A stretch of 41,130 bases of DNA from Candidatus Woesearchaeota archaeon (GTDB taxonomy: Archaea; Nanobdellota; Nanobdellia; Woesearchaeales; GW2011-AR9), in assembly GCA_013331555.1 (NCBI GenBank), contig DUGB01000001.1, forward strand, positions 4,611-45,740. The letters are read 5' to 3'. Within the stretch, counting starts at the first letter, position 1, and every line of letters begins with the position of its first letter. This document shows positions 1 through 41,130 of this stretch, piece after piece. Below the pieces are notes generated by a model. That model saw only the letters and a list, made by a program, of their open reading frames with translations, did no database searches and had not been told where the DNA came from. A program made the position numbers and the translations under genes.

Positions 1-48
1 CTTTTTTCAAGAGGTTGTGGATTCGAAAGATAACCAAGAAATAAGATT

Positions 49-465
49 TTACTTTTTCAAATACGCTTCAAAAGCAGGAACGGTTGATTCCATAATGGTG
101 TAATTCTTGTAATCTTGAGGAGTTATCCAAATATTATGGTCGTGATCATCACTTAAAATGACTTGATCCGAATCAGAAAAACATTCAACAAAAATACCAA
201 TGATCTGCCACTGTTCTCCTCGTACCGTTCTTCGCCACTCACCAACATAAAACGGTTTGCCAATAGTAACAGTTAAACCTGTTTCTTCTTTTATTTCTCT
301 TAATAAAGAATCATTAAAGTATTCTCCCGGCGTTATTCTTCCTCCAACTTCACCATACTTGCCTATCTGGGTTCCATCAGTATATTTTATGGATTCTCTG
401 ACAATGAGGATTTTATTATTGTGAACAATAAATGCTTTGGCGGCAACAAAGAGTTTCGGTTCCAT
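49..465 (-). CDS. NUDIX hydrolase
   Basis: 138-aa ORF with Nudix box GGRITPGEYFNDSLLREIKEETGL (GX5EX7REUXEEXGU). A TATA-like tttatataa lies about 24 nt upstream of the ATG. Confidence 0.85.
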   Translation of the reverse strand: MEPKLFVAAKAFIVHNNKILIVRESIKYTDGTQIGKYGEVGGRITPGEYFNDSLLREIKEETGLTVTIGKPFYVGEWRRTVRGEQWQIIGIFVECFSDSDQVILSDDHDHNIWITPQDYKNYTIMESTVPAFEAYLKK

Positions 466-512
466 TAGGAATTATTAAGAAATTGTTGTTATATAAATAT
501 TTTGATGGTAGA

Positions 513-698
513 TCAAAAACATTTCTTACAGATACCTGTATCCGCAATCCCGCCGAGCATCCAATCAATGATAAAAATAATGCCAAAGATGATCCAAATT
601 ATTAATGCCCAGCGTGGGGTATTAGCGGCGATCTAATAAATGAAATTAATCACCGCAATAACAGCGGCAGTTTCACCTACATAGGATGGTGTTTTCAT
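513..698 (-). pseudogene. Small two-TM membrane protein frame interrupted by one in-frame TAG (633-635); pseudogene or readthrough candidate
   Basis: Hand translation of the minus strand gives MKTPSYVGETAAVIAVINFIY-TAG-IAANTPRWALIIWIIFGIIFIIDWMLGGIADTGICKKCF-TGA. A TATA-like ctatataaa (722-730) lies 24 nt upstream of the ATG at 698. Both halves are below the 60-aa cutoff of the ORF track. Confidence 0.35.
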
Positions 699-879
699 AT
701 TGTGTGATAAATTAATTCAAGTTTATATAGATTTACTTAATTGAATGGAGAGATGGTATACAAACTTTTCTCATTTCTTATTGAGTTGGTATATTGTCAA
801 CTTATTAATTTTAGCCGAACTATCTTTGGATGTGAAATTCTAGGAAAAGTATAAAAAGAGTATTATTCCTGAAGAGGTT

Positions 880-1485
880 ATGGATCTTAAGGATTATGTT
901 AAAGATTTTCATAGGGTATTTGATGCAGGTTATAAAACACCTTGGGAAATTACTAATAAAGCTAAAGAAATAATTATAGATTTAATGAAACATCTTGATA
1001 ATTCTTTTGTCATTAAGGATGGCGTTGCTATTCACAAAGAAGCAATTATTGAGAAAAGTACAGTCATTAGAGAACCAGTGATAATTAGCAAAGATTGTGT
1101 AGTGAGATCTGGATCTTATTTGAGAGAAGGAGTCTATCTCGCAAACGGAGTTACTATTGGACCTAACTGTGAAGTTAAATCTAGTTTTATTTTTGGAAGA
1201 ACAAGAATCGCTCATTTAAATTATGTTGGCAATTCAATAATTGGTTCTGATGTTAATCTAGAAGCTGGTGCTGTTATCGCAAATCATTTTAATGAAAAAC
1301 CAGACTCTGAAAAAAATATTAAAGTTCTGATTAATGGAGAAGTAGTTAATACAAATTCAAGTAAGTTTGGTTCTTTGATAGGTGATAAGAGTAAGATCGG
1401 AGCTAATTCAGTTTTGAGTCCTGGAACTATTCTCTTGCCAAAAACGATTGTTGGCCGTTTAGAACTTGTCGATCAACTGCAATAA
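880..1485 (+). CDS. Hexapeptide-repeat (left-handed beta-helix) transferase family protein
   Basis: 201 aa. The C-terminal two thirds is imperfect hexapeptide repeats (VIREPVIISKDCVVRSGSYLREGVYLANGVTIGPNCEVKSSFIFG...VGNSIIGSDVNLEAGAVIAN...IGDKSKIGANSVLSPGTIL). SD-like gaggt precedes the ATG. The gene is very AT-rich (a 60-nt spot count gave about 22% GC). Confidence 0.7.
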   Translation: MDLKDYVKDFHRVFDAGYKTPWEITNKAKEIIIDLMKHLDNSFVIKDGVAIHKEAIIEKSTVIREPVIISKDCVVRSGSYLREGVYLANGVTIGPNCEVKSSFIFGRTRIAHLNYVGNSIIGSDVNLEAGAVIANHFNEKPDSEKNIKVLINGEVVNTNSSKFGSLIGDKSKIGANSVLSPGTILLPKTIVGRLELVDQLQ

Positions 1486-1593
1486 TTTATGTACAATATC
1501 GTGAACTCCAATCCTATCTTCAACAAAAATAGATCATTGTGGTAATGTTTATCACTTCTTACAAAGATATAGTACCATAACTACAAATAGGAT

Positions 1594-2739
1594 ATGGTCA
1601 TAACCATAGATGAACTAAAAGTAAAGAAACCACAGGAGAGGAAAATTTCTGTGGATAATAATGATGACTTTACAGCGGTATTGGAGCTGCACCAAGGAAG
1701 AACGTTTGTGGAACGAAAATATGATGGATATGGTATCATTGTTGATACGCGCGACGATGTTCAATTATATAGTCTTTCAAAAAGTCGTTGGAATCCTGCC
1801 TGTGTACCGGAGTTACAACAAGATTTAGACAATCTTCCTCGTGGAGTGTATATCGGTGAAATCGTTGGAAAAGAAACACATCCTGGATTCACTCATCAAG
1901 AAGAGTTTGGAGCTGTCACTGCACGGAATTTAGTTCAGCCAAATGAGAGAATACAGCAATTGGCAGCAGAGCATCCGTTGGAAATACGTGTTTATGATGT
2001 TTTGGAATTGGAAGGACGCGTGCTTGCTCATACTCCACGGGAATATGTGCGGAGTATTCTGGAAGAAACAGTGCATTATGATTCTATTCTTCCTGTTGAG
2101 CAGCGCGATGTGCAACGAGCTGAGCAGTTACAAGAATTAACACGACGTTGTTTTGCAGCGGGAAAAGAAGGCTTTGTGGTTAAAAACCCACAGGCACGAT
2201 ATTCATCTTCAGCAACAGAAGTCCGTGGAGAACGAAATGATGATTGGCTGAAAATCAAGAGAGCAGTGACGTTTGATTTAGCTGTCGTAGGGTTGTATCA
2301 GACAGAAGCACGACAGCGACAGGGTTGGCCATGCTCAAATGCGTTATTGTGTACGTATAATGATGAGAGCGGCTTGTTTGAAACGATGGTAAAGTTGACT
2401 ATACCTTCGCGAGCAGTGGCGGAAGAGATGTATGAAAAAGTGAGAAAGAATATTTCTGAAAAGATAAATGATACTGTGGTGACCTATACGGAAAGAATTC
2501 CGGCAGGAAAAGTTCCTCTGTTGTATGTTGTGAATCCGTTACAGAATGCACCGGTAATAGAAGTTGGAGCGATGCAAGTTACAGCACCGCAGGATTCCTG
2601 GCATTCTTGTGGAAGAACATATGGACAAGTTCATTCATTACGCCATCCGGTCTTTGCCCGCTTTCGAGAGAAACTGCCGGTAGAAGCAACGACGACACGG
2701 CAGATTGTGGAATATGTGGGAAATGAGATTAATTTATAA
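1594..2739 (+). CDS. ATP-dependent DNA ligase, minimal type (adenylation plus OB domains, no N-terminal DNA-binding domain)
   Basis: Nucleotidyltransferase motifs: I ERKYDGYG (KxDG), III VYIGEIVG, IIIa IRVYDVLEL, IV EGFVVKNP, V DDWLKIKR. Only 381 aa. Confidence 0.8.
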   Translation: MVITIDELKVKKPQERKISVDNNDDFTAVLELHQGRTFVERKYDGYGIIVDTRDDVQLYSLSKSRWNPACVPELQQDLDNLPRGVYIGEIVGKETHPGFTHQEEFGAVTARNLVQPNERIQQLAAEHPLEIRVYDVLELEGRVLAHTPREYVRSILEETVHYDSILPVEQRDVQRAEQLQELTRRCFAAGKEGFVVKNPQARYSSSATEVRGERNDDWLKIKRAVTFDLAVVGLYQTEARQRQGWPCSNALLCTYNDESGLFETMVKLTIPSRAVAEEMYEKVRKNISEKINDTVVTYTERIPAGKVPLLYVVNPLQNAPVIEVGAMQVTAPQDSWHSCGRTYGQVHSLRHPVFARFREKLPVEATTTRQIVEYVGNEINL

Positions 2740-2762
2740 ATCGTCTTCTTTTCAAAAGTAAT

Positions 2763-3170
2763 ATGACTGGAATAATTTGGCAACCAATCGCATTATACCA
2801 ACCAGGATTTAATTTTGATATCGTTTTGGATGATCGATTTGCCGAGGAAATGATTAAAACTAATTTGTCTCAAAGCGTTCAAGAAAGAATGAATGGTTTG
2901 GGAACTGACCTCACTACAAGATTGGGCCACTCTTGGCTAAGCCCTTTTACTTTTTATGAAAGTACTGCTTTTGTGAGTCAATTTTCTTTGGGTCAAAATG
3001 GTGTTTGGTTAGTTGTAGATAATTATTTTAAAAAAGAGCAATTAGAAGATAAAAAAGCCGTCAGATATACTACTCATAATGTGGATAATTCTTCACAGGC
3101 ATATGCTTTAATGGCTTTAGTTGATCTGTGGGTTAGCTATGCCGATACGTTGAAAAGTTTACAAGAATAA
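2763..3170 (+). CDS. Hypothetical protein
   Basis: 135-aa ORF 23 nt downstream of the ligase gene on the same strand. No recognisable motif. Confidence 0.5.
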   Translation: MTGIIWQPIALYQPGFNFDIVLDDRFAEEMIKTNLSQSVQERMNGLGTDLTTRLGHSWLSPFTFYESTAFVSQFSLGQNGVWLVVDNYFKKEQLEDKKAVRYTTHNVDNSSQAYALMALVDLWVSYADTLKSLQE

Positions 3171-3191
3171 AGAATTATGGAGCATAACCGT

Positions 3192-3674
3192 TTACATTCT
3201 CTGCAATTCTTTTACTTTCGCTAATACGTCCGCAGCGTGGTCTTTGACATTAACATCCCGCCAGATCCAAGCAATTTTGCCTTGCGGATTGAGAAGAAAC
3301 GTGGTGCGGAGAACACTGAGGTATTCTCGACCCATGAACTTTTTCTTGCCCCAGACGTTGTATTGTTCAAGAACAGTATGTTTTTCATCGCTTAAAAGAG
3401 TGATGTGATTCAATTTTTGTTTTTCAAAGAATTTACAATGGCTTTTCGGTGAATCTGGACTGATCCCAAAGACCGGAGCTTTTTGCTTGACGAATTCAGA
3501 ATATAATTTTGTGAAGTCTTGTGCTTCGATCGTACAACCAGGAGTATCATCTTTAGGGTAAAAGTAAAGCACAAGCCAGTTGCCTTGAAGAGCTTTTTCT
3601 AAAGAAATAGGATCATTATCCCTATTGGGAAGAGTAAAGAGTGGTGCTTTACTGCCAATGGTAAGTTCGGTCAT
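3192..3674 (-). CDS. bcp: Peroxiredoxin, Bcp-type thiol peroxidase
   Basis: Motif FYPKDDTPGCTIEA contains the peroxidatic Cys. The start was moved to the internal ATG at 3674 (MTELTIGSKAP...) because the 20 upstream codons of the tracked ORF look non-coding. Confidence 0.85.
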   Translation of the reverse strand: MTELTIGSKAPLFTLPNRDNDPISLEKALQGNWLVLYFYPKDDTPGCTIEAQDFTKLYSEFVKQKAPVFGISPDSPKSHCKFFEKQKLNHITLLSDEKHTVLEQYNVWGKKKFMGREYLSVLRTTFLLNPQGKIAWIWRDVNVKDHAADVLAKVKELQRM

Positions 3675-3763
3675 TCTATTATTAGCGATCGTGTGGAGAT
3701 ATATAAAGATTGAGCTTAGTCTTAATAACAACATTTATATTTTGTAGACAATTCATTAATACT

Positions 3764-4162
3764 ATGCCTTTGTACGAAAAGAAGTGGTGGAAAAATGTTT
3801 TTAGAAAGGAAAAGAAAGCTAAATCAGCGGATACACTGTCCGATATTGAAGCCATACACGAATTCTTGCATGATTCCAAGAATGATTTGATAATGATGTT
3901 AGCTTTTCTGGAAGAATTTGAAGAGCTTGAGAAAGAAAGGGAAGTGGCGACACCAGGTATTCTTCACGTCAATTTGCAACGACAGGCAGAGGTTATGACT
4001 AAACTGCTGGAACATTATTCTTTTTTTGAAGATGATGTGGCAATCAATGGAATAAGAATAAAAGAAATGGCGAAGAAGCTGCTAAAGCATGCGGAACATG
4101 CTGGTATGCATGATCTTGTCAAGGAGAAAAAAGAAAATCCACACTGGCAAGGAAAGTGGTGA
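3764..4162 (+). CDS. Hypothetical charged/coiled-coil protein
   Basis: The ORF track gives 3710-4162. The likely start is the ATG at 3764 (MPLYEKKWW...). Lys/Glu-rich, no motif recognised. Confidence 0.45.
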   Translation: MPLYEKKWWKNVFRKEKKAKSADTLSDIEAIHEFLHDSKNDLIMMLAFLEEFEELEKEREVATPGILHVNLQRQAEVMTKLLEHYSFFEDDVAINGIRIKEMAKKLLKHAEHAGMHDLVKEKKENPHWQGKW

Positions 4163-4723
4163 CTAGCGAACGAAAACAAAATACTTTTCTTTGCCTTCAA
4201 GTTCGGATAAAATTCTTTTGATGACGACTTGTTTAGGATTAGGTATCAATTTAACACGGTTACGGATGTCGTCAAAACTCTCGAATAATTTTACTTTTCG
4301 AGCTTCAATAACTTCCCACATATGTTTTTTACCAAAACCAGGCAAGAGCTCAAGCTGGTGCATGCGCATGCTTAAAGGCTGTGCTTTGTTGAAAAAATCC
4401 AAAAAGCGCGGTTCGTCTTGAGAGACAACCTCTTCAACAGCAGTTTCAAGAGTATTACGTCCGGTGGAGGTCAGTTTTTCTGTGCCAATGCGGCCTTTAA
4501 TATGATGAATTTCATCACGCTTGCCTTCACCAATATAGACACTTTGACCTGGCTGGAGGAAAATGCCTTTCTTAGGGATGAGTTCAAGAACGGTAAGATG
4601 TGTTGTGCCAAGAGCTTGGACAATCGGTGTTTTCATCGCCGCATCATCAAAAGGATACCCATGAGGGAGAAAATCTAGCACAATGGCGTTCTCTTCACGG
4701 ACAGTTTGTTGTGGCGGGATCAT
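4163..4723 (-). CDS. DUF655-family helix-hairpin-helix nucleic-acid-binding protein
   Basis: AIVLDFLPHGYP...FLDFFNKAQPLSMRMHQLELLPGFGKKHMWEVIEAR...FESFDDIRNRV matches the family as I recall it. It sits downstream of L21e and rpoF, the conserved archaeal gene order. The gene ends in TAG. Confidence 0.8.
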   Translation of the reverse strand: MIPPQQTVREENAIVLDFLPHGYPFDDAAMKTPIVQALGTTHLTVLELIPKKGIFLQPGQSVYIGEGKRDEIHHIKGRIGTEKLTSTGRNTLETAVEEVVSQDEPRFLDFFNKAQPLSMRMHQLELLPGFGKKHMWEVIEARKVKLFESFDDIRNRVKLIPNPKQVVIKRILSELEGKEKYFVFVR

Positions 4724-4776
4724 AGGGTTAGAATTCCGGCGGTGTTAATAAAAATTGCGTTTTGAAACACACCGCG

Positions 4777-5124
4777 TTAGGAGACGATTTCTTTCACCGT
4801 CGCGGCAATGCTCTCCTGGTCTTTTTTGGCCAGGCTCACATTGTACCCTTGGAAGATGATTTTAACATCGTTCGGGGTTTGGGGCAGAAAATCAAGAATT
4901 TTAGTAATATGTTCTTCTTTAAGACGAGTCACGTCGAGACCGGCAAGTTTTTTCAGAAGCTGTTCTTTTTTCTCGGATGAAAGAGGAGTGAATAAGTCAA
5001 CGTATTCTTTTACTTTCGTCGTGGTATGACCAAGCTGCTGGTCACGTTTTTCAATGTGCTTGATGATTTCGTGAACGTCAGATAAAGGTACTGGTTTTTG
5101 TTCTATGAATTTGGGGGAAACCAT
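4777..5124 (-). CDS. rpoF: DNA-directed RNA polymerase subunit Rpo4/F
   Basis: 115 aa, located 7 nt downstream of the L21e gene in the conserved L21e-RpoF-DUF655 arrangement. Sequence is helical and charged (VPLSDVHEIIKHIEKRD...). Confidence 0.75.
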   Translation of the reverse strand: MVSPKFIEQKPVPLSDVHEIIKHIEKRDQQLGHTTTKVKEYVDLFTPLSSEKKEQLLKKLAGLDVTRLKEEHITKILDFLPQTPNDVKIIFQGYNVSLAKKDQESIAATVKEIVS

Positions 5125-5131
5125 GGGACAT

Positions 5132-5428
5132 TTATTGTTTTTTTAAGTGGATAGGATGCACGTAGAGAAGCTTTTGCTTGTCTCCATCATTAACAGTGAC
5201 TTGATAACAGAAACCACGACGACCAGTTACGGTGCCAGTAAGACCATGAAATCGTGGATAGAAACGACCTTTGTCAATCGAGGAATTGATGATGAGATTA
5301 ACTTTGTCACCATCTTTAAGATCTTGAAAGTATTGGCTTAAAGGGATTTTTCCCCGCTCTTTGTAATGTTTAATGTACTTATAGCGTGTCTTACGCTGTT
5401 GCGTACCAATACGTCCTCCCATGGTCAA
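5132..5428 (-). CDS. rpl21e: 50S ribosomal protein L21e
   Basis: 98 aa, GTQQRKTRYKY...FYPRFHGLTGTVTGRRGFCYQVTVNDGDKQKLLYVHPIHLK. A TATA-like ctttataaat lies about 20 nt upstream. Confidence 0.9.
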   Translation of the reverse strand: MTMGGRIGTQQRKTRYKYIKHYKERGKIPLSQYFQDLKDGDKVNLIINSSIDKGRFYPRFHGLTGTVTGRRGFCYQVTVNDGDKQKLLYVHPIHLKKQ

Positions 5429-5509
5429 TCAAATTAGGGGTTGATTTATAAAGATTTCGGCAGTTAAAAAAGAGTTTTTTGATTATTCTTGAGAATGAGT
5501 GTAATTAGT

Positions 5510-5884
5510 CTATTGAGGAAATAGTTGTCTAATTTGAGCGACGATCTTATCGTCATCATAAGGTATTGCTGTCCATTGAGCAATATCTTGTGATCCTACA
5601 AAACCACAAGCTTCTAATTCACTCCGACGGCCATAATCTGCTCCAATGACGGAAATATGTCTGGATCTTAGTTCTCTTATTAGTTGAGCACTTTGATCAA
5701 AAATTTGGCCAGGAATAGTCGGATTGACAACAGCAACAGTATAGCGTGAATCTTCTCTCGCTAGTAAATCTAGTGCACCTCGATATGCGGCAACATGATC
5801 AACCCGAGGAAAATTACTTTGAAGAGCTTCCCGCGTAGATTCCGTTCTATCTATTTCATCAACAAACAAAACATTAATTGTCAT
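5510..5884 (-). CDS. Stand-alone CheY-like receiver domain, probably degenerate
   Basis: 124 aa. N-terminal VLFVDE acidic pocket. The expected phospho-acceptor position reads AVVNPTIPG (Asn instead of Asp). The conserved Lys is not evident. Confidence 0.4.
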   Translation of the reverse strand: MTINVLFVDEIDRTESTREALQSNFPRVDHVAAYRGALDLLAREDSRYTVAVVNPTIPGQIFDQSAQLIRELRSRHISVIGADYGRRSELEACGFVGSQDIAQWTAIPYDDDKIVAQIRQLFPQ

Positions 5885-5943
5885 TGAGTCCGCAATATAA
5901 AGAGGTTTATTTAAATTTTTCTGTATTAATTACTAAAAAGTCA

Positions 5944-6142
5944 TGAGAAATTCGCTGAAAGTGTCTCACCCCGCCATAAATGGCGAGGCTTGAACATAGA
6001 CACTTTCTTTGATAGGCGAATTTCTGTGACACAAGAAAGCGAAAGCTTTCTGTGCAGAATGTTTTTTACATTCTTGCACCAGAAAAGCAGAAAGACAGCA
6101 TTCATCCCCGATCTAAAGAACGGGGCTTTCTGCTTTTCTCAG
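5944..6142. repeat. Cluster of six stem-loops (palindromic-element cluster or structured ncRNA; strand undetermined)
   Basis: Pairings read directly from the sequence: 5946-5955/6016-6025 (10 bp) enclosing 5958-5966/5998-6006 (9 bp) and 5969-5976/5981-5988; 6030-6040/6045-6054 with a GAAA loop; 6056-6062/6068-6074; 6081-6094/6126-6139 (14 bp) enclosing 6106-6110/6121-6125. Confidence 0.6.
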
Positions 6143-6164
6143 TGTAATTATTATGGTGGAGCAA

Positions 6165-6173
6165 TTTTATAAA
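6165..6173 (+). promoter_or_regulatory. TATA box for elp3 (leaderless-type spacing)
   Basis: ttttataaa ends 28 nt before the ATG at 6201. The same box type occurs upstream of most genes in the window. Confidence 0.5.
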
Positions 6174-6200
6174 GAATAGTAAAAATAAGTTGTTAACACC

Positions 6201-7886
6201 ATGGAACAGGAATTTTATATCGAGATCATTGGATCATTGAAAGAGAAGCAGTATTCAGAACGGGAGTTGACAAAACTAAAGCGAGATTTAGCACTCAAAC
6301 ACAAACTAAAGAAAATTCCAACGAATATTGAAGTTCTCCTCCATGCCGATGTGAAAGATATTCCGGCTCTACGAAAAGTATTGCTGACAAAACCTGTTCG
6401 CACTATTTCAGGAGTGTCGCCTCTCGCCATCATGACCGCACCGCATCGCTGTCCGCATGGGAAATGTACGTTCTGTCCAGGAGGAATTGGCTCACCGTGG
6501 GGTGATGTTCCGCAATCATACACCGGCCATGAGCCGGCAACAATGCGCGCAATACGCAATAAATATGATCCTTATTTGATTGTCTTCAATCGCTTAGAAC
6601 AGTATGCCATTCTCGGACACAGCTTCGATAAAGTTGAATTTATTATTATGGGTGGAACGTTTCCTTCTATTCCGAAAGCCAATCAAGAAGAGGTGATTAA
6701 GGACGCCTACCGCGGGTTGAATGATTTTGCAGAACTCTTTTTTGACGCAGAAGGTGAATTTGATTTTTTGAAGTTTAAAGAATTCTTTGAACTGCCGGGA
6801 GATATTCATAACCTAACGAGAACAAATGCAGTGCAAGAAAAGATTTTGAAATACAAGCAAAAAAGAGAAACAACACTTGAAGAGGAACAACAACGGAATG
6901 AGACGGCAGAAATTCGTTGTGTGGCGTTGTGCATCGAAACAAAACCAGATTGGGGATTTCTTGACCATGGAAATGAAATGCTCCGCCAAGGCTGTACACG
7001 GGTTGAATTAGGAATTGAATCGGTGTATGATGATGTGTTAAAAATAGTTCATCGGGGACATACCGCCGCAGATTCAATAAAATCCATCCAAATTCTGCGT
7101 GATTTAGGTTTCAAAATTAATTTTCATTATATGCCGGGATTGCCGCTGACGGACAAAGAACGGGATGCGGCGGGAATGAAGCAATTGTTTACCGATCAAC
7201 ACTATCGACCGGATATGATCAAAATGTATCCGTGCATGGTTGGACCAGGAACGGCGTTGTATCAACAGTATAAATTAGGAAAATTTACGCCGTTAACGAC
7301 GGCACAAGCAGCAGATTTACTGGTGGAATGGAAAAAGGAAGTACCGGAGTATTGCCGGATTCAACGCATTCAACGAGACGTGCCGACGAAGTATTGGGAG
7401 GCGGGCGTTGATTTGACTAATCTACGACAGTACATGCTTGATCATTATGATGTCCGATGCCGTTGTATTCGTTGCCGTGAACCAAAAGGAAAAGTTGTAG
7501 ATTGGAATAATGTGAAAATTAAAGTAATGGAATATGAGGCATCAAATGGAAAAGAATTTTTTATTGCTGCGGAAGACATAACGAACGATATTTTGATTGG
7601 GTTTTGCCGCCTGCGATTTCCAGGACAGTATTTACGATCAGAGATAACACCAGCGAGTGCGCTAATTCGAGAATTACATGTGTATGGAACAGCAACAGCA
7701 ATCGGAGAAGATGGCGTTGTACAGCATCGCGGTTGGGGAAAGAAGCTGATGGAAAAAGCGGAGGAGATTGCTAAACACCATGGTAAAGAGAAAATGGTTG
7801 TGATTGCAGGTGTCGGTGTGCGGGAGTATTATCGATTGAAATTAGGGTATGAACGAGAATGGATGTATATGGTTAAGAAGTTGTAA
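6201..7886 (+). CDS. elp3: Elp3-type tRNA uridine(34) modification enzyme (radical SAM plus GNAT acetyltransferase)
   Basis: 561 aa. Radical-SAM Cys cluster CPHGKCTFCPGG. The C-terminal GNAT region is ...LIRELHVYG...QHRGWGKKLMEKAEEIA. Confidence 0.95.
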   Translation: MEQEFYIEIIGSLKEKQYSERELTKLKRDLALKHKLKKIPTNIEVLLHADVKDIPALRKVLLTKPVRTISGVSPLAIMTAPHRCPHGKCTFCPGGIGSPWGDVPQSYTGHEPATMRAIRNKYDPYLIVFNRLEQYAILGHSFDKVEFIIMGGTFPSIPKANQEEVIKDAYRGLNDFAELFFDAEGEFDFLKFKEFFELPGDIHNLTRTNAVQEKILKYKQKRETTLEEEQQRNETAEIRCVALCIETKPDWGFLDHGNEMLRQGCTRVELGIESVYDDVLKIVHRGHTAADSIKSIQILRDLGFKINFHYMPGLPLTDKERDAAGMKQLFTDQHYRPDMIKMYPCMVGPGTALYQQYKLGKFTPLTTAQAADLLVEWKKEVPEYCRIQRIQRDVPTKYWEAGVDLTNLRQYMLDHYDVRCRCIRCREPKGKVVDWNNVKIKVMEYEASNGKEFFIAAEDITNDILIGFCRLRFPGQYLRSEITPASALIRELHVYGTATAIGEDGVVQHRGWGKKLMEKAEEIAKHHGKEKMVVIAGVGVREYYRLKLGYEREWMYMVKKL

Positions 7887-7957
7887 ATCTGTTTAAGTTA
7901 TTACTATTAAGGGATATATTTAGAAATATTTATAAATAGAATTAAGTTTAGAATACT

Positions 7958-8392
7958 ATGGCAAGAACAAGAAATGCTGCGTATGCAGCTTTAATACTCA
8001 ATAACGTGGGAGCTTTGACTGGCTGTGGAACTGAAGTTGATTCTGAACCATTAGACAGACTTCAACGTCAAGATGTTGCAAATCAATGCTATACTGATTC
8101 TGAAATGAATGCACGACGTAGTATTGTAGAAGAGTTTGATGGCCATAACGGCGATGTGCATCCAGGCCGACTTCAAGCAGCAACATTAGTTGATATGCAG
8201 CGATTTATGGGATATTGCTTAACGGGAGAATTAGGATATGATGTTGGCTGTGCAGCGTATGTTGATGGAATGAGTGTTGATGTTATTGAAATGATTAAAG
8301 AAAGAAAACACGGTGACGTTCTTTTCCAATGCACAAGCAGAGATAAAAAAGGAAATCGACGCGTTGATTACAAACAAACTTTTTCACTATAA
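7958..8392 (+). CDS. Putative lipoprotein, paralog 1
   Basis: Lipobox LTGC at residues 20-23. Four further Cys and several motifs (RLQA, FQC) are shared with the next gene. Confidence 0.6.
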   Translation: MARTRNAAYAALILNNVGALTGCGTEVDSEPLDRLQRQDVANQCYTDSEMNARRSIVEEFDGHNGDVHPGRLQAATLVDMQRFMGYCLTGELGYDVGCAAYVDGMSVDVIEMIKERKHGDVLFQCTSRDKKGNRRVDYKQTFSL

Positions 8393-8404
8393 AGGGGAGA
8401 GCAG

Positions 8405-8842
8405 ATGAGACCTTTTTCTCGATGGGCGGTATCATATCTAGCAGCTAGTTGGGCGTTCGTTGTTGCAGCATGTGGTGATCTCCCCGTAGTAAGACCTGAA
8501 AATCTTCAAGATTCTATTGAGCAATGTGATTACGAATCAAAAAGAGCTGCGCGAGAAGAGCTTCAACGACAGTTTGGAAGTCATGATAGAGAGATTAATA
8601 GGAATAGATTACAAGCAGAAGATATGCGCCAGAGGCAATTAAACTATGCATTTTGCTTGGAAAATTATTTAGGAGCAGATGCTGGTTCAATTAATTGCCA
8701 ATTTTATGATCTGCGAGCGGTTGATATTTTTGAGGCATTAAAAGGAAGTCAACAGGGTAAACGTTATCATTTTCAATGCGATACTGATGACGAGAATGGA
8801 TTTATAGATGTTCTGGTAACGAAAGAATTTTATTTTGATTGA
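8405..8842 (+). CDS. Putative lipoprotein, paralog 2
   Basis: Lipobox VAAC. Alignable by eye with 7958-8392 (EQCDYES/NQCYTDS, NRLQAEDM/GRLQAATL, FCLENYLGADAGSINC/YCLTGELGYDVGC, HFQCDTDD/LFQCTSRD). SD-like ggggag precedes the ATG. Confidence 0.6.
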   Translation: MRPFSRWAVSYLAASWAFVVAACGDLPVVRPENLQDSIEQCDYESKRAAREELQRQFGSHDREINRNRLQAEDMRQRQLNYAFCLENYLGADAGSINCQFYDLRAVDIFEALKGSQQGKRYHFQCDTDDENGFIDVLVTKEFYFD

Positions 8843-8857
8843 GTATTTGTAATCTTT

Positions 8858-9622
8858 ATGACACTCTACCTTATCGGATTAGGACTGCATGATGAAAAAG
8901 ATATTTCGGTGAAAGGGCTAGAAATTGTCAAACGCTGTGATGTTGTGTATGTAGATACCTATACTTCATTATTACAATGCTCGCGAGAGGATTTAGAAAA
9001 ATTCTATGGACGAAAAGTGATTCCTGCGCCGCGTGAAGTGGCAGAACAACACGAGCAAGAGATTATTACTCAAGCGAAAACAAAAGAAGTGGCATTTCTT
9101 GTTGTCGGCGATCCGTTTGCGGCAACAACACATGTAGAGCTACTAAAGCAAGCACAGGAACAAGGAGTGAATGTAAAAATTATCCACAATGCTTCGATTT
9201 TAACAGCTATTGGAATCACTGGATTGCAGTTATACAAGTTTGGCAGAACAATCTCAATTCCTTTCTTGGAAGATCATCCACATCTGGAGACACCATATAT
9301 TGTATTAAGACAGAATTTATATCTAGATATGCATACTGTCTTTTTATTGGATTTAAAACCTGAGCTGAAGAAGTTTATGACCATTCCGGAAGCGCTGACG
9401 GTTTTAGAAACGATCGAAGAGAGGAAGAAAGAACACGTGATTACACCAAGTATGATGGTTATTGGATGTGCGAGATTAGGCGCCGATGACATGATTATTA
9501 AAGCGGGTTCGTTAGAAAAAATAAAAGAAATTGATTTTGGCAAGCCACCATTTTGTCTTATTGTTCCAGGAAAATTACATTTCGTGGAGCGAGAGATGAT
9601 CGAGAGGTATGCAATTAGATGA
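8858..9622 (+). CDS. dphB: Diphthine synthase
   Basis: MTLYLIGLGLHDEKDISVKGLEIVKRCDVVYVDTYTS...VVGDPFAATTH is the typical tetrapyrrole-methylase-fold Dph5 N-terminus. 254 aa. Confidence 0.9.
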   Translation: MTLYLIGLGLHDEKDISVKGLEIVKRCDVVYVDTYTSLLQCSREDLEKFYGRKVIPAPREVAEQHEQEIITQAKTKEVAFLVVGDPFAATTHVELLKQAQEQGVNVKIIHNASILTAIGITGLQLYKFGRTISIPFLEDHPHLETPYIVLRQNLYLDMHTVFLLDLKPELKKFMTIPEALTVLETIEERKKEHVITPSMMVIGCARLGADDMIIKAGSLEKIKEIDFGKPPFCLIVPGKLHFVEREMIERYAIR

Positions 9623-10296
9623 GTTCATTAGCAATGATGATCTGGTACGAGCAATCGACCGCCGGTTATCTTGCTGCTTTTTTTGGTGACCTTGCTTCTT
9701 TGCATAACCACCATAAAAGAGAGGAAGAGTTTTCTACGCAGGAATTAGTTGAATACTTGGCGCATGCGGCTACGATGATGCGAGCCAGCGATAGTGGAGT
9801 TGTTCGTGAGATCAGAAAACGTGATGGAAGTGATTGTTTAAGAATAACAAATCTCCTTGCCGCCGGAGTTCTTTTACGGACAAAGCTAGCAATAACTGAG
9901 CCGGACCTACTTTTAGATCAAATGTATGAACGATACGGCCTTGGAAGTGAAGAATATTATTCTCTTTCAGTTCAGCGAGAACAAAGGGGAGTTATAGTTA
10001 CACTTTCAAGAAATGGAATTAGCTCAGCGGAACAGCTATTAGAATCCCGGATAGAACCTGACCAAAGAGAGATAAGTATACAAAAATTAGAAACCGATTT
10101 AACCGCTGCAACAGGACCAATGATGGCAATGGGAAGGGACTTATTTTATCCAAAAGATCAACGAGAAAAGTTAATTGCACCAACCAGTGTACGAATTGAA
10201 AGCCGATATGGAGATTCTATTGATGTTGACCGTACTTTATCAGAAAGAGTTGTTCTTCCCGTGTTTCGTTATATACCAAAGGACACAAATATTTAA
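9619..10296 (+). CDS. Hypothetical protein
   Basis: 225-aa ORF. Its ATG overlaps the dphB TGA (ATGA at 9619-9622), suggesting translational coupling. Confidence 0.5.
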   Translation: MSSLAMMIWYEQSTAGYLAAFFGDLASLHNHHKREEEFSTQELVEYLAHAATMMRASDSGVVREIRKRDGSDCLRITNLLAAGVLLRTKLAITEPDLLLDQMYERYGLGSEEYYSLSVQREQRGVIVTLSRNGISSAEQLLESRIEPDQREISIQKLETDLTAATGPMMAMGRDLFYPKDQREKLIAPTSVRIESRYGDSIDVDRTLSERVVLPVFRYIPKDTNI

Positions 10297-10361
10297 TTGT
10301 TTAGTTGTGTCCTTTGTATATATAACGGACAGAACAGTTTGATCATTTATTTCTGTCCGTT
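10278..10361. terminator. Two hairpins between convergent genes
   Basis: aaaggacacaa (10278-10288) pairs with ttgtgtccttt (10305-10315). aacggacagaa (10324-10334) pairs with ttctgtccgtt (10351-10361). Confidence 0.4.
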
Positions 10362-10375
10362 AGTATAATCCGCAA

Positions 10376-10939
10376 TTAGATCGTGCGGGAATAGTCAACG
10401 TCAGCCGTTAAAGCGTGAAGAGTATGATTAAGCATTAAAGAAACGGTGTTAAATAGACCATACGTACTTAATCTTTGACGCTCACGCGGGCTCACGTCAT
10501 GAAATGTGCCTAGAGCAGTAGCATATTGAACATTTCTCACTGCTTCTTGAGCTTCCTCTGCCGTCATTGTCTCAGCGAGATCTTCTTCTACTTGAGGACT
10601 GCCAGTAAGATACTCTTCATCTGAACTGAAGGATGATCTTGCTATTTCTCCGTACATCATTTCTATGTGGTCAACAGGACCGCTGATGGAAGAATAACTT
10701 GAAGAAAGAAATTGATCACGATGGAAAGAATAGCTGATGGACAGTGATGATTTCAAACCTAGCAATTCAAGATCAGGTTGTTCTTGCTCCATCGAATCTG
10801 ATGGATGATGAGGATTGTCTTTTCCTGATAAATCCAAATTTTGATCAGCGTTAATAATTCCCATTATTGCTGCAGTAATGGAAGAATGAGCGTAATGTGT
10901 AATTTCTTGAGTAACTGTTTGTTCAAGAAGAGAGGTCAT
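10376..10939 (-). CDS. Hypothetical acidic protein
   Basis: 187-aa ORF, Ser/Glu/Asp-rich, no motif recognised. Confidence 0.45.
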   Translation of the reverse strand: MTSLLEQTVTQEITHYAHSSITAAIMGIINADQNLDLSGKDNPHHPSDSMEQEQPDLELLGLKSSLSISYSFHRDQFLSSSYSSISGPVDHIEMMYGEIARSSFSSDEEYLTGSPQVEEDLAETMTAEEAQEAVRNVQYATALGTFHDVSPRERQRLSTYGLFNTVSLMLNHTLHALTADVDYSRTI

Positions 10940-10981
10940 AGTAAGATAATCAGTATAATCATTTATAAACTTTCTGAACTC

Positions 10982-12136
10982 TTATTTTTGTTCCGGCTTT
11001 GTGAAAGGGTAATGATACCCTTCTTCACCAGCGGCAAGAGTAAGAAATTTGACCTCGTCTTTCATGACATCATTAAAATGAAAAGTCGAGCGGGTGATGG
11101 GATGAGCACGGAGTTCCCATTTGACTTGGTCACTTTCTGCAAGAATATGAACATATTGTTTCGTTTTTGGTGTTAAGACTTTGGTGTCTTTATCTAGGAA
11201 ATATTCATCACGCCAGGTATCGGAGTGAATAATAACCCAGCCTTCTTTTTCTTCCACATATTTGGTGTGAACATGACCAAAAACATACACTTTATTTCTG
11301 TGCAAAGAGCGCCAGCGTTTCCGCTTGAATGTTTTGACGACGTCGTCAACGTCCCAATGGACATTCCGAAAGCGCCGATAGATTTCACGCAGTAATTCTT
11401 TGGGAAAAGTCCACGTCGGATCAAAATGGTAATGCAAAGGATAGAGGATAATATTTTTGAGAAGAAAGAAAAAAGAGAGAATGTTCAGTTTTTTGACAAT
11501 CGCACGATGATGAGAGAAAAGAACAGGAAGCGGTTTAATGCGCTCCATAAAAGGGTGTTCTTCTTTTAGTTTAAGAAAACCACTGATAATACCAAATGAA
11601 ACCCAAGGAATATTGAGAATGCGCTGTTTTTTATATTTGAGAAAAGGGTGATCTGGCTTAATTCGATTGAGAAAATCATGCTGATGACCATGTTCGACAT
11701 GGATGTTATTTTTTTCATATTCCATGATAAAATGAATATTTTTGTGGGAACGGAGGAGTGACTTTATTTTTTGACGAACTTCTGGATAGAAAAGATCGTG
11801 GTCGTGGTTACCGATAACGAAGTAAAGATGGTGCTGAGTTGAGGTTACAAATTCACGCCAAGCTTGAAAAACAGGTTTGTGGGCATCGTAGATCATCTTC
11901 AATTTAGCAACAGAAACTCCAGAGGTGATATGACGAGGATAGGTAAGTTTGCCATTGTCAAAATAAGGACATTTCAAAAAGTCGAATGTATCACCATTGC
12001 AAATGAAGTCAACGGGAGATTTCTTTGCGGCGTAGGTAAGAAGAAGTTGAGAAAGAGATTTGTCGGCAATGAAATCATCAGTAAGAGTTCCGCCGCCGAG
12101 TTCGGTATCGCCGACAACGATAATTTCAGTTGGCAT
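10982..12136 (-). CDS. Calcineurin-like metallophosphoesterase
   Basis: Ordered metal-binding motifs VVGDTELGGG, NGDTFDF, GNHDHD, GHQHD and GHVH. Confidence 0.8.
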   Translation of the reverse strand: MPTEIIVVGDTELGGGTLTDDFIADKSLSQLLLTYAAKKSPVDFICNGDTFDFLKCPYFDNGKLTYPRHITSGVSVAKLKMIYDAHKPVFQAWREFVTSTQHHLYFVIGNHDHDLFYPEVRQKIKSLLRSHKNIHFIMEYEKNNIHVEHGHQHDFLNRIKPDHPFLKYKKQRILNIPWVSFGIISGFLKLKEEHPFMERIKPLPVLFSHHRAIVKKLNILSFFFLLKNIILYPLHYHFDPTWTFPKELLREIYRRFRNVHWDVDDVVKTFKRKRWRSLHRNKVYVFGHVHTKYVEEKEGWVIIHSDTWRDEYFLDKDTKVLTPKTKQYVHILAESDQVKWELRAHPITRSTFHFNDVMKDEVKFLTLAAGEEGYHYPFTKPEQK

Positions 12137-12192
12137 TGGGCGTTGAGTGAAGAAGGAAGTATATAAATTTAATACTAACCACCAGCGGAAAG

Positions 12193-12220
12193 TTTATAAG
12201 TACACGTATGTACACGTACG
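12193..12220 (+). promoter_or_regulatory. vapBC promoter (TATA tttataa 12193-12199) followed by a tandem GTACACGTA direct repeat (12200-12208 and 12210-12218)
   Basis: The TATA box lies 25 nt before the ATG at 12224. The two 9-mers are spaced one helical turn apart over the expected transcription start. Confidence 0.4.
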
Positions 12221-12223
12221 TTT

Positions 12224-12457
12224 ATGACAACAAAAACACTCACCATTACCGAAGATGCCTATGAACGGCTGTCAAAATACAAAAGTGCCCACGATAGCTT
12301 CAGTGATGTGATTATAAAGCATTTCCCTAAACATTCTCTTCTCGAATTGGTTGGGAGACTTACAACTAAAGAAGCAGAAGGACTGCGAAAACACGTAAAA
12401 GAGAGAAGGAGAGAATCACAAGAAAGAATGAGTGAGACAGCAAGGAGATTGCAATGA
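12224..12457 (+). CDS. vapB: VapB-type antitoxin (archaeal DUF217/UPF0330-like)
   Basis: 77 aa, KTLTITEDAYERLSKYK...SFSDVI N-terminus. A 4-nt ATGA overlap joins it to the downstream PIN gene. Confidence 0.7.
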   Translation: MTTKTLTITEDAYERLSKYKSAHDSFSDVIIKHFPKHSLLELVGRLTTKEAEGLRKHVKERRRESQERMSETARRLQ

Positions 12458-12846
12458 TCCTTGATACAAGCTTTGTTATAGACCTTATGAATAATCATCC
12501 CGAAGCAGTTTTGAAGGCACGTGAGCTCCAACAAAAAGGAGAACATACGTATATCTGTACACCAACGTTATTTGAACTATGGAGTGGCCTAGCACAAAGT
12601 AACAAACCAGTAAAAGAAAAGCAGAAAATAATGGAGATCATTTCTTCTCAGTTGGTACTCAATTTTGACAAAGAGAGTGCAGAAGAAGCTGGAAAAATAG
12701 ACGGCCTATTGAAATGTGAAGGGCAAATGATCGATCCCGAGGATAGCATGATTGCGGGGATTGCAAAACGCCATGGAGAGTGTGTCTTAACGAAGAATGT
12801 AAAACATTTTAGTCGGATAAAAACTATTTCTTGTGCAACATATTGA
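12454..12846 (+). CDS. vapC: VapC PIN-domain ribonuclease toxin
   Basis: 130 aa. MILDTSFVIDLM carries the first acidic residue, with further acidic residues in ...ELW... and ...IDPEDSMIAG.... Confidence 0.85.
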   Translation: MILDTSFVIDLMNNHPEAVLKARELQQKGEHTYICTPTLFELWSGLAQSNKPVKEKQKIMEIISSQLVLNFDKESAEEAGKIDGLLKCEGQMIDPEDSMIAGIAKRHGECVLTKNVKHFSRIKTISCATY

Positions 12847-12860
12847 TTAGTCAAGAAAAA

Positions 12861-14315
12861 TCAATAACTTCGTCCGAAGTAGAACCATACAGCGGCTTTT
12901 TTGGAACAGGTGAAACACGGCTGGTCTTTTTTAAGTTTGGGCTGATCGAATGGCGAGTTGAGTGATTTGGCACCGGTTTTTTCTTTGAACGCTTCTTCAC
13001 ATTGCGGAGTGCCGCACCATGGAGCAAAAAGTAGTTTCTTATTTTCGAGATGTTTCACTGCATCTTTTGTATTGTCAATGTGAACAATACTGTTATGAAG
13101 ATGTTTCTCAGCTTTGGTAAAGAGATTATCTTGAATTTGCTGCAAGAGAGCAGGAATTTCTGTTTCGAGGGAAGTAAACGGAAGAGATTTCTTATCTCCG
13201 GTGTCACGACGAACAGCGACAACTTGTTTCTTGTCTAAATCCTTGGGACCAACTTCGATACGAATTGGGATGCCTTTCATTTCCCATTCGTTAAATTTCC
13301 AGCCAGGAGTGTAGCCCTCGCGATTATCAAGATAGACCGTAATTCCTTTCTTTTCTAATTTCGTTTTGAGATTGTTTGCTTCTGCAAGAACTTTTGCTTT
13401 GGTATCATCAAAGAGAATAGGAACGATCACGACTTGAGTTGAAGCGATCGCAGGTGGAAGAACAAGACCTTTGTCATCAGAATGCATCATGACTAATACA
13501 CCAAGCATGCGAGTAGAGATCGCAAACGTATTCTGCCAAGCATATTCTTTCTTGCCATTTTTATCTAAAAAAGTAATGTCAAATGCTTTCGCAAAGATTT
13601 GTCCATCGTGATGAAAGTCTGGCCCTTGAATTGCTTTTCCATTAGGGATGACAAACTCCATGGAAACAGTGTATTCTGCTCCAGCAAACGTTTCATTTTT
13701 TGATTTCTTTCCAATCAATGAAGGAAGAGCAAGATATTTCTCACATACTTCTTTGTAAATCCCGATAATTTCTTCTTGTTCCGCCTCTGCTTCTTCTTTG
13801 GAAGCAAAACAGGTGTGTCCTTCATTCCACAAAAACTCCCGGCCGCGCAAAAAAGGAACAGGATGCTTGAATTCCCACCGAACTACCGAGTTCCATTGAT
13901 TCAGGCGTAAAGGAAGGTCATTGTGGGAACGAATCCATTTTGAGTAAGAATCATACATAATAGTTTCAGACGTTGGACGGATCGCTAAACGTTCACTGAG
14001 CTTAGTCTCACCAGCATGAGTTACCCAGGCAACTTCAGGAGTAAAACCAGCAACATGAGTTGATTCTTTTTTAAGCAACGATTCTGGAATAAAGAGAGGG
14101 AAATAGGCATTTTTAATTCCAACTTCCTTAAAACGCTTGTCAACTACCTGCTGAATCTTTTCCCAAAGGGAATAGGAATTTGGCTTATAGATGATACAAC
14201 CAGAAACAATAGAATAATCAGCTAAATCGGCTTTTTGAATTATTTGGGTATACCATTCAGAAAAGTCGCCATCTTTTGTTACAGTTAATCCTTTGGTATC
14301 TTTCTTGGCATTCAT
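12861..14315 (-). CDS. proS: Prolyl-tRNA synthetase, archaeal/eukaryotic type
   Basis: 484 aa, FSEWYTQIIQKADLADY...RPTSETIMY...LNQWNSVVRWE...FLWNEGHT and C-terminal Zn-type domain ending ...WFYFGRSY. A TATA box lies about 23 nt upstream. Confidence 0.95.
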   Translation of the reverse strand: MNAKKDTKGLTVTKDGDFSEWYTQIIQKADLADYSIVSGCIIYKPNSYSLWEKIQQVVDKRFKEVGIKNAYFPLFIPESLLKKESTHVAGFTPEVAWVTHAGETKLSERLAIRPTSETIMYDSYSKWIRSHNDLPLRLNQWNSVVRWEFKHPVPFLRGREFLWNEGHTCFASKEEAEAEQEEIIGIYKEVCEKYLALPSLIGKKSKNETFAGAEYTVSMEFVIPNGKAIQGPDFHHDGQIFAKAFDITFLDKNGKKEYAWQNTFAISTRMLGVLVMMHSDDKGLVLPPAIASTQVVIVPILFDDTKAKVLAEANNLKTKLEKKGITVYLDNREGYTPGWKFNEWEMKGIPIRIEVGPKDLDKKQVVAVRRDTGDKKSLPFTSLETEIPALLQQIQDNLFTKAEKHLHNSIVHIDNTKDAVKHLENKKLLFAPWCGTPQCEEAFKEKTGAKSLNSPFDQPKLKKDQPCFTCSKKAAVWFYFGRSY

Positions 14316-14449
14316 ATTTCTGTAGGATTGAGAAGAATTATATAAAGATTTAGTTGGGATTGGCAGAACCAGAAGTAGTAAGTGAGTACACTCTTAAATA
14401 GATTTTTTCTTCGGAAAGATATTTAATAAGATAATATAAACCCAAAACT

Positions 14450-14776
14450 ATGTTCTGTGCAAGCTGCGGTACTTTGTTGCGACTTCAGAAAACGCCCTAT
14501 GGGAAATGGATGAGTTGTCCCAACGGCCATACGCAACCTACGCTTCAGCAAGAACAACCATCATTTACAGAGAAAAATCAACACCAAGCAAAAACAGTTC
14601 AAGTTGCCGATGGAGAGAATATTCTTGCTGTTCATGATCATGTCTGTAAGCGCTGTGGATATGGAAAAGCAGAATTAATCGAAATCAGTGCAGCATATTC
14701 TGATGAAGATAATAACTATCGAATGAAATGCGGGAAATGCGGATTTACGGAACGATTAGAAGGAAAGATTAAGTAA
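14450..14776 (+). CDS. tfs: Transcription factor S / RNAP subunit M family zinc-ribbon protein
   Basis: N-terminal ribbon CASCG...CPNGH. The C-terminal ribbon CKRCG...YSDEDNN...CGKCG has an acidic loop. Confidence 0.7.
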   Translation: MFCASCGTLLRLQKTPYGKWMSCPNGHTQPTLQQEQPSFTEKNQHQAKTVQVADGENILAVHDHVCKRCGYGKAELIEISAAYSDEDNNYRMKCGKCGFTERLEGKIK

Positions 14777-14791
14777 ACAGAAAAAGTCATT

Positions 14792-14867
14792 AAAAAAAAT
14801 AAAAAAAATCTTGCCCGCAGAGGTCCTTACAGGGGGTGGTTGTAAGAGAAAACGACGGGGCAAGATT
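14792..14867 (-). terminator. ftsZ terminator: long hairpin followed by U8AU8
   Basis: 10-bp stem 14807-16/14858-67 plus inner stem cttaca/tgtaag. On the minus strand the hairpin is followed directly by T8AT8 (14808-14792). Confidence 0.6.
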
Positions 14868-14885
14868 TGGAGTATGAAATTGGTC

Positions 14886-15956
14886 TTAGACCAACTCAAT
14901 GCCCAATTCCCGGCTAAGGGATTGTGCTCGTCGTTCGGAACTCTTCTTGTCCACTTTGCCTAAAATCCATGGTGAATTGACACCAGTGATGATAGTCATG
15001 ACCGTCATTTTTCCTTTCATGTCATCAGCAACACGTGCTCCCCAAATAACGTTTGCATCGTCATCAAGAGATTCGGTAACCAATTCTCCAATTCGGGAAA
15101 CTTCATCAAGAGTCATGTCCGGTCCACCTGTTACGTGGATCAATGCGCCAGTAGCTCCTTCGTAGTTGATATCAAGCAAGGGATTAGATAAGGCTCCTTT
15201 AACTGCTTCTTCAACACGATTATTAGTATCGGAACTGCCTACACCAATCGCAGCGACACCACCATTGGACATAATTGCTTTTACGTCAGCGTAATCCAAG
15301 TTAACTAAGGATGGTACGGCAATCGTTTCAACAATTCCTTTAATCATTGTGGCGATCAATTCGTTGGCAACAGCAAAAGCTTGCTGAATAGGCAAGTTAC
15401 CTGCTATCTGAACAAGGCGATTGTTGTCAATAACAATAACTGTGTCAGACACTTGGCGAAGTTGCTGCAGACCAAATTCAGCTTTGTCGCAGCGGGCGCG
15501 TTCAATGCTGAACGGCATCGTCACTGTTCCAATAACAATTGCACCAGTATCTTTTGCGACTTGAGCAACAACAGGAGCAGCACCAGTACCAGTACCTCCT
15601 CCCATTCCTGCGCAGACAAAGACCATATCAGATCCTTTTAATGTTTCTTTAATGCGGGTTAATGATTCCTGAGCAGCTTCTGCTCCCTTATTGGGAAATC
15701 CGCCACATCCTAAACCACGTGTGCAGTCTTTTCCAATCAAGAATTTCTGATCGGCAGGAGTAATCGTTAAGTGCTGATGATCAGTATTGGTCGCGATAAT
15801 TTCTGCGCCTTTGATTCCTTTTTTGTAGAGCCAACCAACCATATTGTTTCCGGCTCCGCCAACACCAATTACTTTGATGTTCGCTTGATTCATATTCTCA
15901 AAATCATACTCGTCAGACGAGTTATTGTTCATTGCTTTTTCTATAATAAACTCCAT
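14886..15956 (-). CDS. ftsZ: Cell division GTPase FtsZ
   Basis: [10 protein letters not shown] and tubulin signature [17 protein letters not shown] gaggtg lies 8 nt upstream of the ATG. Confidence 0.95.
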
Positions 15957-16060
15957 TGTATACCCACCTCATTTTTATGTCCTTTTCTGACACGCATCCC
16001 CCAATATATAGTTTGCACTACGCAAATGATTATATACGTGCAGGATATTTTACTCTTTAG

Positions 16061-16130
16061 AATCAACCAAAACTAGTCTTACCAACTAGAATAACCAACT
16101 ATCGGAACTTACCAACCGATTAAAACCAAA
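16061..16130. repeat. Five degenerate AACCAA/ACCAAC direct repeats upstream of the ftsZ promoter
   Basis: Copies at 16065-70, 16081-86, 16094-99, 16111-16 and 16124-30 (GTTGGT on the ftsZ strand), spaced 13-17 nt apart. Confidence 0.35.
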
Positions 16131-16281
16131 TTTTTGACTGCAAAAGTTTACCAGACTTTTGTATCAACTCTTTTATTTTCTGGAGTTACTTAAAGTATTT
16201 AAGCATTTCTGTGCTGGAGAATATAAATGATTAATTTTACAATAAGAATGATGTTAAAATAACAAGATCATTTAAAAATGT

Positions 16282-16941
16282 TTACTTTTGAGAAATTTTT
16301 TCTAACACTTTGGTGGCAGTATTTTGAGCAACTTGTTTAGCATACTCAGCTTTGCGGGCAAGAATAGCAGCAATGTCATTCATATACTTAGCCGGATCGC
16401 GCATTTTACGACGCCATTTATGGAAGTAAACGACTGTTTCCAGAGGATATTTTGGCGGTTTGACCGGAACTTCTTGAGGATAACCAATGGCAATAATGGC
16501 CTGAGGACGAATTTCAGGAGGAATACTCAGTGTCGATCGTACGCTGTCTTCATCAAAAGCACCAATCCAGCATGATCCAAGATCAAGCGAATGAGCTTCG
16601 AGAAGCATATTTTGAATTGCAGCAGCACAATTTTGAACAGTATACAGACGTTCTCCTCGCAGACCATAGTAACGCTCCGCTTTTTCAGGCTCAGCACAAA
16701 CGACGATGAGAACTGCCGCCAGGGCAATTTCATATTGTTCATAACAGGATTCGGCTAATTTTTGTTTCACGCCGGAATCTAAAGCAACGATAAATTTCCA
16801 ATTTTGAAGATTGCCACAACTAGGAGCATGACGAGCAGCATCAATAACGCGGGAGATTTTTTCCCAAGAGACAAATTTAGGAAGAAAACGTTTGATCGTT
16901 CGACGGGATTTGATTAATTCCAAAATGTCGTTCATAGACAA
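16282..16941 (-). CDS. Nitroreductase-family flavoprotein
   Basis: RRTIKRFLPKFVSWEKISRVIDAARHAPSCGNLQNWKFIV is the typical nitroreductase N-terminus. Confidence 0.85.
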   Translation of the reverse strand: MSMNDILELIKSRRTIKRFLPKFVSWEKISRVIDAARHAPSCGNLQNWKFIVALDSGVKQKLAESCYEQYEIALAAVLIVVCAEPEKAERYYGLRGERLYTVQNCAAAIQNMLLEAHSLDLGSCWIGAFDEDSVRSTLSIPPEIRPQAIIAIGYPQEVPVKPPKYPLETVVYFHKWRRKMRDPAKYMNDIAAILARKAEYAKQVAQNTATKVLEKISQK

Positions 16942-17000
16942 AGACTAATTGCAAAGAATATATATAATTAACGCATCGATGATGGAAAGGAAACTTCTTT

Positions 17001-17831
17001 TCAGCTACCTTTTAAATTCTGTTTCTTAGTTACTGTCGTCATTAATTTACCGTTCTCGTCATATAATTCCAGAACGATGTCAACGCTAGTCAAATCGCCA
17101 GCACTGACTTCACTATAGGAAAATCCACCCTGAACAGTAACTTGCTTTGTGCTTTTCGCACCTGCTTTAATTATTTTAGACTGGTTGTGAACATTAATTT
17201 TTTTATCGAAATCGTCGTAGCCTTCAACATTCATGATAATGTATGACGGCTTAATTGTCCCGACTTCGTTATTTTTAATAGTGTACGTGATAGTCATAAT
17301 TTTTCCCCACGTGTCATACCATTTTGTGTATACTGATTCGAGACTTAGAGCCACTTTGGAGTATGAAGTAATGACGGCCTCTTCAACTTCGGGTTCTGCA
17401 GTTGTTGTCGTCGCGGGATTGGGTGTTGTTGTATTTGATGGAGCGGATGCCGCAGGGACAACTGTACCATTTGAAGGAACAACAGGAACGGCAACGACGG
17501 CAGAGGAATTATCATCAGAGGAAAAGAGACTGCCGATAAGATTAATCACGGCGCCAATGCTAAATCGGCCTGGCTCTTCACTTTCAGCGACGATAGGAGC
17601 GGGAGCAACGGCGACTTCGGGAGTAGTGATCTCGTTATTATCGACAGTACAATCCATGCTCATTCGCCCTAGAAAGAAAAAAGCAACGAATAGTAAACCA
17701 ATAATTCCCCACTTCAGCACTTTGCGCGGCTGAATGCGAATAGTAACCTCTTGATCGAGAAGATGGTCTCTGCGAAGAGAGCGCTCTTTACCAAAATCAC
17801 GTCCTAATTTGTCTTGAACGAGCGGAGTCAT
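17001..17831 (-). CDS. Single-pass membrane protein with Thr/Pro/Ala-rich linker and C-terminal beta-sandwich-like domain
   Basis: The start was set at the ATG at 17831 (MTPLVQDKLG...), which overlaps the stop of the upstream small ORF (ATGA). The TM segment is WGIIGLLFVAFFFLG. Confidence 0.6.
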   Translation of the reverse strand: MTPLVQDKLGRDFGKERSLRRDHLLDQEVTIRIQPRKVLKWGIIGLLFVAFFFLGRMSMDCTVDNNEITTPEVAVAPAPIVAESEEPGRFSIGAVINLIGSLFSSDDNSSAVVAVPVVPSNGTVVPAASAPSNTTTPNPATTTTAEPEVEEAVITSYSKVALSLESVYTKWYDTWGKIMTITYTIKNNEVGTIKPSYIIMNVEGYDDFDKKINVHNQSKIIKAGAKSTKQVTVQGGFSYSEVSAGDLTSVDIVLELYDENGKLMTTVTKKQNLKGS

Positions 17832-18040
17832 GATACAATAAAAAGGATGATGGAAACGATAATGAGAATCGGACTGGCAGCAAGAGTGCAACAGGCGACT
17901 TGTTCTTGGACAGTATCACTACGGAAATTTTTGTATTTTCCAATTATGAACTGCACAAACAAAGAAACCTGGTCTTGAAAAAGAGCAAACTGTTGTTTGA
18001 ATGTCTGGATAAGATTACGTAAAGCCATGTTCTCAATCAC
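17828..18040 (-). CDS. Small protein with C-terminal TM helix, translationally coupled to 17001-17831
   Basis: 70-aa ORF. Hydrophobic tail AASPILIIVSIILFIV. ATGA overlap with the downstream gene. Confidence 0.4.
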   Translation of the reverse strand: MIENMALRNLIQTFKQQFALFQDQVSLFVQFIIGKYKNFRSDTVQEQVACCTLAASPILIIVSIILFIVS

Positions 18041-18076
18041 CTTTAATGGTACAGAAAATAAAAAGAGTTTAAAAAG

Positions 18077-18481
18077 TTATTGTTTAGCTTCCTCAGAAGG
18101 AGCAGAAACAAAAGGTTGAGCACCTTCTTTAGTTACTTTAACATTTATTTGATGAATTATCTTAGTGATCATCTCACCACAGACCGTGCGACGACGAACT
18201 AAGCCGCCCTGTTTATCATTATTGCGTGTTTTTCCTGAAAATCCAACACTTCGGCCAATAAGAACTTTTTTACGCGGCTGCTGGATACCTTTACGCATCG
18301 GAAATCCACACTTATCAGAACCGCCGGTAATTTGAAATTCATATCCTGGAAAACCAATAAGATCACCTTTGACAACGTCGCCAATGCGACTCTTCAAAAG
18401 ATGCTCAGATTCTGGATCTTTAATTTCTTTTTGATAACTTTTTCCATTGTTGGTGGAAATGACCAATTTAAATTCTGTCAT
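18077..18481 (-). CDS. rps6e: 30S ribosomal protein S6e
   Basis: MTEFKLVISTNNGKSYQKEIKD...GGSDKCGFPMRKG...RRRTVCG. Confidence 0.9.
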   Translation of the reverse strand: MTEFKLVISTNNGKSYQKEIKDPESEHLLKSRIGDVVKGDLIGFPGYEFQITGGSDKCGFPMRKGIQQPRKKVLIGRSVGFSGKTRNNDKQGGLVRRRTVCGEMITKIIHQINVKVTKEGAQPFVSAPSEEAKQ

Positions 18482-18681
18482 GATTTCACATCCTTAACCC
18501 GAGACTTAAGCACAAACATTGAAATTTGCGCGCAAAACACTATTTTGCGAACCTATCGGCTCACACGCAACGCGTGGTCTCAGCTGTGAAGAGGGAAGAA
18601 TGAAGTTTATTTATAAATATTCCTTGACATAATGTTGCTGGGAGAAAAACGTCATGAAGAAAGAGCAGAGAAAAGAACTGT

Positions 18682-18861
18682 TCAATTTTGCGGGGCAAGT
18701 GTCTGAAGCTCTTGCAGTAATGTTTCCTGTTCGTGCTTAAGCTTTGTAAGCTCGATTTTCTTGTACTCGTTAATCTGTTTTCTATTGAGATCCCATTCTA
18801 GTGGTTTCATCCTGCGTTCAATGCCGATCAACAGAGTACGAATTTCAATAGCGCGTGACAT
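18682..18861 (-). CDS. Small (59 aa) coiled-coil protein, hypothetical
   Basis: Hand translation gives MSRAIEIRTLLIGIERRMKPLEWDLNRKQINEYKKIELTKLKHEQETLLQELQTLAPQN. A TATA-like atttaaataat (about 18881-18891) lies 22-25 nt upstream. Below the ORF-track cutoff. Confidence 0.4.
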   Translation of the reverse strand: MSRAIEIRTLLIGIERRMKPLEWDLNRKQINEYKKIELTKLKHEQETLLQELQTLAPQN

Positions 18862-18926
18862 TGGGTTAATGTTGTGAGCAGATTATTTAAATCTTTAGTG
18901 AATTTATCTTGGGAAGAAACGAAGAT

Positions 18927-19271
18927 ATGAAAGAACAAACTCTTTTTACGACTGCGGTAATTTGTACAATTCTGGGACTAGTTATCTTATATCTTTATGC
19001 GGAAGAGGTCAATTTAGCAGTCTTAGAATCACCAGAACAGTGGAAAGAACAACAAACGGTTTCCATTCAAGGAAGAGTGGAAAAATTGCATGTGAGTGAG
19101 AAAGCTATTTTTGTGACAATTCAAGGACAGCGGATAGACACAGTGGAAGCAATTGTGTTTACCGAGAAGCCAATCTTTTTGAAAGAGGGTGATTTTGTAG
19201 AAATAACGGGAAAAGTAGAAGAATACAAAGGGGCAAAAGAAGTTATTGCGGATGAGATTGTAATAAAATGA
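18927..19271 (+). CDS. Membrane-anchored OB-fold domain protein
   Basis: N-terminal TM TTAVICTILGLVILYLY. The OB-like region is VSIQGRVEKLHVSEKAIFVTIQG...VEITGKVEEYKGAKEVIADEIVIK. The ATG at 18927 is preferred over the TTG at 18909. Confidence 0.6.
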   Translation: MKEQTLFTTAVICTILGLVILYLYAEEVNLAVLESPEQWKEQQTVSIQGRVEKLHVSEKAIFVTIQGQRIDTVEAIVFTEKPIFLKEGDFVEITGKVEEYKGAKEVIADEIVIK

Positions 19272-19274
19272 AAA

Positions 19275-20969
19275 TTACGCTTTCTGTTCGGCAGCAGCGC
19301 GATTTAATTCGCGGAAAGCGTTCTCGACATCGTCGTGGTTCCAGCCAGTATTTTGAGTAATTAATTGTTTAATCTCTTCATCCGTAGCGCCAACTTCTTT
19401 TTCTTTGCGAACCCATTGAACAAGATCATCAAAGTTATACGCCCGTGCTTGTGGTTTGATAGTATGGGCAACGACAAGAGCAACAATGATACTTAATAAC
19501 AAGACGCTGAATCCAGCAATAAAGTACACTTTGTAATTATTCCAAAGAGCGTCAAATGTGGATGCGGATTGTGGTTGTTGAACGATGGGAGGACGAGGCT
19601 GCCCTTGCAAAGGAGGAATTTGAGACGTGATGCGGACTGGTTCAGGACCTGGAACAACACTTGCTCCACAGGAATTGCTTATTACTGGTTTTCTGCCCGT
19701 AGTTCCACATTGATGCTCATCATAACATACTCTCGTTTCTTGACCGTTCTGGCAAGACTGCCAATCAGTGCAAATCCATGACTCCTGACACGGTTGACAG
19801 GTTCTGTTTTCTGTATACGTATTTGCGGTGTAAGGGCTTTTGCAGTTGTTCTGATCGGTACAACTGCGTTGCTGCTGAAGATTTTCATTACAGAATGTCC
19901 AGGAAGTACAGGTGATATTTGAGATACATCTCCATCCACTGCCACCACCGGAGCTTCCGGAACTACTAGAACCTGGGTCGAGAACTACTTGATCACATAC
20001 ATCGCCAAGGTTATCACCATCGGTGTTTTCTTGAAGAGGGTTAGGGACAGCAGGACAGTTATCTTGACCATCAGGAACACCGTCGCCATCCTGATCTTGA
20101 GCAGGAGGAAGATCACCGACACATTGACCTAGAACACATTCTTGGGTTGGTTGGCAAACATTATTACAAATACCACAATGAAATAAATCTGTTTGAAGAT
20201 CAAACTCCTCATCAATAGTGGTATCACAATCATTGTCTAGACCATCACACACTTCAAAACCTGGAGCAACGGCATTTTGACAATCTCCCCATGTTGCATC
20301 CTGCTGACAGACTTGCTGGCCTTCTTGGCATATTCCTTCATTAAAACCGCAGGCTTGTTGTTGACCAGAGGTACAAGGAAGAATTTCGATCGTAAACGTG
20401 TAATCCTCAGGAAAAAGATCATTACCTGTTTGAAGGTCATAGATAGAAGGGCGAATGAGAACATCAAATTCTTGGACAAGTAGAGCTTCAACGAAAGTTA
20501 GTTCGGCAATAGTGAACGTACCTGTTTTAAAATCTTGATCACTGAGAGTAGCATCGGCAATTGTAAGTACATTATTTTGACAAGAGATTTCTTCAAACTC
20601 GCCCCACAATTGGACTTGACGCTGAGCGGCACACAAATCAACTTGCGGATTTTGAGAGATTAATTCTATGTAAACACCATTCGTAGAAATACCCTGCTGA
20701 AGTGTTGCGGTCAGAACAAGTTTATTCCCTAACAAGCTAAGGTCAAATTCCTGACCGCTAGGAGCAGTATAAATTGCTTTTCCCACAAACTGTGAGACAA
20801 TAAACAAAAGAAGAGCAAGAACAACAACTAAGCCGAGAGAAATAAGAGTAATGATAAATGTTTTATTTGCTTCGCCGGCAGAATTATAAATTTTAGGGGG
20901 TGGGTGAGCGTGCGGTCTATAACGAACGTTTACATTCTTGTGATGTTGTTTTGCGCCACGACCATTCAT
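19275..20969 (-). CDS. Surface-operon protein G: bitopic Cys-rich protein (N-terminal anchor/signal, TSP type-3 repeat, W/C-rich repeats, C-terminal TM, cytoplasmic tail)
   Basis: TM 36-60 followed by FVGKAI. CDGLDNDCDTTIDEE (aa 241-255). DQDGDGVPDGQDNCPAVPNPLQENTDGDNLGDVCD (aa 291-326). Two CxSW/DWxxC...QxRxC units (aa 346-421). Second TM aa 481-504. Confidence 0.75.
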   Translation of the reverse strand: MNGRGAKQHHKNVNVRYRPHAHPPPKIYNSAGEANKTFIITLISLGLVVVLALLLFIVSQFVGKAIYTAPSGQEFDLSLLGNKLVLTATLQQGISTNGVYIELISQNPQVDLCAAQRQVQLWGEFEEISCQNNVLTIADATLSDQDFKTGTFTIAELTFVEALLVQEFDVLIRPSIYDLQTGNDLFPEDYTFTIEILPCTSGQQQACGFNEGICQEGQQVCQQDATWGDCQNAVAPGFEVCDGLDNDCDTTIDEEFDLQTDLFHCGICNNVCQPTQECVLGQCVGDLPPAQDQDGDGVPDGQDNCPAVPNPLQENTDGDNLGDVCDQVVLDPGSSSSGSSGGGSGWRCISNITCTSWTFCNENLQQQRSCTDQNNCKSPYTANTYTENRTCQPCQESWICTDWQSCQNGQETRVCYDEHQCGTTGRKPVISNSCGASVVPGPEPVRITSQIPPLQGQPRPPIVQQPQSASTFDALWNNYKVYFIAGFSVLLLSIIVALVVAHTIKPQARAYNFDDLVQWVRKEKEVGATDEEIKQLITQNTGWNHDDVENAFRELNRAAAEQKA

Positions 20970-20981
20970 TGATAAACCTCT

Positions 20982-21950
20982 TTATTGAGCTGATTCAAGG
21001 AAGAACTCCCGCAAGGCCCGACCGACTGCGGTAACAAGCTTGATTTTTGTGTCTCCATTAATTTTGTTATCTTGATACTGGATTAATGGCTGACCAGCTA
21101 GACAATATTCGGGAAATCCATGATCAGGACGATAACACAGGCCGTTAATAAGAGCAGTAACGCGATTAATTAAGATTTGTTTGGCGGGGAGTTTTGTACA
21201 GATACTACTTCGAGCACCGAAGTTAGTATTGGTGCAGGTGTAATCAATATCGACATATTTGCAATCTTCTGAACAGCCATCACGATTAGCACGATAGCCA
21301 TCGTCTTCAGTACTTCCATCTGCTGCACCAGTATCACACGCTTCATTTTGTTCGCCATCATCTTTAATGCCATTTTGATTTACATCGAGATACCCTACAA
21401 CACTATCACCGCAGATGGAAAGTTGGGGAACAACAGCGATACTCGGAACAGAAGCAACACCATCGATAGCAGATCCAGTCGCAGGAGTAAAGAAATTTTG
21501 GGGATCAGCTACGGCTACAAGATCAAATAGTACTCCTTGAACATCATTTTCGTTTATTCCTTGAAATTTTACATTATTAATGGTAAATAAAGATTGGGGA
21601 GCAACGCTACTCCATTCCTCTCCACTTCTTCCATGCCAACTTGTAAACAAACGGTAAGCCAGATTATTTTGGAAACGTCCAGTGAATTGATCGTTCTGAG
21701 TAAAGCGATCAGTTTTAGTATGACTTGCTTGACTAAAAAGAGGAAGTGCCGGGTTCGTGCTCATCGTTAAACTGTATTCAATCACTTTGACATCATGAGT
21801 GTTGACATTGACATTAACCGAAAAAGGAACGTCGTAGACGACTGGTTGAGGAACTGAGAAACCAACGTCAACATTCTCTGCAAACACAGAAGGCAAAGAC
21901 AGACAAAAAATACTGATTAATAGGAATAAGATTAAATGTTGTGTTTTCAT
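20982..21950 (-). CDS. Surface-operon protein F: secreted protein with Myxococcus-type cysteine-rich repeat
   Basis: The start was set at the ATG at 21950 (MKTQHLILFLLISIFCLSLPSVFA signal peptide), overlapping the stop of gene E (ATGA). Repeat: CGDSVVGYLDVNQNGIKDDGEQNEACD...DGCSEDC. Paralog of 23204-24133. Confidence 0.75.
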   Translation of the reverse strand: MKTQHLILFLLISIFCLSLPSVFAENVDVGFSVPQPVVYDVPFSVNVNVNTHDVKVIEYSLTMSTNPALPLFSQASHTKTDRFTQNDQFTGRFQNNLAYRLFTSWHGRSGEEWSSVAPQSLFTINNVKFQGINENDVQGVLFDLVAVADPQNFFTPATGSAIDGVASVPSIAVVPQLSICGDSVVGYLDVNQNGIKDDGEQNEACDTGAADGSTEDDGYRANRDGCSEDCKYVDIDYTCTNTNFGARSSICTKLPAKQILINRVTALINGLCYRPDHGFPEYCLAGQPLIQYQDNKINGDTKIKLVTAVGRALREFFLESAQ

Positions 21951-23182
21951 TGTGCTCCCTCCATTACGTAGGGACAATTTTCATGGTTAAATGTGTATGT
22001 CAACGTACCAAAGCCGTACAGTATATTCTCTCCCACAACCCGATAAGAAGAGTCGTCGCAAACATAAAATTTGTTGCTATTATAAGAGCAAGGAAGCTGG
22101 TTTGCTTCACCACACGTCACAGTGTTGATAGAATCACGTGTTTTGTAGACGATATCAGCGTCTTGTCCATCATACTTTTGATCTCCATTAAGATCAGCAT
22201 TGAATATTACACTACCTTGAGCATCACAAAGTCCAGGAATCACATTACACAACTGACGGCAGTCATCATTCCCTTGACAGAATTGAGTTACACCAGCGAT
22301 GTCAACTGGAGGACATTCCCCTCCATCATTAGGACATTCATCACGAGTGATAAATCCAAAATCCGTTTTACATTGCTCGGCAGTACATTGAACAGGTGGT
22401 TGTTGTTCTTGCTCGCAACCATCATTAAGATTATTGTTTGCATCTTTCCATTCCGCGTCACAAACACAAGCAAGATTAGTTAACAAGGCATGATCCCCAC
22501 ACGCTGTTTGATCGCAAACATCACCAAATGAATCTCCATCTTGATTAGCTTGATCCGGATTAGAAAGTACTTGACAATTATCAACAACATCAAATATACC
22601 ATCACTATCGACATCTTTTGCGGGTGCTCCACCGACAACAGAAAGAGCTATATCTTCAGGCAGAGCAGAGATGATATTTCTTTTATTAGAATATACGCTC
22701 ATGGCATCAAAATGAAAACTGACTTCCTCAACACTTGGAACTGTGAATTGAATCACAGCAAGTTCAACTCGACCAGGACCAGAAGGAGGAGTACTCGCAA
22801 GGTTTAGAATCCCCGCATCGAGCACCAACTTTGTATCCATACAATAGGTTCTTTGAATATCATACACGGGCGGAATAACAACATCAACGCTTGGTTCCCC
22901 ACCATGACACAGTTCTATTACTGGTGAAGATAATGCAACAAGAAAACTTTCTGCTCGTTCTCTTTCCTCCAAAAGAACAGTAATAGAAACTTTTCCAAGG
23001 GCATCAACTTTCAACTCTTGAGATGCGGAAATACCAGCAATGGCTTTACCAACAAATGGACGACCAAGAAATAGAGATAGTATTAATACCACCACCATTA
23101 CAAGAACTACTACACTAATAATAGCTACCTGGCGACGACGCTGTGGATCAACTGGAGCCGTTTCGAAACGTGTATTTACCAT
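21947..23182 (-). CDS. Surface-operon protein E: N-terminally anchored protein with TSP type-3 repeat and dockerin-like plus 4-Cys module
   Basis: TM 20-40 followed by FVGKAI. DVDSDGIFDVVDNCQVLSNPDQANQDGDSFGDVCD (aa 190-224). DLNGDQKYDGQDADIV...CGEANQLPCSYNSNKFYVCDDSSY (aa 329-380). Paralog of 24135-25133. Confidence 0.75.
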   Translation of the reverse strand: MVNTRFETAPVDPQRRRQVAIISVVVLVMVVVLILSLFLGRPFVGKAIAGISASQELKVDALGKVSITVLLEERERAESFLVALSSPVIELCHGGEPSVDVVIPPVYDIQRTYCMDTKLVLDAGILNLASTPPSGPGRVELAVIQFTVPSVEEVSFHFDAMSVYSNKRNIISALPEDIALSVVGGAPAKDVDSDGIFDVVDNCQVLSNPDQANQDGDSFGDVCDQTACGDHALLTNLACVCDAEWKDANNNLNDGCEQEQQPPVQCTAEQCKTDFGFITRDECPNDGGECPPVDIAGVTQFCQGNDDCRQLCNVIPGLCDAQGSVIFNADLNGDQKYDGQDADIVYKTRDSINTVTCGEANQLPCSYNSNKFYVCDDSSYRVVGENILYGFGTLTYTFNHENCPYVMEGAQ

Positions 23183-23203
23183 CTATTTTTCACACACTTT
23201 TTT

Positions 23204-24133
23204 TTAATTTATTTCGTAATATTCGAGGAGTACTTCTCTCAACAATGGTACTTGCCGAGCAATGCTTTTTTCTGTGACGCAAAAACCACCATTTTCAAAA
23301 GTGATAGCGTCAGGATGCCCAACATAAGGAAAACAGGAAGGTTTTTGATCGCTAACATCAGCAGGAATGTTGAAAATAGCATTAAGCTTAGCAAGCAAAC
23401 GGTCTTGTGCTAACAGTGGTTGAAGAGTACAATCTCGTGAACCAAAATCACAAGCGAATTTAGAAGCTAAACTGGTTTGCCCTTGAATTTTATGAGTTGA
23501 TTTGATATAACGACAGTCAGCGGAACAACCATCTCCACCAAGAAGCGCAGGATCACAGGCTTCATTATTTTCAGATGATTGCTTAATCCCATCTTGGTTT
23601 GAATCAACATATCCAACAACCCCATCACCGCAGAGAGAAAGCTGAGGTATAACAACCGTGCTATCTTGACTTGTAATCGTAAAATCAACGCCAGATTGAG
23701 CAGCAGTCAACATCTTCTGGGGAACACTACGAAGAATGAATGTGAACCCACCATCTAAAGTCCCCGAAACACGAACGTTACTCAATGTTAAAAGATTACT
23801 AGGAGCAGCTGTTGCCAGAGTGTTTCCATTCGTTTCTGTCCTGACACGATAATACAAACCATTCTCTTGAGGACCTGAAAGACCTCCAACCAATTGAAAT
23901 TGATCGACCCGTTGAACTCCTGGCGAGAATAACGCTTTTCCGTTATTGGTACCAACAGAAAGGTCATAATCAATGAACGAAACACCATGTGAATTTACGT
24001 GTAGTTGCACGGGAAATGGTACATCGTACACAATTTTTTCAGGGATGGAAAACGTAAAGTCTGCGTCAGCAGCTATTGCTAGCGGAGCAAAAAATAATAA
24101 CAATAATGGTATGATTAAGAGTTTCTGGTTCAT
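23204..24133 (-). CDS. Surface-operon protein D: secreted protein with Myxococcus-type cysteine-rich repeat
   Basis: The start was set at the ATG at 24133 (MNQKLLIIPLLLLFFAPLAIA signal peptide). Repeat: CGDGVVGYVDSNQDGIKQSSENNEACDPALLGGDGCSADC. The N-domain FSIPEKIVYDVPFPVQLHVNSHGVSFIDYDL resembles gene F. Confidence 0.75.
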   Translation of the reverse strand: MNQKLLIIPLLLLFFAPLAIAADADFTFSIPEKIVYDVPFPVQLHVNSHGVSFIDYDLSVGTNNGKALFSPGVQRVDQFQLVGGLSGPQENGLYYRVRTETNGNTLATAAPSNLLTLSNVRVSGTLDGGFTFILRSVPQKMLTAAQSGVDFTITSQDSTVVIPQLSLCGDGVVGYVDSNQDGIKQSSENNEACDPALLGGDGCSADCRYIKSTHKIQGQTSLASKFACDFGSRDCTLQPLLAQDRLLAKLNAIFNIPADVSDQKPSCFPYVGHPDAITFENGGFCVTEKSIARQVPLLREVLLEYYEIN

Positions 24134-24134
24134 C

Positions 24135-25133
24135 TTACTGTCCTCCACCAATATATGCTGCGGTATCCTGATAAGGGCAGGAATGAGCACCATCAAAGAT
24201 ATATCCTTTGTAACCATCAACACGGAAAGAACTATCATCACAGGTTCTTGTACCTGCAAAATTACAAGGTGCTAAGTTAATATTACCACACTCTTCACGA
24301 ACTTTTGCTTCTGCTATTTTGAGGATGATAAACGCATCTTGACCATCAACTTTAGCATCACCATTGATATCAACAGTATACCCGAAACGACTTCCTACAT
24401 CAGTACAGAGCGCAGTTTTTTGAGGAACAGTTAACTTTTGATTAAGACCTGCCTGATCTAATGATCCTAGCCAGCTTTGACAAAGAGTTTCTTGATTTGT
24501 ATCAAACCAGGGCTGACAGGTAGCATCATTAGCCTGACAACTTACTTGCTCCGCAATAGGATTTTTAATGAACTGAATAAGATTAGCATGCGGAGGATTA
24601 AGATTAGGAATTGTAAAGACTACAAATTGAATCTGTCGTAGTTGATCTTCAGTAGGAATACTACCCCCTACTACTGTAAAAGGAATTGAAGCAATAGCAA
24701 TATCTGACCCAGTGATAATTCTGGCCGGGTCTAACGTCGCATGATGAAATAAAAGTTTATTACCACTGATCTCTCGACGAAGATAGGCGGTTTGATCGTC
24801 AGTAAACGGAAGCTGAAGTTGAATTTCACTTGGATTAACACTAAACGCAGAAGGAAATTCTAACTCAAAGTAAACCTCTGACGCTTGAGCAGTACCAAGA
24901 TGAGCAGCGACGGGAAAAAGAAACTGGCTTCCTTGCTGCAAATCAGAGAGTTGCCCACGAAATCCAGCAGTTCCAGAAACTCCTTGCTCTTGAGTAAAAA
25001 ATGCTTGCCCTGCGGAACGAAAACCAACAAAGTACACGATCACAATCAGAAGGACAACCAAAACAATGCCAACTAAGGCAATGACGGCAGGCCGTGCTTG
25101 GGCCTTCATTTTTTTAGGGAGTGCGGAAGCCAT
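24135..25133 (-). CDS. Surface-operon protein C: N-terminally anchored protein with dockerin-like plus 4-Cys module
   Basis: TM 16-37 followed by SAGQAF. DINGDAKVDGQDAFIILKIAEAKVREECGNINLAPCNFAGTRTCDDSSF (aa 255-303). Confidence 0.75.
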   Translation of the reverse strand: MASALPKKMKAQARPAVIALVGIVLVVLLIVIVYFVGFRSAGQAFFTQEQGVSGTAGFRGQLSDLQQGSQFLFPVAAHLGTAQASEVYFELEFPSAFSVNPSEIQLQLPFTDDQTAYLRREISGNKLLFHHATLDPARIITGSDIAIASIPFTVVGGSIPTEDQLRQIQFVVFTIPNLNPPHANLIQFIKNPIAEQVSCQANDATCQPWFDTNQETLCQSWLGSLDQAGLNQKLTVPQKTALCTDVGSRFGYTVDINGDAKVDGQDAFIILKIAEAKVREECGNINLAPCNFAGTRTCDDSSFRVDGYKGYIFDGAHSCPYQDTAAYIGGGQ

Positions 25134-25137
25134 GGGT

Positions 25138-26109
25138 TTATTGGACAGACCATAATGAACGGATAATTGACATTAAGCGTGTTAAAAATCCAACGGGAGG
25201 TGCTGATGAACTATCAATTGCACCCTGATTTTCTGCTACCGCAGCTTGAATCTGTTGGTTGAGCTGTTGTGATTTTGTTGGTGCGGCAGTTAGTTGACAG
25301 ACATTATTAACAAGTACTTCACCGTCTGGACAAGATTGTTGAGTAGTTTGACATGTATTGGCAACATTACATACTTGACCATCAGGACAACCAGTAGCAG
25401 GAACAACAGTATTTCCAGGACAAGCAACGCCACCGACACAAGCGGTGGCGGGAACAGAAGTACAAGGCACTTCGGTTGCTACACAAACATTATCAGTATT
25501 ACAACTCTGACCAGTAGGACAACCGATTGGAGCGACAACAGTATTCCCAGGACAAGCCACGCCACCGACACAAGCGGTAGCGAGAACAGAAATACAAGGA
25601 GCTTCAACTGTAACTGAAAGAGCGGTAGCAGATAATTGAAAGATAGGGGTTTTGTCTGTATCTCTCTGACTAAAGAGTCTATTAACAACGCTTCGAGAAG
25701 TATCTATCATAATACTATCAGACGTGGTTGCGACTCCTCTAAGAACAAAGACTTGTTTATCCGTTGTGCTTAGTTTAGGATCACTATCTGTTCCCGTAGG
25801 AATTTTAAAGTGCCAAACTGCACCATTCTCTTCGGCTTGATTTGGTAATGGAGTTCGAGAGGGGAACCAATGATCAGAACCAGTACGCTGACCATTACTA
25901 AAAACAACATTACCATTTTGACTTTTGACATAAAAATCAAAATTTTGAACACGTTGATTTTTTGAATCCAAAGAGATTGTCATCTCAAATAGAGTGTTAG
26001 CTTGAATTGAAGCTGAACCAGTAATTTTAACATCAACCGGATCAAGAGCGAGAGAAAATGTTGAAAGTAAAACGAGCAGAGACACAAAAATAAATAATAT
26101 CTTTTTCAT
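25138..26109 (-). CDS. Surface-operon protein B: secreted protein with two 44-aa Cys-rich tandem repeats
   Basis: Signal peptide MKKILFIFVSLLVLLSTFSLA. Strong SD aggagg upstream. Repeats PC(I/T)SV.ATACVGGVACPGNTVV...GCP.GQ.CN...C at aa 171-258, also visible as a DNA repeat of about 132 nt. Confidence 0.75.
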   Translation of the reverse strand: MKKILFIFVSLLVLLSTFSLALDPVDVKITGSASIQANTLFEMTISLDSKNQRVQNFDFYVKSQNGNVVFSNGQRTGSDHWFPSRTPLPNQAEENGAVWHFKIPTGTDSDPKLSTTDKQVFVLRGVATTSDSIMIDTSRSVVNRLFSQRDTDKTPIFQLSATALSVTVEAPCISVLATACVGGVACPGNTVVAPIGCPTGQSCNTDNVCVATEVPCTSVPATACVGGVACPGNTVVPATGCPDGQVCNVANTCQTTQQSCPDGEVLVNNVCQLTAAPTKSQQLNQQIQAAVAENQGAIDSSSAPPVGFLTRLMSIIRSLWSVQ

Positions 26110-26123
26110 CTTTTTTTTCCTCC

Positions 26124-28685
26124 TTAACAGGTAAAACTGTCGAAATCGTAGACACCACTATCGCAGGCATAGGTGTCTCCATAGGAACATGTTTGTTGGC
26201 CTGCTCCGCCACAATTAGAATTGCTTTGAGCCAAGATGGCATATTGTAAAGCCAGCACATCAGCATCAGTAACAACCCCATCATTATTAACATCTGCACT
26301 TGCGGGTAATGTTCCTTCACACATAAAGCTTTCGAAATCGTAGACACTATCATCACACGCGAATGTATCCCCATAAGAACAAGTTTCCTGACTGGCTCCG
26401 CCACAATTAGAATTGCCTTGAGCTAAGATTGCGTATTGTAAAGCTAGCACATCAGCATCACTTACAGAACTATCACTATTAATATCACCAGTTCCAGTTG
26501 ATGGCGCTGCACCTTCCCAGCTTCCCGCAGTACATTGATATTGAGCAGTATTATCTTGAGTTTGGTCAGCAGTACAACTTGGAGTTTGGGGATCTTTATT
26601 ACACTGCGTCGCAGAACAACAACGTTTTTGTCCATTTGTTCCCGGAATTGTATCTTTACAACTTAAACCAGTGCGACAGTCGCTGTCTTGTGTGCAAGTC
26701 CATGATTCTCTTGCTTTCCAAGATCCTGCTTCACACCAAAATTTCGCGTACAGAGGATCTGGCTGAGCTGGAAATATATTTGCTCCGCCATCTTGACAAT
26801 AAATTGTGGCATTGACATTATATTTTATACCAGAGCCAGTACATTCTTCAATAGGACAACAGCGTTTTGGATACGTTACAGGATCACTTCCTGGAATGTA
26901 GCTTTCACAAGCCAGATTATCAGTGTCGTCTTTACAATCAGATGTTTCTTGACATACGCCGCCTTTGCTCACTGTTCCTGTTCCTCTCTGTTCCCATTGA
27001 CCTTCACGACAGATGAAATTAGTAGTAAAAGTATAATCTCGATCACAATCTGAATTCTCTGAACCATCCCAATTACACAGAGCATTACTAGAGCAACACA
27101 ATTTTTGACCATTGGAATCTGGAGCAGGGTCTTTACACGTTAATCCGACACCACAATCTGCCGTAATATCACACTCTGAATTCAAAGGTTGTGGGTTTGA
27201 TGCCCATTGACCAGCTTGGCAGATGTACCGTTTATATTCAGGAGTATTAATAGATATGCCATCAGCAACACAGCCGACGACTTGAGCACTAGCTTCGTGA
27301 GCATTACATTCATTTGGGAGACAACACTTCAACGTGTTTGGTTCATTATCAGTATCGGTTGGTGGAACAGACTTACAGAATAAACCAAGGGCACAATTAG
27401 AATCTGTGGGAAAATCAGAATAACGTTCACATTGTCCCCCATTTTGTTGAACTGCTCCAACGATGGGTCGCCAGACACCAATTCTGTCAACAACACGACA
27501 AACTTTTGTTTGATCATCATTTTGTGTACCTGCTGCAACACACTTGCCTTCTGCAGAACCATCATTACACCAGTTTTCCGGACAGCACAAACTTGCATCA
27601 CTTTCATCAGAAACGTGGCAATAACCATTATAATCGTACTCTTCTCCATTAGGAAGTTGGAGTCTATCATCTGCACATTGGCCCGCAGCAGTGCAAGGCA
27701 GATTATAGCGAACAGAGACACAAGCGCTTTCTTCATCTACCTCACTATCACAATCATTATCTTGTTGGTCGCAAATTTCTGTGGAAGGTATGCACGCAGG
27801 AACGACCCATTCCCCTGATTGACAAATCCTGTTATTAAGATCATTAACAGTTCCTTCTGCAACACATTCATTACCGCCAGGACCATCATTACATTTGTTC
27901 GCAGGACAGCATAATTTTTGATCAGGCACTGTTTGGTCAATAGTATGATCATCAGTAGATTTACAGATCAAACCAGAACTGCAAAAACCAGTAGAAGTAC
28001 AAGCTTGATTTTCTTTAGGGCACGCGATATCCTCATCAACTTTTCCGTCGCAATCATTATCTCGTTGATCACAGATCTCAGTAGAAGGAGTACAGGAAGT
28101 CGCAGAAACACACATCTTTGTAGACGCACATGAAGTACCAGCGACACAATCGGCGCTCTTTACACACAACCCTTCATTAGCATTACATAATTCACCAGTA
28201 AGACCTTTTTTGAATGTACAATAACTGGTATAACCGTTACATTTTTCGACAACTTTAGTAAGTTGAGTTCGAGGGAAACATACTTTTTCAACACAGACAT
28301 TGCCAGCAGCAACACAAGCTGTTGGAAGTCCTTTACCTGGAGGGACACAAGAAAGAGTTAATCTAGCTTGAATGAGAGAGTTCATAGAGATTGGACATTC
28401 ATTGTTAACACAACGACCGACTTTTGTTTCACACACTAAACTTAAAAGAGAATTAGATTGAGTTGAACTAGTACAGACTTGCCCTGCAAAAGAACATTTC
28501 GCTGCCGTCGCTTGCCCGGCAAGCGTTTTTCCGGAAGAAGCAACATAGATGATGACTAAAACAAGAATAACAGCAAGACCAAGACCAATTCCCATCCAGA
28601 GTTTATGTTTGTCGAAGGAAGGTTTTGAAGACGAAGAAGAGAGGACATTCTGACGAGAAGACTGTTTAGAGGCTTTTTTTTTCAT
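26124..28685 (-). CDS. Surface-operon protein A: 853-aa N-terminally anchored Cys-rich protein (six Cys modules, two CDxxDNDCD motifs, two dockerin-like plus 4-Cys modules)
   Basis: TM 30-50 followed by TLAGQAT. ICDQRDNDCDGKVDEDIAC and ICDQQDNDCDSEVDEESAC. Six units ending (K/R/L)CC....C(N/T)...C...(I/V/W/Q)C..G.W. C-terminal DINSDSSVSDADVLALQYAIL and DVNNDGVVTDADVLALQYAIL. Confidence 0.8.
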   Translation of the reverse strand: MKKKASKQSSRQNVLSSSSSKPSFDKHKLWMGIGLGLAVILVLVIIYVASSGKTLAGQATAAKCSFAGQVCTSSTQSNSLLSLVCETKVGRCVNNECPISMNSLIQARLTLSCVPPGKGLPTACVAAGNVCVEKVCFPRTQLTKVVEKCNGYTSYCTFKKGLTGELCNANEGLCVKSADCVAGTSCASTKMCVSATSCTPSTEICDQRDNDCDGKVDEDIACPKENQACTSTGFCSSGLICKSTDDHTIDQTVPDQKLCCPANKCNDGPGGNECVAEGTVNDLNNRICQSGEWVVPACIPSTEICDQQDNDCDSEVDEESACVSVRYNLPCTAAGQCADDRLQLPNGEEYDYNGYCHVSDESDASLCCPENWCNDGSAEGKCVAAGTQNDDQTKVCRVVDRIGVWRPIVGAVQQNGGQCERYSDFPTDSNCALGLFCKSVPPTDTDNEPNTLKCCLPNECNAHEASAQVVGCVADGISINTPEYKRYICQAGQWASNPQPLNSECDITADCGVGLTCKDPAPDSNGQKLCCSSNALCNWDGSENSDCDRDYTFTTNFICREGQWEQRGTGTVSKGGVCQETSDCKDDTDNLACESYIPGSDPVTYPKRCCPIEECTGSGIKYNVNATIYCQDGGANIFPAQPDPLYAKFWCEAGSWKARESWTCTQDSDCRTGLSCKDTIPGTNGQKRCCSATQCNKDPQTPSCTADQTQDNTAQYQCTAGSWEGAAPSTGTGDINSDSSVSDADVLALQYAILAQGNSNCGGASQETCSYGDTFACDDSVYDFESFMCEGTLPASADVNNDGVVTDADVLALQYAILAQSNSNCGGAGQQTCSYGDTYACDSGVYDFDSFTC

Positions 28686-28725
28686 ACATCACACCTACTT
28701 TTTAGGTATTGCTAATTTTCTTTCC

Positions 28726-28734
28726 TTTATATAG
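28726..28734 (-). promoter_or_regulatory. TATA box of the surface operon
   Basis: ctatataaa on the minus strand, 41 nt upstream of the ATG at 28685. SD aggtg sits in the short leader. Confidence 0.5.
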
Positions 28735-28774
28735 TTTTTGTTTTTGATTTCCGTCGAGAAAGAGAAGAAAAATA

Positions 28775-29015
28775 CGCCGAGGCTGGGACTTTCAGGCCAC
28801 CTTTCTTTACACTACATTTGGTGCAGCTCACAAAATAAAGCATCCGGCTTCATTTGTGCGCCAAAGTGATTGTTATCACTTTGTGCGTTGTAAAAGATGA
28901 CTTTTGAACCCAGATACCCTTGCGGGAACTAGCTTACGTTCCAGGCAAAATAATTTTTTGAAATATTTTGCGGATGATAGCAGGCTAGCGCACTACCAGA
29001 TTATGCGACCTCGGC
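28775..29015 (-). tRNA. tRNA-Ser(GCU) with two introns (43 nt at or near 37/38, 28935-28977; 114 nt in the T-loop at about 59/60, 28789-28902)
   Basis: Hand-folded cloverleaf: acceptor GCCGAGG/CCUCGGC (7 Watson-Crick bp), U8, D arm GCAU-AAUCUGGUA-GUGC, anticodon stem CUAGC/GCUAG, loop CUGCUA(A), long variable arm UUCCCGCAAGGGUAU (GCAA loop), T stem CUGGG/CCCAG with UUCAAA|U, and G73. Exon plus intron lengths sum exactly to 241 nt. A TATA box lies 26 nt upstream and a T-run downstream. Confidence 0.85.
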
Positions 29016-29040
29016 ATTGGTATGCAGAGGAAAGGACTTG

Positions 29041-29050
29041 TTATTTAAAC
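29041..29050 (-). promoter_or_regulatory. TATA box of the tRNA-Ser gene
   Basis: gtttaaataa on the minus strand, 26 nt upstream of tRNA position 1 (29015). Confidence 0.5.
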
Positions 29051-29116
29051 TTTACGAGAAATATCAAAGAAAGAGAAGCAATACAAGATGGAAAAGAAAA
29101 AGAGAGATAAAAAAAG

Positions 29117-29521
29117 TTATTCGGATAGTGGAGTTGCTGCGTTAGAAACTGCACCTGCTCGATGGATGCGCGCAAAATAAGGAACAGCAACAACATAGTC
29201 TTCACCAAAGCCAGCAATATCTCCATCAATAGCCTCACATGTTTTACGAAGCTTAGAAACTGCACGCTTCAATTCGACAAGATCTTTATCTTTTAATGGT
29301 TTAATGTTAACGAGAGCAATGGTTGACCCTTCACGAAGGACATCAAGGATTTCTTTAATATCTTCAAATTCTTCAATGACAAAACGACGAACATTAACTT
29401 TTCCTTTATCATCACGCTCGCTGCCAGTTGAAACCTCAACGTAACTATTCATTGCCTCATCATCTTCTGGCTCTACGGGACGATTAAACCTTTCTTTTAT
29501 GCGCAACAAAAAATCTTTCAT
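29117..29521 (-). CDS. sepF: SepF (DUF552) cell-division protein, FtsZ anchor
   Basis: 134 aa, VNVRRFVIEEFEDIKEILDVLREGSTIALVNIKPLKDKDLVELKRAVSKLRKTCEAIDGDIAGFGEDYVVAVP. Confidence 0.8.
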   Translation of the reverse strand: MKDFLLRIKERFNRPVEPEDDEAMNSYVEVSTGSERDDKGKVNVRRFVIEEFEDIKEILDVLREGSTIALVNIKPLKDKDLVELKRAVSKLRKTCEAIDGDIAGFGEDYVVAVPYFARIHRAGAVSNAATPLSE

Positions 29522-29654
29522 GGTACACCCTCTCCACCTTTAATTTTATGGTTTCTGGAGAGGTTTCCTCCTATATAAATGTTTTTATTGTGCTTTATAG
29601 TGGTTAGATTACTACTGCTTCCACAGTCCAAATGCGCTATTGATGCGCTATTGA

Positions 29655-31076
29655 TTAGTTGCCAAGCCTGGAAAGATTCGAATAAATTTTACGATGTTTG
29701 CCCTTGCTTCGTTCAAAAGTAACAGTAGCGCGAGGCAAACTAAATGTTCCAAGAATATGCAATTTTGCTTTTACTTTATAGGTGATAAGACGATGCTCTT
29801 GGGCGTCAATCTCGGCCAGCGACCAAATCACTTTCGTGCCGTGAGCAGTGTTGTGAACTTGTTCTGGTTTTAATGTTCCTAATTCCAAGCTTTTTTCAAC
29901 ATTGGCAATAGTTGGAACAAGATCAGTTACTTTAACATGCTTAACAGCTTTCTTAGACTTGTTCCGGAGTTCAAGAGTAATTTTAATTTCAGAAAGGCCG
30001 CCTTCCATACTTTTAGCAGTAGTGGCAGTTTTTCGTATTTCCAACGGAGAGCGCAGATAAAGATAGGCAATCAGAATAACCATGACGATAAGCAGAAGAT
30101 ACAAGGCAAGACGATAATTAGTTACGAAATAAATTGTTGTTTCTTCACCTGGACCAAGAGACACATCCCACACAAGATGACGTTGGTTGTCTTGCATTAC
30201 AATTTTGCCGCCACCGCTGCTTAATATAGCGGCAGTTAATGTTAATGGGACTTCAACTTCCTGAGTGTTGCGAACATTACCGGGATTAAGAACACGCAAA
30301 GAGTTTATGTTTTTAAGAAAGACACTGTCAGTGGTTAATGTTGTTACAAATGGAGGAAGCAAGGGAAGAACTTCAATTTTTTTCTCGAGAACTTTAACCG
30401 TCTGACCATTCTGCTCAAAGACGAAAAAGAGAACAGATTCTTTGGGCTGCTGATATTTATTGGGAATGATTGTAAACTCAATGGTTTTGCGTTCCAATGG
30501 AGGAACATCAACAACCGTTTCCTGAACAAATTCAGGAATATCACTTTGAATCTTAACGGTGAGATCAGAAAGATTTAATGGATTTTTATTCTCAAGAAAG
30601 AGCTTGATGGAGAGAGACTGTCGAGGATCAATTTTATCATTCATGTCCAGCGTTGCTTTTAATGAGGGAAGATAACGAGAAAGACGTTCAGAACCGAGAT
30701 ATACTTTAAGTGATTCAGAATACCGTTCACCAAGATCACTTTCGACGGAAATCTGAACATAATAAATTCCTGGCTGAAAGTTATCCAGAGGACGAGCAAC
30801 AATTTTGGTCGAGCGGCTTTCACCAGCAGCCAACTCAATTATTTTATCACGAAGAGGAGAAGGGTCGACAGACCAGCCTTGACCGCTTTGTAAGGAATAA
30901 GTGCTGTAGCGCTGAGTTTGATGAGCATTGTTAGTGATAGTCAGTTGAAAGGATGCTTCTTCACCAAGAGTGATCTGATTTTTAATGGGAGTAACTTCAA
31001 TATTGGAAGCAGCGATGACAGCAGTAGAACACAACGTTAGGAGAACAACTAATGATAGGAATATCTGCCACCTCAT
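29655..31076 (-). CDS. Exported Ig-like (CARDB/DUF11-like) repeat protein with an internal TM helix
   Basis: Signal peptide MRWQIFLSLVVLLTLCSTAVIAA. Repeated beta-sandwich-like segments (e.g. ...GEEASFQLTITNN...). TM LALYLLLIVMVILIAYLYL, followed by a further beta-rich domain. Confidence 0.6.
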   Translation of the reverse strand: MRWQIFLSLVVLLTLCSTAVIAASNIEVTPIKNQITLGEEASFQLTITNNAHQTQRYSTYSLQSGQGWSVDPSPLRDKIIELAAGESRSTKIVARPLDNFQPGIYYVQISVESDLGERYSESLKVYLGSERLSRYLPSLKATLDMNDKIDPRQSLSIKLFLENKNPLNLSDLTVKIQSDIPEFVQETVVDVPPLERKTIEFTIIPNKYQQPKESVLFFVFEQNGQTVKVLEKKIEVLPLLPPFVTTLTTDSVFLKNINSLRVLNPGNVRNTQEVEVPLTLTAAILSSGGGKIVMQDNQRHLVWDVSLGPGEETTIYFVTNYRLALYLLLIVMVILIAYLYLRSPLEIRKTATTAKSMEGGLSEIKITLELRNKSKKAVKHVKVTDLVPTIANVEKSLELGTLKPEQVHNTAHGTKVIWSLAEIDAQEHRLITYKVKAKLHILGTFSLPRATVTFERSKGKHRKIYSNLSRLGN

Positions 31077-31787
31077 GGAGGTTATTTTATTTTTTCCTTG
31101 TATTTAAAGCCTTCGTTTTCGGAAAGAATGAAATGAGCCACTGGACAAGCTTGGGTGAAGCTTATAAAGCAAATGTTCTTTCAAATGGATATGGAGAAGG
31201 AGAGAGCATTGGCTGTATTTCAAGATAAAAGAATAAGAAGAGTTTGGCATAACAACGAATGGTATTTCTCTGTGGTGGATGTAGTTGAAGCACTAACTGA
31301 TAGCCCTGCTCCAAGACAATACTGGGGCGTTTTAAAAGGAAGAGAAAAACAGTTGTTAACACTTTGTTTACAACTGAAATTGCTTTCGGCTGATGGCAAG
31401 AACTATGCCACAGATTGTGCTAATACGAAGAATATATTCAGAATTATTCAGTCCATTCCTTCTCCTAAAGCAGAACCATTTAAACAATGGCTGGCTCAAG
31501 TGGGTTATGAGAGAATTCAAGAAATTGAAAATCCAGAACTTGCCCAAAATCGGGTCAAAGAATATTATGAACTAAAAGGTTATCCGAAAGATTGGATAGA
31601 TAAAAGATTAAGGGGAGTCGTAATTAGGCAAGAGCTTACAGACGAATGGAGAGATCGGGGAGTTGTCGATGAAACAGATTTTGCTATTCTGACTAATGAA
31701 ATCACCAAAGCAACATTTGGAAAAACAGTTGGAGAATACCGAGAATTCAAAAGATTAACAAAGCCTAGCCAGAATCTGAGAGACCAT

Positions 31788-31846
31788 ATCCTGAGAAATT
31801 CAGGGAATTTCTGGGATGCCAAAAATCACAGAGGTGATTTTTCAGC
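31788..31846 (+). repeat. 59-nt double-hairpin insertion 1
   Basis: Hairpins agaaattc-agg-gaatttct (31794-31812) and aaaaatcac-agag-gtgattttt (31821-31842). The ends are also mutually complementary (ctgagaaatt / gatttttcag). Boundary ambiguity is 2 nt (AT). Confidence 0.7.
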
Positions 31847-31876
31847 ATGACTGATTGGGAACTTATTTTTACTATG

Positions 31877-31938
31877 CAAGAAATGTGAATACTATCACAT
31901 TTCTGCACAGAAAACAAATCGTTGTTGGTTTTCTTGTG
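31877..31938 (+). repeat. 62-nt double-hairpin insertion 2
   Basis: Hairpins agaaatgtga-atacta-tcacatttct (31879-31904) and cacagaaaac...gttttcttgtg (31906-31938, one bulge). Ends caagaaa / tttcttg are complementary. Boundary ambiguity is 3 nt (TGC). Confidence 0.7.
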
Positions 31939-32232
31939 CTTGGAGAGAAAGCTACAACAGACATTACCAAAACAAGAGATGCTCGAGGATTTGAGGAAAA
32001 CAAACGTGCAGCTCAGAGAGGAGGACAAATTGCTAACAATGCAAGAACTGAATTGGAGCAAGAAACCAAGAAGACCGTCGTTTCAAAAGATAATTTTTTA
32101 GGATTAACCAAAAAGAAAAAAGTGGAAACTGAAAAGATAAAAGATTAGAGCTCAGAGGTTAACTTGCACGGATTAAAAGAAATATTTATATAGTCTACTT
32201 TTTTAGTTTCTCTCTAAAATGAGGTTGTTTGG

Positions 32233-32802
32233 ATGGTAGATGGATTTCGAGGAGTGGTTACTTTTTTGGACACGATCGGGGTTTATGATATTGTTCTTCC
32301 ATTTTTATTAATATTTACCATTGTATTTGCCGTCCTCGACAAGACTAAGATTTTAGGTGTCGATAAGATTGATAATCGAGAATTATCAAAGAAGAATCTG
32401 AATTCGATGGTTGCGTTTGTGATGGCGTTGATTGTCATTGCATCGGCGCAATTAGTAAGGCAGATCAGCAGAATTATGGCGGATGTGGCATTGCTGCTGG
32501 TGTTGGCAATTTGCTTTTTAATGTTAGTCGGTGTGTTTTTTAAAGACGAGCAGTTTGATATTGAGAAAATTAAAGGATGGAAAGCAGTACTAGTAACGCT
32601 GATGTTCGCCGGGATTGTGATTATTTTTTTGAATGCGCTTGGATGGTTGGATTTTGTGTTCAAGCTGATTAAAAATTTCAACGCCGATTGGGCAGCAACA
32701 ACTTTATTTTTATTGATTACGGGAGGGTTTATGTACTATGTTGTACGATCTCCAAGTCCATCAGTTCCTGCAGGTGGAGAAAGTCCAAAAAAAGGAGGAT
32801 AA
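32233..32802 (+). CDS. Five-TM membrane protein, paralog 1 of 3
   Basis: 189 aa. The conserved first TM motif is VYDIVLPFLLIFTIVFAVLDKTKILG. SD gaggt upstream. Confidence 0.65.
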   Translation: MVDGFRGVVTFLDTIGVYDIVLPFLLIFTIVFAVLDKTKILGVDKIDNRELSKKNLNSMVAFVMALIVIASAQLVRQISRIMADVALLLVLAICFLMLVGVFFKDEQFDIEKIKGWKAVLVTLMFAGIVIIFLNALGWLDFVFKLIKNFNADWAATTLFLLITGGFMYYVVRSPSPSVPAGGESPKKGG

Positions 32803-32805
32803 ACA

Positions 32806-33423
32806 ATGGTCAACTATCAAGATTTAATTTATTATTTCCAGCAGTACGGCGTATTGGATTTTCTCCTGCCGTTTATTTTGGTGTTTACAGTTATCTTTGC
32901 AGTGTTGCAGAAGATAAAACCGTTTGGAAATGATGGGAAAAATTTCCATGTCATTATTGCATTTGTCTGTGGTTTATTATTTGTTGTTCCACATGTTCTC
33001 GGAACGTATCCACCAAGTTATGATCCGGTTGTGATTTTAAATAATGCTTTACCTGGCGTATCATTAATTGCCATTTTTGCAATTATGGCGTTAATTACGT
33101 TAGGCGTCTTTAACACAGAAATGGGAAATACTCTCTTACCAATTGTTGCTTTTGGATCTTTTGCGTTTGTGGCATACATCTTTGGTTCGTCACTCGGACT
33201 TTGGAGCGGACCTTATGACCTTTTCTCGTGGTGGACAGCAGATGTAACGGAATTACTGGTGATTATCGCTGTCTTTGGTGGAATAGTATATTTCATTACG
33301 AGAGAGGATAGTGACACTGAGAAAGATCCAGCAAAATTGGCAGCGGCCAAGAAGAAAGCTGATGAAAAATGGGAAGATTATAACAAAAGGCTAGGCAACA
33401 TTATTAAAAGAAGAGGAGACTAA
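32806..33423 (+). CDS. Five-TM membrane protein, paralog 2 of 3
   Basis: 205 aa, VLDFLLPFILVFTVIFAVLQKIKPFG. 3-nt spacer from paralog 1. Lys/Glu-rich C-terminal tail. Confidence 0.65.
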   Translation: MVNYQDLIYYFQQYGVLDFLLPFILVFTVIFAVLQKIKPFGNDGKNFHVIIAFVCGLLFVVPHVLGTYPPSYDPVVILNNALPGVSLIAIFAIMALITLGVFNTEMGNTLLPIVAFGSFAFVAYIFGSSLGLWSGPYDLFSWWTADVTELLVIIAVFGGIVYFITREDSDTEKDPAKLAAAKKKADEKWEDYNKRLGNIIKRRGD

Positions 33424-33440
33424 ATATTTCAGTTTAACCC

Positions 33441-33995
33441 ATGGCAACTGTCTTAGATATCGGTGGACTATTTCAAGCGTTTGATTTTGTTTTTCCATTC
33501 CTTTTTGTAACGGTTTTAGTTTTGGCAGTGTTACAAAAAACAAAAGCAATCTCCGAAAGCGCAGCAATTAATGGAATTTTGGGTGTAATCTGTGGATTTA
33601 TGATTATACTTTCCAGAACATTAATTGATTTGATTAATTTTATGATTCCCTGGTTTACGGTGGCAATTGTGTTCATCGTATTGATGTTTTTGATTTTCTC
33701 GTTATTTGGTGCGAAGGAAGCCAACTTCTTAGAAGCGTTGAAAGCTAACGATAAAACCGTTATCTGGGTCATTGTCGGCGTCGGCATTGTTATCCTTGTC
33801 GCAGGGTTAGGAAAAGTGTTAGGACAGAATATTGGTCCGTATTTAGCAAACGAAACTGGAATCACAGATGGTTCGGGTGTAGCGACAGGTAGTTTTGAAC
33901 AGAATGTAACCGCAACACTTTTTCATCCTAAAGTATTGGGGTTGTTAGTCCTCTTTGGAATAGCGATTTTTGCGGTACTGTTGCTGACGAGTTGA
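33441..33995 (+). CDS. Five-TM membrane protein, paralog 3 of 3
   Basis: 184 aa, AFDFVFPFLFVTVLVLAVLQKTKAIS. Confidence 0.65.
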   Translation: MATVLDIGGLFQAFDFVFPFLFVTVLVLAVLQKTKAISESAAINGILGVICGFMIILSRTLIDLINFMIPWFTVAIVFIVLMFLIFSLFGAKEANFLEALKANDKTVIWVIVGVGIVILVAGLGKVLGQNIGPYLANETGITDGSGVATGSFEQNVTATLFHPKVLGLLVLFGIAIFAVLLLTS

Positions 33996-34071
33996 CGGAA
34001 TAATTTTTATATTGTTTAATTACAAGTTTAGTTTATTAGAATCAAAGGTACAAAAAAAGAAAATATGAACT

Positions 34072-34136
34072 ATTTCTTCCTCATTCCCTGTGTTACCGAC
34101 GTTAACTCTTTCACGTTCTCAACGAAGGTTGGAATA
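34072..34136. repeat. Direct repeat, left copy (orphan duplicate of the 3' end of gene 34888-35454)
   Basis: About 92% identical by hand alignment (5 mismatches in 62 nt, last 34 nt identical) to 34890-34954. On the minus strand it reads IPTFVENVKELTSVTQGMRKK-stop. Confidence 0.8.
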
Positions 34137-34200
34137 ATCCAAATAATAGTATGATAAGAAGCGTAAAGTTTAAATAGTTATATAAGTCTATACAACCATT

Positions 34201-34494
34201 ATGCCAGAAATACTTCATCACAAAACGGAACACAAACATATCCTACACTATCCCCAGTTGGATACGGTACTGATGGTTGAAAAATTTATTTATGATCATA
34301 GCGGAGAATTCAAAAAAAAATCTCTTTGGGAACACTTGCCTAAACAAATGATGTATCAAACATTTTGCGTTATTATTGACTACCTTTTGGAATCAGGAAA
34401 AATAGCGGTGGATAGTGAAGGAAAGATAGCGTGGGTTTGGGATCCTGAAGGAGTGAAACGATACTTAGCGAGGAAGGATCTCACGTGGAACTGA
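34201..34494 (+). CDS. Small protein, possible winged-helix antitoxin partner
   Basis: 97 aa. Overlaps the downstream RelE-like gene by 10 nt. No strong motif. Confidence 0.4.
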   Translation: MPEILHHKTEHKHILHYPQLDTVLMVEKFIYDHSGEFKKKSLWEHLPKQMMYQTFCVIIDYLLESGKIAVDSEGKIAWVWDPEGVKRYLARKDLTWN

Positions 34495-34823
34495 ATTCAG
34501 AAGTAAGGTTTGGTGATGAGAATCTTAAGAAAGCTTATCACGAATTGGAAGCCGGCAAGTTTGAAGATAAACAACTCAAAGAGTGGTTAGACAGAGCAGT
34601 TCAAGATTTAAAGAAAAATGCTTTTTCGGGAATTCAAATTCCAAAAAGACTCATCCCAAAAGAATATCACGCTAGATATGGTCCACTAACTAACGCTTGG
34701 AAGTATAACTTGCCTAATGCTTGGAGATTGATTTACACAATCAAAAGAGATGAAGTAGTAGTTTTAAGTGTTGTTCTGGAATGGATGTCACATAAAGAAT
34801 ATGAAAGACGATTTGGATACTGA
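34485..34823 (+). CDS. RelE/ParE-superfamily toxin-like protein
   Basis: 112 aa with a GTG start. The C-terminal signature NAWKYNLPNAWRLIYTIKRDEVVVLSVVLEWMSHKEYERRFGY resembles the RelE/ParE core (W-R-x-I-Y ... H-K-x-Y). Confidence 0.5.
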   Translation: MELNSEVRFGDENLKKAYHELEAGKFEDKQLKEWLDRAVQDLKKNAFSGIQIPKRLIPKEYHARYGPLTNAWKYNLPNAWRLIYTIKRDEVVVLSVVLEWMSHKEYERRFGY

Positions 34824-34887
34824 CTAAAAATACATCCACTGTTATGGTTTTGGAGCAGAAATGATTTTCAGTTTAAACTAAAATAAG

Positions 34888-35454
34888 TTACTTCTTCCTC
34901 ATTCCTTGCGTCACAGACGATAACTCTTTCACGTTCTCAACGAAGGTTGGAATGACATCTTTAAACACTTTGCCGACGGCTTTTAATTCCGTGCCGACAT
35001 CACGCATTCGATTATCGTAATCTTCAAGCTTTCCTAAAACACCTTGATGAAGAATCTTAAAATCGTCTTTTAATTTATCTACATCATGACGCAAAGTACT
35101 GACGGTCTCTTCCATTTTTGTTTTCCATTCAATGATCTTTTTGACTTCGATGATCAGCTGATCCCATTTTTCATCAATGATGCTTTCAGCAATCTCTTCA
35201 ATCCGCCCAGTGAGATCTTCCGTTTGTGGAGGAGGAGCGTACGCGGGAGGTGCTTGAGGGGGATAGTTTTGGGGATAAGAAGATCCATATTCTTGTGGAG
35301 CGTCATATTGCGTCAGCGACATCTGCACTTGATCTTGCGGATAACCTCGTTTAACTAATTCGGCAAGTATCATGGAATCACTCAATCCTTGGTTACGAAG
35401 AAGCTGAATATCTGCAGTAAGACGATTTTGATCCATCGGGGCCATAGTATTCAC
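34888..35454 (-). CDS. Coiled-coil protein with small N-terminal helical domain and Pro/Gln-rich linker
   Basis: 188 aa. IQLLRNQGLSDSMILAELVKRGYPQDQVQMSL, then YPQNYPPQAPPAYAPPPQ, then heptad-like EEIAESIIDEKWDQLIIEVKKIIEWKTKMEETVSTLRHDVDKLKDDF. Confidence 0.6.
   Translation of the reverse strand: MNTMAPMDQNRLTADIQLLRNQGLSDSMILAELVKRGYPQDQVQMSLTQYDAPQEYGSSYPQNYPPQAPPAYAPPPQTEDLTGRIEEIAESIIDEKWDQLIIEVKKIIEWKTKMEETVSTLRHDVDKLKDDFKILHQGVLGKLEDYDNRMRDVGTELKAVGKVFKDVIPTFVENVKELSSVTQGMRKK
34890..34954. repeat. Direct repeat, right copy (functional 3' end of gene 34888-35454)
   Basis: See the left copy. This copy encodes IPTFVENVKELSSVTQGMRKK-stop. Confidence 0.8.
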
Positions 35455-35484
35455 CTGTTTTTGAGTGGAAGTGCTTTTTCCAGC

Positions 35485-35913
35485 TTAATAAATGTTTTCT
35501 GTGTTAGAGGATGCCGGAGGAGTGTTTATGGTAGAGTCAGAGGATTGAAGTTGAGCGAGACGTGCATCAATAGTGCGCTCTAAATCACGCTGGGTGACAA
35601 AATGAAGCGGATTCCAAAAGTCAAGATATTTTTTTAATGTGGCTAATTCTTCGGCTCCGGCAGTACGACGAAGCTCTTTAATGATTAAATCCATTTTTTG
35701 CTGGGTTTGTTCACGTTCATGTTTTAATTCCAGCACATCACTACGGATGCTTTTGAGTTCTTTATTAAAGTCAGTATTTTTCCGGAGGTGGTCGTTCTTC
35801 AGAAGATTAACTTCACGCAACAGAGTGTTAACTTTACTTTCCAGACCTTTAACCCAGACGTAGAGTTGAGCACTGTCATAGGATTGAGTTGTGGAAGTCA
35901 TAGGCTCGGCCAT
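35485..35913 (-). CDS. Coiled-coil protein, hypothetical
   Basis: 142 aa, heptad-rich (LESKVNTLLREVNLLKNDHLRKNTDFNKELKSIRSDVLELKHEREQTQQKMDLIIKELRR). Confidence 0.6.
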   Translation of the reverse strand: MAEPMTSTTQSYDSAQLYVWVKGLESKVNTLLREVNLLKNDHLRKNTDFNKELKSIRSDVLELKHEREQTQQKMDLIIKELRRTAGAEELATLKKYLDFWNPLHFVTQRDLERTIDARLAQLQSSDSTINTPPASSNTENIY

Positions 35914-36011
35914 GTGTAAATAAAGGCAAGAAAGTTAGATAAATCTATGGGAGTATTGTAAAGTAATAACAATTATTTCTTTCCGTCATAGAAACACTAA
36001 TAAAGACTTTT

Positions 36012-38321
36012 ATGCTAGTGCCAAAAGAGATGTTCGATAATGCAAAAGGGTGTTTTGAGTACGAAACGTACCATGAAGGGGAAAACAAAATCCTGCGGAT
36101 TTATTTAGAAAAGTGTGCTTTTCCACCATCAATCGAATATAATGAAACGTGCATGGCGCGGGTGATTGATGCGTTGTTAGAAAACAGCGGCGTAACCATA
36201 ATTCTGTTAACCCAATTGCGCGAATATGAGTACGATTTCAGCCAAACAATGCTGCTGCGGGAAGTTGCGCTGTTGTACAAAAGAATTAACAGAGATGAGC
36301 GGTTTGCATTTTCCCGGCTTGTGGTCGATCCGGTGCATGAACGATACATTCATGGAAGCTATGCACAATTTCAACGCTTGATTTCGAAACGATTGAAAGA
36401 AGATCCTTTTGCCGCTTTTGTGGAGTTGAAACGCTTAGAACGGCGAGAGAAAACAAAACTTGATACTGCCGTCGATGAGCAGCAAAAACAAAGCCAACGT
36501 TTCTTTGTGCAAATGATGGAAGAAGTAACAAAATCAATTGAGCAACTCAAAATAATCGCAATGCTCATGCCGTACAATGCAGAGTACGTTTTGGGCAAAA
36601 GAGAAGTATATGGCAATGTCTTTCATCCCATCACTCGGCCGGATTTTATGTATACAAAGCTAATCTCTGATTTTCCCGATGGTGATTTAGTCGATAGTTA
36701 TACGTTTACCACTGGTAATGATGAGTGCGAGGTTAATGTATTTAATTTTTCAGATGATGTCAAGACAATGTATCATCTCACTCCACCGGAATTTCAATTT
36801 GAAGAAGAAGTGTATGAGTTATTGGATGATGCAAAACGCATCATGGCAGAACACAAGCCGACGCGAGAGGAGTTTGTTGACCCGCAACGGATGCGGGAAG
36901 TTTTCTTTAATATTGGAAAAGACTTACTGCAGGATTTAATCGATCATAAGAAAATGAAGCTGTCGGAAGAAAAAGTAGAACAATTGGCACAGGCATTATT
37001 ACGATATACGGTTGGTTTCGGCTTGATTGAATTGTTATTGGCGGATCCAAAAATACAGGATGTCAATGTGAATTCACCGAACGGAGAATTACCGATCTTT
37101 ATTGTCCATCAAGATTATGGTGATTGTTATACAAATATTTATCCCACTCATCTGGAAGTGGAAAGTTGGGCGACAAAATTGCGTTTGATTTCTGGACGGC
37201 CATTGGATGAAGCAAATCCGATTTTAGATACAGAATTGAAAGTAGAAGGATTTAGTTCAAGAGTAGCGGCGTTGACAGCGCCTTTAAACCCCAGCGGGTT
37301 GGCTTTTTCATTTCGACGCCATAGAGATTATCCATGGACATTTCCTCTCTATATTCAACCAAAGACAAGATACATGAACGATATTACCGCAGGTCTGCTG
37401 AGTTTTCTGATTGATAATAACGCTGCCATACTAATCGCCGGAACGCGGTCCAGTGGGAAGAGCAGTTTATTGGGAAGTTTTCTGGTAGAGATTATGCGCA
37501 AAGCACGGATCATTACAATCGAGGATACGTTTGAATTGCCGCAGGAAGCACTGCGAAAATTAGGATATAACCTGGAATCGTTGAAAGTAGCGTCGGCGTT
37601 ATCTGCACCGGGGTCGGAAGTTGATCCATCTATAGGCATTCGTCCCACGTTACGGTTAGGTGATTCGGCAATTTTTGTTGGTGAAGTGCGCTCGAAGGAA
37701 GCAATTGCATTGTTTGAAGCGATGCGCGTCGGAGCAGCGGCGAATGTTGTGGCCGGAACAATCCACGCGGATTCACCCTATGGTGTTTTTGACAGAGTAG
37801 TGAATGATATTGGTGTGCCACGGACATCGTTTAAAGCGATTGATATTATCGTGGTCACAAATCCGGTTATTTCGGGGTTGAAAAAGTATAAACGAATTCT
37901 GCGGATTACGGAAGTTCGTAAAGAATGGAATGACGATCCGTTGAAAGAAGGTGGATTTGTGGATTTAATGGTATATAATCCATCAACAGATCAACTTGAA
38001 ATTACGGATGAATTGAGGAATGGAGATTCCGATATCCTCAAGCGGATGGCTGGACTGGTAAAAGAGTTTGCCGGCGATTGGGATGCGGTGTGGGAGAATA
38101 TTCAATTGCGGGCGGACTGCAAGCGAGCTATTGTGGAACTGGCAACAGAGTTTAATGACGCCGCTATTTTGGAAGCAGATTTTGTGACGAAAGCAAATGA
38201 TGTGTTTCATTTAGTATCTGATCGAGTGAAAGAGAAGACCGGAAAGCTTGATAGCGGGTTGATTTTTCTGGAATACAACGATTGGCTGAGAAGAGAAGTG
38301 AAGAAGAGGAAGATGGAGTAA
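36012..38321 (+). CDS. Type II/IV secretion-family ATPase (archaeal FlaI/ArlI/PilB-like) with long N-terminal extension
   Basis: Walker A AGTRSSGKSS (aa 476-485), Asp box RIITIEDTFEL, Walker B GDSAIFVGEVRSKEA and His box GTIHADSP. 769 aa. Confidence 0.85.
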   Translation: MLVPKEMFDNAKGCFEYETYHEGENKILRIYLEKCAFPPSIEYNETCMARVIDALLENSGVTIILLTQLREYEYDFSQTMLLREVALLYKRINRDERFAFSRLVVDPVHERYIHGSYAQFQRLISKRLKEDPFAAFVELKRLERREKTKLDTAVDEQQKQSQRFFVQMMEEVTKSIEQLKIIAMLMPYNAEYVLGKREVYGNVFHPITRPDFMYTKLISDFPDGDLVDSYTFTTGNDECEVNVFNFSDDVKTMYHLTPPEFQFEEEVYELLDDAKRIMAEHKPTREEFVDPQRMREVFFNIGKDLLQDLIDHKKMKLSEEKVEQLAQALLRYTVGFGLIELLLADPKIQDVNVNSPNGELPIFIVHQDYGDCYTNIYPTHLEVESWATKLRLISGRPLDEANPILDTELKVEGFSSRVAALTAPLNPSGLAFSFRRHRDYPWTFPLYIQPKTRYMNDITAGLLSFLIDNNAAILIAGTRSSGKSSLLGSFLVEIMRKARIITIEDTFELPQEALRKLGYNLESLKVASALSAPGSEVDPSIGIRPTLRLGDSAIFVGEVRSKEAIALFEAMRVGAAANVVAGTIHADSPYGVFDRVVNDIGVPRTSFKAIDIIVVTNPVISGLKKYKRILRITEVRKEWNDDPLKEGGFVDLMVYNPSTDQLEITDELRNGDSDILKRMAGLVKEFAGDWDAVWENIQLRADCKRAIVELATEFNDAAILEADFVTKANDVFHLVSDRVKEKTGKLDSGLIFLEYNDWLRREVKKRKME

Positions 38322-38377
38322 AATTATTCTTTAATCACACCGAAAATAATAAGAATGAGGGTTATCTTTCGTTACCA

Positions 38378-38734
38378 ATGAAAGTTTGGGGGGGGCTTAT
38401 CTTTTTTACACTAATCCTTACTTCATGCACGGAAAAAGATATGGTTAATAGGTCATCACCAACTACGGAACAGAACGAGTCTCTGGAAAAGTATGTCATA
38501 CAAAAAGAAGCAGAATTACAGCAAGGAAAAAAATCACTGCTTCTTGAAGAATTAAAATCAACAGAGCAGTATCTTATTGGTGTGGCCAACTATGAAATTG
38601 CAGATACAGTTGAGAATTCTCATTATCTTTATCAAAAAACAAAAATCCTGCGCCGACTTCTTGGTCTCCCTCTTAATCAAACATTAGATACCCGATTTAA
38701 TAATTCATTTGGTTTGCAACCACTAAGCAGGTGA
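38378..38734 (+). CDS. Putative lipoprotein
   Basis: The start was set at the ATG at 38378 (MKVWGGLIFFTLILTSC, lipobox LTSC). The upstream part of the tracked ORF overlaps the ATPase gene end. Confidence 0.5.
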   Translation: MKVWGGLIFFTLILTSCTEKDMVNRSSPTTEQNESLEKYVIQKEAELQQGKKSLLLEELKSTEQYLIGVANYEIADTVENSHYLYQKTKILRRLLGLPLNQTLDTRFNNSFGLQPLSR

Positions 38735-38740
38735 TTCTTT

Positions 38741-39148
38741 ATGATGACTACAACAGAACCGTTTATGGCTTTGCTGATTAATGAAGCTAGTTTCACGTAT
38801 CAGATTTTTTTGGTAAATCCGACAGATAACCACTTTTCTTCTGTGATCATGGAAACTGGCGGCTTCTTTACTGATGATTTTGATCATTTAGTGAGTGCCA
38901 GCCAACATACAAAAGAATTAGGAAAGCTGCCAGCCAGAGGAATATTATTTGTGGAAGGTAATAGTTGTGAAGAGTTTGAGATTACAGTCTGGTTTTATTT
39001 TAGATTCAAAGAAGACGCTTCAAACAGTCGGTTATTTTACTGTTCCATCCAAAAATATGCTGCAGGATACAAAGAAAAAAAAGAGTTAATCCCAATTCTG
39101 AACAAAGAAGGAATGATGATAGAATTAAAGCGAAAGATAAAACCTTAA
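38741..39148 (+). CDS. Hypothetical protein
   Basis: 135-aa ORF 6 nt after the lipoprotein gene. No motif recognised. Confidence 0.45.
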   Translation: MMTTTEPFMALLINEASFTYQIFLVNPTDNHFSSVIMETGGFFTDDFDHLVSASQHTKELGKLPARGILFVEGNSCEEFEITVWFYFRFKEDASNSRLFYCSIQKYAAGYKEKKELIPILNKEGMMIELKRKIKP

Positions 39149-39200
39149 ACTGTGGCTATCCCCGTCGCAACAAGCAGGGGGGTTAGACTCATACAGGAAT

Positions 39201-40334
39201 CTATTGTAGCCATTTTTTCTTTAATGTTAAGAACTTATTTTTTTCAATCGCGTCGCGCATTTCTTTCATTAATCGATAGAAAAAAGATAAATTATGATAT
39301 GTCATCAAAGTATAAAATAATAATTCGTCTGCTTTATAGAGATGATTGATATAGGCTTTTGTGAAATTCGTGCAAGTATAACATGGGCAGTATTTATCCG
39401 GAGGATTTTTATCTTCTTTGTAGCGTAGGTTAGTAATCCGCTGGCGGAATTTATTTTCGATCTTTCCGCCACTTTCGGGACGGACGAAGAAATAACCAAC
39501 CCGGGCAAGTCTCGTAGGTAAGACACAGTCAAATGTATCTAATCCTAACTCAACATAGGTAAATAAATCTTCAACTGCGCCGATACCGAGAAGATGTTTT
39601 GTTTTTTCAACGGGAAGAAATTTGAGAGCATGAGCAACAAGCAGACGGCTTTCTTCTTTAGGATCGCCGAAAATACTGCCGATGCCAATCGCATCAAAAG
39701 GCAATGAAGAGATAAATTTGGCACTCTCTTCACGGAGATCGGTAAAACGGCCGCCTTGGACAATGCCGTACAAAGCTTGCTTTTTATCTTTGTTTAGTTT
39801 ACGAAATTCTTTAAGACTGCGTACTTCCCAGGCGTGAGTTCGAGCCAATGATTTTTTTGTGGTTTCGTAATCTGCTTTAATGTCAAGGCATTGATCAAAA
39901 GCAAAAATAAGGTCGGCGCCGAGTTTACGTTGAATCTGGATGGATTTTTCCGGGGTGAAAATATGTTTTGATTGGTCAATATGTGATTTAAATTCAACGC
40001 AGTCATCATTCACGGTGCAAAGGCCGTTGTTGAGGCTGAAAACTTGAAAACCACCAGAATCTGTGAATGTAGATTTATGCCAGCCCATGAATTCAGCGAC
40101 GCCGCCAAATTTATGAACAATTTTTTCACCTGGACGAAGATAAAGATGGTACGTATTACATAAAACCGCATCGAACTGAATTTCGTTAATGTGGGCAGGA
40201 GTCAACGCTTTGACTGTTGCTTGGGTTGCAACGGGAATAAACGCAGGGGTGTGAATTTGGCCGTGGGATGTTGTGATGAGACCTGTGCGAGCATTCGTTT
40301 TGGAATCTTGATGAGTGATGGTAAACTTGAACAT
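39201..40334 (-). CDS. tgt: tRNA-guanine transglycosylase (short, bacterial-length Tgt-type)
   Basis: TPAFIPVATQATVKALTP, FTDSGGFQV, GIVQGG, LLGIGAVEDL and Zn motif CPCYTCTNFTKAYINHL. 377 aa with no PUA extension. The gene ends in TAG. Confidence 0.9.
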   Translation of the reverse strand: MFKFTITHQDSKTNARTGLITTSHGQIHTPAFIPVATQATVKALTPAHINEIQFDAVLCNTYHLYLRPGEKIVHKFGGVAEFMGWHKSTFTDSGGFQVFSLNNGLCTVNDDCVEFKSHIDQSKHIFTPEKSIQIQRKLGADLIFAFDQCLDIKADYETTKKSLARTHAWEVRSLKEFRKLNKDKKQALYGIVQGGRFTDLREESAKFISSLPFDAIGIGSIFGDPKEESRLLVAHALKFLPVEKTKHLLGIGAVEDLFTYVELGLDTFDCVLPTRLARVGYFFVRPESGGKIENKFRQRITNLRYKEDKNPPDKYCPCYTCTNFTKAYINHLYKADELLFYTLMTYHNLSFFYRLMKEMRDAIEKNKFLTLKKKWLQ

Positions 40335-40441
40335 AATGAAGATGTTCTTTGAAGTGTTTAAAAAAGCTGTGGTTGGGAAAAGGTAGTAGAAAATCTAGGT
40401 ATTAAATGTAATAACAGAAATGATTATTGCAGTGCCAAATG

Positions 40442-41029
40442 CTATTTTTCTACTTTGAACATCTTTCCATGGCCGGGGATGATATAATCGGCAGCTTCCA
40501 AGAGCTTTTTTCGACTTTCAATTAATGTCTTCATATTCATGCCTTTTGCTTGTGAATGGTCTTTTTGATGTAAATCAAATATTTGGTATTCATTCTCCAG
40601 AAAGAAAATAACATCACCAACAATAGCTATTTTACCTAAAGAAGTATTAACAATCAGTGAAATATGTTCAAGTACATGTCCAGGTGTTTCGATAATTTCA
40701 ATTTCTTTTCCCAATTCATGCTTGTCAAATTCAGTGAGAATATCATTATTGTACATTAAATTAGTATCAAAAGTAATAAATCTTGCTTTTTCAAAAATTC
40801 CAGCAAGTAAAATATGATCTGGATGCTGGTGTGATAAAAAAACATAATCAATATCAGCAGTTAACAATCTTTCTTTATTGAGTGCCGCTAACAATTTTTC
40901 ACGATTGCAACCAGGATCCGTAATTATTTTTTTATTTTTTGTGGTAACTAAACACGTAGTGGAACTGGCGATCCATCCTTTTTCAATTTTTCTGGCATAG
41001 CCTTCAATCAAAATTTTTACGTCTGCCAT
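40442..41029 (-). CDS. Metallo-beta-lactamase-fold hydrolase
   Basis: LSHQHPDHILLAG (HxHxDH) plus a downstream PGH and C-terminal PGHG. Very AT-rich (a 60-nt spot count gave about 18% GC). Confidence 0.85.
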   Translation of the reverse strand: MADVKILIEGYARKIEKGWIASSTTCLVTTKNKKIITDPGCNREKLLAALNKERLLTADIDYVFLSHQHPDHILLAGIFEKARFITFDTNLMYNNDILTEFDKHELGKEIEIIETPGHVLEHISLIVNTSLGKIAIVGDVIFFLENEYQIFDLHQKDHSQAKGMNMKTLIESRKKLLEAADYIIPGHGKMFKVEK

Positions 41030-41130
41030 AAAAGTTGATGTTCGAAGAATGGTTTATTAAACTTTCTTTGACTAAATGGATCCTTGTCATAACTCATCCA
41101 ATTGAACCTCTACGGACTACGTTGCGACTA

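Follow-up and report, generated by a model that had tools for sequence, protein, structure and literature searches.

Seven genes that lie side by side in a Woesearchaeota (DPANN) archaeon all encode cysteine-rich, modular proteins with export or anchor signals, and the question that they raise is what such a set of proteins is for. The window analyzed here is a 41,130-nt stretch of DNA, and the FtsZ that it encodes groups with Woesearchaeota and Nanoarchaeota proteins. That the genome is reduced, as the first-pass annotation supposed, would be an expectation from this lineage. Reading the open reading frames of the window placed the seven genes, A to G, tightly packed on the minus strand at positions 19275 to 28685 (Table 1). 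The intergenic spacers, in the order A to G, measure 14, 4, 1, 21, -4 (the ATGA overlap), and 12 nt. None of them contains an oligo-T run, and a T-rich tract is found downstream of the G stop codon. GGAGG-type Shine-Dalgarno (SD) sequences lie upstream of B, D, and F, and the ATG starts of D and F, both preceded by SD-like sequences, are consistent with ortholog alignment. A tRNA gene upstream of the cluster, recognized only with its introns removed in silico (ARAGORN and Rfam made no call on the unspliced form), ends at 28775 and thereby confines the putative promoter to 28686-28774. Counts from a scan for sigma-70 promoters and intrinsic terminators, models that are not relevant to archaea, were close to the shuffled expectation. 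The seven genes are probably one operon, and the coordinates, spacers, ATGA overlap, TATA-like element, and internal SD sites are all as the first-pass annotation had placed them. The cluster lies in a housekeeping neighborhood; in three lineages, S6e and a gene for an OB-fold protein are found downstream of it.

Table 1. Genes, modules, and putative promoter element of the cluster (window positions)
Feature	Position	Strand	Description
Gene A	26124-28685	-	853 aa, 80 Cys
Gene B	25138-26109	-	323 aa
Gene C	24135-25133	-	332 aa
Gene D	23204-24133	-	309 aa
Gene E	21947-23182	-	411 aa
Gene F	20982-21950	-	322 aa; ATGA overlap with E stop
Gene G	19275-20969	-	564 aa
TATA-box-like ctatataaa	28726-28734	-	~40 nt upstream of A start; putative operon promoter element
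A module 1	26319-26489	-	aa 733-789; one dockerin-type Ca loop and helix, then four Cys
A module 2	26127-26297	-	aa 797-853; same architecture, 75% identical to A module 1
C dockerin-like module	24171-24380	-	aa 252-321
E dockerin-like module	21968-22204	-	aa 327-405

An export signal had been proposed for every product, and one is indeed present in each. Classical Sec signal peptides, with ends such as AIA/AD and VFA/EN, are found in B, D, and F; A, C, E, and G read as a basic N-terminal region followed by a hydrophobic helix. The predicted transmembrane (TM) helix spans residues 31 to 49 in A (with a juxtamembrane GKTLAGQA), 17 to 35 in C (with an AGQA motif), 21 to 39 in E (with VGKAI), and 39 to 57 in G (again followed by VGKAI). 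The description of these four as having a long basic N-region and a single TM helix fits A, C, and E but not G, which has a second TM helix at residues 483 to 501 and a cytoplasmic tail of ~60 residues. The G-K/Q-A site after the N-terminal helix is conserved; were signal peptidase to cleave there, A, C, and E would be released rather than anchored, and the topology of the model presented below would change. Pfam and NCBIfam searches of the seven products found neither catalytic nor transporter domains, in keeping with the original view of an operon that lacks enzymes and transporters.

Dockerins usually sit at the C terminus, and the dockerin-like module of A, C, and E is always C-terminal in the proteins that bear it. 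Its calcium loops (DVNNDGVVTDAD, DINGDAKVDGQD, and DLNGDQKYDGQD) have the canonical D1, N3, D5, and D12 in each, and the 12-residue loop is followed by a helix, giving the F-hand of a type I dockerin. The Pfam Dockerin_1 model (PF00404, cutoff of 22.9 bits) matches A with 30.7 bits in two stretches, the better being residues 797 to 818; it matches E below the cutoff, with 12.2 bits, and it does not match C. A profile of the module searched against the PDB matched dockerins only (19 of 19 matches), the Pfam and PDB alignments spanning profile positions 2 to 26 only. Canonical dockerins need two F-hands. Tandem F-hands within one module of ~60 to 70 residues are not found here: C and E have a single F-hand, and the two of A are 64 residues apart, each followed by a separate four-Cys segment. 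Judged from its sequence, then, the module is a half-dockerin and not a canonical duplicated dockerin. The loops first noticed twice in A and once each in C and E are present at all four sites, but what they form is one F-hand with a four-Cys extension. Since canonical dockerins have two F-hands, the modules of C and E may not bind cohesins at all. The full module is rare, with ~45 examples among 1.84 billion representatives.

The other recurrent element of the cluster is a cohesin-type domain. The AF2 model of D (pLDDT of 85, pTM of 0.77) has a beta sandwich at residues 21 to 155, with block-mean pLDDT values of 89 to 97. In a Foldseek search of the PDB, cohesins made up most of its 15 best matches (E values of 9e-6 to 1e-4, target TM scores up to 0.70), and integrin, BslA, and CBM domains were found further down. 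Beta sandwiches like that of cohesins are common. By its AF2 model and the Foldseek matches, the N-terminal domain of D is confidently a cohesin fold. The archaeal fusexin Fsx1, at ranks 21 and 22 of the same search, was rejected on its poor superposition (TM scores of 0.14 to 0.20, rmsd of 14 Å). Against viral structures the D fold gave only unnamed or generic beta-sandwich matches, and a D-family profile had no match among PDB sequences. F and D are paralogs (35% identity, E = 3.5e-46), from which we infer the same fold for the N-terminal domain of F, and the N-terminal domain of B is matched by the D-family HMM (E = 1.5e-7).

For the remaining proteins the assignment comes from sequence profiles and, in G, from a fold comparison as well. 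The cohesin domain of C occupies residues ~45 to 195; 13 of the 19 C-family members match Pfam Cohesin at E values up to 0.1 (best, 9.7e-6), and the best PDB matches of the family profile are the NagJ cohesins of Clostridium perfringens (E = 0.003). The N-terminal regions of the C and G families are homologous (hhalign probability of 98.4%, E = 9e-15), and the G-family HMM matches the N-terminal domain of E (E = 1e-15), which is cohesin-like in the manner of C and G. The cohesin-like domain of G lies at residues 65 to 195 of a weak model (mean pLDDT of 57), whose second-best fold match is the noncellulosomal cohesin of Archaeoglobus fulgidus (2xdh); cohesins appear there among mixed beta-sandwich matches, including generic adhesin sandwiches such as collagen-binding domains, pilins, and Als3. 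Pfam Cohesin (PF00963) itself matches none of the seven window proteins at E values up to 1 and none of the 14 D/F-family members. The D family shows no similarity to either the G or the C family in hhalign, and the two classes are not joinable by sequence. Six of the proteins have one cohesin-fold or cohesin-family domain each, B, D, and F being secreted and C, E, and G carrying the domain after the N-terminal TM helix. We place the domains of B, E, and F at residues 23 to 165, 45 to 175, and 25 to 165, respectively. The N-terminal beta-rich domains that the first-pass annotation had suggested as counterparts to the dockerin-like modules turn out to be cohesin folds, by the D model and the C-family Pfam and profile matches; it had not named cohesin folds as the common thread of the modules. 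No further copy of the dockerin-like module or of either cohesin class occurs elsewhere in the window.

Conserved synteny in related archaea had been proposed as a check, and the same gene order does recur in independent related contigs, which indicates that the cluster is more than chance. At the six loci compared (the window, L004/L005, L001, L007, L002, and L010), a gene for a membrane-anchored module protein is followed directly by one for a secreted signal-peptide cohesin-fold protein in all 10 pairs, and the module subtype matches that of the downstream partner: A with B, C with D, and E with F. The two-TM gene of the G type, with its cytoplasmic tail, is the last of the cluster across these loci. 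The cluster proteins are 24 to 48% identical between loci, compared to 71% for S6e. The D family comprises 13 clusters among 5.8 billion proteins, and a metagenome scan for the C-type gene found two loci only, one of them already known.

The conserved adjacency could be simply inherited synteny, and the products could be independent surface adhesins or spacers that arose by tandem duplication, in which generic Ig-like stalks and a structural EF-hand do not bind one another as cohesins and dockerins do, and any adhesion, matrix binding, or envelope decoration would be carried out by the proteins individually. Paralogy within the cluster (D-F, C-E, and E-G), the lone F-hand of the module, the adhesin matches of the G model, and the fact that TSP type-3 and Cys-rich repeats are common among unrelated bacterial surface proteins would all be expected of such adhesins. 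We nevertheless think this account rather unlikely: the alternation of anchored module and secreted cohesin has been kept in every pair despite the low identity between loci, the fold of D matches cohesins specifically, members of the C family match Pfam Cohesin itself, and the module keeps the C-terminal position of most dockerins.

The exported cohesin-type and half-dockerin-type modules together point instead to a multiprotein cell-surface complex, as the most likely product of the locus. We consider it somewhat more probable than otherwise that the operon encodes a noncellulosomal assembly of cohesin-dockerin type on the surface of this archaeon. In such an assembly, N-terminal helices would hold A, C, and E in the membrane while their dockerin-like modules face outward at the opposite end of each protein, and each of the three would use Ca2+ to capture the secreted cohesin product of the next gene downstream (A-B, C-D, and E-F). 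Further cross-links would be possible through the cohesins that C, E, and G carry and through module 2 of A, giving a hetero-oligomeric surface structure, and G, with two membrane spans and conserved cytoplasmic ends, would hold the structure down.

Several of the proteins also carry repeats outside these domains. A has two MopE-type CDxxDNDCD motifs (residues 202 to 218 and ~302 to 318) and six Cys-rich repeats of ~75 to 100 residues that all contain a CC pair and a GxW (residues ~222 to 725), and B has two six-Cys repeats of 44 residues and a C-terminal amphipathic helix. D continues with a sub-threshold Myxococcus-type Cys-rich acidic repeat (residues ~166 to 210) and then a C-terminal region that is Cys-containing and helical; a Cys-rich, helical C-terminal region is likewise expected in F by paralogy. 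E has a TSP type-3 repeat (Pfam stretch at residues 189 to 211), and a full-length homolog search with E returned TSP3-repeat matches only and no full-length relative. The ectodomain of G combines a MopE motif (residues 237 to 254), TSP_3 (residues 285 to 313), a Gly/Ser linker, two W/Cys repeats (residues 346 to 435), and a Pro-rich linker; its cytoplasmic N-terminal motif includes P19, H20, G32, and E33, invariant in the family, and its cytoplasmic tail (residues 505 to 564) has three helices. Neither the tail nor the W/Cys repeats match a Pfam family. A resemblance of the tail to the window protein at 34888-35454, suspected by eye, gave no similarity on comparison.

The repeat motifs originally read by eye held up in part. 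The MopE motif (PF11617, cutoff of 27 bits) is above threshold in A, with 28.1 bits in two stretches, but falls below it in G (20.2 bits), whereas TSP_3 (PF02412, cutoff of 25 bits) passes in G (26.5 bits) and just misses in E (24.1 bits). The Myxococcus-type repeat (TIGR02232, cutoff of 20.8 bits) reaches 12.7 bits in D and has no match in F; 6 of the 14 D/F-family members match it at E values up to 1, the best at 5.5e-9. The above-cutoff MopE match in A and the TSP_3 repeats of G and E could be taken to mean that the operon serves extracellular metal handling, the binding or sequestration of copper or calcium. We consider this highly improbable: the description of PF11617, a motif of ~17 residues, goes no further than "putative metal-binding motif," these motifs make up a small fraction of the proteins, and the operon is without a transporter, oxidase, or chaperone. 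In the cohesin-dockerin-type assembly, the outward repeats (Cys-rich, TSP3, MopE, and Myxococcus-type) would act as rigid, Ca-stabilized elements for adhesion or spacing.

Many predicted disulfides and Ca sites are also to be expected of rigid extracellular lattices, and with the anchoring of G at both ends and the housekeeping neighborhood, including the S6e and OB-fold genes, they would suit an envelope structure, e.g., an S-layer-associated lattice or sheath, that serves cell integrity rather than cell contact and in which any cohesin-dockerin contacts serve self-assembly of the wall. The families are so rare that their distribution is too uneven for an indispensable part of the lineage's wall, and their divergence, faster than that of S6e, is more typical of interaction surfaces; we consider an envelope role improbable. 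In this lineage, the cohesin-dockerin-type assembly might plausibly serve contact with host or partner cells. A more specific proposal, which we put forward tentatively and think doubtful in its entirety, is that a previously unrecognized minimal dockerin, whose one F-hand is held by two disulfides, binds the divergent secreted cohesin from the adjacent downstream gene, so that three orthogonal plug-and-socket pairs and a two-TM anchor, its conserved cytoplasmic ends perhaps coupling to the cell interior, would form a dedicated Woesearchaeota host-attachment structure.

We know of no cultured isolates of Woesearchaeota and of no molecules that mediate their cell contact. For most Woesearchaeota, a dependence on partner cells has been predicted (PMC8421398). 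Our literature search found no paper linking DPANN archaea with cohesin-dockerin systems. The operon offers small candidates that can be tested recombinantly, three pairs of an anchored and a secreted protein and an anchor, and it hints at two features that lie beyond the reach of standard domain models: a cohesin class seen only by structure and a dockerin-like module with one F-hand stabilized by cysteines. If the pairs bind, cohesin-dockerin interactions would prove more varied in design than is known so far, and minimal pairs that are orthogonal could be of use as protein-assembly parts. Given the rarity of the families, the biological reach of the system may be limited to a few lineages.

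The operon was at first put forward as a candidate undescribed system, a claim that has to be given up in that form, since noncellulosomal cohesin-dockerin pairs are already known in archaea (2xdh; Peer et al. 2009, Bayer et al. 1999, and Haimovitz et al. 2008, as cited in passages of PMC9012536). The same passages cover functional archaeal pairs as well as cell-cell roles that have been proposed. The cohesin- and dockerin-rich surface proteins of ANME archaea, as portrayed there, resemble the present ones in being archaeal and extracellular, with a proposed assembly or cell-cell role in a partner-dependent lifestyle; they are caught by standard domain models, include scaffoldin-like proteins with up to five cohesins, and have dockerins on substrate-binding proteins (PMC9012536). 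Here, in contrast, the lineage is DPANN, standard models miss most modules, and the cargo is Cys-rich repeat domains only.

The likeness to Myxococcus surface proteins (MtsC, TraA/TraB, and TIGR02232 repeat proteins) is at the level of repeats only, i.e., TSP type-3, Cys-rich acidic, and MopE-type motifs, and MYXO-CTERM, PA14, and the TraA architecture are absent here. Identity with MtsC (NF047638) or TraB (NF033763) was rejected, with scores of 18 to 32 bits against 350 and of 9 bits against 700 and matches covering TSP3 repeats only. The toxin-complex cohesins of C. perfringens (NagJ/GH84C and GH33; 2jh2, 2w1n, 2o4e, and 2vo8) are the best fold matches of D as well as the best C-family profile matches, and they too are noncellulosomal and bring secreted proteins together in complexes. 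What the clostridial modules link are glycoside hydrolases, whereas the archaeal operon has no enzymes. Anchoring scaffoldins of cellulosomes and type I/III pairs (e.g., OlpC, 4dh2; ScaE, 2zf9; CaCohA2, 6kgc) share the cohesin fold, the C-terminal Ca-loop and helix motif, and a surface-anchored complex. The present cluster differs in lacking dockerin-bearing carbohydrate-active enzymes, other catalytic subunits, CBMs, SLH and sortase anchors, and multicohesin scaffoldins (at most one cohesin-like domain per protein), and it uses TM-helix anchoring and an unduplicated dockerin-like unit.

Cohesin and dockerin can share one polypeptide in systems of the A. fulgidus type, as the corresponding modules do in C and E. 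The A. fulgidus cohesin/dockerin system (2xdh; Bayer et al. 1999 and Haimovitz et al. 2008, as cited in PMC9012536) is likewise archaeal, has no link to cellulose degradation, and uses single cohesin modules rather than multicohesin scaffoldins. Compared to it, the Woesearchaeota operon has a cohesin class, B/D/F, that is undetectable by sequence and a dockerin-like unit made of one F-hand and a four-Cys extension, and its candidate partners, one anchored and one secreted in each pair, are encoded in alternation within a conserved seven-gene operon.

The seven minus-strand genes A to G are separated, in that order, by 14, 4, 1, 21, -4 (an ATGA overlap), and 12 nt, and a TATA-like element precedes A, so that the tight packing and single TATA box of the first-pass annotation both stand. 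None of the six spacers contains an oligo-T run; beyond the G stop codon lies a T-rich tract, with the end of a convergent gene 3 nt away. The genes are arranged as one archaeal transcription unit would be, and co-transcription is predicted from sequence. The mechanical ORF list starts D and F at TTG codons upstream of their ATGs, but we take the ATGs as the real starts, since the N termini of all relatives align there and SD-like sequences precede them. The tRNA-Ser(GCU) gene beyond A is split twice: one intron, of ~43 nt, occupies the canonical 37/38 site, and the other, of ~114 nt, falls within the T-loop (~59/60). Unspliced, it was missed by ARAGORN and Rfam, and with both introns removed in silico ARAGORN calls a class II tRNA-Ser(gct) of 82-87 nt. 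Its position confines the operon promoter to 28686-28774.

Coordinates of the operon and of other features in the window (aa, positions in the protein)
Feature	Position	Strand	Description
PIN-domain protein	12454-12846	+	
Gene G	19275-20969	-	ORF, 564 aa
G tail	19278-19457		aa 505-564 region
G second TM helix	19467-19523		aa 483-501
Gene F	20982-21950	-	ORF, 322 aa
Gene E	21947-23182	-	ORF, 411 aa; module aa 327-405
Gene D	23204-24133	-	ORF, 309 aa
Gene C	24135-25133	-	ORF, 332 aa; module aa 252-321
Gene B	25138-26109	-	ORF, 323 aa
Gene A	26124-28685	-	ORF, 853 aa; modules aa 733-789 and aa 797-853
TATA-like ctatataaa	28726-28734		upstream of A
tRNA-Ser(GCU) gene	28775-29015	-	two introns; between sepF and gene A
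Exported surface protein	29655-31076	-	473 aa; signal peptide, DUF11, NPCBM_assoc (NEW3) Ig-like domains, TM ~aa 334-350
Bro-N domain protein	31155-31850	+	
Multi-TM paralogs	32233-33995	+	three adjacent, 184-205 aa
Small overlapping ORFs	34201-34823	+	two; putative toxin-antitoxin-like pair
Coiled-coil proteins	34888-35913	-	two; before T2SSE-type ATPase
T2SSE-type secretion/pilus ATPase	36012-38321	+	769 aa

Cohesin folds are the feature that unites the operon proteins. The model of D, built from an alignment of 13 D relatives and the paralog F, has a mean pLDDT of 85 and a pTM of 0.77, with an N-terminal beta sandwich (aa 21-155) at block-mean pLDDT 89-97. Cohesin modules make up most of its best PDB matches (E down to 9e-6, target TM up to 0.70), among them those of C. 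perfringens NagJ and GH33, C. thermocellum OlpC, R. flavefaciens ScaE and ScaB, and C. acetobutylicum CohA2. F shares 35% identity with D along its full length (E 3.5e-46), and the D-family HMM finds the N-domain of B (E 1.5e-7). The anchored proteins C, E, and G are predicted to bear a second cohesin class. Relatives of C were collected via its C-terminal module and make up a coherent family; Pfam Cohesin is matched by 13 of its 19 members (best 9.7e-6), and the family profile has NagJ cohesins as its best PDB matches (E 0.003). The family shows homology to the G-family N-region (hhalign probability 98.4%, E 9e-15), and the G HMM matches E (E 1e-15). The G model is weak overall (pLDDT 57; N-domain block means 61-80); the beta sandwiches that it matches include 2xdh, the non-cellulosomal cohesin of A. 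fulgidus. Comparison of the D family with the C and G families gave no sequence link between the two classes.

The putative partner is the C-terminal module of A (twice), C, and E: a canonical 12-residue Ca loop, a helix, and a segment with four invariant Cys. Its profile matched only dockerins in the PDB (19 of 19 matches), using positions 2-26 alone and aligning to either of the two F-hands in a canonical dockerin; each module therefore consists of one F-hand with a Cys-rich extension and lacks the duplication of a dockerin. Among 1.84 billion representative proteins, 168 matched the module at E up to 1e-3; from the 150 listed, 43 whose match reaches into the Cys part were retrieved, and these carry the module, single or doubled, at the extreme C terminus. 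The other matches are to the Ca loop only, in multi-repeat proteins. The single F-hand is the main weakness of the cohesin-dockerin reading, making cohesin binding by the module putative, and it favors the main rival explanation, that these are independent adhesins with shared stalk domains.

Export signals were found in all seven proteins, as first annotated: in A, C, E, and G a strongly hydrophobic helix comes after a basic N-region, whereas the signal peptides of B, D, and F are of the classical Sec type. G had been described as a one-TM protein, but a second helix precedes a tail of ~60 aa. Together with the conservation of this tail and of the cytoplasmic N-region (P19, H20, G32, and E33 are invariant in the family alignment), this helix suggests that G most likely crosses the membrane twice, its two ends in the cytoplasm and a loop of ~425 aa outside. 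The conserved, cytoplasmic, three-helix tail has no Pfam match; the public database gene call for G (P0016) is only 313 aa, 55% of the ORF. A motif, hydrophobic-G-[KQRH]-A-[IVF], lies right after the N-terminal helix (A, aa 53-59; C, 41-45; E, 45-49; G, 62-66) and does not vary across the C and G families; G-[KQRH]-[AGV] occurs just past the N-terminal hydrophobic segment in 34 of the 36 module proteins retrieved from other sources that have one. The motif may mark cleavage by a signal peptidase, or may be a sorting or processing signal specific to the lineage; if G-K/Q-A were a cleavage site, release of A, C, and E would leave G as the only anchor of the complex.

The named repeats assigned by eye fared unevenly against domain models. 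For dockerin-like loops, A exceeds the Dockerin_1 cutoff (30.7 bits against 22.9, in two stretches) and the Ca loop is common to the A, C, and E modules, but E reaches 12.2 bits and C has no Dockerin_1 match. TSP_3 is upheld in G (26.5 bits, cutoff 25) and falls short in E (24.1), and the MopE motif is upheld in A (28.1, cutoff 27) but not in G (20.2). For the Myxococcus-type repeat TIGR02232, D is below the cutoff (12.7 against 20.8) and F is unmatched, yet at E up to 1 the model is matched by 6 of the 14 members of the D/F family (best E 5.5e-9). A also has six Cys-rich repeats of ~75-100 aa, each with a CC pair and GxW. Domain-model searches found no enzyme or transporter domain in the seven products, in agreement with the first reading.

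The D/F family comprises only 13 clusters among 5.8 billion proteins, and the contigs of its members show the same gene cluster, bearing out the synteny proposed as a check. L004/L005 have all seven genes in the same order (893, 263, 353, 313, 412, 325, and 485 aa), with S6e downstream in L004. L002/L003/L006 have products of 296, 550, 297, and 855 aa; in L002 an OB-fold gene and S6e come next, as downstream of G in the window. The others are L001 (536, 333, 77, 323, 337, and 626 aa), L007 (356, 294, 435, 332, and 497 aa), and L010 (a partial gene, 338, and 632 aa). At every locus, each gene for an anchored protein with the module at its end has a signal-peptide cohesin-fold gene immediately after it (10 of 10 pairs, the variant modules in the 536-aa protein of L001 included), and the last gene is of the two-TM G type. 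Orthologs are 24-48% identical, compared to 71% for the neighboring S6e, a divergence typical of fast-evolving surface proteins. In L002 (927-6039 and 6092-7576; also L003 and L006), the E-like 550-aa and G-like 855-aa proteins have inserted phosphatidylethanolamine-binding protein (PBP, PF01161) domains, and a GGDEF-domain gene follows the cluster; this suggests that the same scaffold can carry exchangeable cargo.

The housekeeping genes of the window (ProRS, FtsZ, S6e, SepF, Elp3-like, and archaeosine TGT) are archaeal, and its FtsZ shares a 90%-identity cluster with proteins named Candidatus Woesearchaeota, Nanoarchaeota, or Nanoarchaeia archaeon. The 473-aa exported protein, ~1 kb upstream of the operon past sepF and the tRNA gene, showed no relationship to the operon families. 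The multi-TM paralogs, which Pfam does not match, begin with a similar motif of roughly D-x-[ILV]-[LF]-P-F-L in the N-terminal part; with the T2SSE-type ATPase ~2 kb beyond, they may form a pilus- or archaellum-like export locus. Bro-N domains are common in phages and viruses, and the Bro-N gene, the overlapping ORFs, and the PIN gene are possible mobile or defense-type elements scattered among housekeeping genes.

The observed folds, motifs, export signals, and conserved gene pairing are best read as those of a surface assembly of the non-cellulosomal cohesin-dockerin type, in which modules would bind cohesins, partners would pair as A-B, C-D, and E-F, and G would anchor a complex with a presumed host-contact function. 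The operon, though rare, is testable in vitro. We found no paper on Woesearchaeota that mentions cohesin-dockerin systems, and a term search of PMC8421398, on the comparative genomics of the phylum, gave no match for adhesion, attachment, cell surface, pili, or S-layer. Cohesins and dockerins outside cellulosomes are already well known from archaea (Peer et al. 2009, Bayer et al. 1999, and Haimovitz et al. 2008, as cited in PMC9012536), cohesin-dockerin systems of ANME are described (PMC9012536), and 2xdh is the structure of such a cohesin from A. fulgidus. The operon is thus not a new category, and the proposal of an undescribed system does not hold in that form. What is new is the organization into alternating anchored and secreted pairs, the predicted B/D/F cohesin class visible by structure only, the candidate one-F-hand, four-Cys module, and the occurrence in Woesearchaeota.

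Follow-up and report, generated by a model that had tools for sequence, protein, structure and literature searches.

Three proteins encoded by a conserved seven-gene cluster in the analysed window (the whole 41,130-nt stretch of DNA) end in a real, conserved, extracellular C-terminal domain. This module is a previously undescribed variant of the dockerin, and its domain family is absent from Pfam and NCBIfam. Its first approximately 25 residues are one dockerin-type 'F-hand', a 12-residue Ca loop (D-x-N-x-D-G-x-I/V-D/N-x-x-D) running into a single amphipathic helix. Canonical dockerins have a second loop-helix repeat, which is absent here; its place is taken by a segment with a predicted beta-hairpin and four invariant Cys residues, which may be joined in two disulfides. 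By packing against the helix, this segment would turn the single repeat into a self-sufficient fold. Through the module, the three proteins are probably clipped to cohesin-like domains that the same cluster encodes.

Gene cluster and module copies

The genes of the cluster were designated A to G and are as follows.

26124..28685, minus strand: gene A, 853 aa, with two C-terminal modules
25138..26109, minus strand: gene B, 323 aa, of the B/D/F paralogue class
24135..25133, minus strand: gene C, 332 aa, with N-terminal anchor or signal, cohesin-like domain, linker and module
23204..24133, minus strand: gene D, 309 aa as called on the public contig, B/D/F class
21947..23182, minus strand: gene E, 411 aa, with anchor or signal containing FVGKAI, cohesin-like domain, TSP_3 Ca repeat, Cys-rich linker and module
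20982..21950, minus strand: gene F, 322 aa, B/D/F class
19275..20969, minus strand: gene G, 564 aa, with FVGKAI signal or anchor, cohesin-like domain, and MopE and TSP_3 motifs

Protein A has a K/R-rich N-terminal tail, a hydrophobic helix and an AGQA motif, together with about six Cys-rich repeats and two MopE-type motifs, and contains no cohesin-like domain. The cohesin-like domain is located at about residues 55-186 of protein C (nt about 24576-24971) and about residues 50-171 of protein E. The C-terminal part of protein G consists of a Cys-rich domain, a transmembrane helix and a conserved cytoplasmic tail, without the module. Protein B has a signal peptide, a beta-rich domain of unknown type, a Cys-rich stretch and a C-terminal amphipathic helix. 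Neighbouring genes lie close together, with no more than about 21 nt between them and one 4-nt overlap, suggesting co-translation. The order A-B-C-D-E-F is the same in locus L006, partial versions of the cluster occur in L002 (A-B-C) and L007 (C-D-G), and the cluster is syntenic in other metagenomes. A related-loci search with the C-type sub-alignment as query retrieved one genome locus and two metagenome loci. No tRNA or Rfam features were present in the window.

The four module copies in the window are located as follows.

26316..26507, minus strand: module copy 1 of protein A, residues about 727-790, Ca loop DINSDSSVSDAD
26127..26315, minus strand: module copy 2 of protein A, residues about 791-853, with C4 as the final residue of the protein
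24138..24392, minus strand: module of protein C (C-type), residues about 248-332, closing the protein
21950..22216, minus strand: module of protein E (E-type), residues about 323-411, closing the protein

In copy 1 of protein A, the Ca loop is followed by the helix and then by CGG..Q.TC / ACDD / FMC. The C3-C4 stretch of the protein C module is long and ends with CPY, and the protein E module reads ADLNGD.KYDGQDADIV...YVCDDSSYRVVG...CPYVME. The two near-identical units noted at the end of protein A in the preliminary description were evident in the translation of 26124-28685 (minus strand), at 64 aa each and 71-75% identity as protein. Their duplication, also visible in the DNA, corresponds to a direct repeat of 26121-26312 and 26313-26504 with 78% nucleotide identity and a period of 192 nt (earlier given as ~190); it was reported by a separate direct-repeat search, not by Tandem Repeats Finder. 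The single copies in C and E lay at the positions given earlier. An HMM built from the four copies retrieved exactly those four from the six-frame translation of the window, with domain E-values of 1e-25 to 1e-38, and no further copy was found there, the next-best score being no better than E = 0.03. The columns D.N.D...D, CG, C, CD and C were invariant across the four. A unit size of about 55 aa applies to the short A-type only; the full unit is about 57-90 aa, and its length varies (57-88 aa) because the C3-C4 stretch varies.

Conservation and distribution of the module

An exhaustive profile (HMM) search of 1.84 billion representative proteins generated 141 matches at the cut-off of E <= 1e-3, of which about 45 contain the whole module, with E-values down to 1e-32. 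It revealed about 60 instances of the full module in about 46 further proteins. The Cys pattern is kept outside the window. CG..C..C..C was present in 63 instances, distributed over 50 proteins, with a C1-C2 spacing of 8 in 57 and a C2-C3 spacing of 8 or 10 in 54 of these 63. In the alignment of 58 instances from about 46 proteins, D19, C35, G36, C43, C51 and C72 were invariant. The Ca-ligand positions 1, 3, 5, 9 and 12 were occupied by D, N, S or T in 55-58 of the 58 instances (position 1, D in 53; position 3, N/D/S/T in 55; position 5, D in 52; position 9, D/N/S/T in 57; position 12, D in all 58). Each loop is followed by the conserved Cys segment, as stated initially, though the motif given for it, CD(D/S)S.(Y/F), is better written C(D/E)(D/N)G.(F/Y) for the residues after C3.

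The module always ends 0-19 residues from the C-terminus of its protein. The cargo on its N-terminal side consists of mutually unrelated domains (Cohesin-like, NHL propeller, Beta_helix/NosD and Laminin_G_3); P0007, P0040 and P0086 are examples of module-bearing proteins with other cargo. The carriers possess an N-tail rich in K/R and a hydrophobic helix, an arrangement implying an extracellular C-terminus. Those of the window are surface proteins of a tiny groundwater archaeon. The relatives that have names are hypothetical proteins of Woesearchaeota/Nanoarchaeota, and the family, which is small and confined to uncultured organisms, appears to be DPANN-archaeal; no evidence for the module in CPR bacteria was obtained among the 1.84 billion representatives. 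No description of it was found in literature on dockerins in Woesearchaeota or DPANN.

Among tandem proteins, the two units of the same protein were closest to each other in 10 of 12 (67-91% identity within a protein vs 38-61% to other proteins). Identity was 41-62% between orthologous modules and 21-37% between paralogous modules within one genome. As orthologues are closer than same-genome paralogues, three subtypes have stayed separate, which would be expected if their pairings are specific. A word-indexed homology search returned only P0001, a near-identical fragment of protein E, for the four-copy alignment, matches in the TSP_3 region only for full-length protein E, and nothing for the 58-instance alignment, this method being evidently unsuited to a short and diverse module.

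Fold and relation to known docking modules

AlphaFold2 folded one isolated unit, the C module, by itself as a single domain with high confidence (pLDDT 92, pTM 0.79). The model contains a helix (17-30), a hairpin (43-45/48-50) and a strand (56-58), and its loop has no preceding helix. The tandem A units gave a poor model (pLDDT 57.5). In Foldseek, the C-module model matched locally the loop-helix of a dockerin in PDB (9gvb; 28 columns, rmsd 1.8 Å); no significant whole-domain match was obtained in PDB or BFVD, a soft result as Foldseek is weak on small domains. The loop would bind Ca, and the Cys residues would be paired in disulfides; C1 and C2 have been lost together in the L002 homologue, from which pairing of C1 with C2 and of C3 with C4 is predicted.

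The module shares with the type I dockerin (PF00404; e.g. C. thermocellum CelS, 1daq/2mte, and R. flavefaciens 9gvb) the 12-residue Ca-loop consensus and the amphipathic helix directly following it. It shows the loop features of that type, with ligands at 1, 3, 5, 9 and 12, an exiting helix and no entering helix, and lacks the arrangement of two tandem segments (~22 residues each, with a short linker, in a domain of about 60-70 aa). Like that dockerin, it is found at the very C-terminal end of extracellular modular proteins whose cargo varies, and it co-occurs with cohesin-like domains. The repeats of a canonical dockerin are kept alike within one dockerin, and paired module units are similarly near-identical within one protein. 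To our knowledge, every structurally known bacterial dockerin consists of two Ca-loop/helix repeats. Whereas the type I dockerin has two loop-helices per folding unit and no disulfides, the module has one, with the second repeat exchanged for a hairpin segment of ~35-65 aa bearing the four invariant Cys; its loops in tandem carriers are 64-75 aa apart instead of ~33, and one unit suffices in C- and E-type proteins.

These differences bear on whether visual inspection mistook ordinary two-loop dockerins for a new module, or whether the likeness is a chance or compositional effect in Cys-rich proteins. Protein A does pass the gathering score of Pfam Dockerin_1 (30.7 vs 22.9 bits), but it does so by adding up two half-length matches, as each A unit aligns to profile positions 2-23 of 57 only. 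Protein E aligned to positions 29-53 only (E = 0.22, 12.2 bits), protein C gave no match to Dockerin_1, and among single units 26 of 58 matched weakly (best E = 5.7e-5), none reaching the gathering score. In a PDB sequence search only module positions 3-25 matched, to single dockerin repeats. The two loops of PDB dockerins start about 31-33 residues apart in one dockerin, while in protein A the distance is 64 residues, a stretch that includes four Cys, and C and E have one loop each. The fixed spacing of the four Cys, their invariance and that of the Gly next to C1 throughout the 58 instances, the profile E-values and the folding of a single unit in AlphaFold2 also stand against this reading. 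This reading is refuted by the half-profile alignments, the PDB matches, the Cys register, the E-values and the model, and we regard it as extremely improbable. The two outcomes set beforehand as fatal to the module, an ordinary two-loop dockerin and a Cys pattern unconserved outside the window, were both looked for and neither occurred. The suggestion of a variant or new module was fair: it is not an ordinary two-loop dockerin, and no Pfam, NCBIfam or PDB entry covers its Cys part.

Non-cellulosomal cohesin/dockerin proteins of archaea include the Archaeoglobus fulgidus AF2375-type and the dockerin/cohesin proteins of ANME (PMC9012536). They are reportedly treated in Peer et al. 2009. As in the present cluster, these proteins combine cohesin and a dockerin-type module in one archaeal surface polypeptide without a link to cellulose, and a role in extracellular assembly or cell-cell contact has likewise been proposed; in contrast, their dockerins are canonical two-repeat dockerins recognised by Pfam instead of a one-loop, four-Cys variant, and the genes described here belong to an operon of seven that is conserved in DPANN archaea.

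The dockerin of anaerobic fungi (CBM10-type, PF02013) is small, Cys-rich, disulfide-stabilised and beta-containing, and frequently occurs as tandem C-terminal copies in secreted proteins. The module resembles it as a small, Cys-rich, beta-containing and presumably disulfide-bonded putative docking module that is C-terminal and sometimes tandem. Fungal dockerins are without an EF-type Ca loop and helix, and identity with this family was rejected, as 0 of 58 instances matched PF02013 at E <= 1. The canonical EF-hand (PF00036, PF13202, PF13405) was rejected as well, with weak matches in 2 of 58 instances only and the entering helix absent in the model, as was an EGF-like identity, for which there was no profile match.

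Cohesin-like domains and proposed function

The N-domains of C, E and G appear cohesin-like, as judged from homologues and profile comparisons. The window's own three proteins generated no match to Pfam Cohesin (PF00963) at E <= 1. The C-type homologues P0005 and P0006 scored 24.6 and 25.4 bits against a gathering score of 24.1, and a 535-aa protein of L002 scored 40.8 bits. All 13 PDB matches of the C-family profile were cohesins or dockerins, with NagJ and scaffoldin cohesins at E = 0.003-0.8, and the N-domains of E and G were homologous to that of the C family in hhalign (probability 99%, E = 5e-18).

Cohesin-dockerin pairing is a textbook case of how extracellular complexes are assembled from modules, and synthetic biology relies on it heavily. 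We consider it somewhat probable that the module is a dockerin variant by which DPANN archaea assemble a surface complex in a Ca-dependent manner, docking onto the cohesin-like domains of the same operon. It would then act like a dockerin, as a Ca-dependent protein-protein plug joining its carrier to the cohesin-like domains of C, E and G. Protein G, with a cohesin-like domain, a predicted C-terminal membrane anchor and no module, may be the membrane-anchored base; C and E seem to combine both elements, and A has two modules without a cohesin-like domain. This distribution makes a chain or network outward from the membrane possible, such as G <- E <- C <- A, through which a DPANN cell of the Woesearchaeota type would expose protein A, large and rich in Cys, at its surface. 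In other members of the family, the exposed cargo would be an NHL propeller, a beta-helix or a Laminin_G domain. Possible, though doubtful as a whole, is that the seven genes encode a hierarchical 'mini-scaffoldin' that assembles by itself and is peculiar to DPANN archaea of the Woesearchaeota type, with three cognate cohesin-like/'mono-dockerin' pairs, a membrane-anchored tether G <- E <- C <- A whose tip, the Cys-rich 853-aa protein A, would attach to a host cell or mineral, and the module as a hitherto unseen minimal dockerin fold with single-helix binding and no dual binding mode. If the docking proposal is true, a natural, self-folding, one-repeat, disulfide-braced dockerin would represent the minimal unit of the cohesin-dockerin interaction and offer a smaller connector, possibly with a single binding mode. 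For host attachment by DPANN archaea, the finding points to a conserved and wholly unannotated seven-gene surface-protein operon with a testable assembly logic, and with a new domain family, 'hypothetical' surface proteins of DPANN archaea would be better annotated.

The module may instead dock on the B/D/F proteins encoded just downstream, in cognate heterodimers A-B, C-D and E-F. Three module proteins stand beside three B/D/F proteins, each module gene being paired with a B/D/F gene in strict alternation in the window and L006, with A-B-C in L002 and C-D-G in L007, so that gene order is at least as suggestive of this partner as of the cohesin-like one; the tight packing suggestive of co-translation and the conservation across loci of the B/D/F features (signal peptide, beta-rich domain, acidic Cys repeat, C-terminal amphipathic helix) agree with it. 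However, the B/D/F proteins had no Pfam match and no detectable relation to cohesins or known dockerin receptors, two hhalign comparisons (probability 2.6% and 21%) giving no support to their N-domains being divergent cohesins, and the cohesin-like domains of C and E are left unexplained. We regard such pairing as unlikely. Lower still do we rate a module that is an adhesin tip, binding glycans or the host S-layer in a Ca-dependent manner, or a C-terminal sorting or stability element, and not a plug within a complex. DPANN archaea are thought to be episymbionts, and small disulfide-rich Ca modules often bind glycans; the extreme C-terminal position, the adhesin-like carriers with Cys-rich repeats and TSP_3, Laminin_G and NHL domains, and the existence of bacterial proteins with the Cys segment only (P0105 and P0066) would fit such a role. 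Against it, module proteins also have cohesin-like domains within one operon, the hallmark of cohesin-dockerin systems, the distinctness of the three subtypes across species is better accounted for by cognate protein partners than by one external ligand shared by all, and no likeness of the module to CBM or sorting-signal families was detected in Pfam, NCBIfam or PDB. The docking of the module on the cohesin-like domains is the reading retained here.

The two bacterial proteins, P0105 (Hyphomicrobiales MAG, MCC2098737.1) and P0066, are unannotated and share CG-x3-Q-x-(P)-C-x8-9-C-(D/N)-x-G ... C with the module, at the same C1-C2 spacing. In hhalign they matched the module with a probability of 89% (E = 2e-6) over 23 columns, a short alignment subject to selection bias, as these proteins were found with the module profile. 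They are without the Ca loop or helix and carry the segment in 4-8 internal tandem copies, whereas the module is C-terminal.

Module copies, gene cluster and source organism

The modules, each consisting of a dockerin-like Ca loop and helix followed by a segment with four cysteines (C1 to C4), sit in a tightly packed seven-gene cluster on the minus strand, in which genes of a paralogue class (B, D and F) alternate with the module-bearing genes (A, C and E).

Genes of the cluster (window positions, strand, product)
26124-28685, minus, gene A, 853 aa
25138-26109, minus, gene B, 323 aa
24135-25133, minus, gene C, 332 aa
23204-24133, minus, gene D, 309 aa
21947-23182, minus, gene E, 411 aa
20982-21950, minus, gene F, 322 aa
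19275-20969, minus, gene G, 564 aa

The preliminary description of four module copies held. At the end of protein A, a 192-nt direct repeat (26121-26312 and 26313-26504, 78% nucleotide identity) gives two 64-aa units (71-75% protein identity), and C and E carry one C-terminal copy each (24225-24371 and 22043-22198). When the window was translated in six frames, an HMM built from the four copies matched exactly those four (domain E 1e-25 to 1e-38) and no fifth copy, all other matches having E >= 0.03.

The window (GC ~0.40) encodes ELP3, archaeal-type ProRS, FtsZ and SepF, and archaeosine/queuine TGT, and the named members of the 90%-identity cluster of its FtsZ come from Candidatus Woesearchaeota and Nanoarchaeota MAGs, which places the organism among the DPANN archaea. 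A sequence identical to the window is contained in a 42,959-bp groundwater metagenome contig (ENA ERZ978281, SRR1658344, PRJNA268031). A neighbour gene at 31155-31850 (plus strand) has a Bro-N domain match (PF02498) in the precomputed annotation of the public contig; its position follows from a match between the window ORF and the 225-aa gene at 3284-3961 of contig L003. Bro-N domains are typical of viral or mobile-element proteins.

Relation to dockerins and conservation of the cysteine segment

The first ~25 residues of the module match one dockerin repeat. Pfam Dockerin_1 aligned each unit of A to positions 2-23 of its 57 (30.7 bits for A in total) and E to positions 29-53 (E = 0.22), and did not match protein C. 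In a PDB sequence search, module positions 3-25 alone matched, hitting separately both repeats of classical dockerins, which start ~31-33 residues apart; the remainder of the module had no match in Pfam, NCBIfam or PDB sequences. These half-profile and single-repeat matches bear out the view that this is not an ordinary two-loop dockerin. The best-supported reading is a variant dockerin, not assigned to PF00404, because the module, which would work like a dockerin, shares the Ca loop and helix of that family but lacks the two repeats that define it and has an invariant four-cysteine segment in addition; an ordinary dockerin misread by eye is excluded. Dockerins are not known to have a four-cysteine segment of this kind, and the 58 aligned module instances showed no sequence relationship to fungal CBM10-type dockerins.

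Archaeal proteins with cohesins and dockerins are known, for instance, from A. fulgidus. They have also been described in ANME (PMC9012536). The dockerins in the published descriptions consulted are Pfam-recognisable. For Woesearchaeota or DPANN, literature searches returned nothing on cohesin-dockerin systems, and they returned nothing on the module itself.

When 1.84 billion representative proteins were searched exhaustively with the module profile, 141 matches had E <= 1e-3; ~45 of these contained the whole module as one or two stretches over profile positions 1 to ~70, the rest being dockerin or EF repeat proteins of the ordinary multi-loop kind matched at positions 3-25 only. Named cluster members of the module proteins are "hypothetical protein" entries from Woesearchaeota and Nanoarchaeota MAGs. 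The pattern CG..C..C..C was found in 63 instances from 50 proteins, window proteins included, with a C1-C2 spacing of 8 in 57/63, a C2-C3 spacing of 8 in 36/63 and 10 in 18/63, and a C3-C4 spacing of 12 to 42. Among the 58 aligned instances, D19 (loop position 12), C35, G36, C43, C51 and C72 were invariant, D8 was present in >90%, and loop positions 1, 3, 5, 9 and 12 were D/N/S/T in 55-58; other conserved columns were A29 (50/58), Q40 (42/58), P42 (32/58), D/E52 (52/58) and G54 (44/58). Given these matches, spacings and invariant columns, the module is neither a misread dockerin nor confined to the window, and its cysteine pattern is kept in homologues.

Gene order was compared with related loci on other contigs. 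L006 (Ga0209515_10010408) carries A(893)-B(280)-C(353)-D(313)-E(412)-F(325) in the window order, L007 carries C-D-G, and L002 carries A-like, B-like and C-like genes, further cohesin-bearing proteins and a G-like protein. As module identity is 41-62% between orthologues versus 21-37% between paralogues within one genome, three subtypes have stayed distinct, as would be expected of modules with a separate partner for each subtype.

Predicted fold and cysteine pairing

AlphaFold2 modelled the isolated C module from the 58-instance alignment with confidence (mean pLDDT 92, pTM 0.79), which predicts that a single unit can fold independently. The model has an unstructured lead-in and loop, a helix (17-30), a hairpin (43-45/48-50) flanked by C2 and C3, a strand (56-58) and a short C-terminal helix. 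As in the "F-hand" of dockerins, no helix precedes the loop. Foldseek found no match to the model in PDB at E <= 0.001, the best being local (R. flavefaciens dockerin 9gvb, 28 columns, rmsd 1.8 Å, E = 3.2), and none in BFVD. The A tandem model (pLDDT 57.5), built with 12 sequences only, was uninformative on inter-unit packing.

The A homologue at L002 4957-6333 has a degenerate terminal module in which C3, C4 and CDDGQY remain but the Ca loop, C1 and C2 are gone; this coupled loss is a single hint of C1-C2 and C3-C4 disulfide pairing. Two proteins from the profile search, P0105 (bacterial, Hyphomicrobiales MAG, MCC2098737.1) and P0066, are made up of 4-8 tandem cysteine segments (CG..[NG]Q..C-x8-9-C[DN].GL...C) without Ca loop or helix, which suggests that the segment may be an independent mini-domain; the hhalign match of this repeat to the module's cysteine part (probability 89%, E = 2e-6, 23 columns) is short and selection-biased.

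Carriers, candidate partners and proposed assembly

In 46/46 proteins examined the module is followed by 0-19 residues before the C-terminus, and the N-terminal parts of the carriers are mutually unrelated: an NHL propeller (P0007), a beta-helix/NosD domain (P0040), Laminin_G_3 (P0086), Cys-rich repeats (A, P0057, P0098) or, in C-type carriers, a cohesin-like domain (Pfam Cohesin 24.6 and 25.4 bits, gathering score 24.1). The A body (26510-28500) comprises about six ~90-aa repeats (C..DC..GL.CK....G.K.CC....C.......C.......C..G.W), unannotated and shared with P0057, P0098 and a 458-aa L002 protein, and two MopE-type motifs. Cargo-type proteins tend to have a pair of units, cohesin-type proteins a single one. 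In 10/12 tandem proteins the units are 67-91% alike, versus 38-61% to any other protein's units, which echoes the internal symmetry of classical dockerins.

An N-terminal K/R-rich tail, hydrophobic helix and G-[KQRH]-[AG]-[IVF] (e.g. FVGKAI) occur in 35/44 full-length carriers; they are seen in family members P0005-P0130 and in four window proteins.

N-terminal signature (window positions, strand, protein)
28500-28685, minus, A
24990-25133, minus, C
23030-23182, minus, E
20790-20969, minus, G

This signature, which has no description in Pfam or NCBIfam, implies that the C-terminal part of the carriers would be exported. It resembles a signal-peptide or anchor motif specific to the lineage and may be a signal peptidase I site (G at -3, A at -1).

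Window C, E and G did not reach the Pfam Cohesin threshold on their own. All 13 PDB matches of the C-family profile were cohesins or dockerins (E 0.003-0.8), the cohesins being NagJ (2jh2/2o4e) and scaffoldins (3l8q, 2y3n, 1tyj, 4uyp), and hhalign identified the N-terminal regions of E and G as homologues of the C-family N-terminal region (99% probability, E = 5e-18, 154 columns); on these grounds, C, E and G are considered to carry cohesin-like domains. A has two modules without such a domain, C and E have one of each, and G has a cohesin-like domain and a C-terminal membrane anchor without a module. This inventory fits a membrane-outward chain or network, in which each module would plug the protein that carries it into this system's cohesin-like domains. 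The binding surface would be one Ca-stabilised loop-helix, and a disulfide-braced hairpin segment would give structural support in place of the second dockerin repeat.

In the leading alternative, the modules would bind the neighbouring B/D/F proteins to give A-B, C-D and E-F pairs. These paralogues, also found at L006 4299-5096, 6183-7124 and 8375-9310, L007 448-1464 and L002 6345-7313, have a signal peptide, a beta-rich N-terminal domain without family assignment, an acidic Cys repeat (CGDGVVGY..EACD..DGC..DC.Y) and a conserved C-terminal amphipathic helix (..L..L.EFF), and hhalign detected no link between them and cohesins. An adhesin tip for an external ligand, or a sorting or stability element, is less likely. 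The module, with binding to cohesin-like domains as its proposed function, remains a variant of something already known; the domain family and operon are conserved and unannotated, and come with an explicit, testable assembly hypothesis.

A PEBP/PBP domain (PF01161, E = 1e-24 to 1e-26) is inserted in two related clusters, downstream of a clear Cohesin domain (40.8 bits) in the same protein at L002 1083-2690 and inside the G-like protein at L007 1476-3374, and the putative surface system thus carries variable functional inserts. The C-terminal part of G (19275-19560) has a transmembrane helix and a ~50-aa cytoplasmic tail conserved between the window and L007 (~3000-3374; YNF[DN][DE]L..W..KE..G...[ED]IK..[IL]....GW...D[IV]EN[AS]F.EL), which might connect G with the inside of the cell. 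SepF (29117-29521) and FtsZ (14886-15956) are encoded near G, which may be coincidence.

Follow-up and report, generated by a model that had tools for sequence, protein, structure and literature searches.

A tRNA-Ser(GCU) gene in three pieces, with introns in the anticodon and T loops, in a Woesearchaeota-type archaeon from groundwater

Multi-intron tRNA genes of Thermoproteales and other Crenarchaeota were reportedly described by Marck & Grosjean in 2003 and by Sugahara in 2008. In the archaeon Haloferax volcanii, the tRNA-Trp gene carries at position 37/38 a 105-nt intron that is bounded by a bulge-helix-bulge (BHB) motif and contains a C/D-box sRNA. Up to three introns per tRNA occur in Thermoproteales (PMC4033280, PMC8450103), positions 59/60 and 29/30 are listed hot spots of non-canonical introns (PMC4090602), and the presence of similar introns in different tRNA backgrounds of Crenarchaeota has led to the suggestion of transposition (PMC4090602, PMC4033280). 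Cleavage by EndA at the bulges, followed by ligation and circularization by RtcB, is established archaeal tRNA biology (review PMC4090602). The epsilon2 EndA of the DPANN lineage ARMAN-2 cleaves a 59/60 intron in vitro (PMC3239211). A survey that analysed one Woesearchaeota genome with tRNAscan-SE 2.0 found increased tRNA disruption in DPANN, associated the L3-loop EndAs of this group with disrupted tRNA genes, and predicted 'unidentified disrupted tRNA genes' in it (Kaneta 2018, PMC5829648). DPANN were not among the training groups of the BHB models of tRNAscan-SE, which were Crenarchaeota, Euryarchaeota and Thaumarchaeota (PMC8450103).

Here we analysed a locus at positions 28775–29015 (minus strand) of a 41,130-nt stretch of archaeal DNA, the whole of which is called the window below. 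We found that it holds a serine tRNA gene in which two introns separate three pieces; the archaeon that carries it is uncultivated and comes from groundwater. A preliminary description of the locus had pointed to introns at 59/60 in Crenarchaeota and ARMAN as precedents, which is correct (PMC4090602, PMC3239211).

Identity and setting of the three-exon gene

Exon 1 (28978–29015, minus strand, 38 nt, GCCGAGGTCGCATAATCTGGTAGTGCGCTAGCCTGCTA) supplies the acceptor 5' strand, the D arm, the anticodon stem 5' strand and the anticodon loop as far as A37, with the anticodon GCU at 28981–28979. A 43-nt intron follows at canonical position 37/38 (28935–28977, minus strand), with a junction ambiguity of at most 2 nt and a degenerate BHB. 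Exon 2 (28903–28934, minus strand, 32 nt, AGCTAGTTCCCGCAAGGGTATCTGGGTTCAAA) resumes with A38 and contains the anticodon stem 3' strand, the variable arm CCC-GCAA-GGG, the T stem 5' strand and the T loop UUCAAA to position 59, where the second intron (28789–28902, minus strand, 114 nt) interrupts the T loop at 59/60. Exon 3 (28775–28788, minus strand, 14 nt, TCCCAGCCTCGGCG) provides U60, the T stem 3' strand, the acceptor 3' strand and the discriminator G73, and ends with CCA not encoded.

Joining the three minus-strand exons gives an 84-nt class II tRNA-Ser(GCU) that ARAGORN calls tRNA-Ser(gct) and whose minimum free energy (MFE) fold is a class II cloverleaf at −34.8 kcal/mol (RNAfold); the G+C content of the joined exons is 58%, versus 39.5% for the window. 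The acceptor stem GCCGAGG/CCUCGGC has seven perfect pairs out of seven, the anticodon stem CUAGC/GCUAG closes the loop CUGCUAA (U33, GCU, A37), and the T arm reads CUGGG-UUCAAAU-CCCAG. The cloverleaf with a 7-bp acceptor stem, 5-bp anticodon and T stems and a long variable arm is that of a class II tRNA, and the universal nucleotides (U8, A14, G18G19, U33, a purine at 37 and the T loop UUCRAnY) are all present and form invariant columns in the alignment of orthologues. Recognition by archaeal SerRS relies on the long variable arm and G73 as serine identity features; both are found here along with the anticodon GCU, and in the aligned sequences all three are kept in every orthologue. The joined exons are a bona fide tRNA-Ser(GCU). 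The preliminary description had assembled the same type II cloverleaf from 29015–28978, 28934–28903 and 28788–28775 on the minus strand, and its reading holds for the coordinates, for the seven acceptor pairs, the D-arm GG and GCU with U33 and A37, and for the GCAA-closed long variable arm, the T stem CUGGG/CCCAG, the 114 nt between UUCAAA and U, and G73, with ARAGORN accepting the joined product. Its statement that the anticodon stem halves lie 43 nt apart has to be corrected to 50 nt (7-nt loop plus 43-nt intron).

The gene is missed by standard finders, as had been anticipated: on the unspliced window ARAGORN reported no tRNA anywhere, and Rfam gave nothing in the window at gathering thresholds and nothing at the locus even at E ≤ 5. 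A deliberately loose three-exon detector (perfect 7-bp acceptor stem; 5-bp anticodon stem with loop NTGCTA; 5-bp T stem followed by TTCRA; intron lengths free) returned exactly one candidate in the real window, which was accepted by ARAGORN as tRNA-Ser(gct), while 40 dinucleotide-preserving shuffles of the window yielded 30 loose candidates and none that ARAGORN accepted. A generalised scan of the window for any tRNA with an interrupted T loop found this gene alone. A 68-aa antisense ORF (28904–29110, plus strand, TTG start) overlaps the tRNA exons and the promoter, as the preliminary description had noted. It has no Pfam match, the four contigs that span the gap from sepF to the 853-aa gene (L001–L004) have no gene listed there, and the orthologous loci differ in this region by large intron indels. 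The ORF is a mechanical artefact and not a gene.

The tRNA gene sits just downstream of sepF (29117–29521, minus strand), in a 430-bp gap between it and the gene of an 853-aa repeat protein (26124–28685, minus strand), with all three on the same strand. The TATA box TTTAAATA (29042–29049, minus strand), preceded by a BRE-like purine-rich GTAAAG, begins 34 nt ahead of the 5' end of the mature tRNA, with a spacer of 26 nt to +1; TATA-like boxes are found 32–35 nt upstream in 21 of the 42 orthologous genes. In the 3' trailer UAUUUUUCUUCUC (28762–28774, minus strand), a T-run at 28772–28768 is by its sequence likely an archaeal terminator, and T-rich trailers stand behind nearly all orthologues. 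Both the TATA box 26 nt upstream and the T-run after the gene had been read correctly before. Neither EndA nor RtcB is encoded among the ORFs of the window.

Further genes of the window are archaeal (ELP3, an archaeal-type ProRS, FtsZ, TGT, an ATP-dependent DNA ligase, an Rpo4/F-like protein, S6e and a DUF655 protein). An identical SepF protein is encoded on groundwater metagenome contigs, Rifle (PRJNA268031) among them, and SepF homologues at 70–80% identity carry the labels Woesearchaeota or Nanoarchaeota. The host is a Woesearchaeota-type (DPANN) archaeon. On all five contigs with the locus the tRNA region is 100% identical, and hence there is no within-population signal of selection.

Several other features of the window were recorded. 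BRO-N domains are typical of viral and mobile-element genes, and an ORF with such a domain is located at 31155–31850 (plus strand), two genes upstream of the tRNA locus, where it is adjoined by several ORFs without a Pfam match (32233–33995); this region may be a mobile or viral island. Directly downstream of the tRNA, a run of large ORFs (19275–28685, minus strand; 564, 331, 411, 351, 332, 323 and 853 aa) probably encodes secreted or surface proteins: those of 564, 411 and 853 aa match only thrombospondin-type-3, MopE-like Cu-binding and dockerin repeats, and the other four have no match in Pfam. A PIN-domain ORF (12454–12846, plus strand) and a ParE/YoeB-like toxin ORF (34485–34823, plus strand) are candidate toxin-antitoxin modules.

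Orthologues with zero to three introns

From a SepF-based scan of species-representative genomes, which returned 80 of 538 SepF loci, a split-aware detector recovered 41 non-redundant orthologues, or 42 sequences together with that of the window. We found that the synteny of sepF and tRNA-Ser(GCU) is conserved and that four intron states occur among the orthologues: no intron (L084, L087), the anticodon intron at 37/38 alone (e.g. L007, L011, L016, L017), the T-loop intron at 59/60 alone (e.g. L014, L019, L020, L031), and both (e.g. L006, L008, L015, L053 and the window). Loci missed by the detector often contain an extra intron at ~29/30, within the 5' half of the anticodon stem. This intron, of ~20–45 nt, is found in L033, L045, L049, L070, L073, L076, L080 and L081; two of these, L073 and L081, combine it with introns at 37/38 and 59/60, so that the series includes at least two three-intron loci. 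Two further arrangements were seen: at the contig end of L042 (~2030–2071) the gene appears to be broken just behind the 5' half of the T stem, possibly at 53/54, and the anticodon region of L023 (948–1090) carries a complex insertion of ~60 nt, beyond the detector's parsing.

Covariation was assessed for 23 base pairs in 28 distinct spliced sequences. Standard pairs fill 95.2% of the cells, compensatory changes on both sides are found in 14 of the 23 pairs, and pairing is complete (100%) in the acceptor, anticodon and T stems; sliding the partners by 1–3 columns reduces pairing to 29–48%. Scanning metagenomes with the exon 1 subtype of the window as the query recovered three intron-free tRNA-Ser(GCU) genes in a different genomic context (L090, L098, L104), the exon 1 of which is identical over 38 of 38 nt, as well as two genes with anticodon introns of 12–13 nt (L096, L102). 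Intron-free orthologues score 57.4–62.6 bits on the Rfam tRNA model (gathering score 29). The joined exons of the window match the intron-free gene of L104 (62.6 bits) at 78 of 84 positions and the spliced L053 sequence at 79 of 84, and in each comparison four of the differences (out of six and five, respectively) make up two compensatory base-pair swaps. Relative to L053, one is a U-A/C-G swap in the anticodon stem, the halves of which lie on either side of intron 1, and the other a double change in the variable arm. Judged from these comparisons, the interrupted stems are under selection.

In the stretch examined, the intron-free tRNA-Ser(GCU) of L104 does not adjoin sepF. It belongs to a tRNA cluster (2031–4452) of Ser(GCU), Val(CAC), a 123-nt Rfam tRNA match at 3358–3480, and Leu(CAA); the 123-nt match is missed by ARAGORN and therefore probably contains an intron. 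In at least 9 of the 42 orthologous loci, all outside the window (L006 at 2967–3100, L011, L015, L017, L030, L041, L043, L050 and L052), what the TATA box drives is an incomplete copy of the tRNA 5' end and not the tRNA itself. The copy consists of positions 1–14 (1–27 in L041); after these come a hairpin of 7 bp, GGTCGCG, and a stretch complementary to part of the acceptor strand. It folds as a tRNA-like minihelix 53–130 nt upstream of the real gene. Excision of this direct repeat as a further BHB intron was discarded because identical repeats cannot form the H helix; the copy may be a leader element or a scar of recombination or integration.

Introns, processing and alternative readings

In its MFE fold (−88.1 kcal/mol), the 241-nt precursor as a whole retains the cloverleaf and forms a BHB at the T-loop intron, made up of a 5-bp helix h (the T stem), a 3-nt bulge, a 4-bp central helix H, a 3-nt bulge and a 10-bp helix h'. 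In H, the T-loop UUCA (positions 54–57, 28908–28905) pairs with UGAA at the intron 3' end (28794–28791) in four of four pairs. The bulges are 5' AA|A, with one extra unpaired C opposite, and 3' AG|U, and h' (28901–28892 with 28805–28796) encloses three hairpins. Under the canonical rule of a cut after the second bulge nucleotide, this BHB gives exactly 59|60 and a 114-nt intron, as expected of a BHB-bounded intron. The preliminary description had not been able to draw a canonical BHB by hand at either junction; that holds for the anticodon junction, and at the T loop a near-canonical one is formed in the precursor fold.

The same arrangement of H helix and bulges (UUCAAA|N ... UGAAAG|U) was found in 29 of 29 orthologous T-loop introns. 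With the window included, all 30 end in NGAA plus 2 nt, and H has four of four pairs in 25 and three of four in 5. Their lengths range from 14 to 114 nt, that of the window being uniquely long, and more than 20 families can be told apart among their interiors, without detectable similarity from one family to another. Conserved ends on otherwise unrelated intron sequences are the mark that selection for the BHB leaves. When the 114-nt intron is folded by itself, its energy is −40.3 kcal/mol (z = −5.0 versus shuffles), with a closing stem and three hairpins.

Other identities were considered for the introns and set aside. A blastn search of both introns against the window and ~100 loci gave self matches and short AT-rich noise only, and neither the 114-nt nor the 43-nt intron has a relative there that would make it recognisable by sequence as a repeated or mobile element. 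C/D-box sRNAs have boxes C (RUGAUGA) and D (CUGA) together with C' and D' at guide-RNA spacing. In the 114-nt intron the sole CUGA overlaps H and the best C-like box, GUGAUAA, lies 80 nt off without D'/C', leaving no workable box layout for a guide RNA, and no Rfam match exists in the locus at E ≤ 5. Self-splicing group I and II introns have a catalytic core of several hundred nt; at 114 and 43 nt the introns are too short for either group, and they have no Rfam match.

T-loop introns can surpass their exons in conservation, and near-identical tRNAs can differ in whether they have one. Introns of L014 and L052 match at 72 of 76 positions, while their exons match at 68 of 83 and their SepF proteins are 69% identical; in L055 and L061, with exons 99% and SepF 96% identical, one has an 86-nt intron and the other has none. 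L053, set beside L014 and L052, and L043, set beside L052, belong to the same set of comparisons. As a hint from a few sequence pairs, this suggests that introns at 59/60 are transferred laterally and are quickly gained or lost. Tentatively, and with some doubt on our part, the 59/60 site of tRNA-Ser(GCU) in Woesearchaeales might serve mobile BHB introns as a landing site, with gain, loss, replacement and lateral exchange between lineages, and the 114-nt intron would be one of them. If this were true, the series of zero to three introns could serve to work out the mechanism of BHB-intron transposition, and many tRNAs 'missing' from DPANN genomes would be hidden multi-intron genes.

The degenerate motif at 37/38 is the one real anomaly of the locus and its weak point. 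Intron 1 forms an 8-bp AT-rich hairpin (GCAAAAUA/UAUUUUGC), and its strict central helix H has one of four pairs, or three of four if C28937 is bulged. H has 3–4 of four pairs in 27 of 27 anticodon introns of relatives (e.g. H = UUGC/GCAG with bulges UA|U and AU|A), making the window unique among the 28. None of the registers within the junction ambiguity (35/36, 36/37, 37/38) improves on this H or gives a strict BHB by BHB scan and hand check, and a chance BHB, CUAG/CUGG (cuts after precursor positions 33 and 77), was rejected as it would leave a 6-nt loop. The motif is not a strict BHB and is relaxed at best, which makes the splicing of intron 1 a matter of inference. The BHB-compatible fold with the bulged C has −3.9 kcal/mol versus −14.8 for the competing MFE fold, i.e. 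it is 11 kcal/mol worse.

Intron 1 (UCAUCC[GCAAAAUAUUUCAAAAAAUUAUUUUGC]CUGGAACGUA) has its ends in common with the 12–17-nt mini-introns of L096 (UCAUCUGGAAGAG), L102 and L053 (UCAUUCCUAUGAUGGAG), in which exon 1 is nearly identical. From these common ends, it looks as if a 27-nt AT-rich hairpin was inserted into the loop of a short intron, and one C added to the 3' strand of H, GAA[C]G. With the extra C bulged, the intron regains the geometry of the GAAG-type introns (L017, L026, L030, L054 and L096) and their 3/4 helix. The preliminary description had suggested that both introns may need a relaxed-specificity endonuclease; this applies to the anticodon intron with its degenerate H and not to the T-loop intron with its near-canonical BHB.

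The analysis establishes what the gene is and where its exons end, together with its conservation, its covariation, the spacing of its promoter and the 59/60 BHB, and we consider it quite likely that the locus is a functional, independently transcribed class II tRNA-Ser(GCU) gene with two protein-spliced BHB-type introns in a Woesearchaeota-type DPANN host. We infer its transcription and, from established archaeal tRNA biology (review PMC4090602), EndA cleavage, ligation and intron circularization; this holds most of all for the ability of the anticodon intron to be spliced. Transcription would start a few nt upstream of 29015, driven by the TATA box at 29049–29042, and would stop in the T-run after 28775. 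The 241-nt precursor would then fold into the cloverleaf, with UUCA pairing to UGAA and the bulges placed between the T stem and the 10-bp intron helix. EndA could cut at the AA|A and AG|U bulges of the T-loop BHB, after which an RtcB-type ligase would join position 59 to 60 and probably circularize the 114-nt intron. The 43-nt intron at 37/38 would be removed likewise, from a degenerate motif that would need an EndA of relaxed specificity. As no CCA is encoded, it would be added post-transcriptionally.

Alternative readings concern the identity of the gene as well as its state. That tRNA-like pieces were brought together by chance, in a region that encodes the 68-aa protein or nothing, would be in keeping with the ~0.75 candidates per shuffled window that the three-exon detector gives when used alone. 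But none of the 30 shuffled candidates passes ARAGORN and the real one does, the orthologues covary, exon 1 is shared in full (38/38) with intron-free tRNA genes, the exons have 58% G+C in a 39.5% G+C window, and the ORF has no Pfam match and is not called by gene finders. By covariation, Rfam scores, shuffles and pairwise comparison this reading is already refuted for practical purposes, and its probability is negligible. Equally minute is the chance that the 43-nt intron is spliced 3 nt further 5', to leave the loop CUGGUAA with a Thr(GGU) anticodon. ARAGORN does label the sequence from which intron 2 alone was removed as tRNA-Thr(ggt) i(36,43), but BHB plays no part in its intron placement, no BHB fits that register, the class II body and G73 are serine identity features, and the loop is YUGCUAA in every orthologue, intron-free ones included. 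The Thr(ggt) label on the half-spliced form is an artefact of how ARAGORN places introns.

A true orthologue could also be in decay: the hairpin and the extra C would have broken the BHB, intron 1 would be unremovable, and another gene would supply tRNA-Ser(GCU). This is where the lone 1/4 helix among 28 anticodon introns and the 11 kcal/mol gap to the MFE fold would fit, as would the intron-free genes with identical exon 1 on other metagenomic contigs (L090, L098 and L104), the context of which is different. Against it, all exon stems are perfectly paired, the promoter, terminator and T-loop BHB are intact at a conserved orthologous position, and the lineage of the window fixed compensatory double changes in the anticodon stem and variable arm after its split from the L053 type. 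Imperfect H helices are, moreover, also found in the short introns of the CUGC-loop subfamily (GAAG in L017, L026, L030, L054 and L096; AUGG in L053), so the enzyme of this lineage evidently tolerates weak helices. We therefore regard decay as unlikely and retain the reading as a functional gene.

Significance and relation to known systems

The type of gene is already known, because the 59/60 and 29/30 sites, three-intron tRNAs and a survey of tRNA disruption that included Woesearchaeota have been published; the locus is a solid fresh example and no new phenomenon. In the literature searched, we found no locus-level account of this gene or of its orthologue series with zero to three introns. 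Particular to the locus are its T-loop intron, which is long and strongly structured, the reversal of BHB quality between the two sites, the 0–3-intron series, and the hints of intron exchange.

Its practical value is in annotation, as ARAGORN and the Rfam tRNA model miss the gene entirely. Among 208 complete Nanobdellota genomes (2026), the median number of tRNAs is 35 and all 20 amino acids are covered in 96 of the 208 (bioRxiv 10.64898/2026.05.13.725050). Hidden loci like this one likely explain tRNA gaps in Nanobdellota genomes, and they speak against taking such gaps for tRNA loss or dependence on a host. One orthologous gene with zero to three introns within one order also constitutes a natural experiment on the gain, loss and transfer of tRNA introns.

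Compared with the tRNA-Trp gene of Haloferax volcanii, the locus likewise has a long (~100 nt) BHB-bounded intron, but at 59/60 and not 37/38, and with no C/D boxes and no Rfam match in place of the guide RNA. With the multi-intron tRNAs of Crenarchaeota it shares the combination of 37/38 with non-canonical sites, BHB introns numbering up to three, and a BHB that is often relaxed (PMC4090602, PMC4033280). It differs from them in its host, a mesophilic DPANN archaeon and not a TACK hyperthermophile, and in its EndA, which is presumably of another type than the Crenarchaeal (alpha-beta)2 enzyme with the Crenarchaeal loop. The usual Crenarchaeal pattern is also reversed here, with the relaxed BHB at the canonical site and the near-strict one at the non-canonical site. 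The locus is a disrupted DPANN tRNA gene of the kind that Kaneta 2018 predicted (PMC5829648). ARMAN-2 (Ca. Micrarchaeum) is likewise a DPANN lineage with T-loop introns at 59/60, but its intron has 13 nt and a relaxed hBH motif, whereas the one described here is 114 nt long, strongly structured, and bounded by a near-canonical hBHBh' (Fujishima 2011, PMC3239211).

Follow-up and report, generated by a model that had tools for sequence, protein, structure and literature searches.

A Bro-N/DinD-like gene in a 41,130-nt stretch of Woesearchaeota DNA (the window) is probably a young pseudogene created by mobile double-hairpin repeats. Two such units, inserts 1 and 2, flank a ten-codon segment of the gene, and insert 2 belongs to a family of mobile repeats whose dispersed copies lie mostly outside genes. 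The annotated ORF is truncated, running from a start at 31185 to a TGA at 31848-31850 (+ strand); removal of 31788-31846 and 31877-31938 gives a joined ORF of 843 nt that encodes 280 amino acids. The parts of the gene are given below, where R1 is the covariance model built from the alignment of 13 distinct insert-2 copies.

31185..31787 (+): exon-like part 1, residues 1-201, with the Bro-N Pfam match; ends ...AAT CTG AGA GAC CAT
31788..31846 (+): insert 1, 59 nt, a double hairpin of the type CCTGAGAAAT...ATTTCTGGG / CCAAAAAT...ATTTTTCAG
31847..31876 (+): native micro-exon ATGACTGATTGGGAACTTATTTTTACTATG, 30 nt, encoding MTDWELIFTM
31877..31938 (+): insert 2, 62 nt, a double hairpin; 91.9 bits with R1
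31939..32148 (+): exon-like part 3, residues 212-280, with the stop codon at 32148

The joined protein matches the Pfam Bro-N family PF02498 with 46.6 bits (cut-off 25.6) and an E-value of 5.5e-12. Its match to DinD, over residues 148-228, is weak and sub-threshold; the score of 19.6 bits against the equivalog model lies so far under the cut-off of 242 that the gene is not a DinD orthologue. The joined protein is colinear with more than 100 uninterrupted homologues of about 280 aa and 75-80% identical to them over 95-99% of the length; its alignment to intact homologues across the two junctions, at 71-79% identity, is gap-free (...QNLRDH / MTDWELIFTM / LGEKATTDIT). The first-pass annotation, made from the letters alone, had placed two inserts at these positions in such a gene and had matched the joined sequence to a family consensus running across both junctions; protein and HMM searches bear out both statements. 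The closest intact genes (e.g. L006) have the same exon DNA with zero nucleotides between the exons, which together with the junction alignment fixes the boundaries except for a slide of 2 nt at each insert (+0 to +2 at insert 1, where the repeated dinucleotide is AT, and -2 to 0 at insert 2, where it is TG). No motif of the family is more conserved than MTDWELIFTM, which intact homologues such as L006 carry at the same position and in nearly the same DNA. The gene is uninterrupted at all 80 of the 80 best loci in species-representative genomes and in the more than 100 homologues found as proteins, which marks the inserts as lineage-specific gains.

Both inserts are carried by every fetched contig of the strain (six or more independent assemblies and five or more samples, at 99.9-100% identity), and no empty allele of the gene at near 100% identity was recovered among these contigs. 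The insert-bearing alleles diverge by at most 0.3% between populations, too little for dN/dS or for a comparison of insert and exon rates. The first insert had been said to bring a stop codon into frame. A TGA does stand in frame at 31848-31850, but it lies in the micro-exon, read out of frame, and not inside insert 1. The frameshift after insert 1 would end translation there, leaving most likely an N-terminal fragment of 201 residues plus a junk tail of 20, or no useful product.

The gene family is unusually conserved, with archaeal and bacterial members at 60-78% identity. Its members stand next to toxin-antitoxin, GmrSD, WYL and reverse-transcriptase genes, neighbours that mark it as an accessory gene of the defence or mobile-element type. 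Other DPANN copies are damaged by ordinary means, two by in-frame stops (L120 and L122) and two by frameshifts (L095 and L117), so the gene is dispensable, often lost, and its loss tolerated. The best relatives of the gene are annotated as Woesearchaeota or Nanoarchaeia, and the contig that holds the window recurs in several groundwater metagenomes; genes elsewhere in the window include those for diphthine synthase, ELP3, an archaeal-type ProRS, FtsZ and ribosomal protein S6e.

Two abutting hairpins take up the whole length of each insert, with folding energies of -19.2 kcal/mol (z -3.0) for insert 1 and -19.4 kcal/mol (z -4.2) for insert 2; none of 200 shuffles folds as well. The ends of the elements are complementary over 7-9 nt. 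Two hairpins per insert and mutually complementary ends had been noticed from the letters alone, and that description holds over the full length of both units. The element also resembles its own reverse complement, so that R1 scores both strands of insert 2 (91.9 vs 53.5 bits).

Copies of insert 2 appear both in a related gene and far from any such gene. A query with the ORF that crosses insert 2 and continues into exon 3 retrieves two proteins of 83 aa. Translated insert 2 makes up their first 20 residues, and the rest is only about 48% identical to exon 3 of the window gene. Both are encoded on L094, a partial contig bearing a diverged Bro/DinD paralogue. Its insert is identical to insert 2 at 60 of 62 positions and sits at the same point, after ...FSM and before LGE, with site 1 empty; the flanks are only about 65-73% identical to the window gene and differ right up to the element. 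L094 derives from samples that also hold the window's strain. A metagenome scan with an exact 20-mer from insert 2 finds 17 stretches, about 15 of them with the complete unit in unrelated contexts. All of these further copies that were examined are intergenic, standing upstream of GTPase, isoleucyl-tRNA-synthetase-like, endonuclease V-like and other genes. Between non-orthologous copies, similarity runs from T(G/A)CAAG to CTTGT(G/A); the unit as aligned to the family model corresponds to 31875-31938 in the window (TGCAAGAAATGTGA..TCACATTTCTGCACAGAAAAC..GGTTTTCTTGTG).

The fold of the family is held by compensatory change. Across the alignment of 13 distinct copies, 96.5% of cells are paired under the two-hairpin fold, and five pairs are changed on both sides (13 cells), a level reached by 0 of 500 shuffles. 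The alternative fold, in which the two ends of the element pair as a terminal stem, shows zero compensatory changes in the same alignment. R1 matches two further places in the window:

6030..6078 (-): shorter insert-2-family copy, 49 nt, intergenic; R1 40.9 bits, E 4e-8; fold z -4.9
28829..28887 (-): 59-nt double-hairpin copy of the subtype CGCACA...GGCGCACAAA...TTTTGTG, intergenic; R1 27.4 bits, E 1e-4; fold z -5.6

The search for other copies that the first-pass annotation had proposed yields these two and the roughly 15 metagenome copies of insert 2. Upstream of the ELP3 gene, several hairpins are clustered at about 5935-6145, and the copy at 6030-6078 sits among them; another cluster lies at 2590-2870 of contig L111. 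The copy at 28829-28887 belongs to the subtype of an insert described below (insert B of L118), to which it is identical at 43 of 63 positions. R1 matches are numerous in related contigs, with five in the 14-kb L111 and five in the 3.7-kb L107; 11 kb of extra flank around the window hold no further copy, which sets the density here at about four elements in about 52 kb. Rfam has no family for the inserts or for the hairpin clusters. Deleting each R1 copy in silico restores an ORF only for the copies in Bro/DinD genes, and the other copies are accordingly intergenic. No interrupted housekeeping gene occurs in the window or in about 600 kb of fetched DNA. One candidate for a second interrupted gene, the ATP-dependent ligase at 880-2739, was rejected: the ORF upstream of it encodes a hexapeptide-repeat transferase, and the ligase gene is not split.

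A comparison of empty and filled sites, also proposed at the outset, yields one intergenic site in both states. Contigs L111 and L100 carry a 62-nt module after GGCAGGGGTG, and L103 is without it at the same locus. Three stages can be recognized at one locus, in L101a, L103 and L111, with elements nested in the loops of other hairpins. The filled and empty alleles come from different, diverged populations.

Insert 1 gives no match to R1, and its relatives were found by way of other interrupted genes. A Bro/DinD gene from Hainich groundwater (L118) contains two 58-nt double-hairpin inserts, A and B, one after D153 and one within codon I173; deleting both restores an intact, colinear ORF of 280 aa. 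Insert A shares the architecture of insert 1, CCTGA.AAAT...ATTT.TGGG / CCA.AAAT...ATTT.TCAG. The two are 64-70% identical in either orientation, as the near-palindromic make-up of the units allows, and the differences in their stems are compensatory. R1 also matches insert B, on the antisense strand (33.8 bits). Between genes on contigs L105 and L109 there are sequences loosely related to the second hairpin of insert 1. By these resemblances in sequence and architecture, insert 1 belongs to the same superfamily of two-hairpin units; the dispersal of insert 2 is the better documented of the two. In another Bro/DinD gene (L096-L099), a 36-nt insert of a third kind, with an in-frame stop, follows G144. 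Six insertions are thereby seen in Bro/DinD genes, all of them precise, with two genes doubly inserted and each host otherwise intact where sequence is available (L094 being a partial contig). Since these interrupted genes were found via short C-terminal fragments, the sample is biased to interrupted genes and to the C-terminal half. Open six-frame translations of both inserts, used as protein queries, gave 461 word-sharing candidates, among which only the window's own protein scored; degenerate DNA patterns anchored in the exons at site 1 or site 2 found nothing, or chance matches, in viral contigs.

Inserts 1 and 2 are best read, then, as two representatives of a superfamily of non-autonomous repeats, about 50-65 nt long, in Woesearchaeota/Nanoarchaeota-type (DPANN) genomes. 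The unit consists of two abutting stem-loops, A-rich in the 5' arms and T-rich in the 3' arms, and is as a whole a near-palindrome of palindromes. Such elements would spread at the DNA level; they insert precisely and without a fixed target-site duplication, and most surviving copies are intergenic. The conserved hairpins, the seamless insertion and the nesting in hairpin loops point to a single-stranded DNA mechanism, in which the element may move as hairpin DNA through a putative trans-acting enzyme and may tend to land in the loops of weak hairpins. In this strain, two elements would have landed in a dispensable gene of the defence-island or mobile-element type, too recently for other lesions to have gathered. 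Two independent hits 30 nt apart had been held to be unusual if the inserts were mobile elements. That objection loses force with a family as dense as four elements in about 52 kb and with a second doubly inserted gene in L118; at this density, and with 97-100% identity between copies, two hits without other decay can be put down to recent activity.

The first-pass annotation had offered two explanations without favouring either, miniature hairpin mobile elements of the PATE or MITE kind reminiscent of IS200/IS605, and removal of the inserts at the RNA level. Tests of the ALTERNATIVES covered BHB splicing, bypassing, a classical MITE and an IS200/IS605-type element. The first explanation is supported as regards mobile hairpin elements, as seen in the dispersed copies, the filled and empty pair and the relative of insert 1, but the proposed link to IS200/IS605 and PATEs is not supported. 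Neither a Y1_Tnp nor an OrfB (TnpB) match is found among the 30 ORFs of the window or in its flanks, and a candidate mobilising gene of any kind, transposase or other, is likewise missing from these approximately 52 kb of genome. The hairpins lie at both ends of the element and are terminal rather than subterminal, and hairpins that start at the very ends leave no room for the spacing of guide and cleavage site of the IS608 type. The left flanks (CCAT, TATG, AGGT, AGAC, GAAA and GGTG) have no tetra- or pentanucleotide in common, and only TG (once TA) is common to about ten sites of the insert-2 family. The many dispersed copies with filled and empty sites are a trait of classical MITEs. The flanking direct repeats, of 3, 2, 2, 2, 1 and 0 nt at six sites, nonetheless fit a cut-and-paste MITE poorly; terminal inverted repeats with a target duplication of fixed length are not what is found, the ends being complementary, the repeat length variable and the covariation internal. 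The GTAG/CGTC tag of REP/REPIN elements is absent, the arms starting CAAGAAAT, CACAGAAA or CCTGAGAAAT, and the window has no RAYT-like ORF. The family does share the REPIN-like trait of a doublet of short palindromes in a larger hairpin, mainly extragenic and clustered.

Predicted hairpin loops of the empty site hold 7 of 15 insertion points, against 29% for random positions, which is only suggestive of an insertion preference for such loops. The empty site of L094 is predicted to fold into a hairpin of -9.1 kcal/mol with the insertion point at the centre of its loop. That a near-identical insert 2 should occur at the same codon boundary in two paralogues is odd, and no extended target consensus explains it. 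The shared site may reflect structure-directed targeting, as the folding models allow, of a sequence fixed by a conserved protein motif, or else a short-patch exchange between paralogues. Gene conversion was rejected as a source of the L094 copy: the flanks adjacent to the element differ and no homologous tract is visible. A comparison of L094 with L124 shows a clustered patch of eight substitutions, a case of short-patch exchange among these genes.

Removal of the inserts from RNA would leave the gene functional. A structure-specific endonuclease other than the BHB-dependent EndA would recognise the two-hairpin unit in the pre-mRNA and cut at the feet of the hairpins, where the exon ends are adjacent, and the exons would then be ligated. 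All six gene insertions are exact to the nucleotide, with the ORF intact after deletion where sequence is available and two genes carrying two inserts each. Within a gene that is itself highly conserved, the sites fall where conservation is strongest; compensatory changes preserve the stems; and the same element at the same site in a diverged paralogue recalls transposed archaeal tRNA introns. The flanking repeats AT, TG, TA and GT are self-pairing if G-U is allowed and could lengthen the terminal helix, and related contigs have multiple tRNA introns at non-canonical positions, suggesting a splicing system of broad specificity. Against this, the 4-bp central helix of a BHB forms only 0-3 of its four pairs at every boundary of the six gene inserts that gives a colinear product, and neither a BHB nor a relaxed form of it turns up there or in an open scan. 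With the tRNA of L107 as positive control, the code does recover both introns, and such exhaustive boundary tests rule out a BHB motif in cis. The earlier manual test, which had found no canonical BHB, therefore extends to every allowed boundary of all six inserts. Most copies of the family are intergenic, where splicing has no role; the filled and empty polymorphism is in non-coding DNA; no housekeeping gene is interrupted in about 600 kb; and the gene that is interrupted is dispensable and often pseudogenised by other means. To our knowledge, no archaeal enzyme cuts and joins at hairpin feet, which also counts against intron-like inserts. With no BHB and most copies outside genes, the second explanation of the first-pass annotation gains no positive support, and we regard it as unlikely. 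The pattern of precise insertions keeps it from falling lower, and keeps a reversible DNA excision at a slightly smaller chance still. The same pattern, six precise insertions in otherwise intact genes, would also be expected if the inserts were harmless.

A guide RNA acting in trans was also considered. A 13-mer of insert 2 matches 6047-6059, and the micro-exon has a 16-nt exact antisense match (31860-31875 vs 6176-6191) just upstream of ELP3. The first is explained by the family copy at 6030-6078. The second is AT-rich and promoter-proximal, shows no BHB, and is treated as chance; the candidate was rejected.

A broader version of RNA removal, with rather poor prospects, makes the double-hairpin units a new archaeal class of mini-intron or expression-neutral insert, recognised by shape alone, as two abutting hairpins that draw the exon ends together, and excised from RNA independently of BHB and of orientation. 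If it were true, a mobile repeat could colonise conserved gene sites without killing the genes, and any removal from RNA here would be the first non-BHB splicing of an archaeal mRNA.

Reversible excision would instead act on the DNA, the moving enzyme or slippage at the hairpin feet removing the insert precisely, so that the gene toggles off and on within the population. The seamless insertions with a flanking repeat of 0-3 nt would suit such a switch, as would exon ends brought together at the base of two hairpins and the empty and filled alleles at one intergenic site. The pair of alleles comes, however, from different, diverged populations, and in the strain itself (at least five samples) every fetched contig is filled at both sites, with no near-100% empty allele among them; a switch of this kind is accordingly a poor prospect as well. 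Programmed translational bypassing, in which ribosomes would hop each insert as in phage T4 gene 60 and the mitochondrial byp elements, can draw on the likeness of short, hairpin-rich, apparently mobile gaps, of a length that is not a multiple of three, in the coding sequence of a conserved gene. The take-off and landing codons are unmatched, CAT and AGC at insert 1 and ATG and GTG at insert 2, and hopping was rejected on this account. The only CAT downstream of insert 1 lands in a frame that meets TGA at once, no stop follows the take-off codon of insert 1, and insert B of L118 splits a codon without a matching triplet; bypassing is therefore hardly credible.

The family matters in several respects. 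As a dense set of repeats of about 60 nt, with a fold held by covariation and with no transposase, no signature of terminal inverted repeats and duplication, and no BHB recognised, it is a small palindromic repeat of a kind new to archaea. Few mobile elements have been described from DPANN archaea, whose genomes are very small, and no description of such units in them was found in the literature searched. Within groundwater populations the repeats can serve to mark genome dynamics at strain level. They are also a source of annotation error: several deposited MAGs have split "partial antirepressor" genes that go back to inserts of this sort. A concrete question is raised as well: which enzyme moves single-stranded hairpin DNA in these archaea.

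Among known systems, Rickettsia palindromic elements (RPEs) are likewise palindromic mobile repeats within otherwise intact-looking protein-coding genes. RPEs, however, are 100-150 nt long, in frame and translated, whereas the inserts described here shift the frame or bring stops. Archaeal BHB introns, such as those of cbf5 in Crenarchaeota and the transposed tRNA introns of Thermoproteales, are similarly short, with exact boundaries and the same position in paralogues. In a BHB, the 5' exon end pairs over 4 bp with the 3' intron end, and this helix lies between two 3-nt bulges that contain the splice sites; the junctions here lack such a motif, and most copies are outside genes. Classical prokaryotic MITEs (Correia/NEMIS, Sulfolobus SM) resemble the present elements in being small, non-autonomous and multicopy, with complementary ends and the ability to disrupt genes. 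In MITEs the terminal inverted repeats match a parent IS and the target duplication has a fixed length, whereas the present units, of 36-65 nt, have flanking repeats of 0-3 nt, co-varying internal stems and no known parent IS.

PATEs derived from IS200/IS605 share more, namely a hairpin at each end, the want of a constant target duplication, seamless insertion and non-autonomy. PATEs are usually longer, with subterminal hairpins set back from the cleavage sites, guide tetranucleotides, and a fixed tetra- or pentanucleotide 5' of the insertion; here, by contrast, the hairpins reach the outermost nucleotide at either end, TG is the most that the left flanks have in common, and no tnpA or tnpB is seen. 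REPINs and REPs, which are mobilised in bacteria by RAYT (Y1 HUH) transposases, are also short non-coding palindromes of palindromes, multicopy, mostly extragenic and often clustered or nested, and in them too it is a single-stranded hairpin structure that is conserved, rather than long terminal inverted repeats, with no classical target duplication. They differ from the present family, which has no GTAG/CGTC tag and no RAYT found, has DPANN rather than bacterial hosts, is filled by two abutting hairpins, and has some copies inside a protein-coding gene. The family thus fails the testable defining sequence and enzyme features of REPINs and PATEs, as it fails the definition of MITEs by terminal inverted repeats and target-site duplication, and bacterial REPINs and IS200/IS605-derived PATEs are the known elements to which it is structurally closest.

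Nested insertion of hairpin units can be followed at a single intergenic locus found on three related contigs (L111 2590-2870, L103 5735-5976 and L101 525-700), which present three stages of the process. Stage by stage, the TAGGCAGGG...CCCTGCCTA hairpin has a loop of 10 nt, then one of 51 nt with an inner hairpin, and then one that has taken on an additional 62-nt double-hairpin unit. The upstream part of the same locus (ACGCGGAGTATTCCAC...GTGGAATACTTGCG) shows compensatory changes from contig to contig.

Within the window, four to five hairpins, nested or adjacent, are clustered in the intergenic region upstream of ELP3 (5935-6145), and this cluster contains a copy of the insert-2 family (6030-6078). 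The top Rfam match to the cluster falls far under threshold, and the cluster looks like accumulated hairpin repeats, not like a known RNA. Also promoter-proximal to ELP3 lies an exact 16-nt reverse complement (6176-6191, opposite strand) of part of the 30-nt micro-exon between the two inserts (31860-31875; BLAST E = 0.001 for that search); this antisense match is AT-rich, and we judge it to be probably a product of chance. Elsewhere in the window, between convergent genes, stand two strong neighbouring hairpins with stems of 15 bp and 12 bp (10277-10362). Their sequence type is unlike the insert families, and they may be bidirectional terminators or a further repeat family.

Other changes are seen in the Bro/DinD genes. 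Two contigs carrying a diverged paralogue, L094 and L124, are identical except for eight substitutions clustered in about 25 nt within the paralogue's exon 3, a patch that looks like a short gene conversion between Bro/DinD paralogues. The gene is also remodelled by internal deletion: the homologue P0173 (158 aa, from a 45.7-kb Woesearchaeota contig) cleanly lacks about 120 internal residues, so that ...KAEPFKLWLAK is joined directly to GLEENKQAAQRGG.... Reverse-transcriptase genes immediately adjoin two insert-bearing Bro/DinD genes from different lineages:

L096 3432-4256, minus strand: RVT_1 reverse transcriptase beside an insert-bearing Bro/DinD gene
L118 1-780, plus strand: RVT_1 reverse transcriptase beside an insert-bearing Bro/DinD gene

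Long introns occur in tRNA genes of related contigs, three such genes being detected by Rfam (3/3) and none by ARAGORN (0/3); one of them has two introns, a 61-nt one in its anticodon region together with a 27-nt one in the T-arm:

L107 3487-3637, minus strand: intron-bearing tRNA gene (Rfam)
L101 1290-1408, minus strand: intron-bearing tRNA gene (Rfam)
L115 5526-5635, plus strand: intron-bearing tRNA gene (Rfam)

The Bro-N/DinD-like protein retains 60-78% identity across taxa (loci L006-L085, from MAGs of DPANN, Methanoperedens, Methanosarcinales, Thermoplasmatota, Bacteroidales, Treponema, Gracilibacteria and Verrucomicrobia). This is unusually high for an accessory gene, and such cross-taxon conservation suggests that the gene is frequently transferred horizontally.
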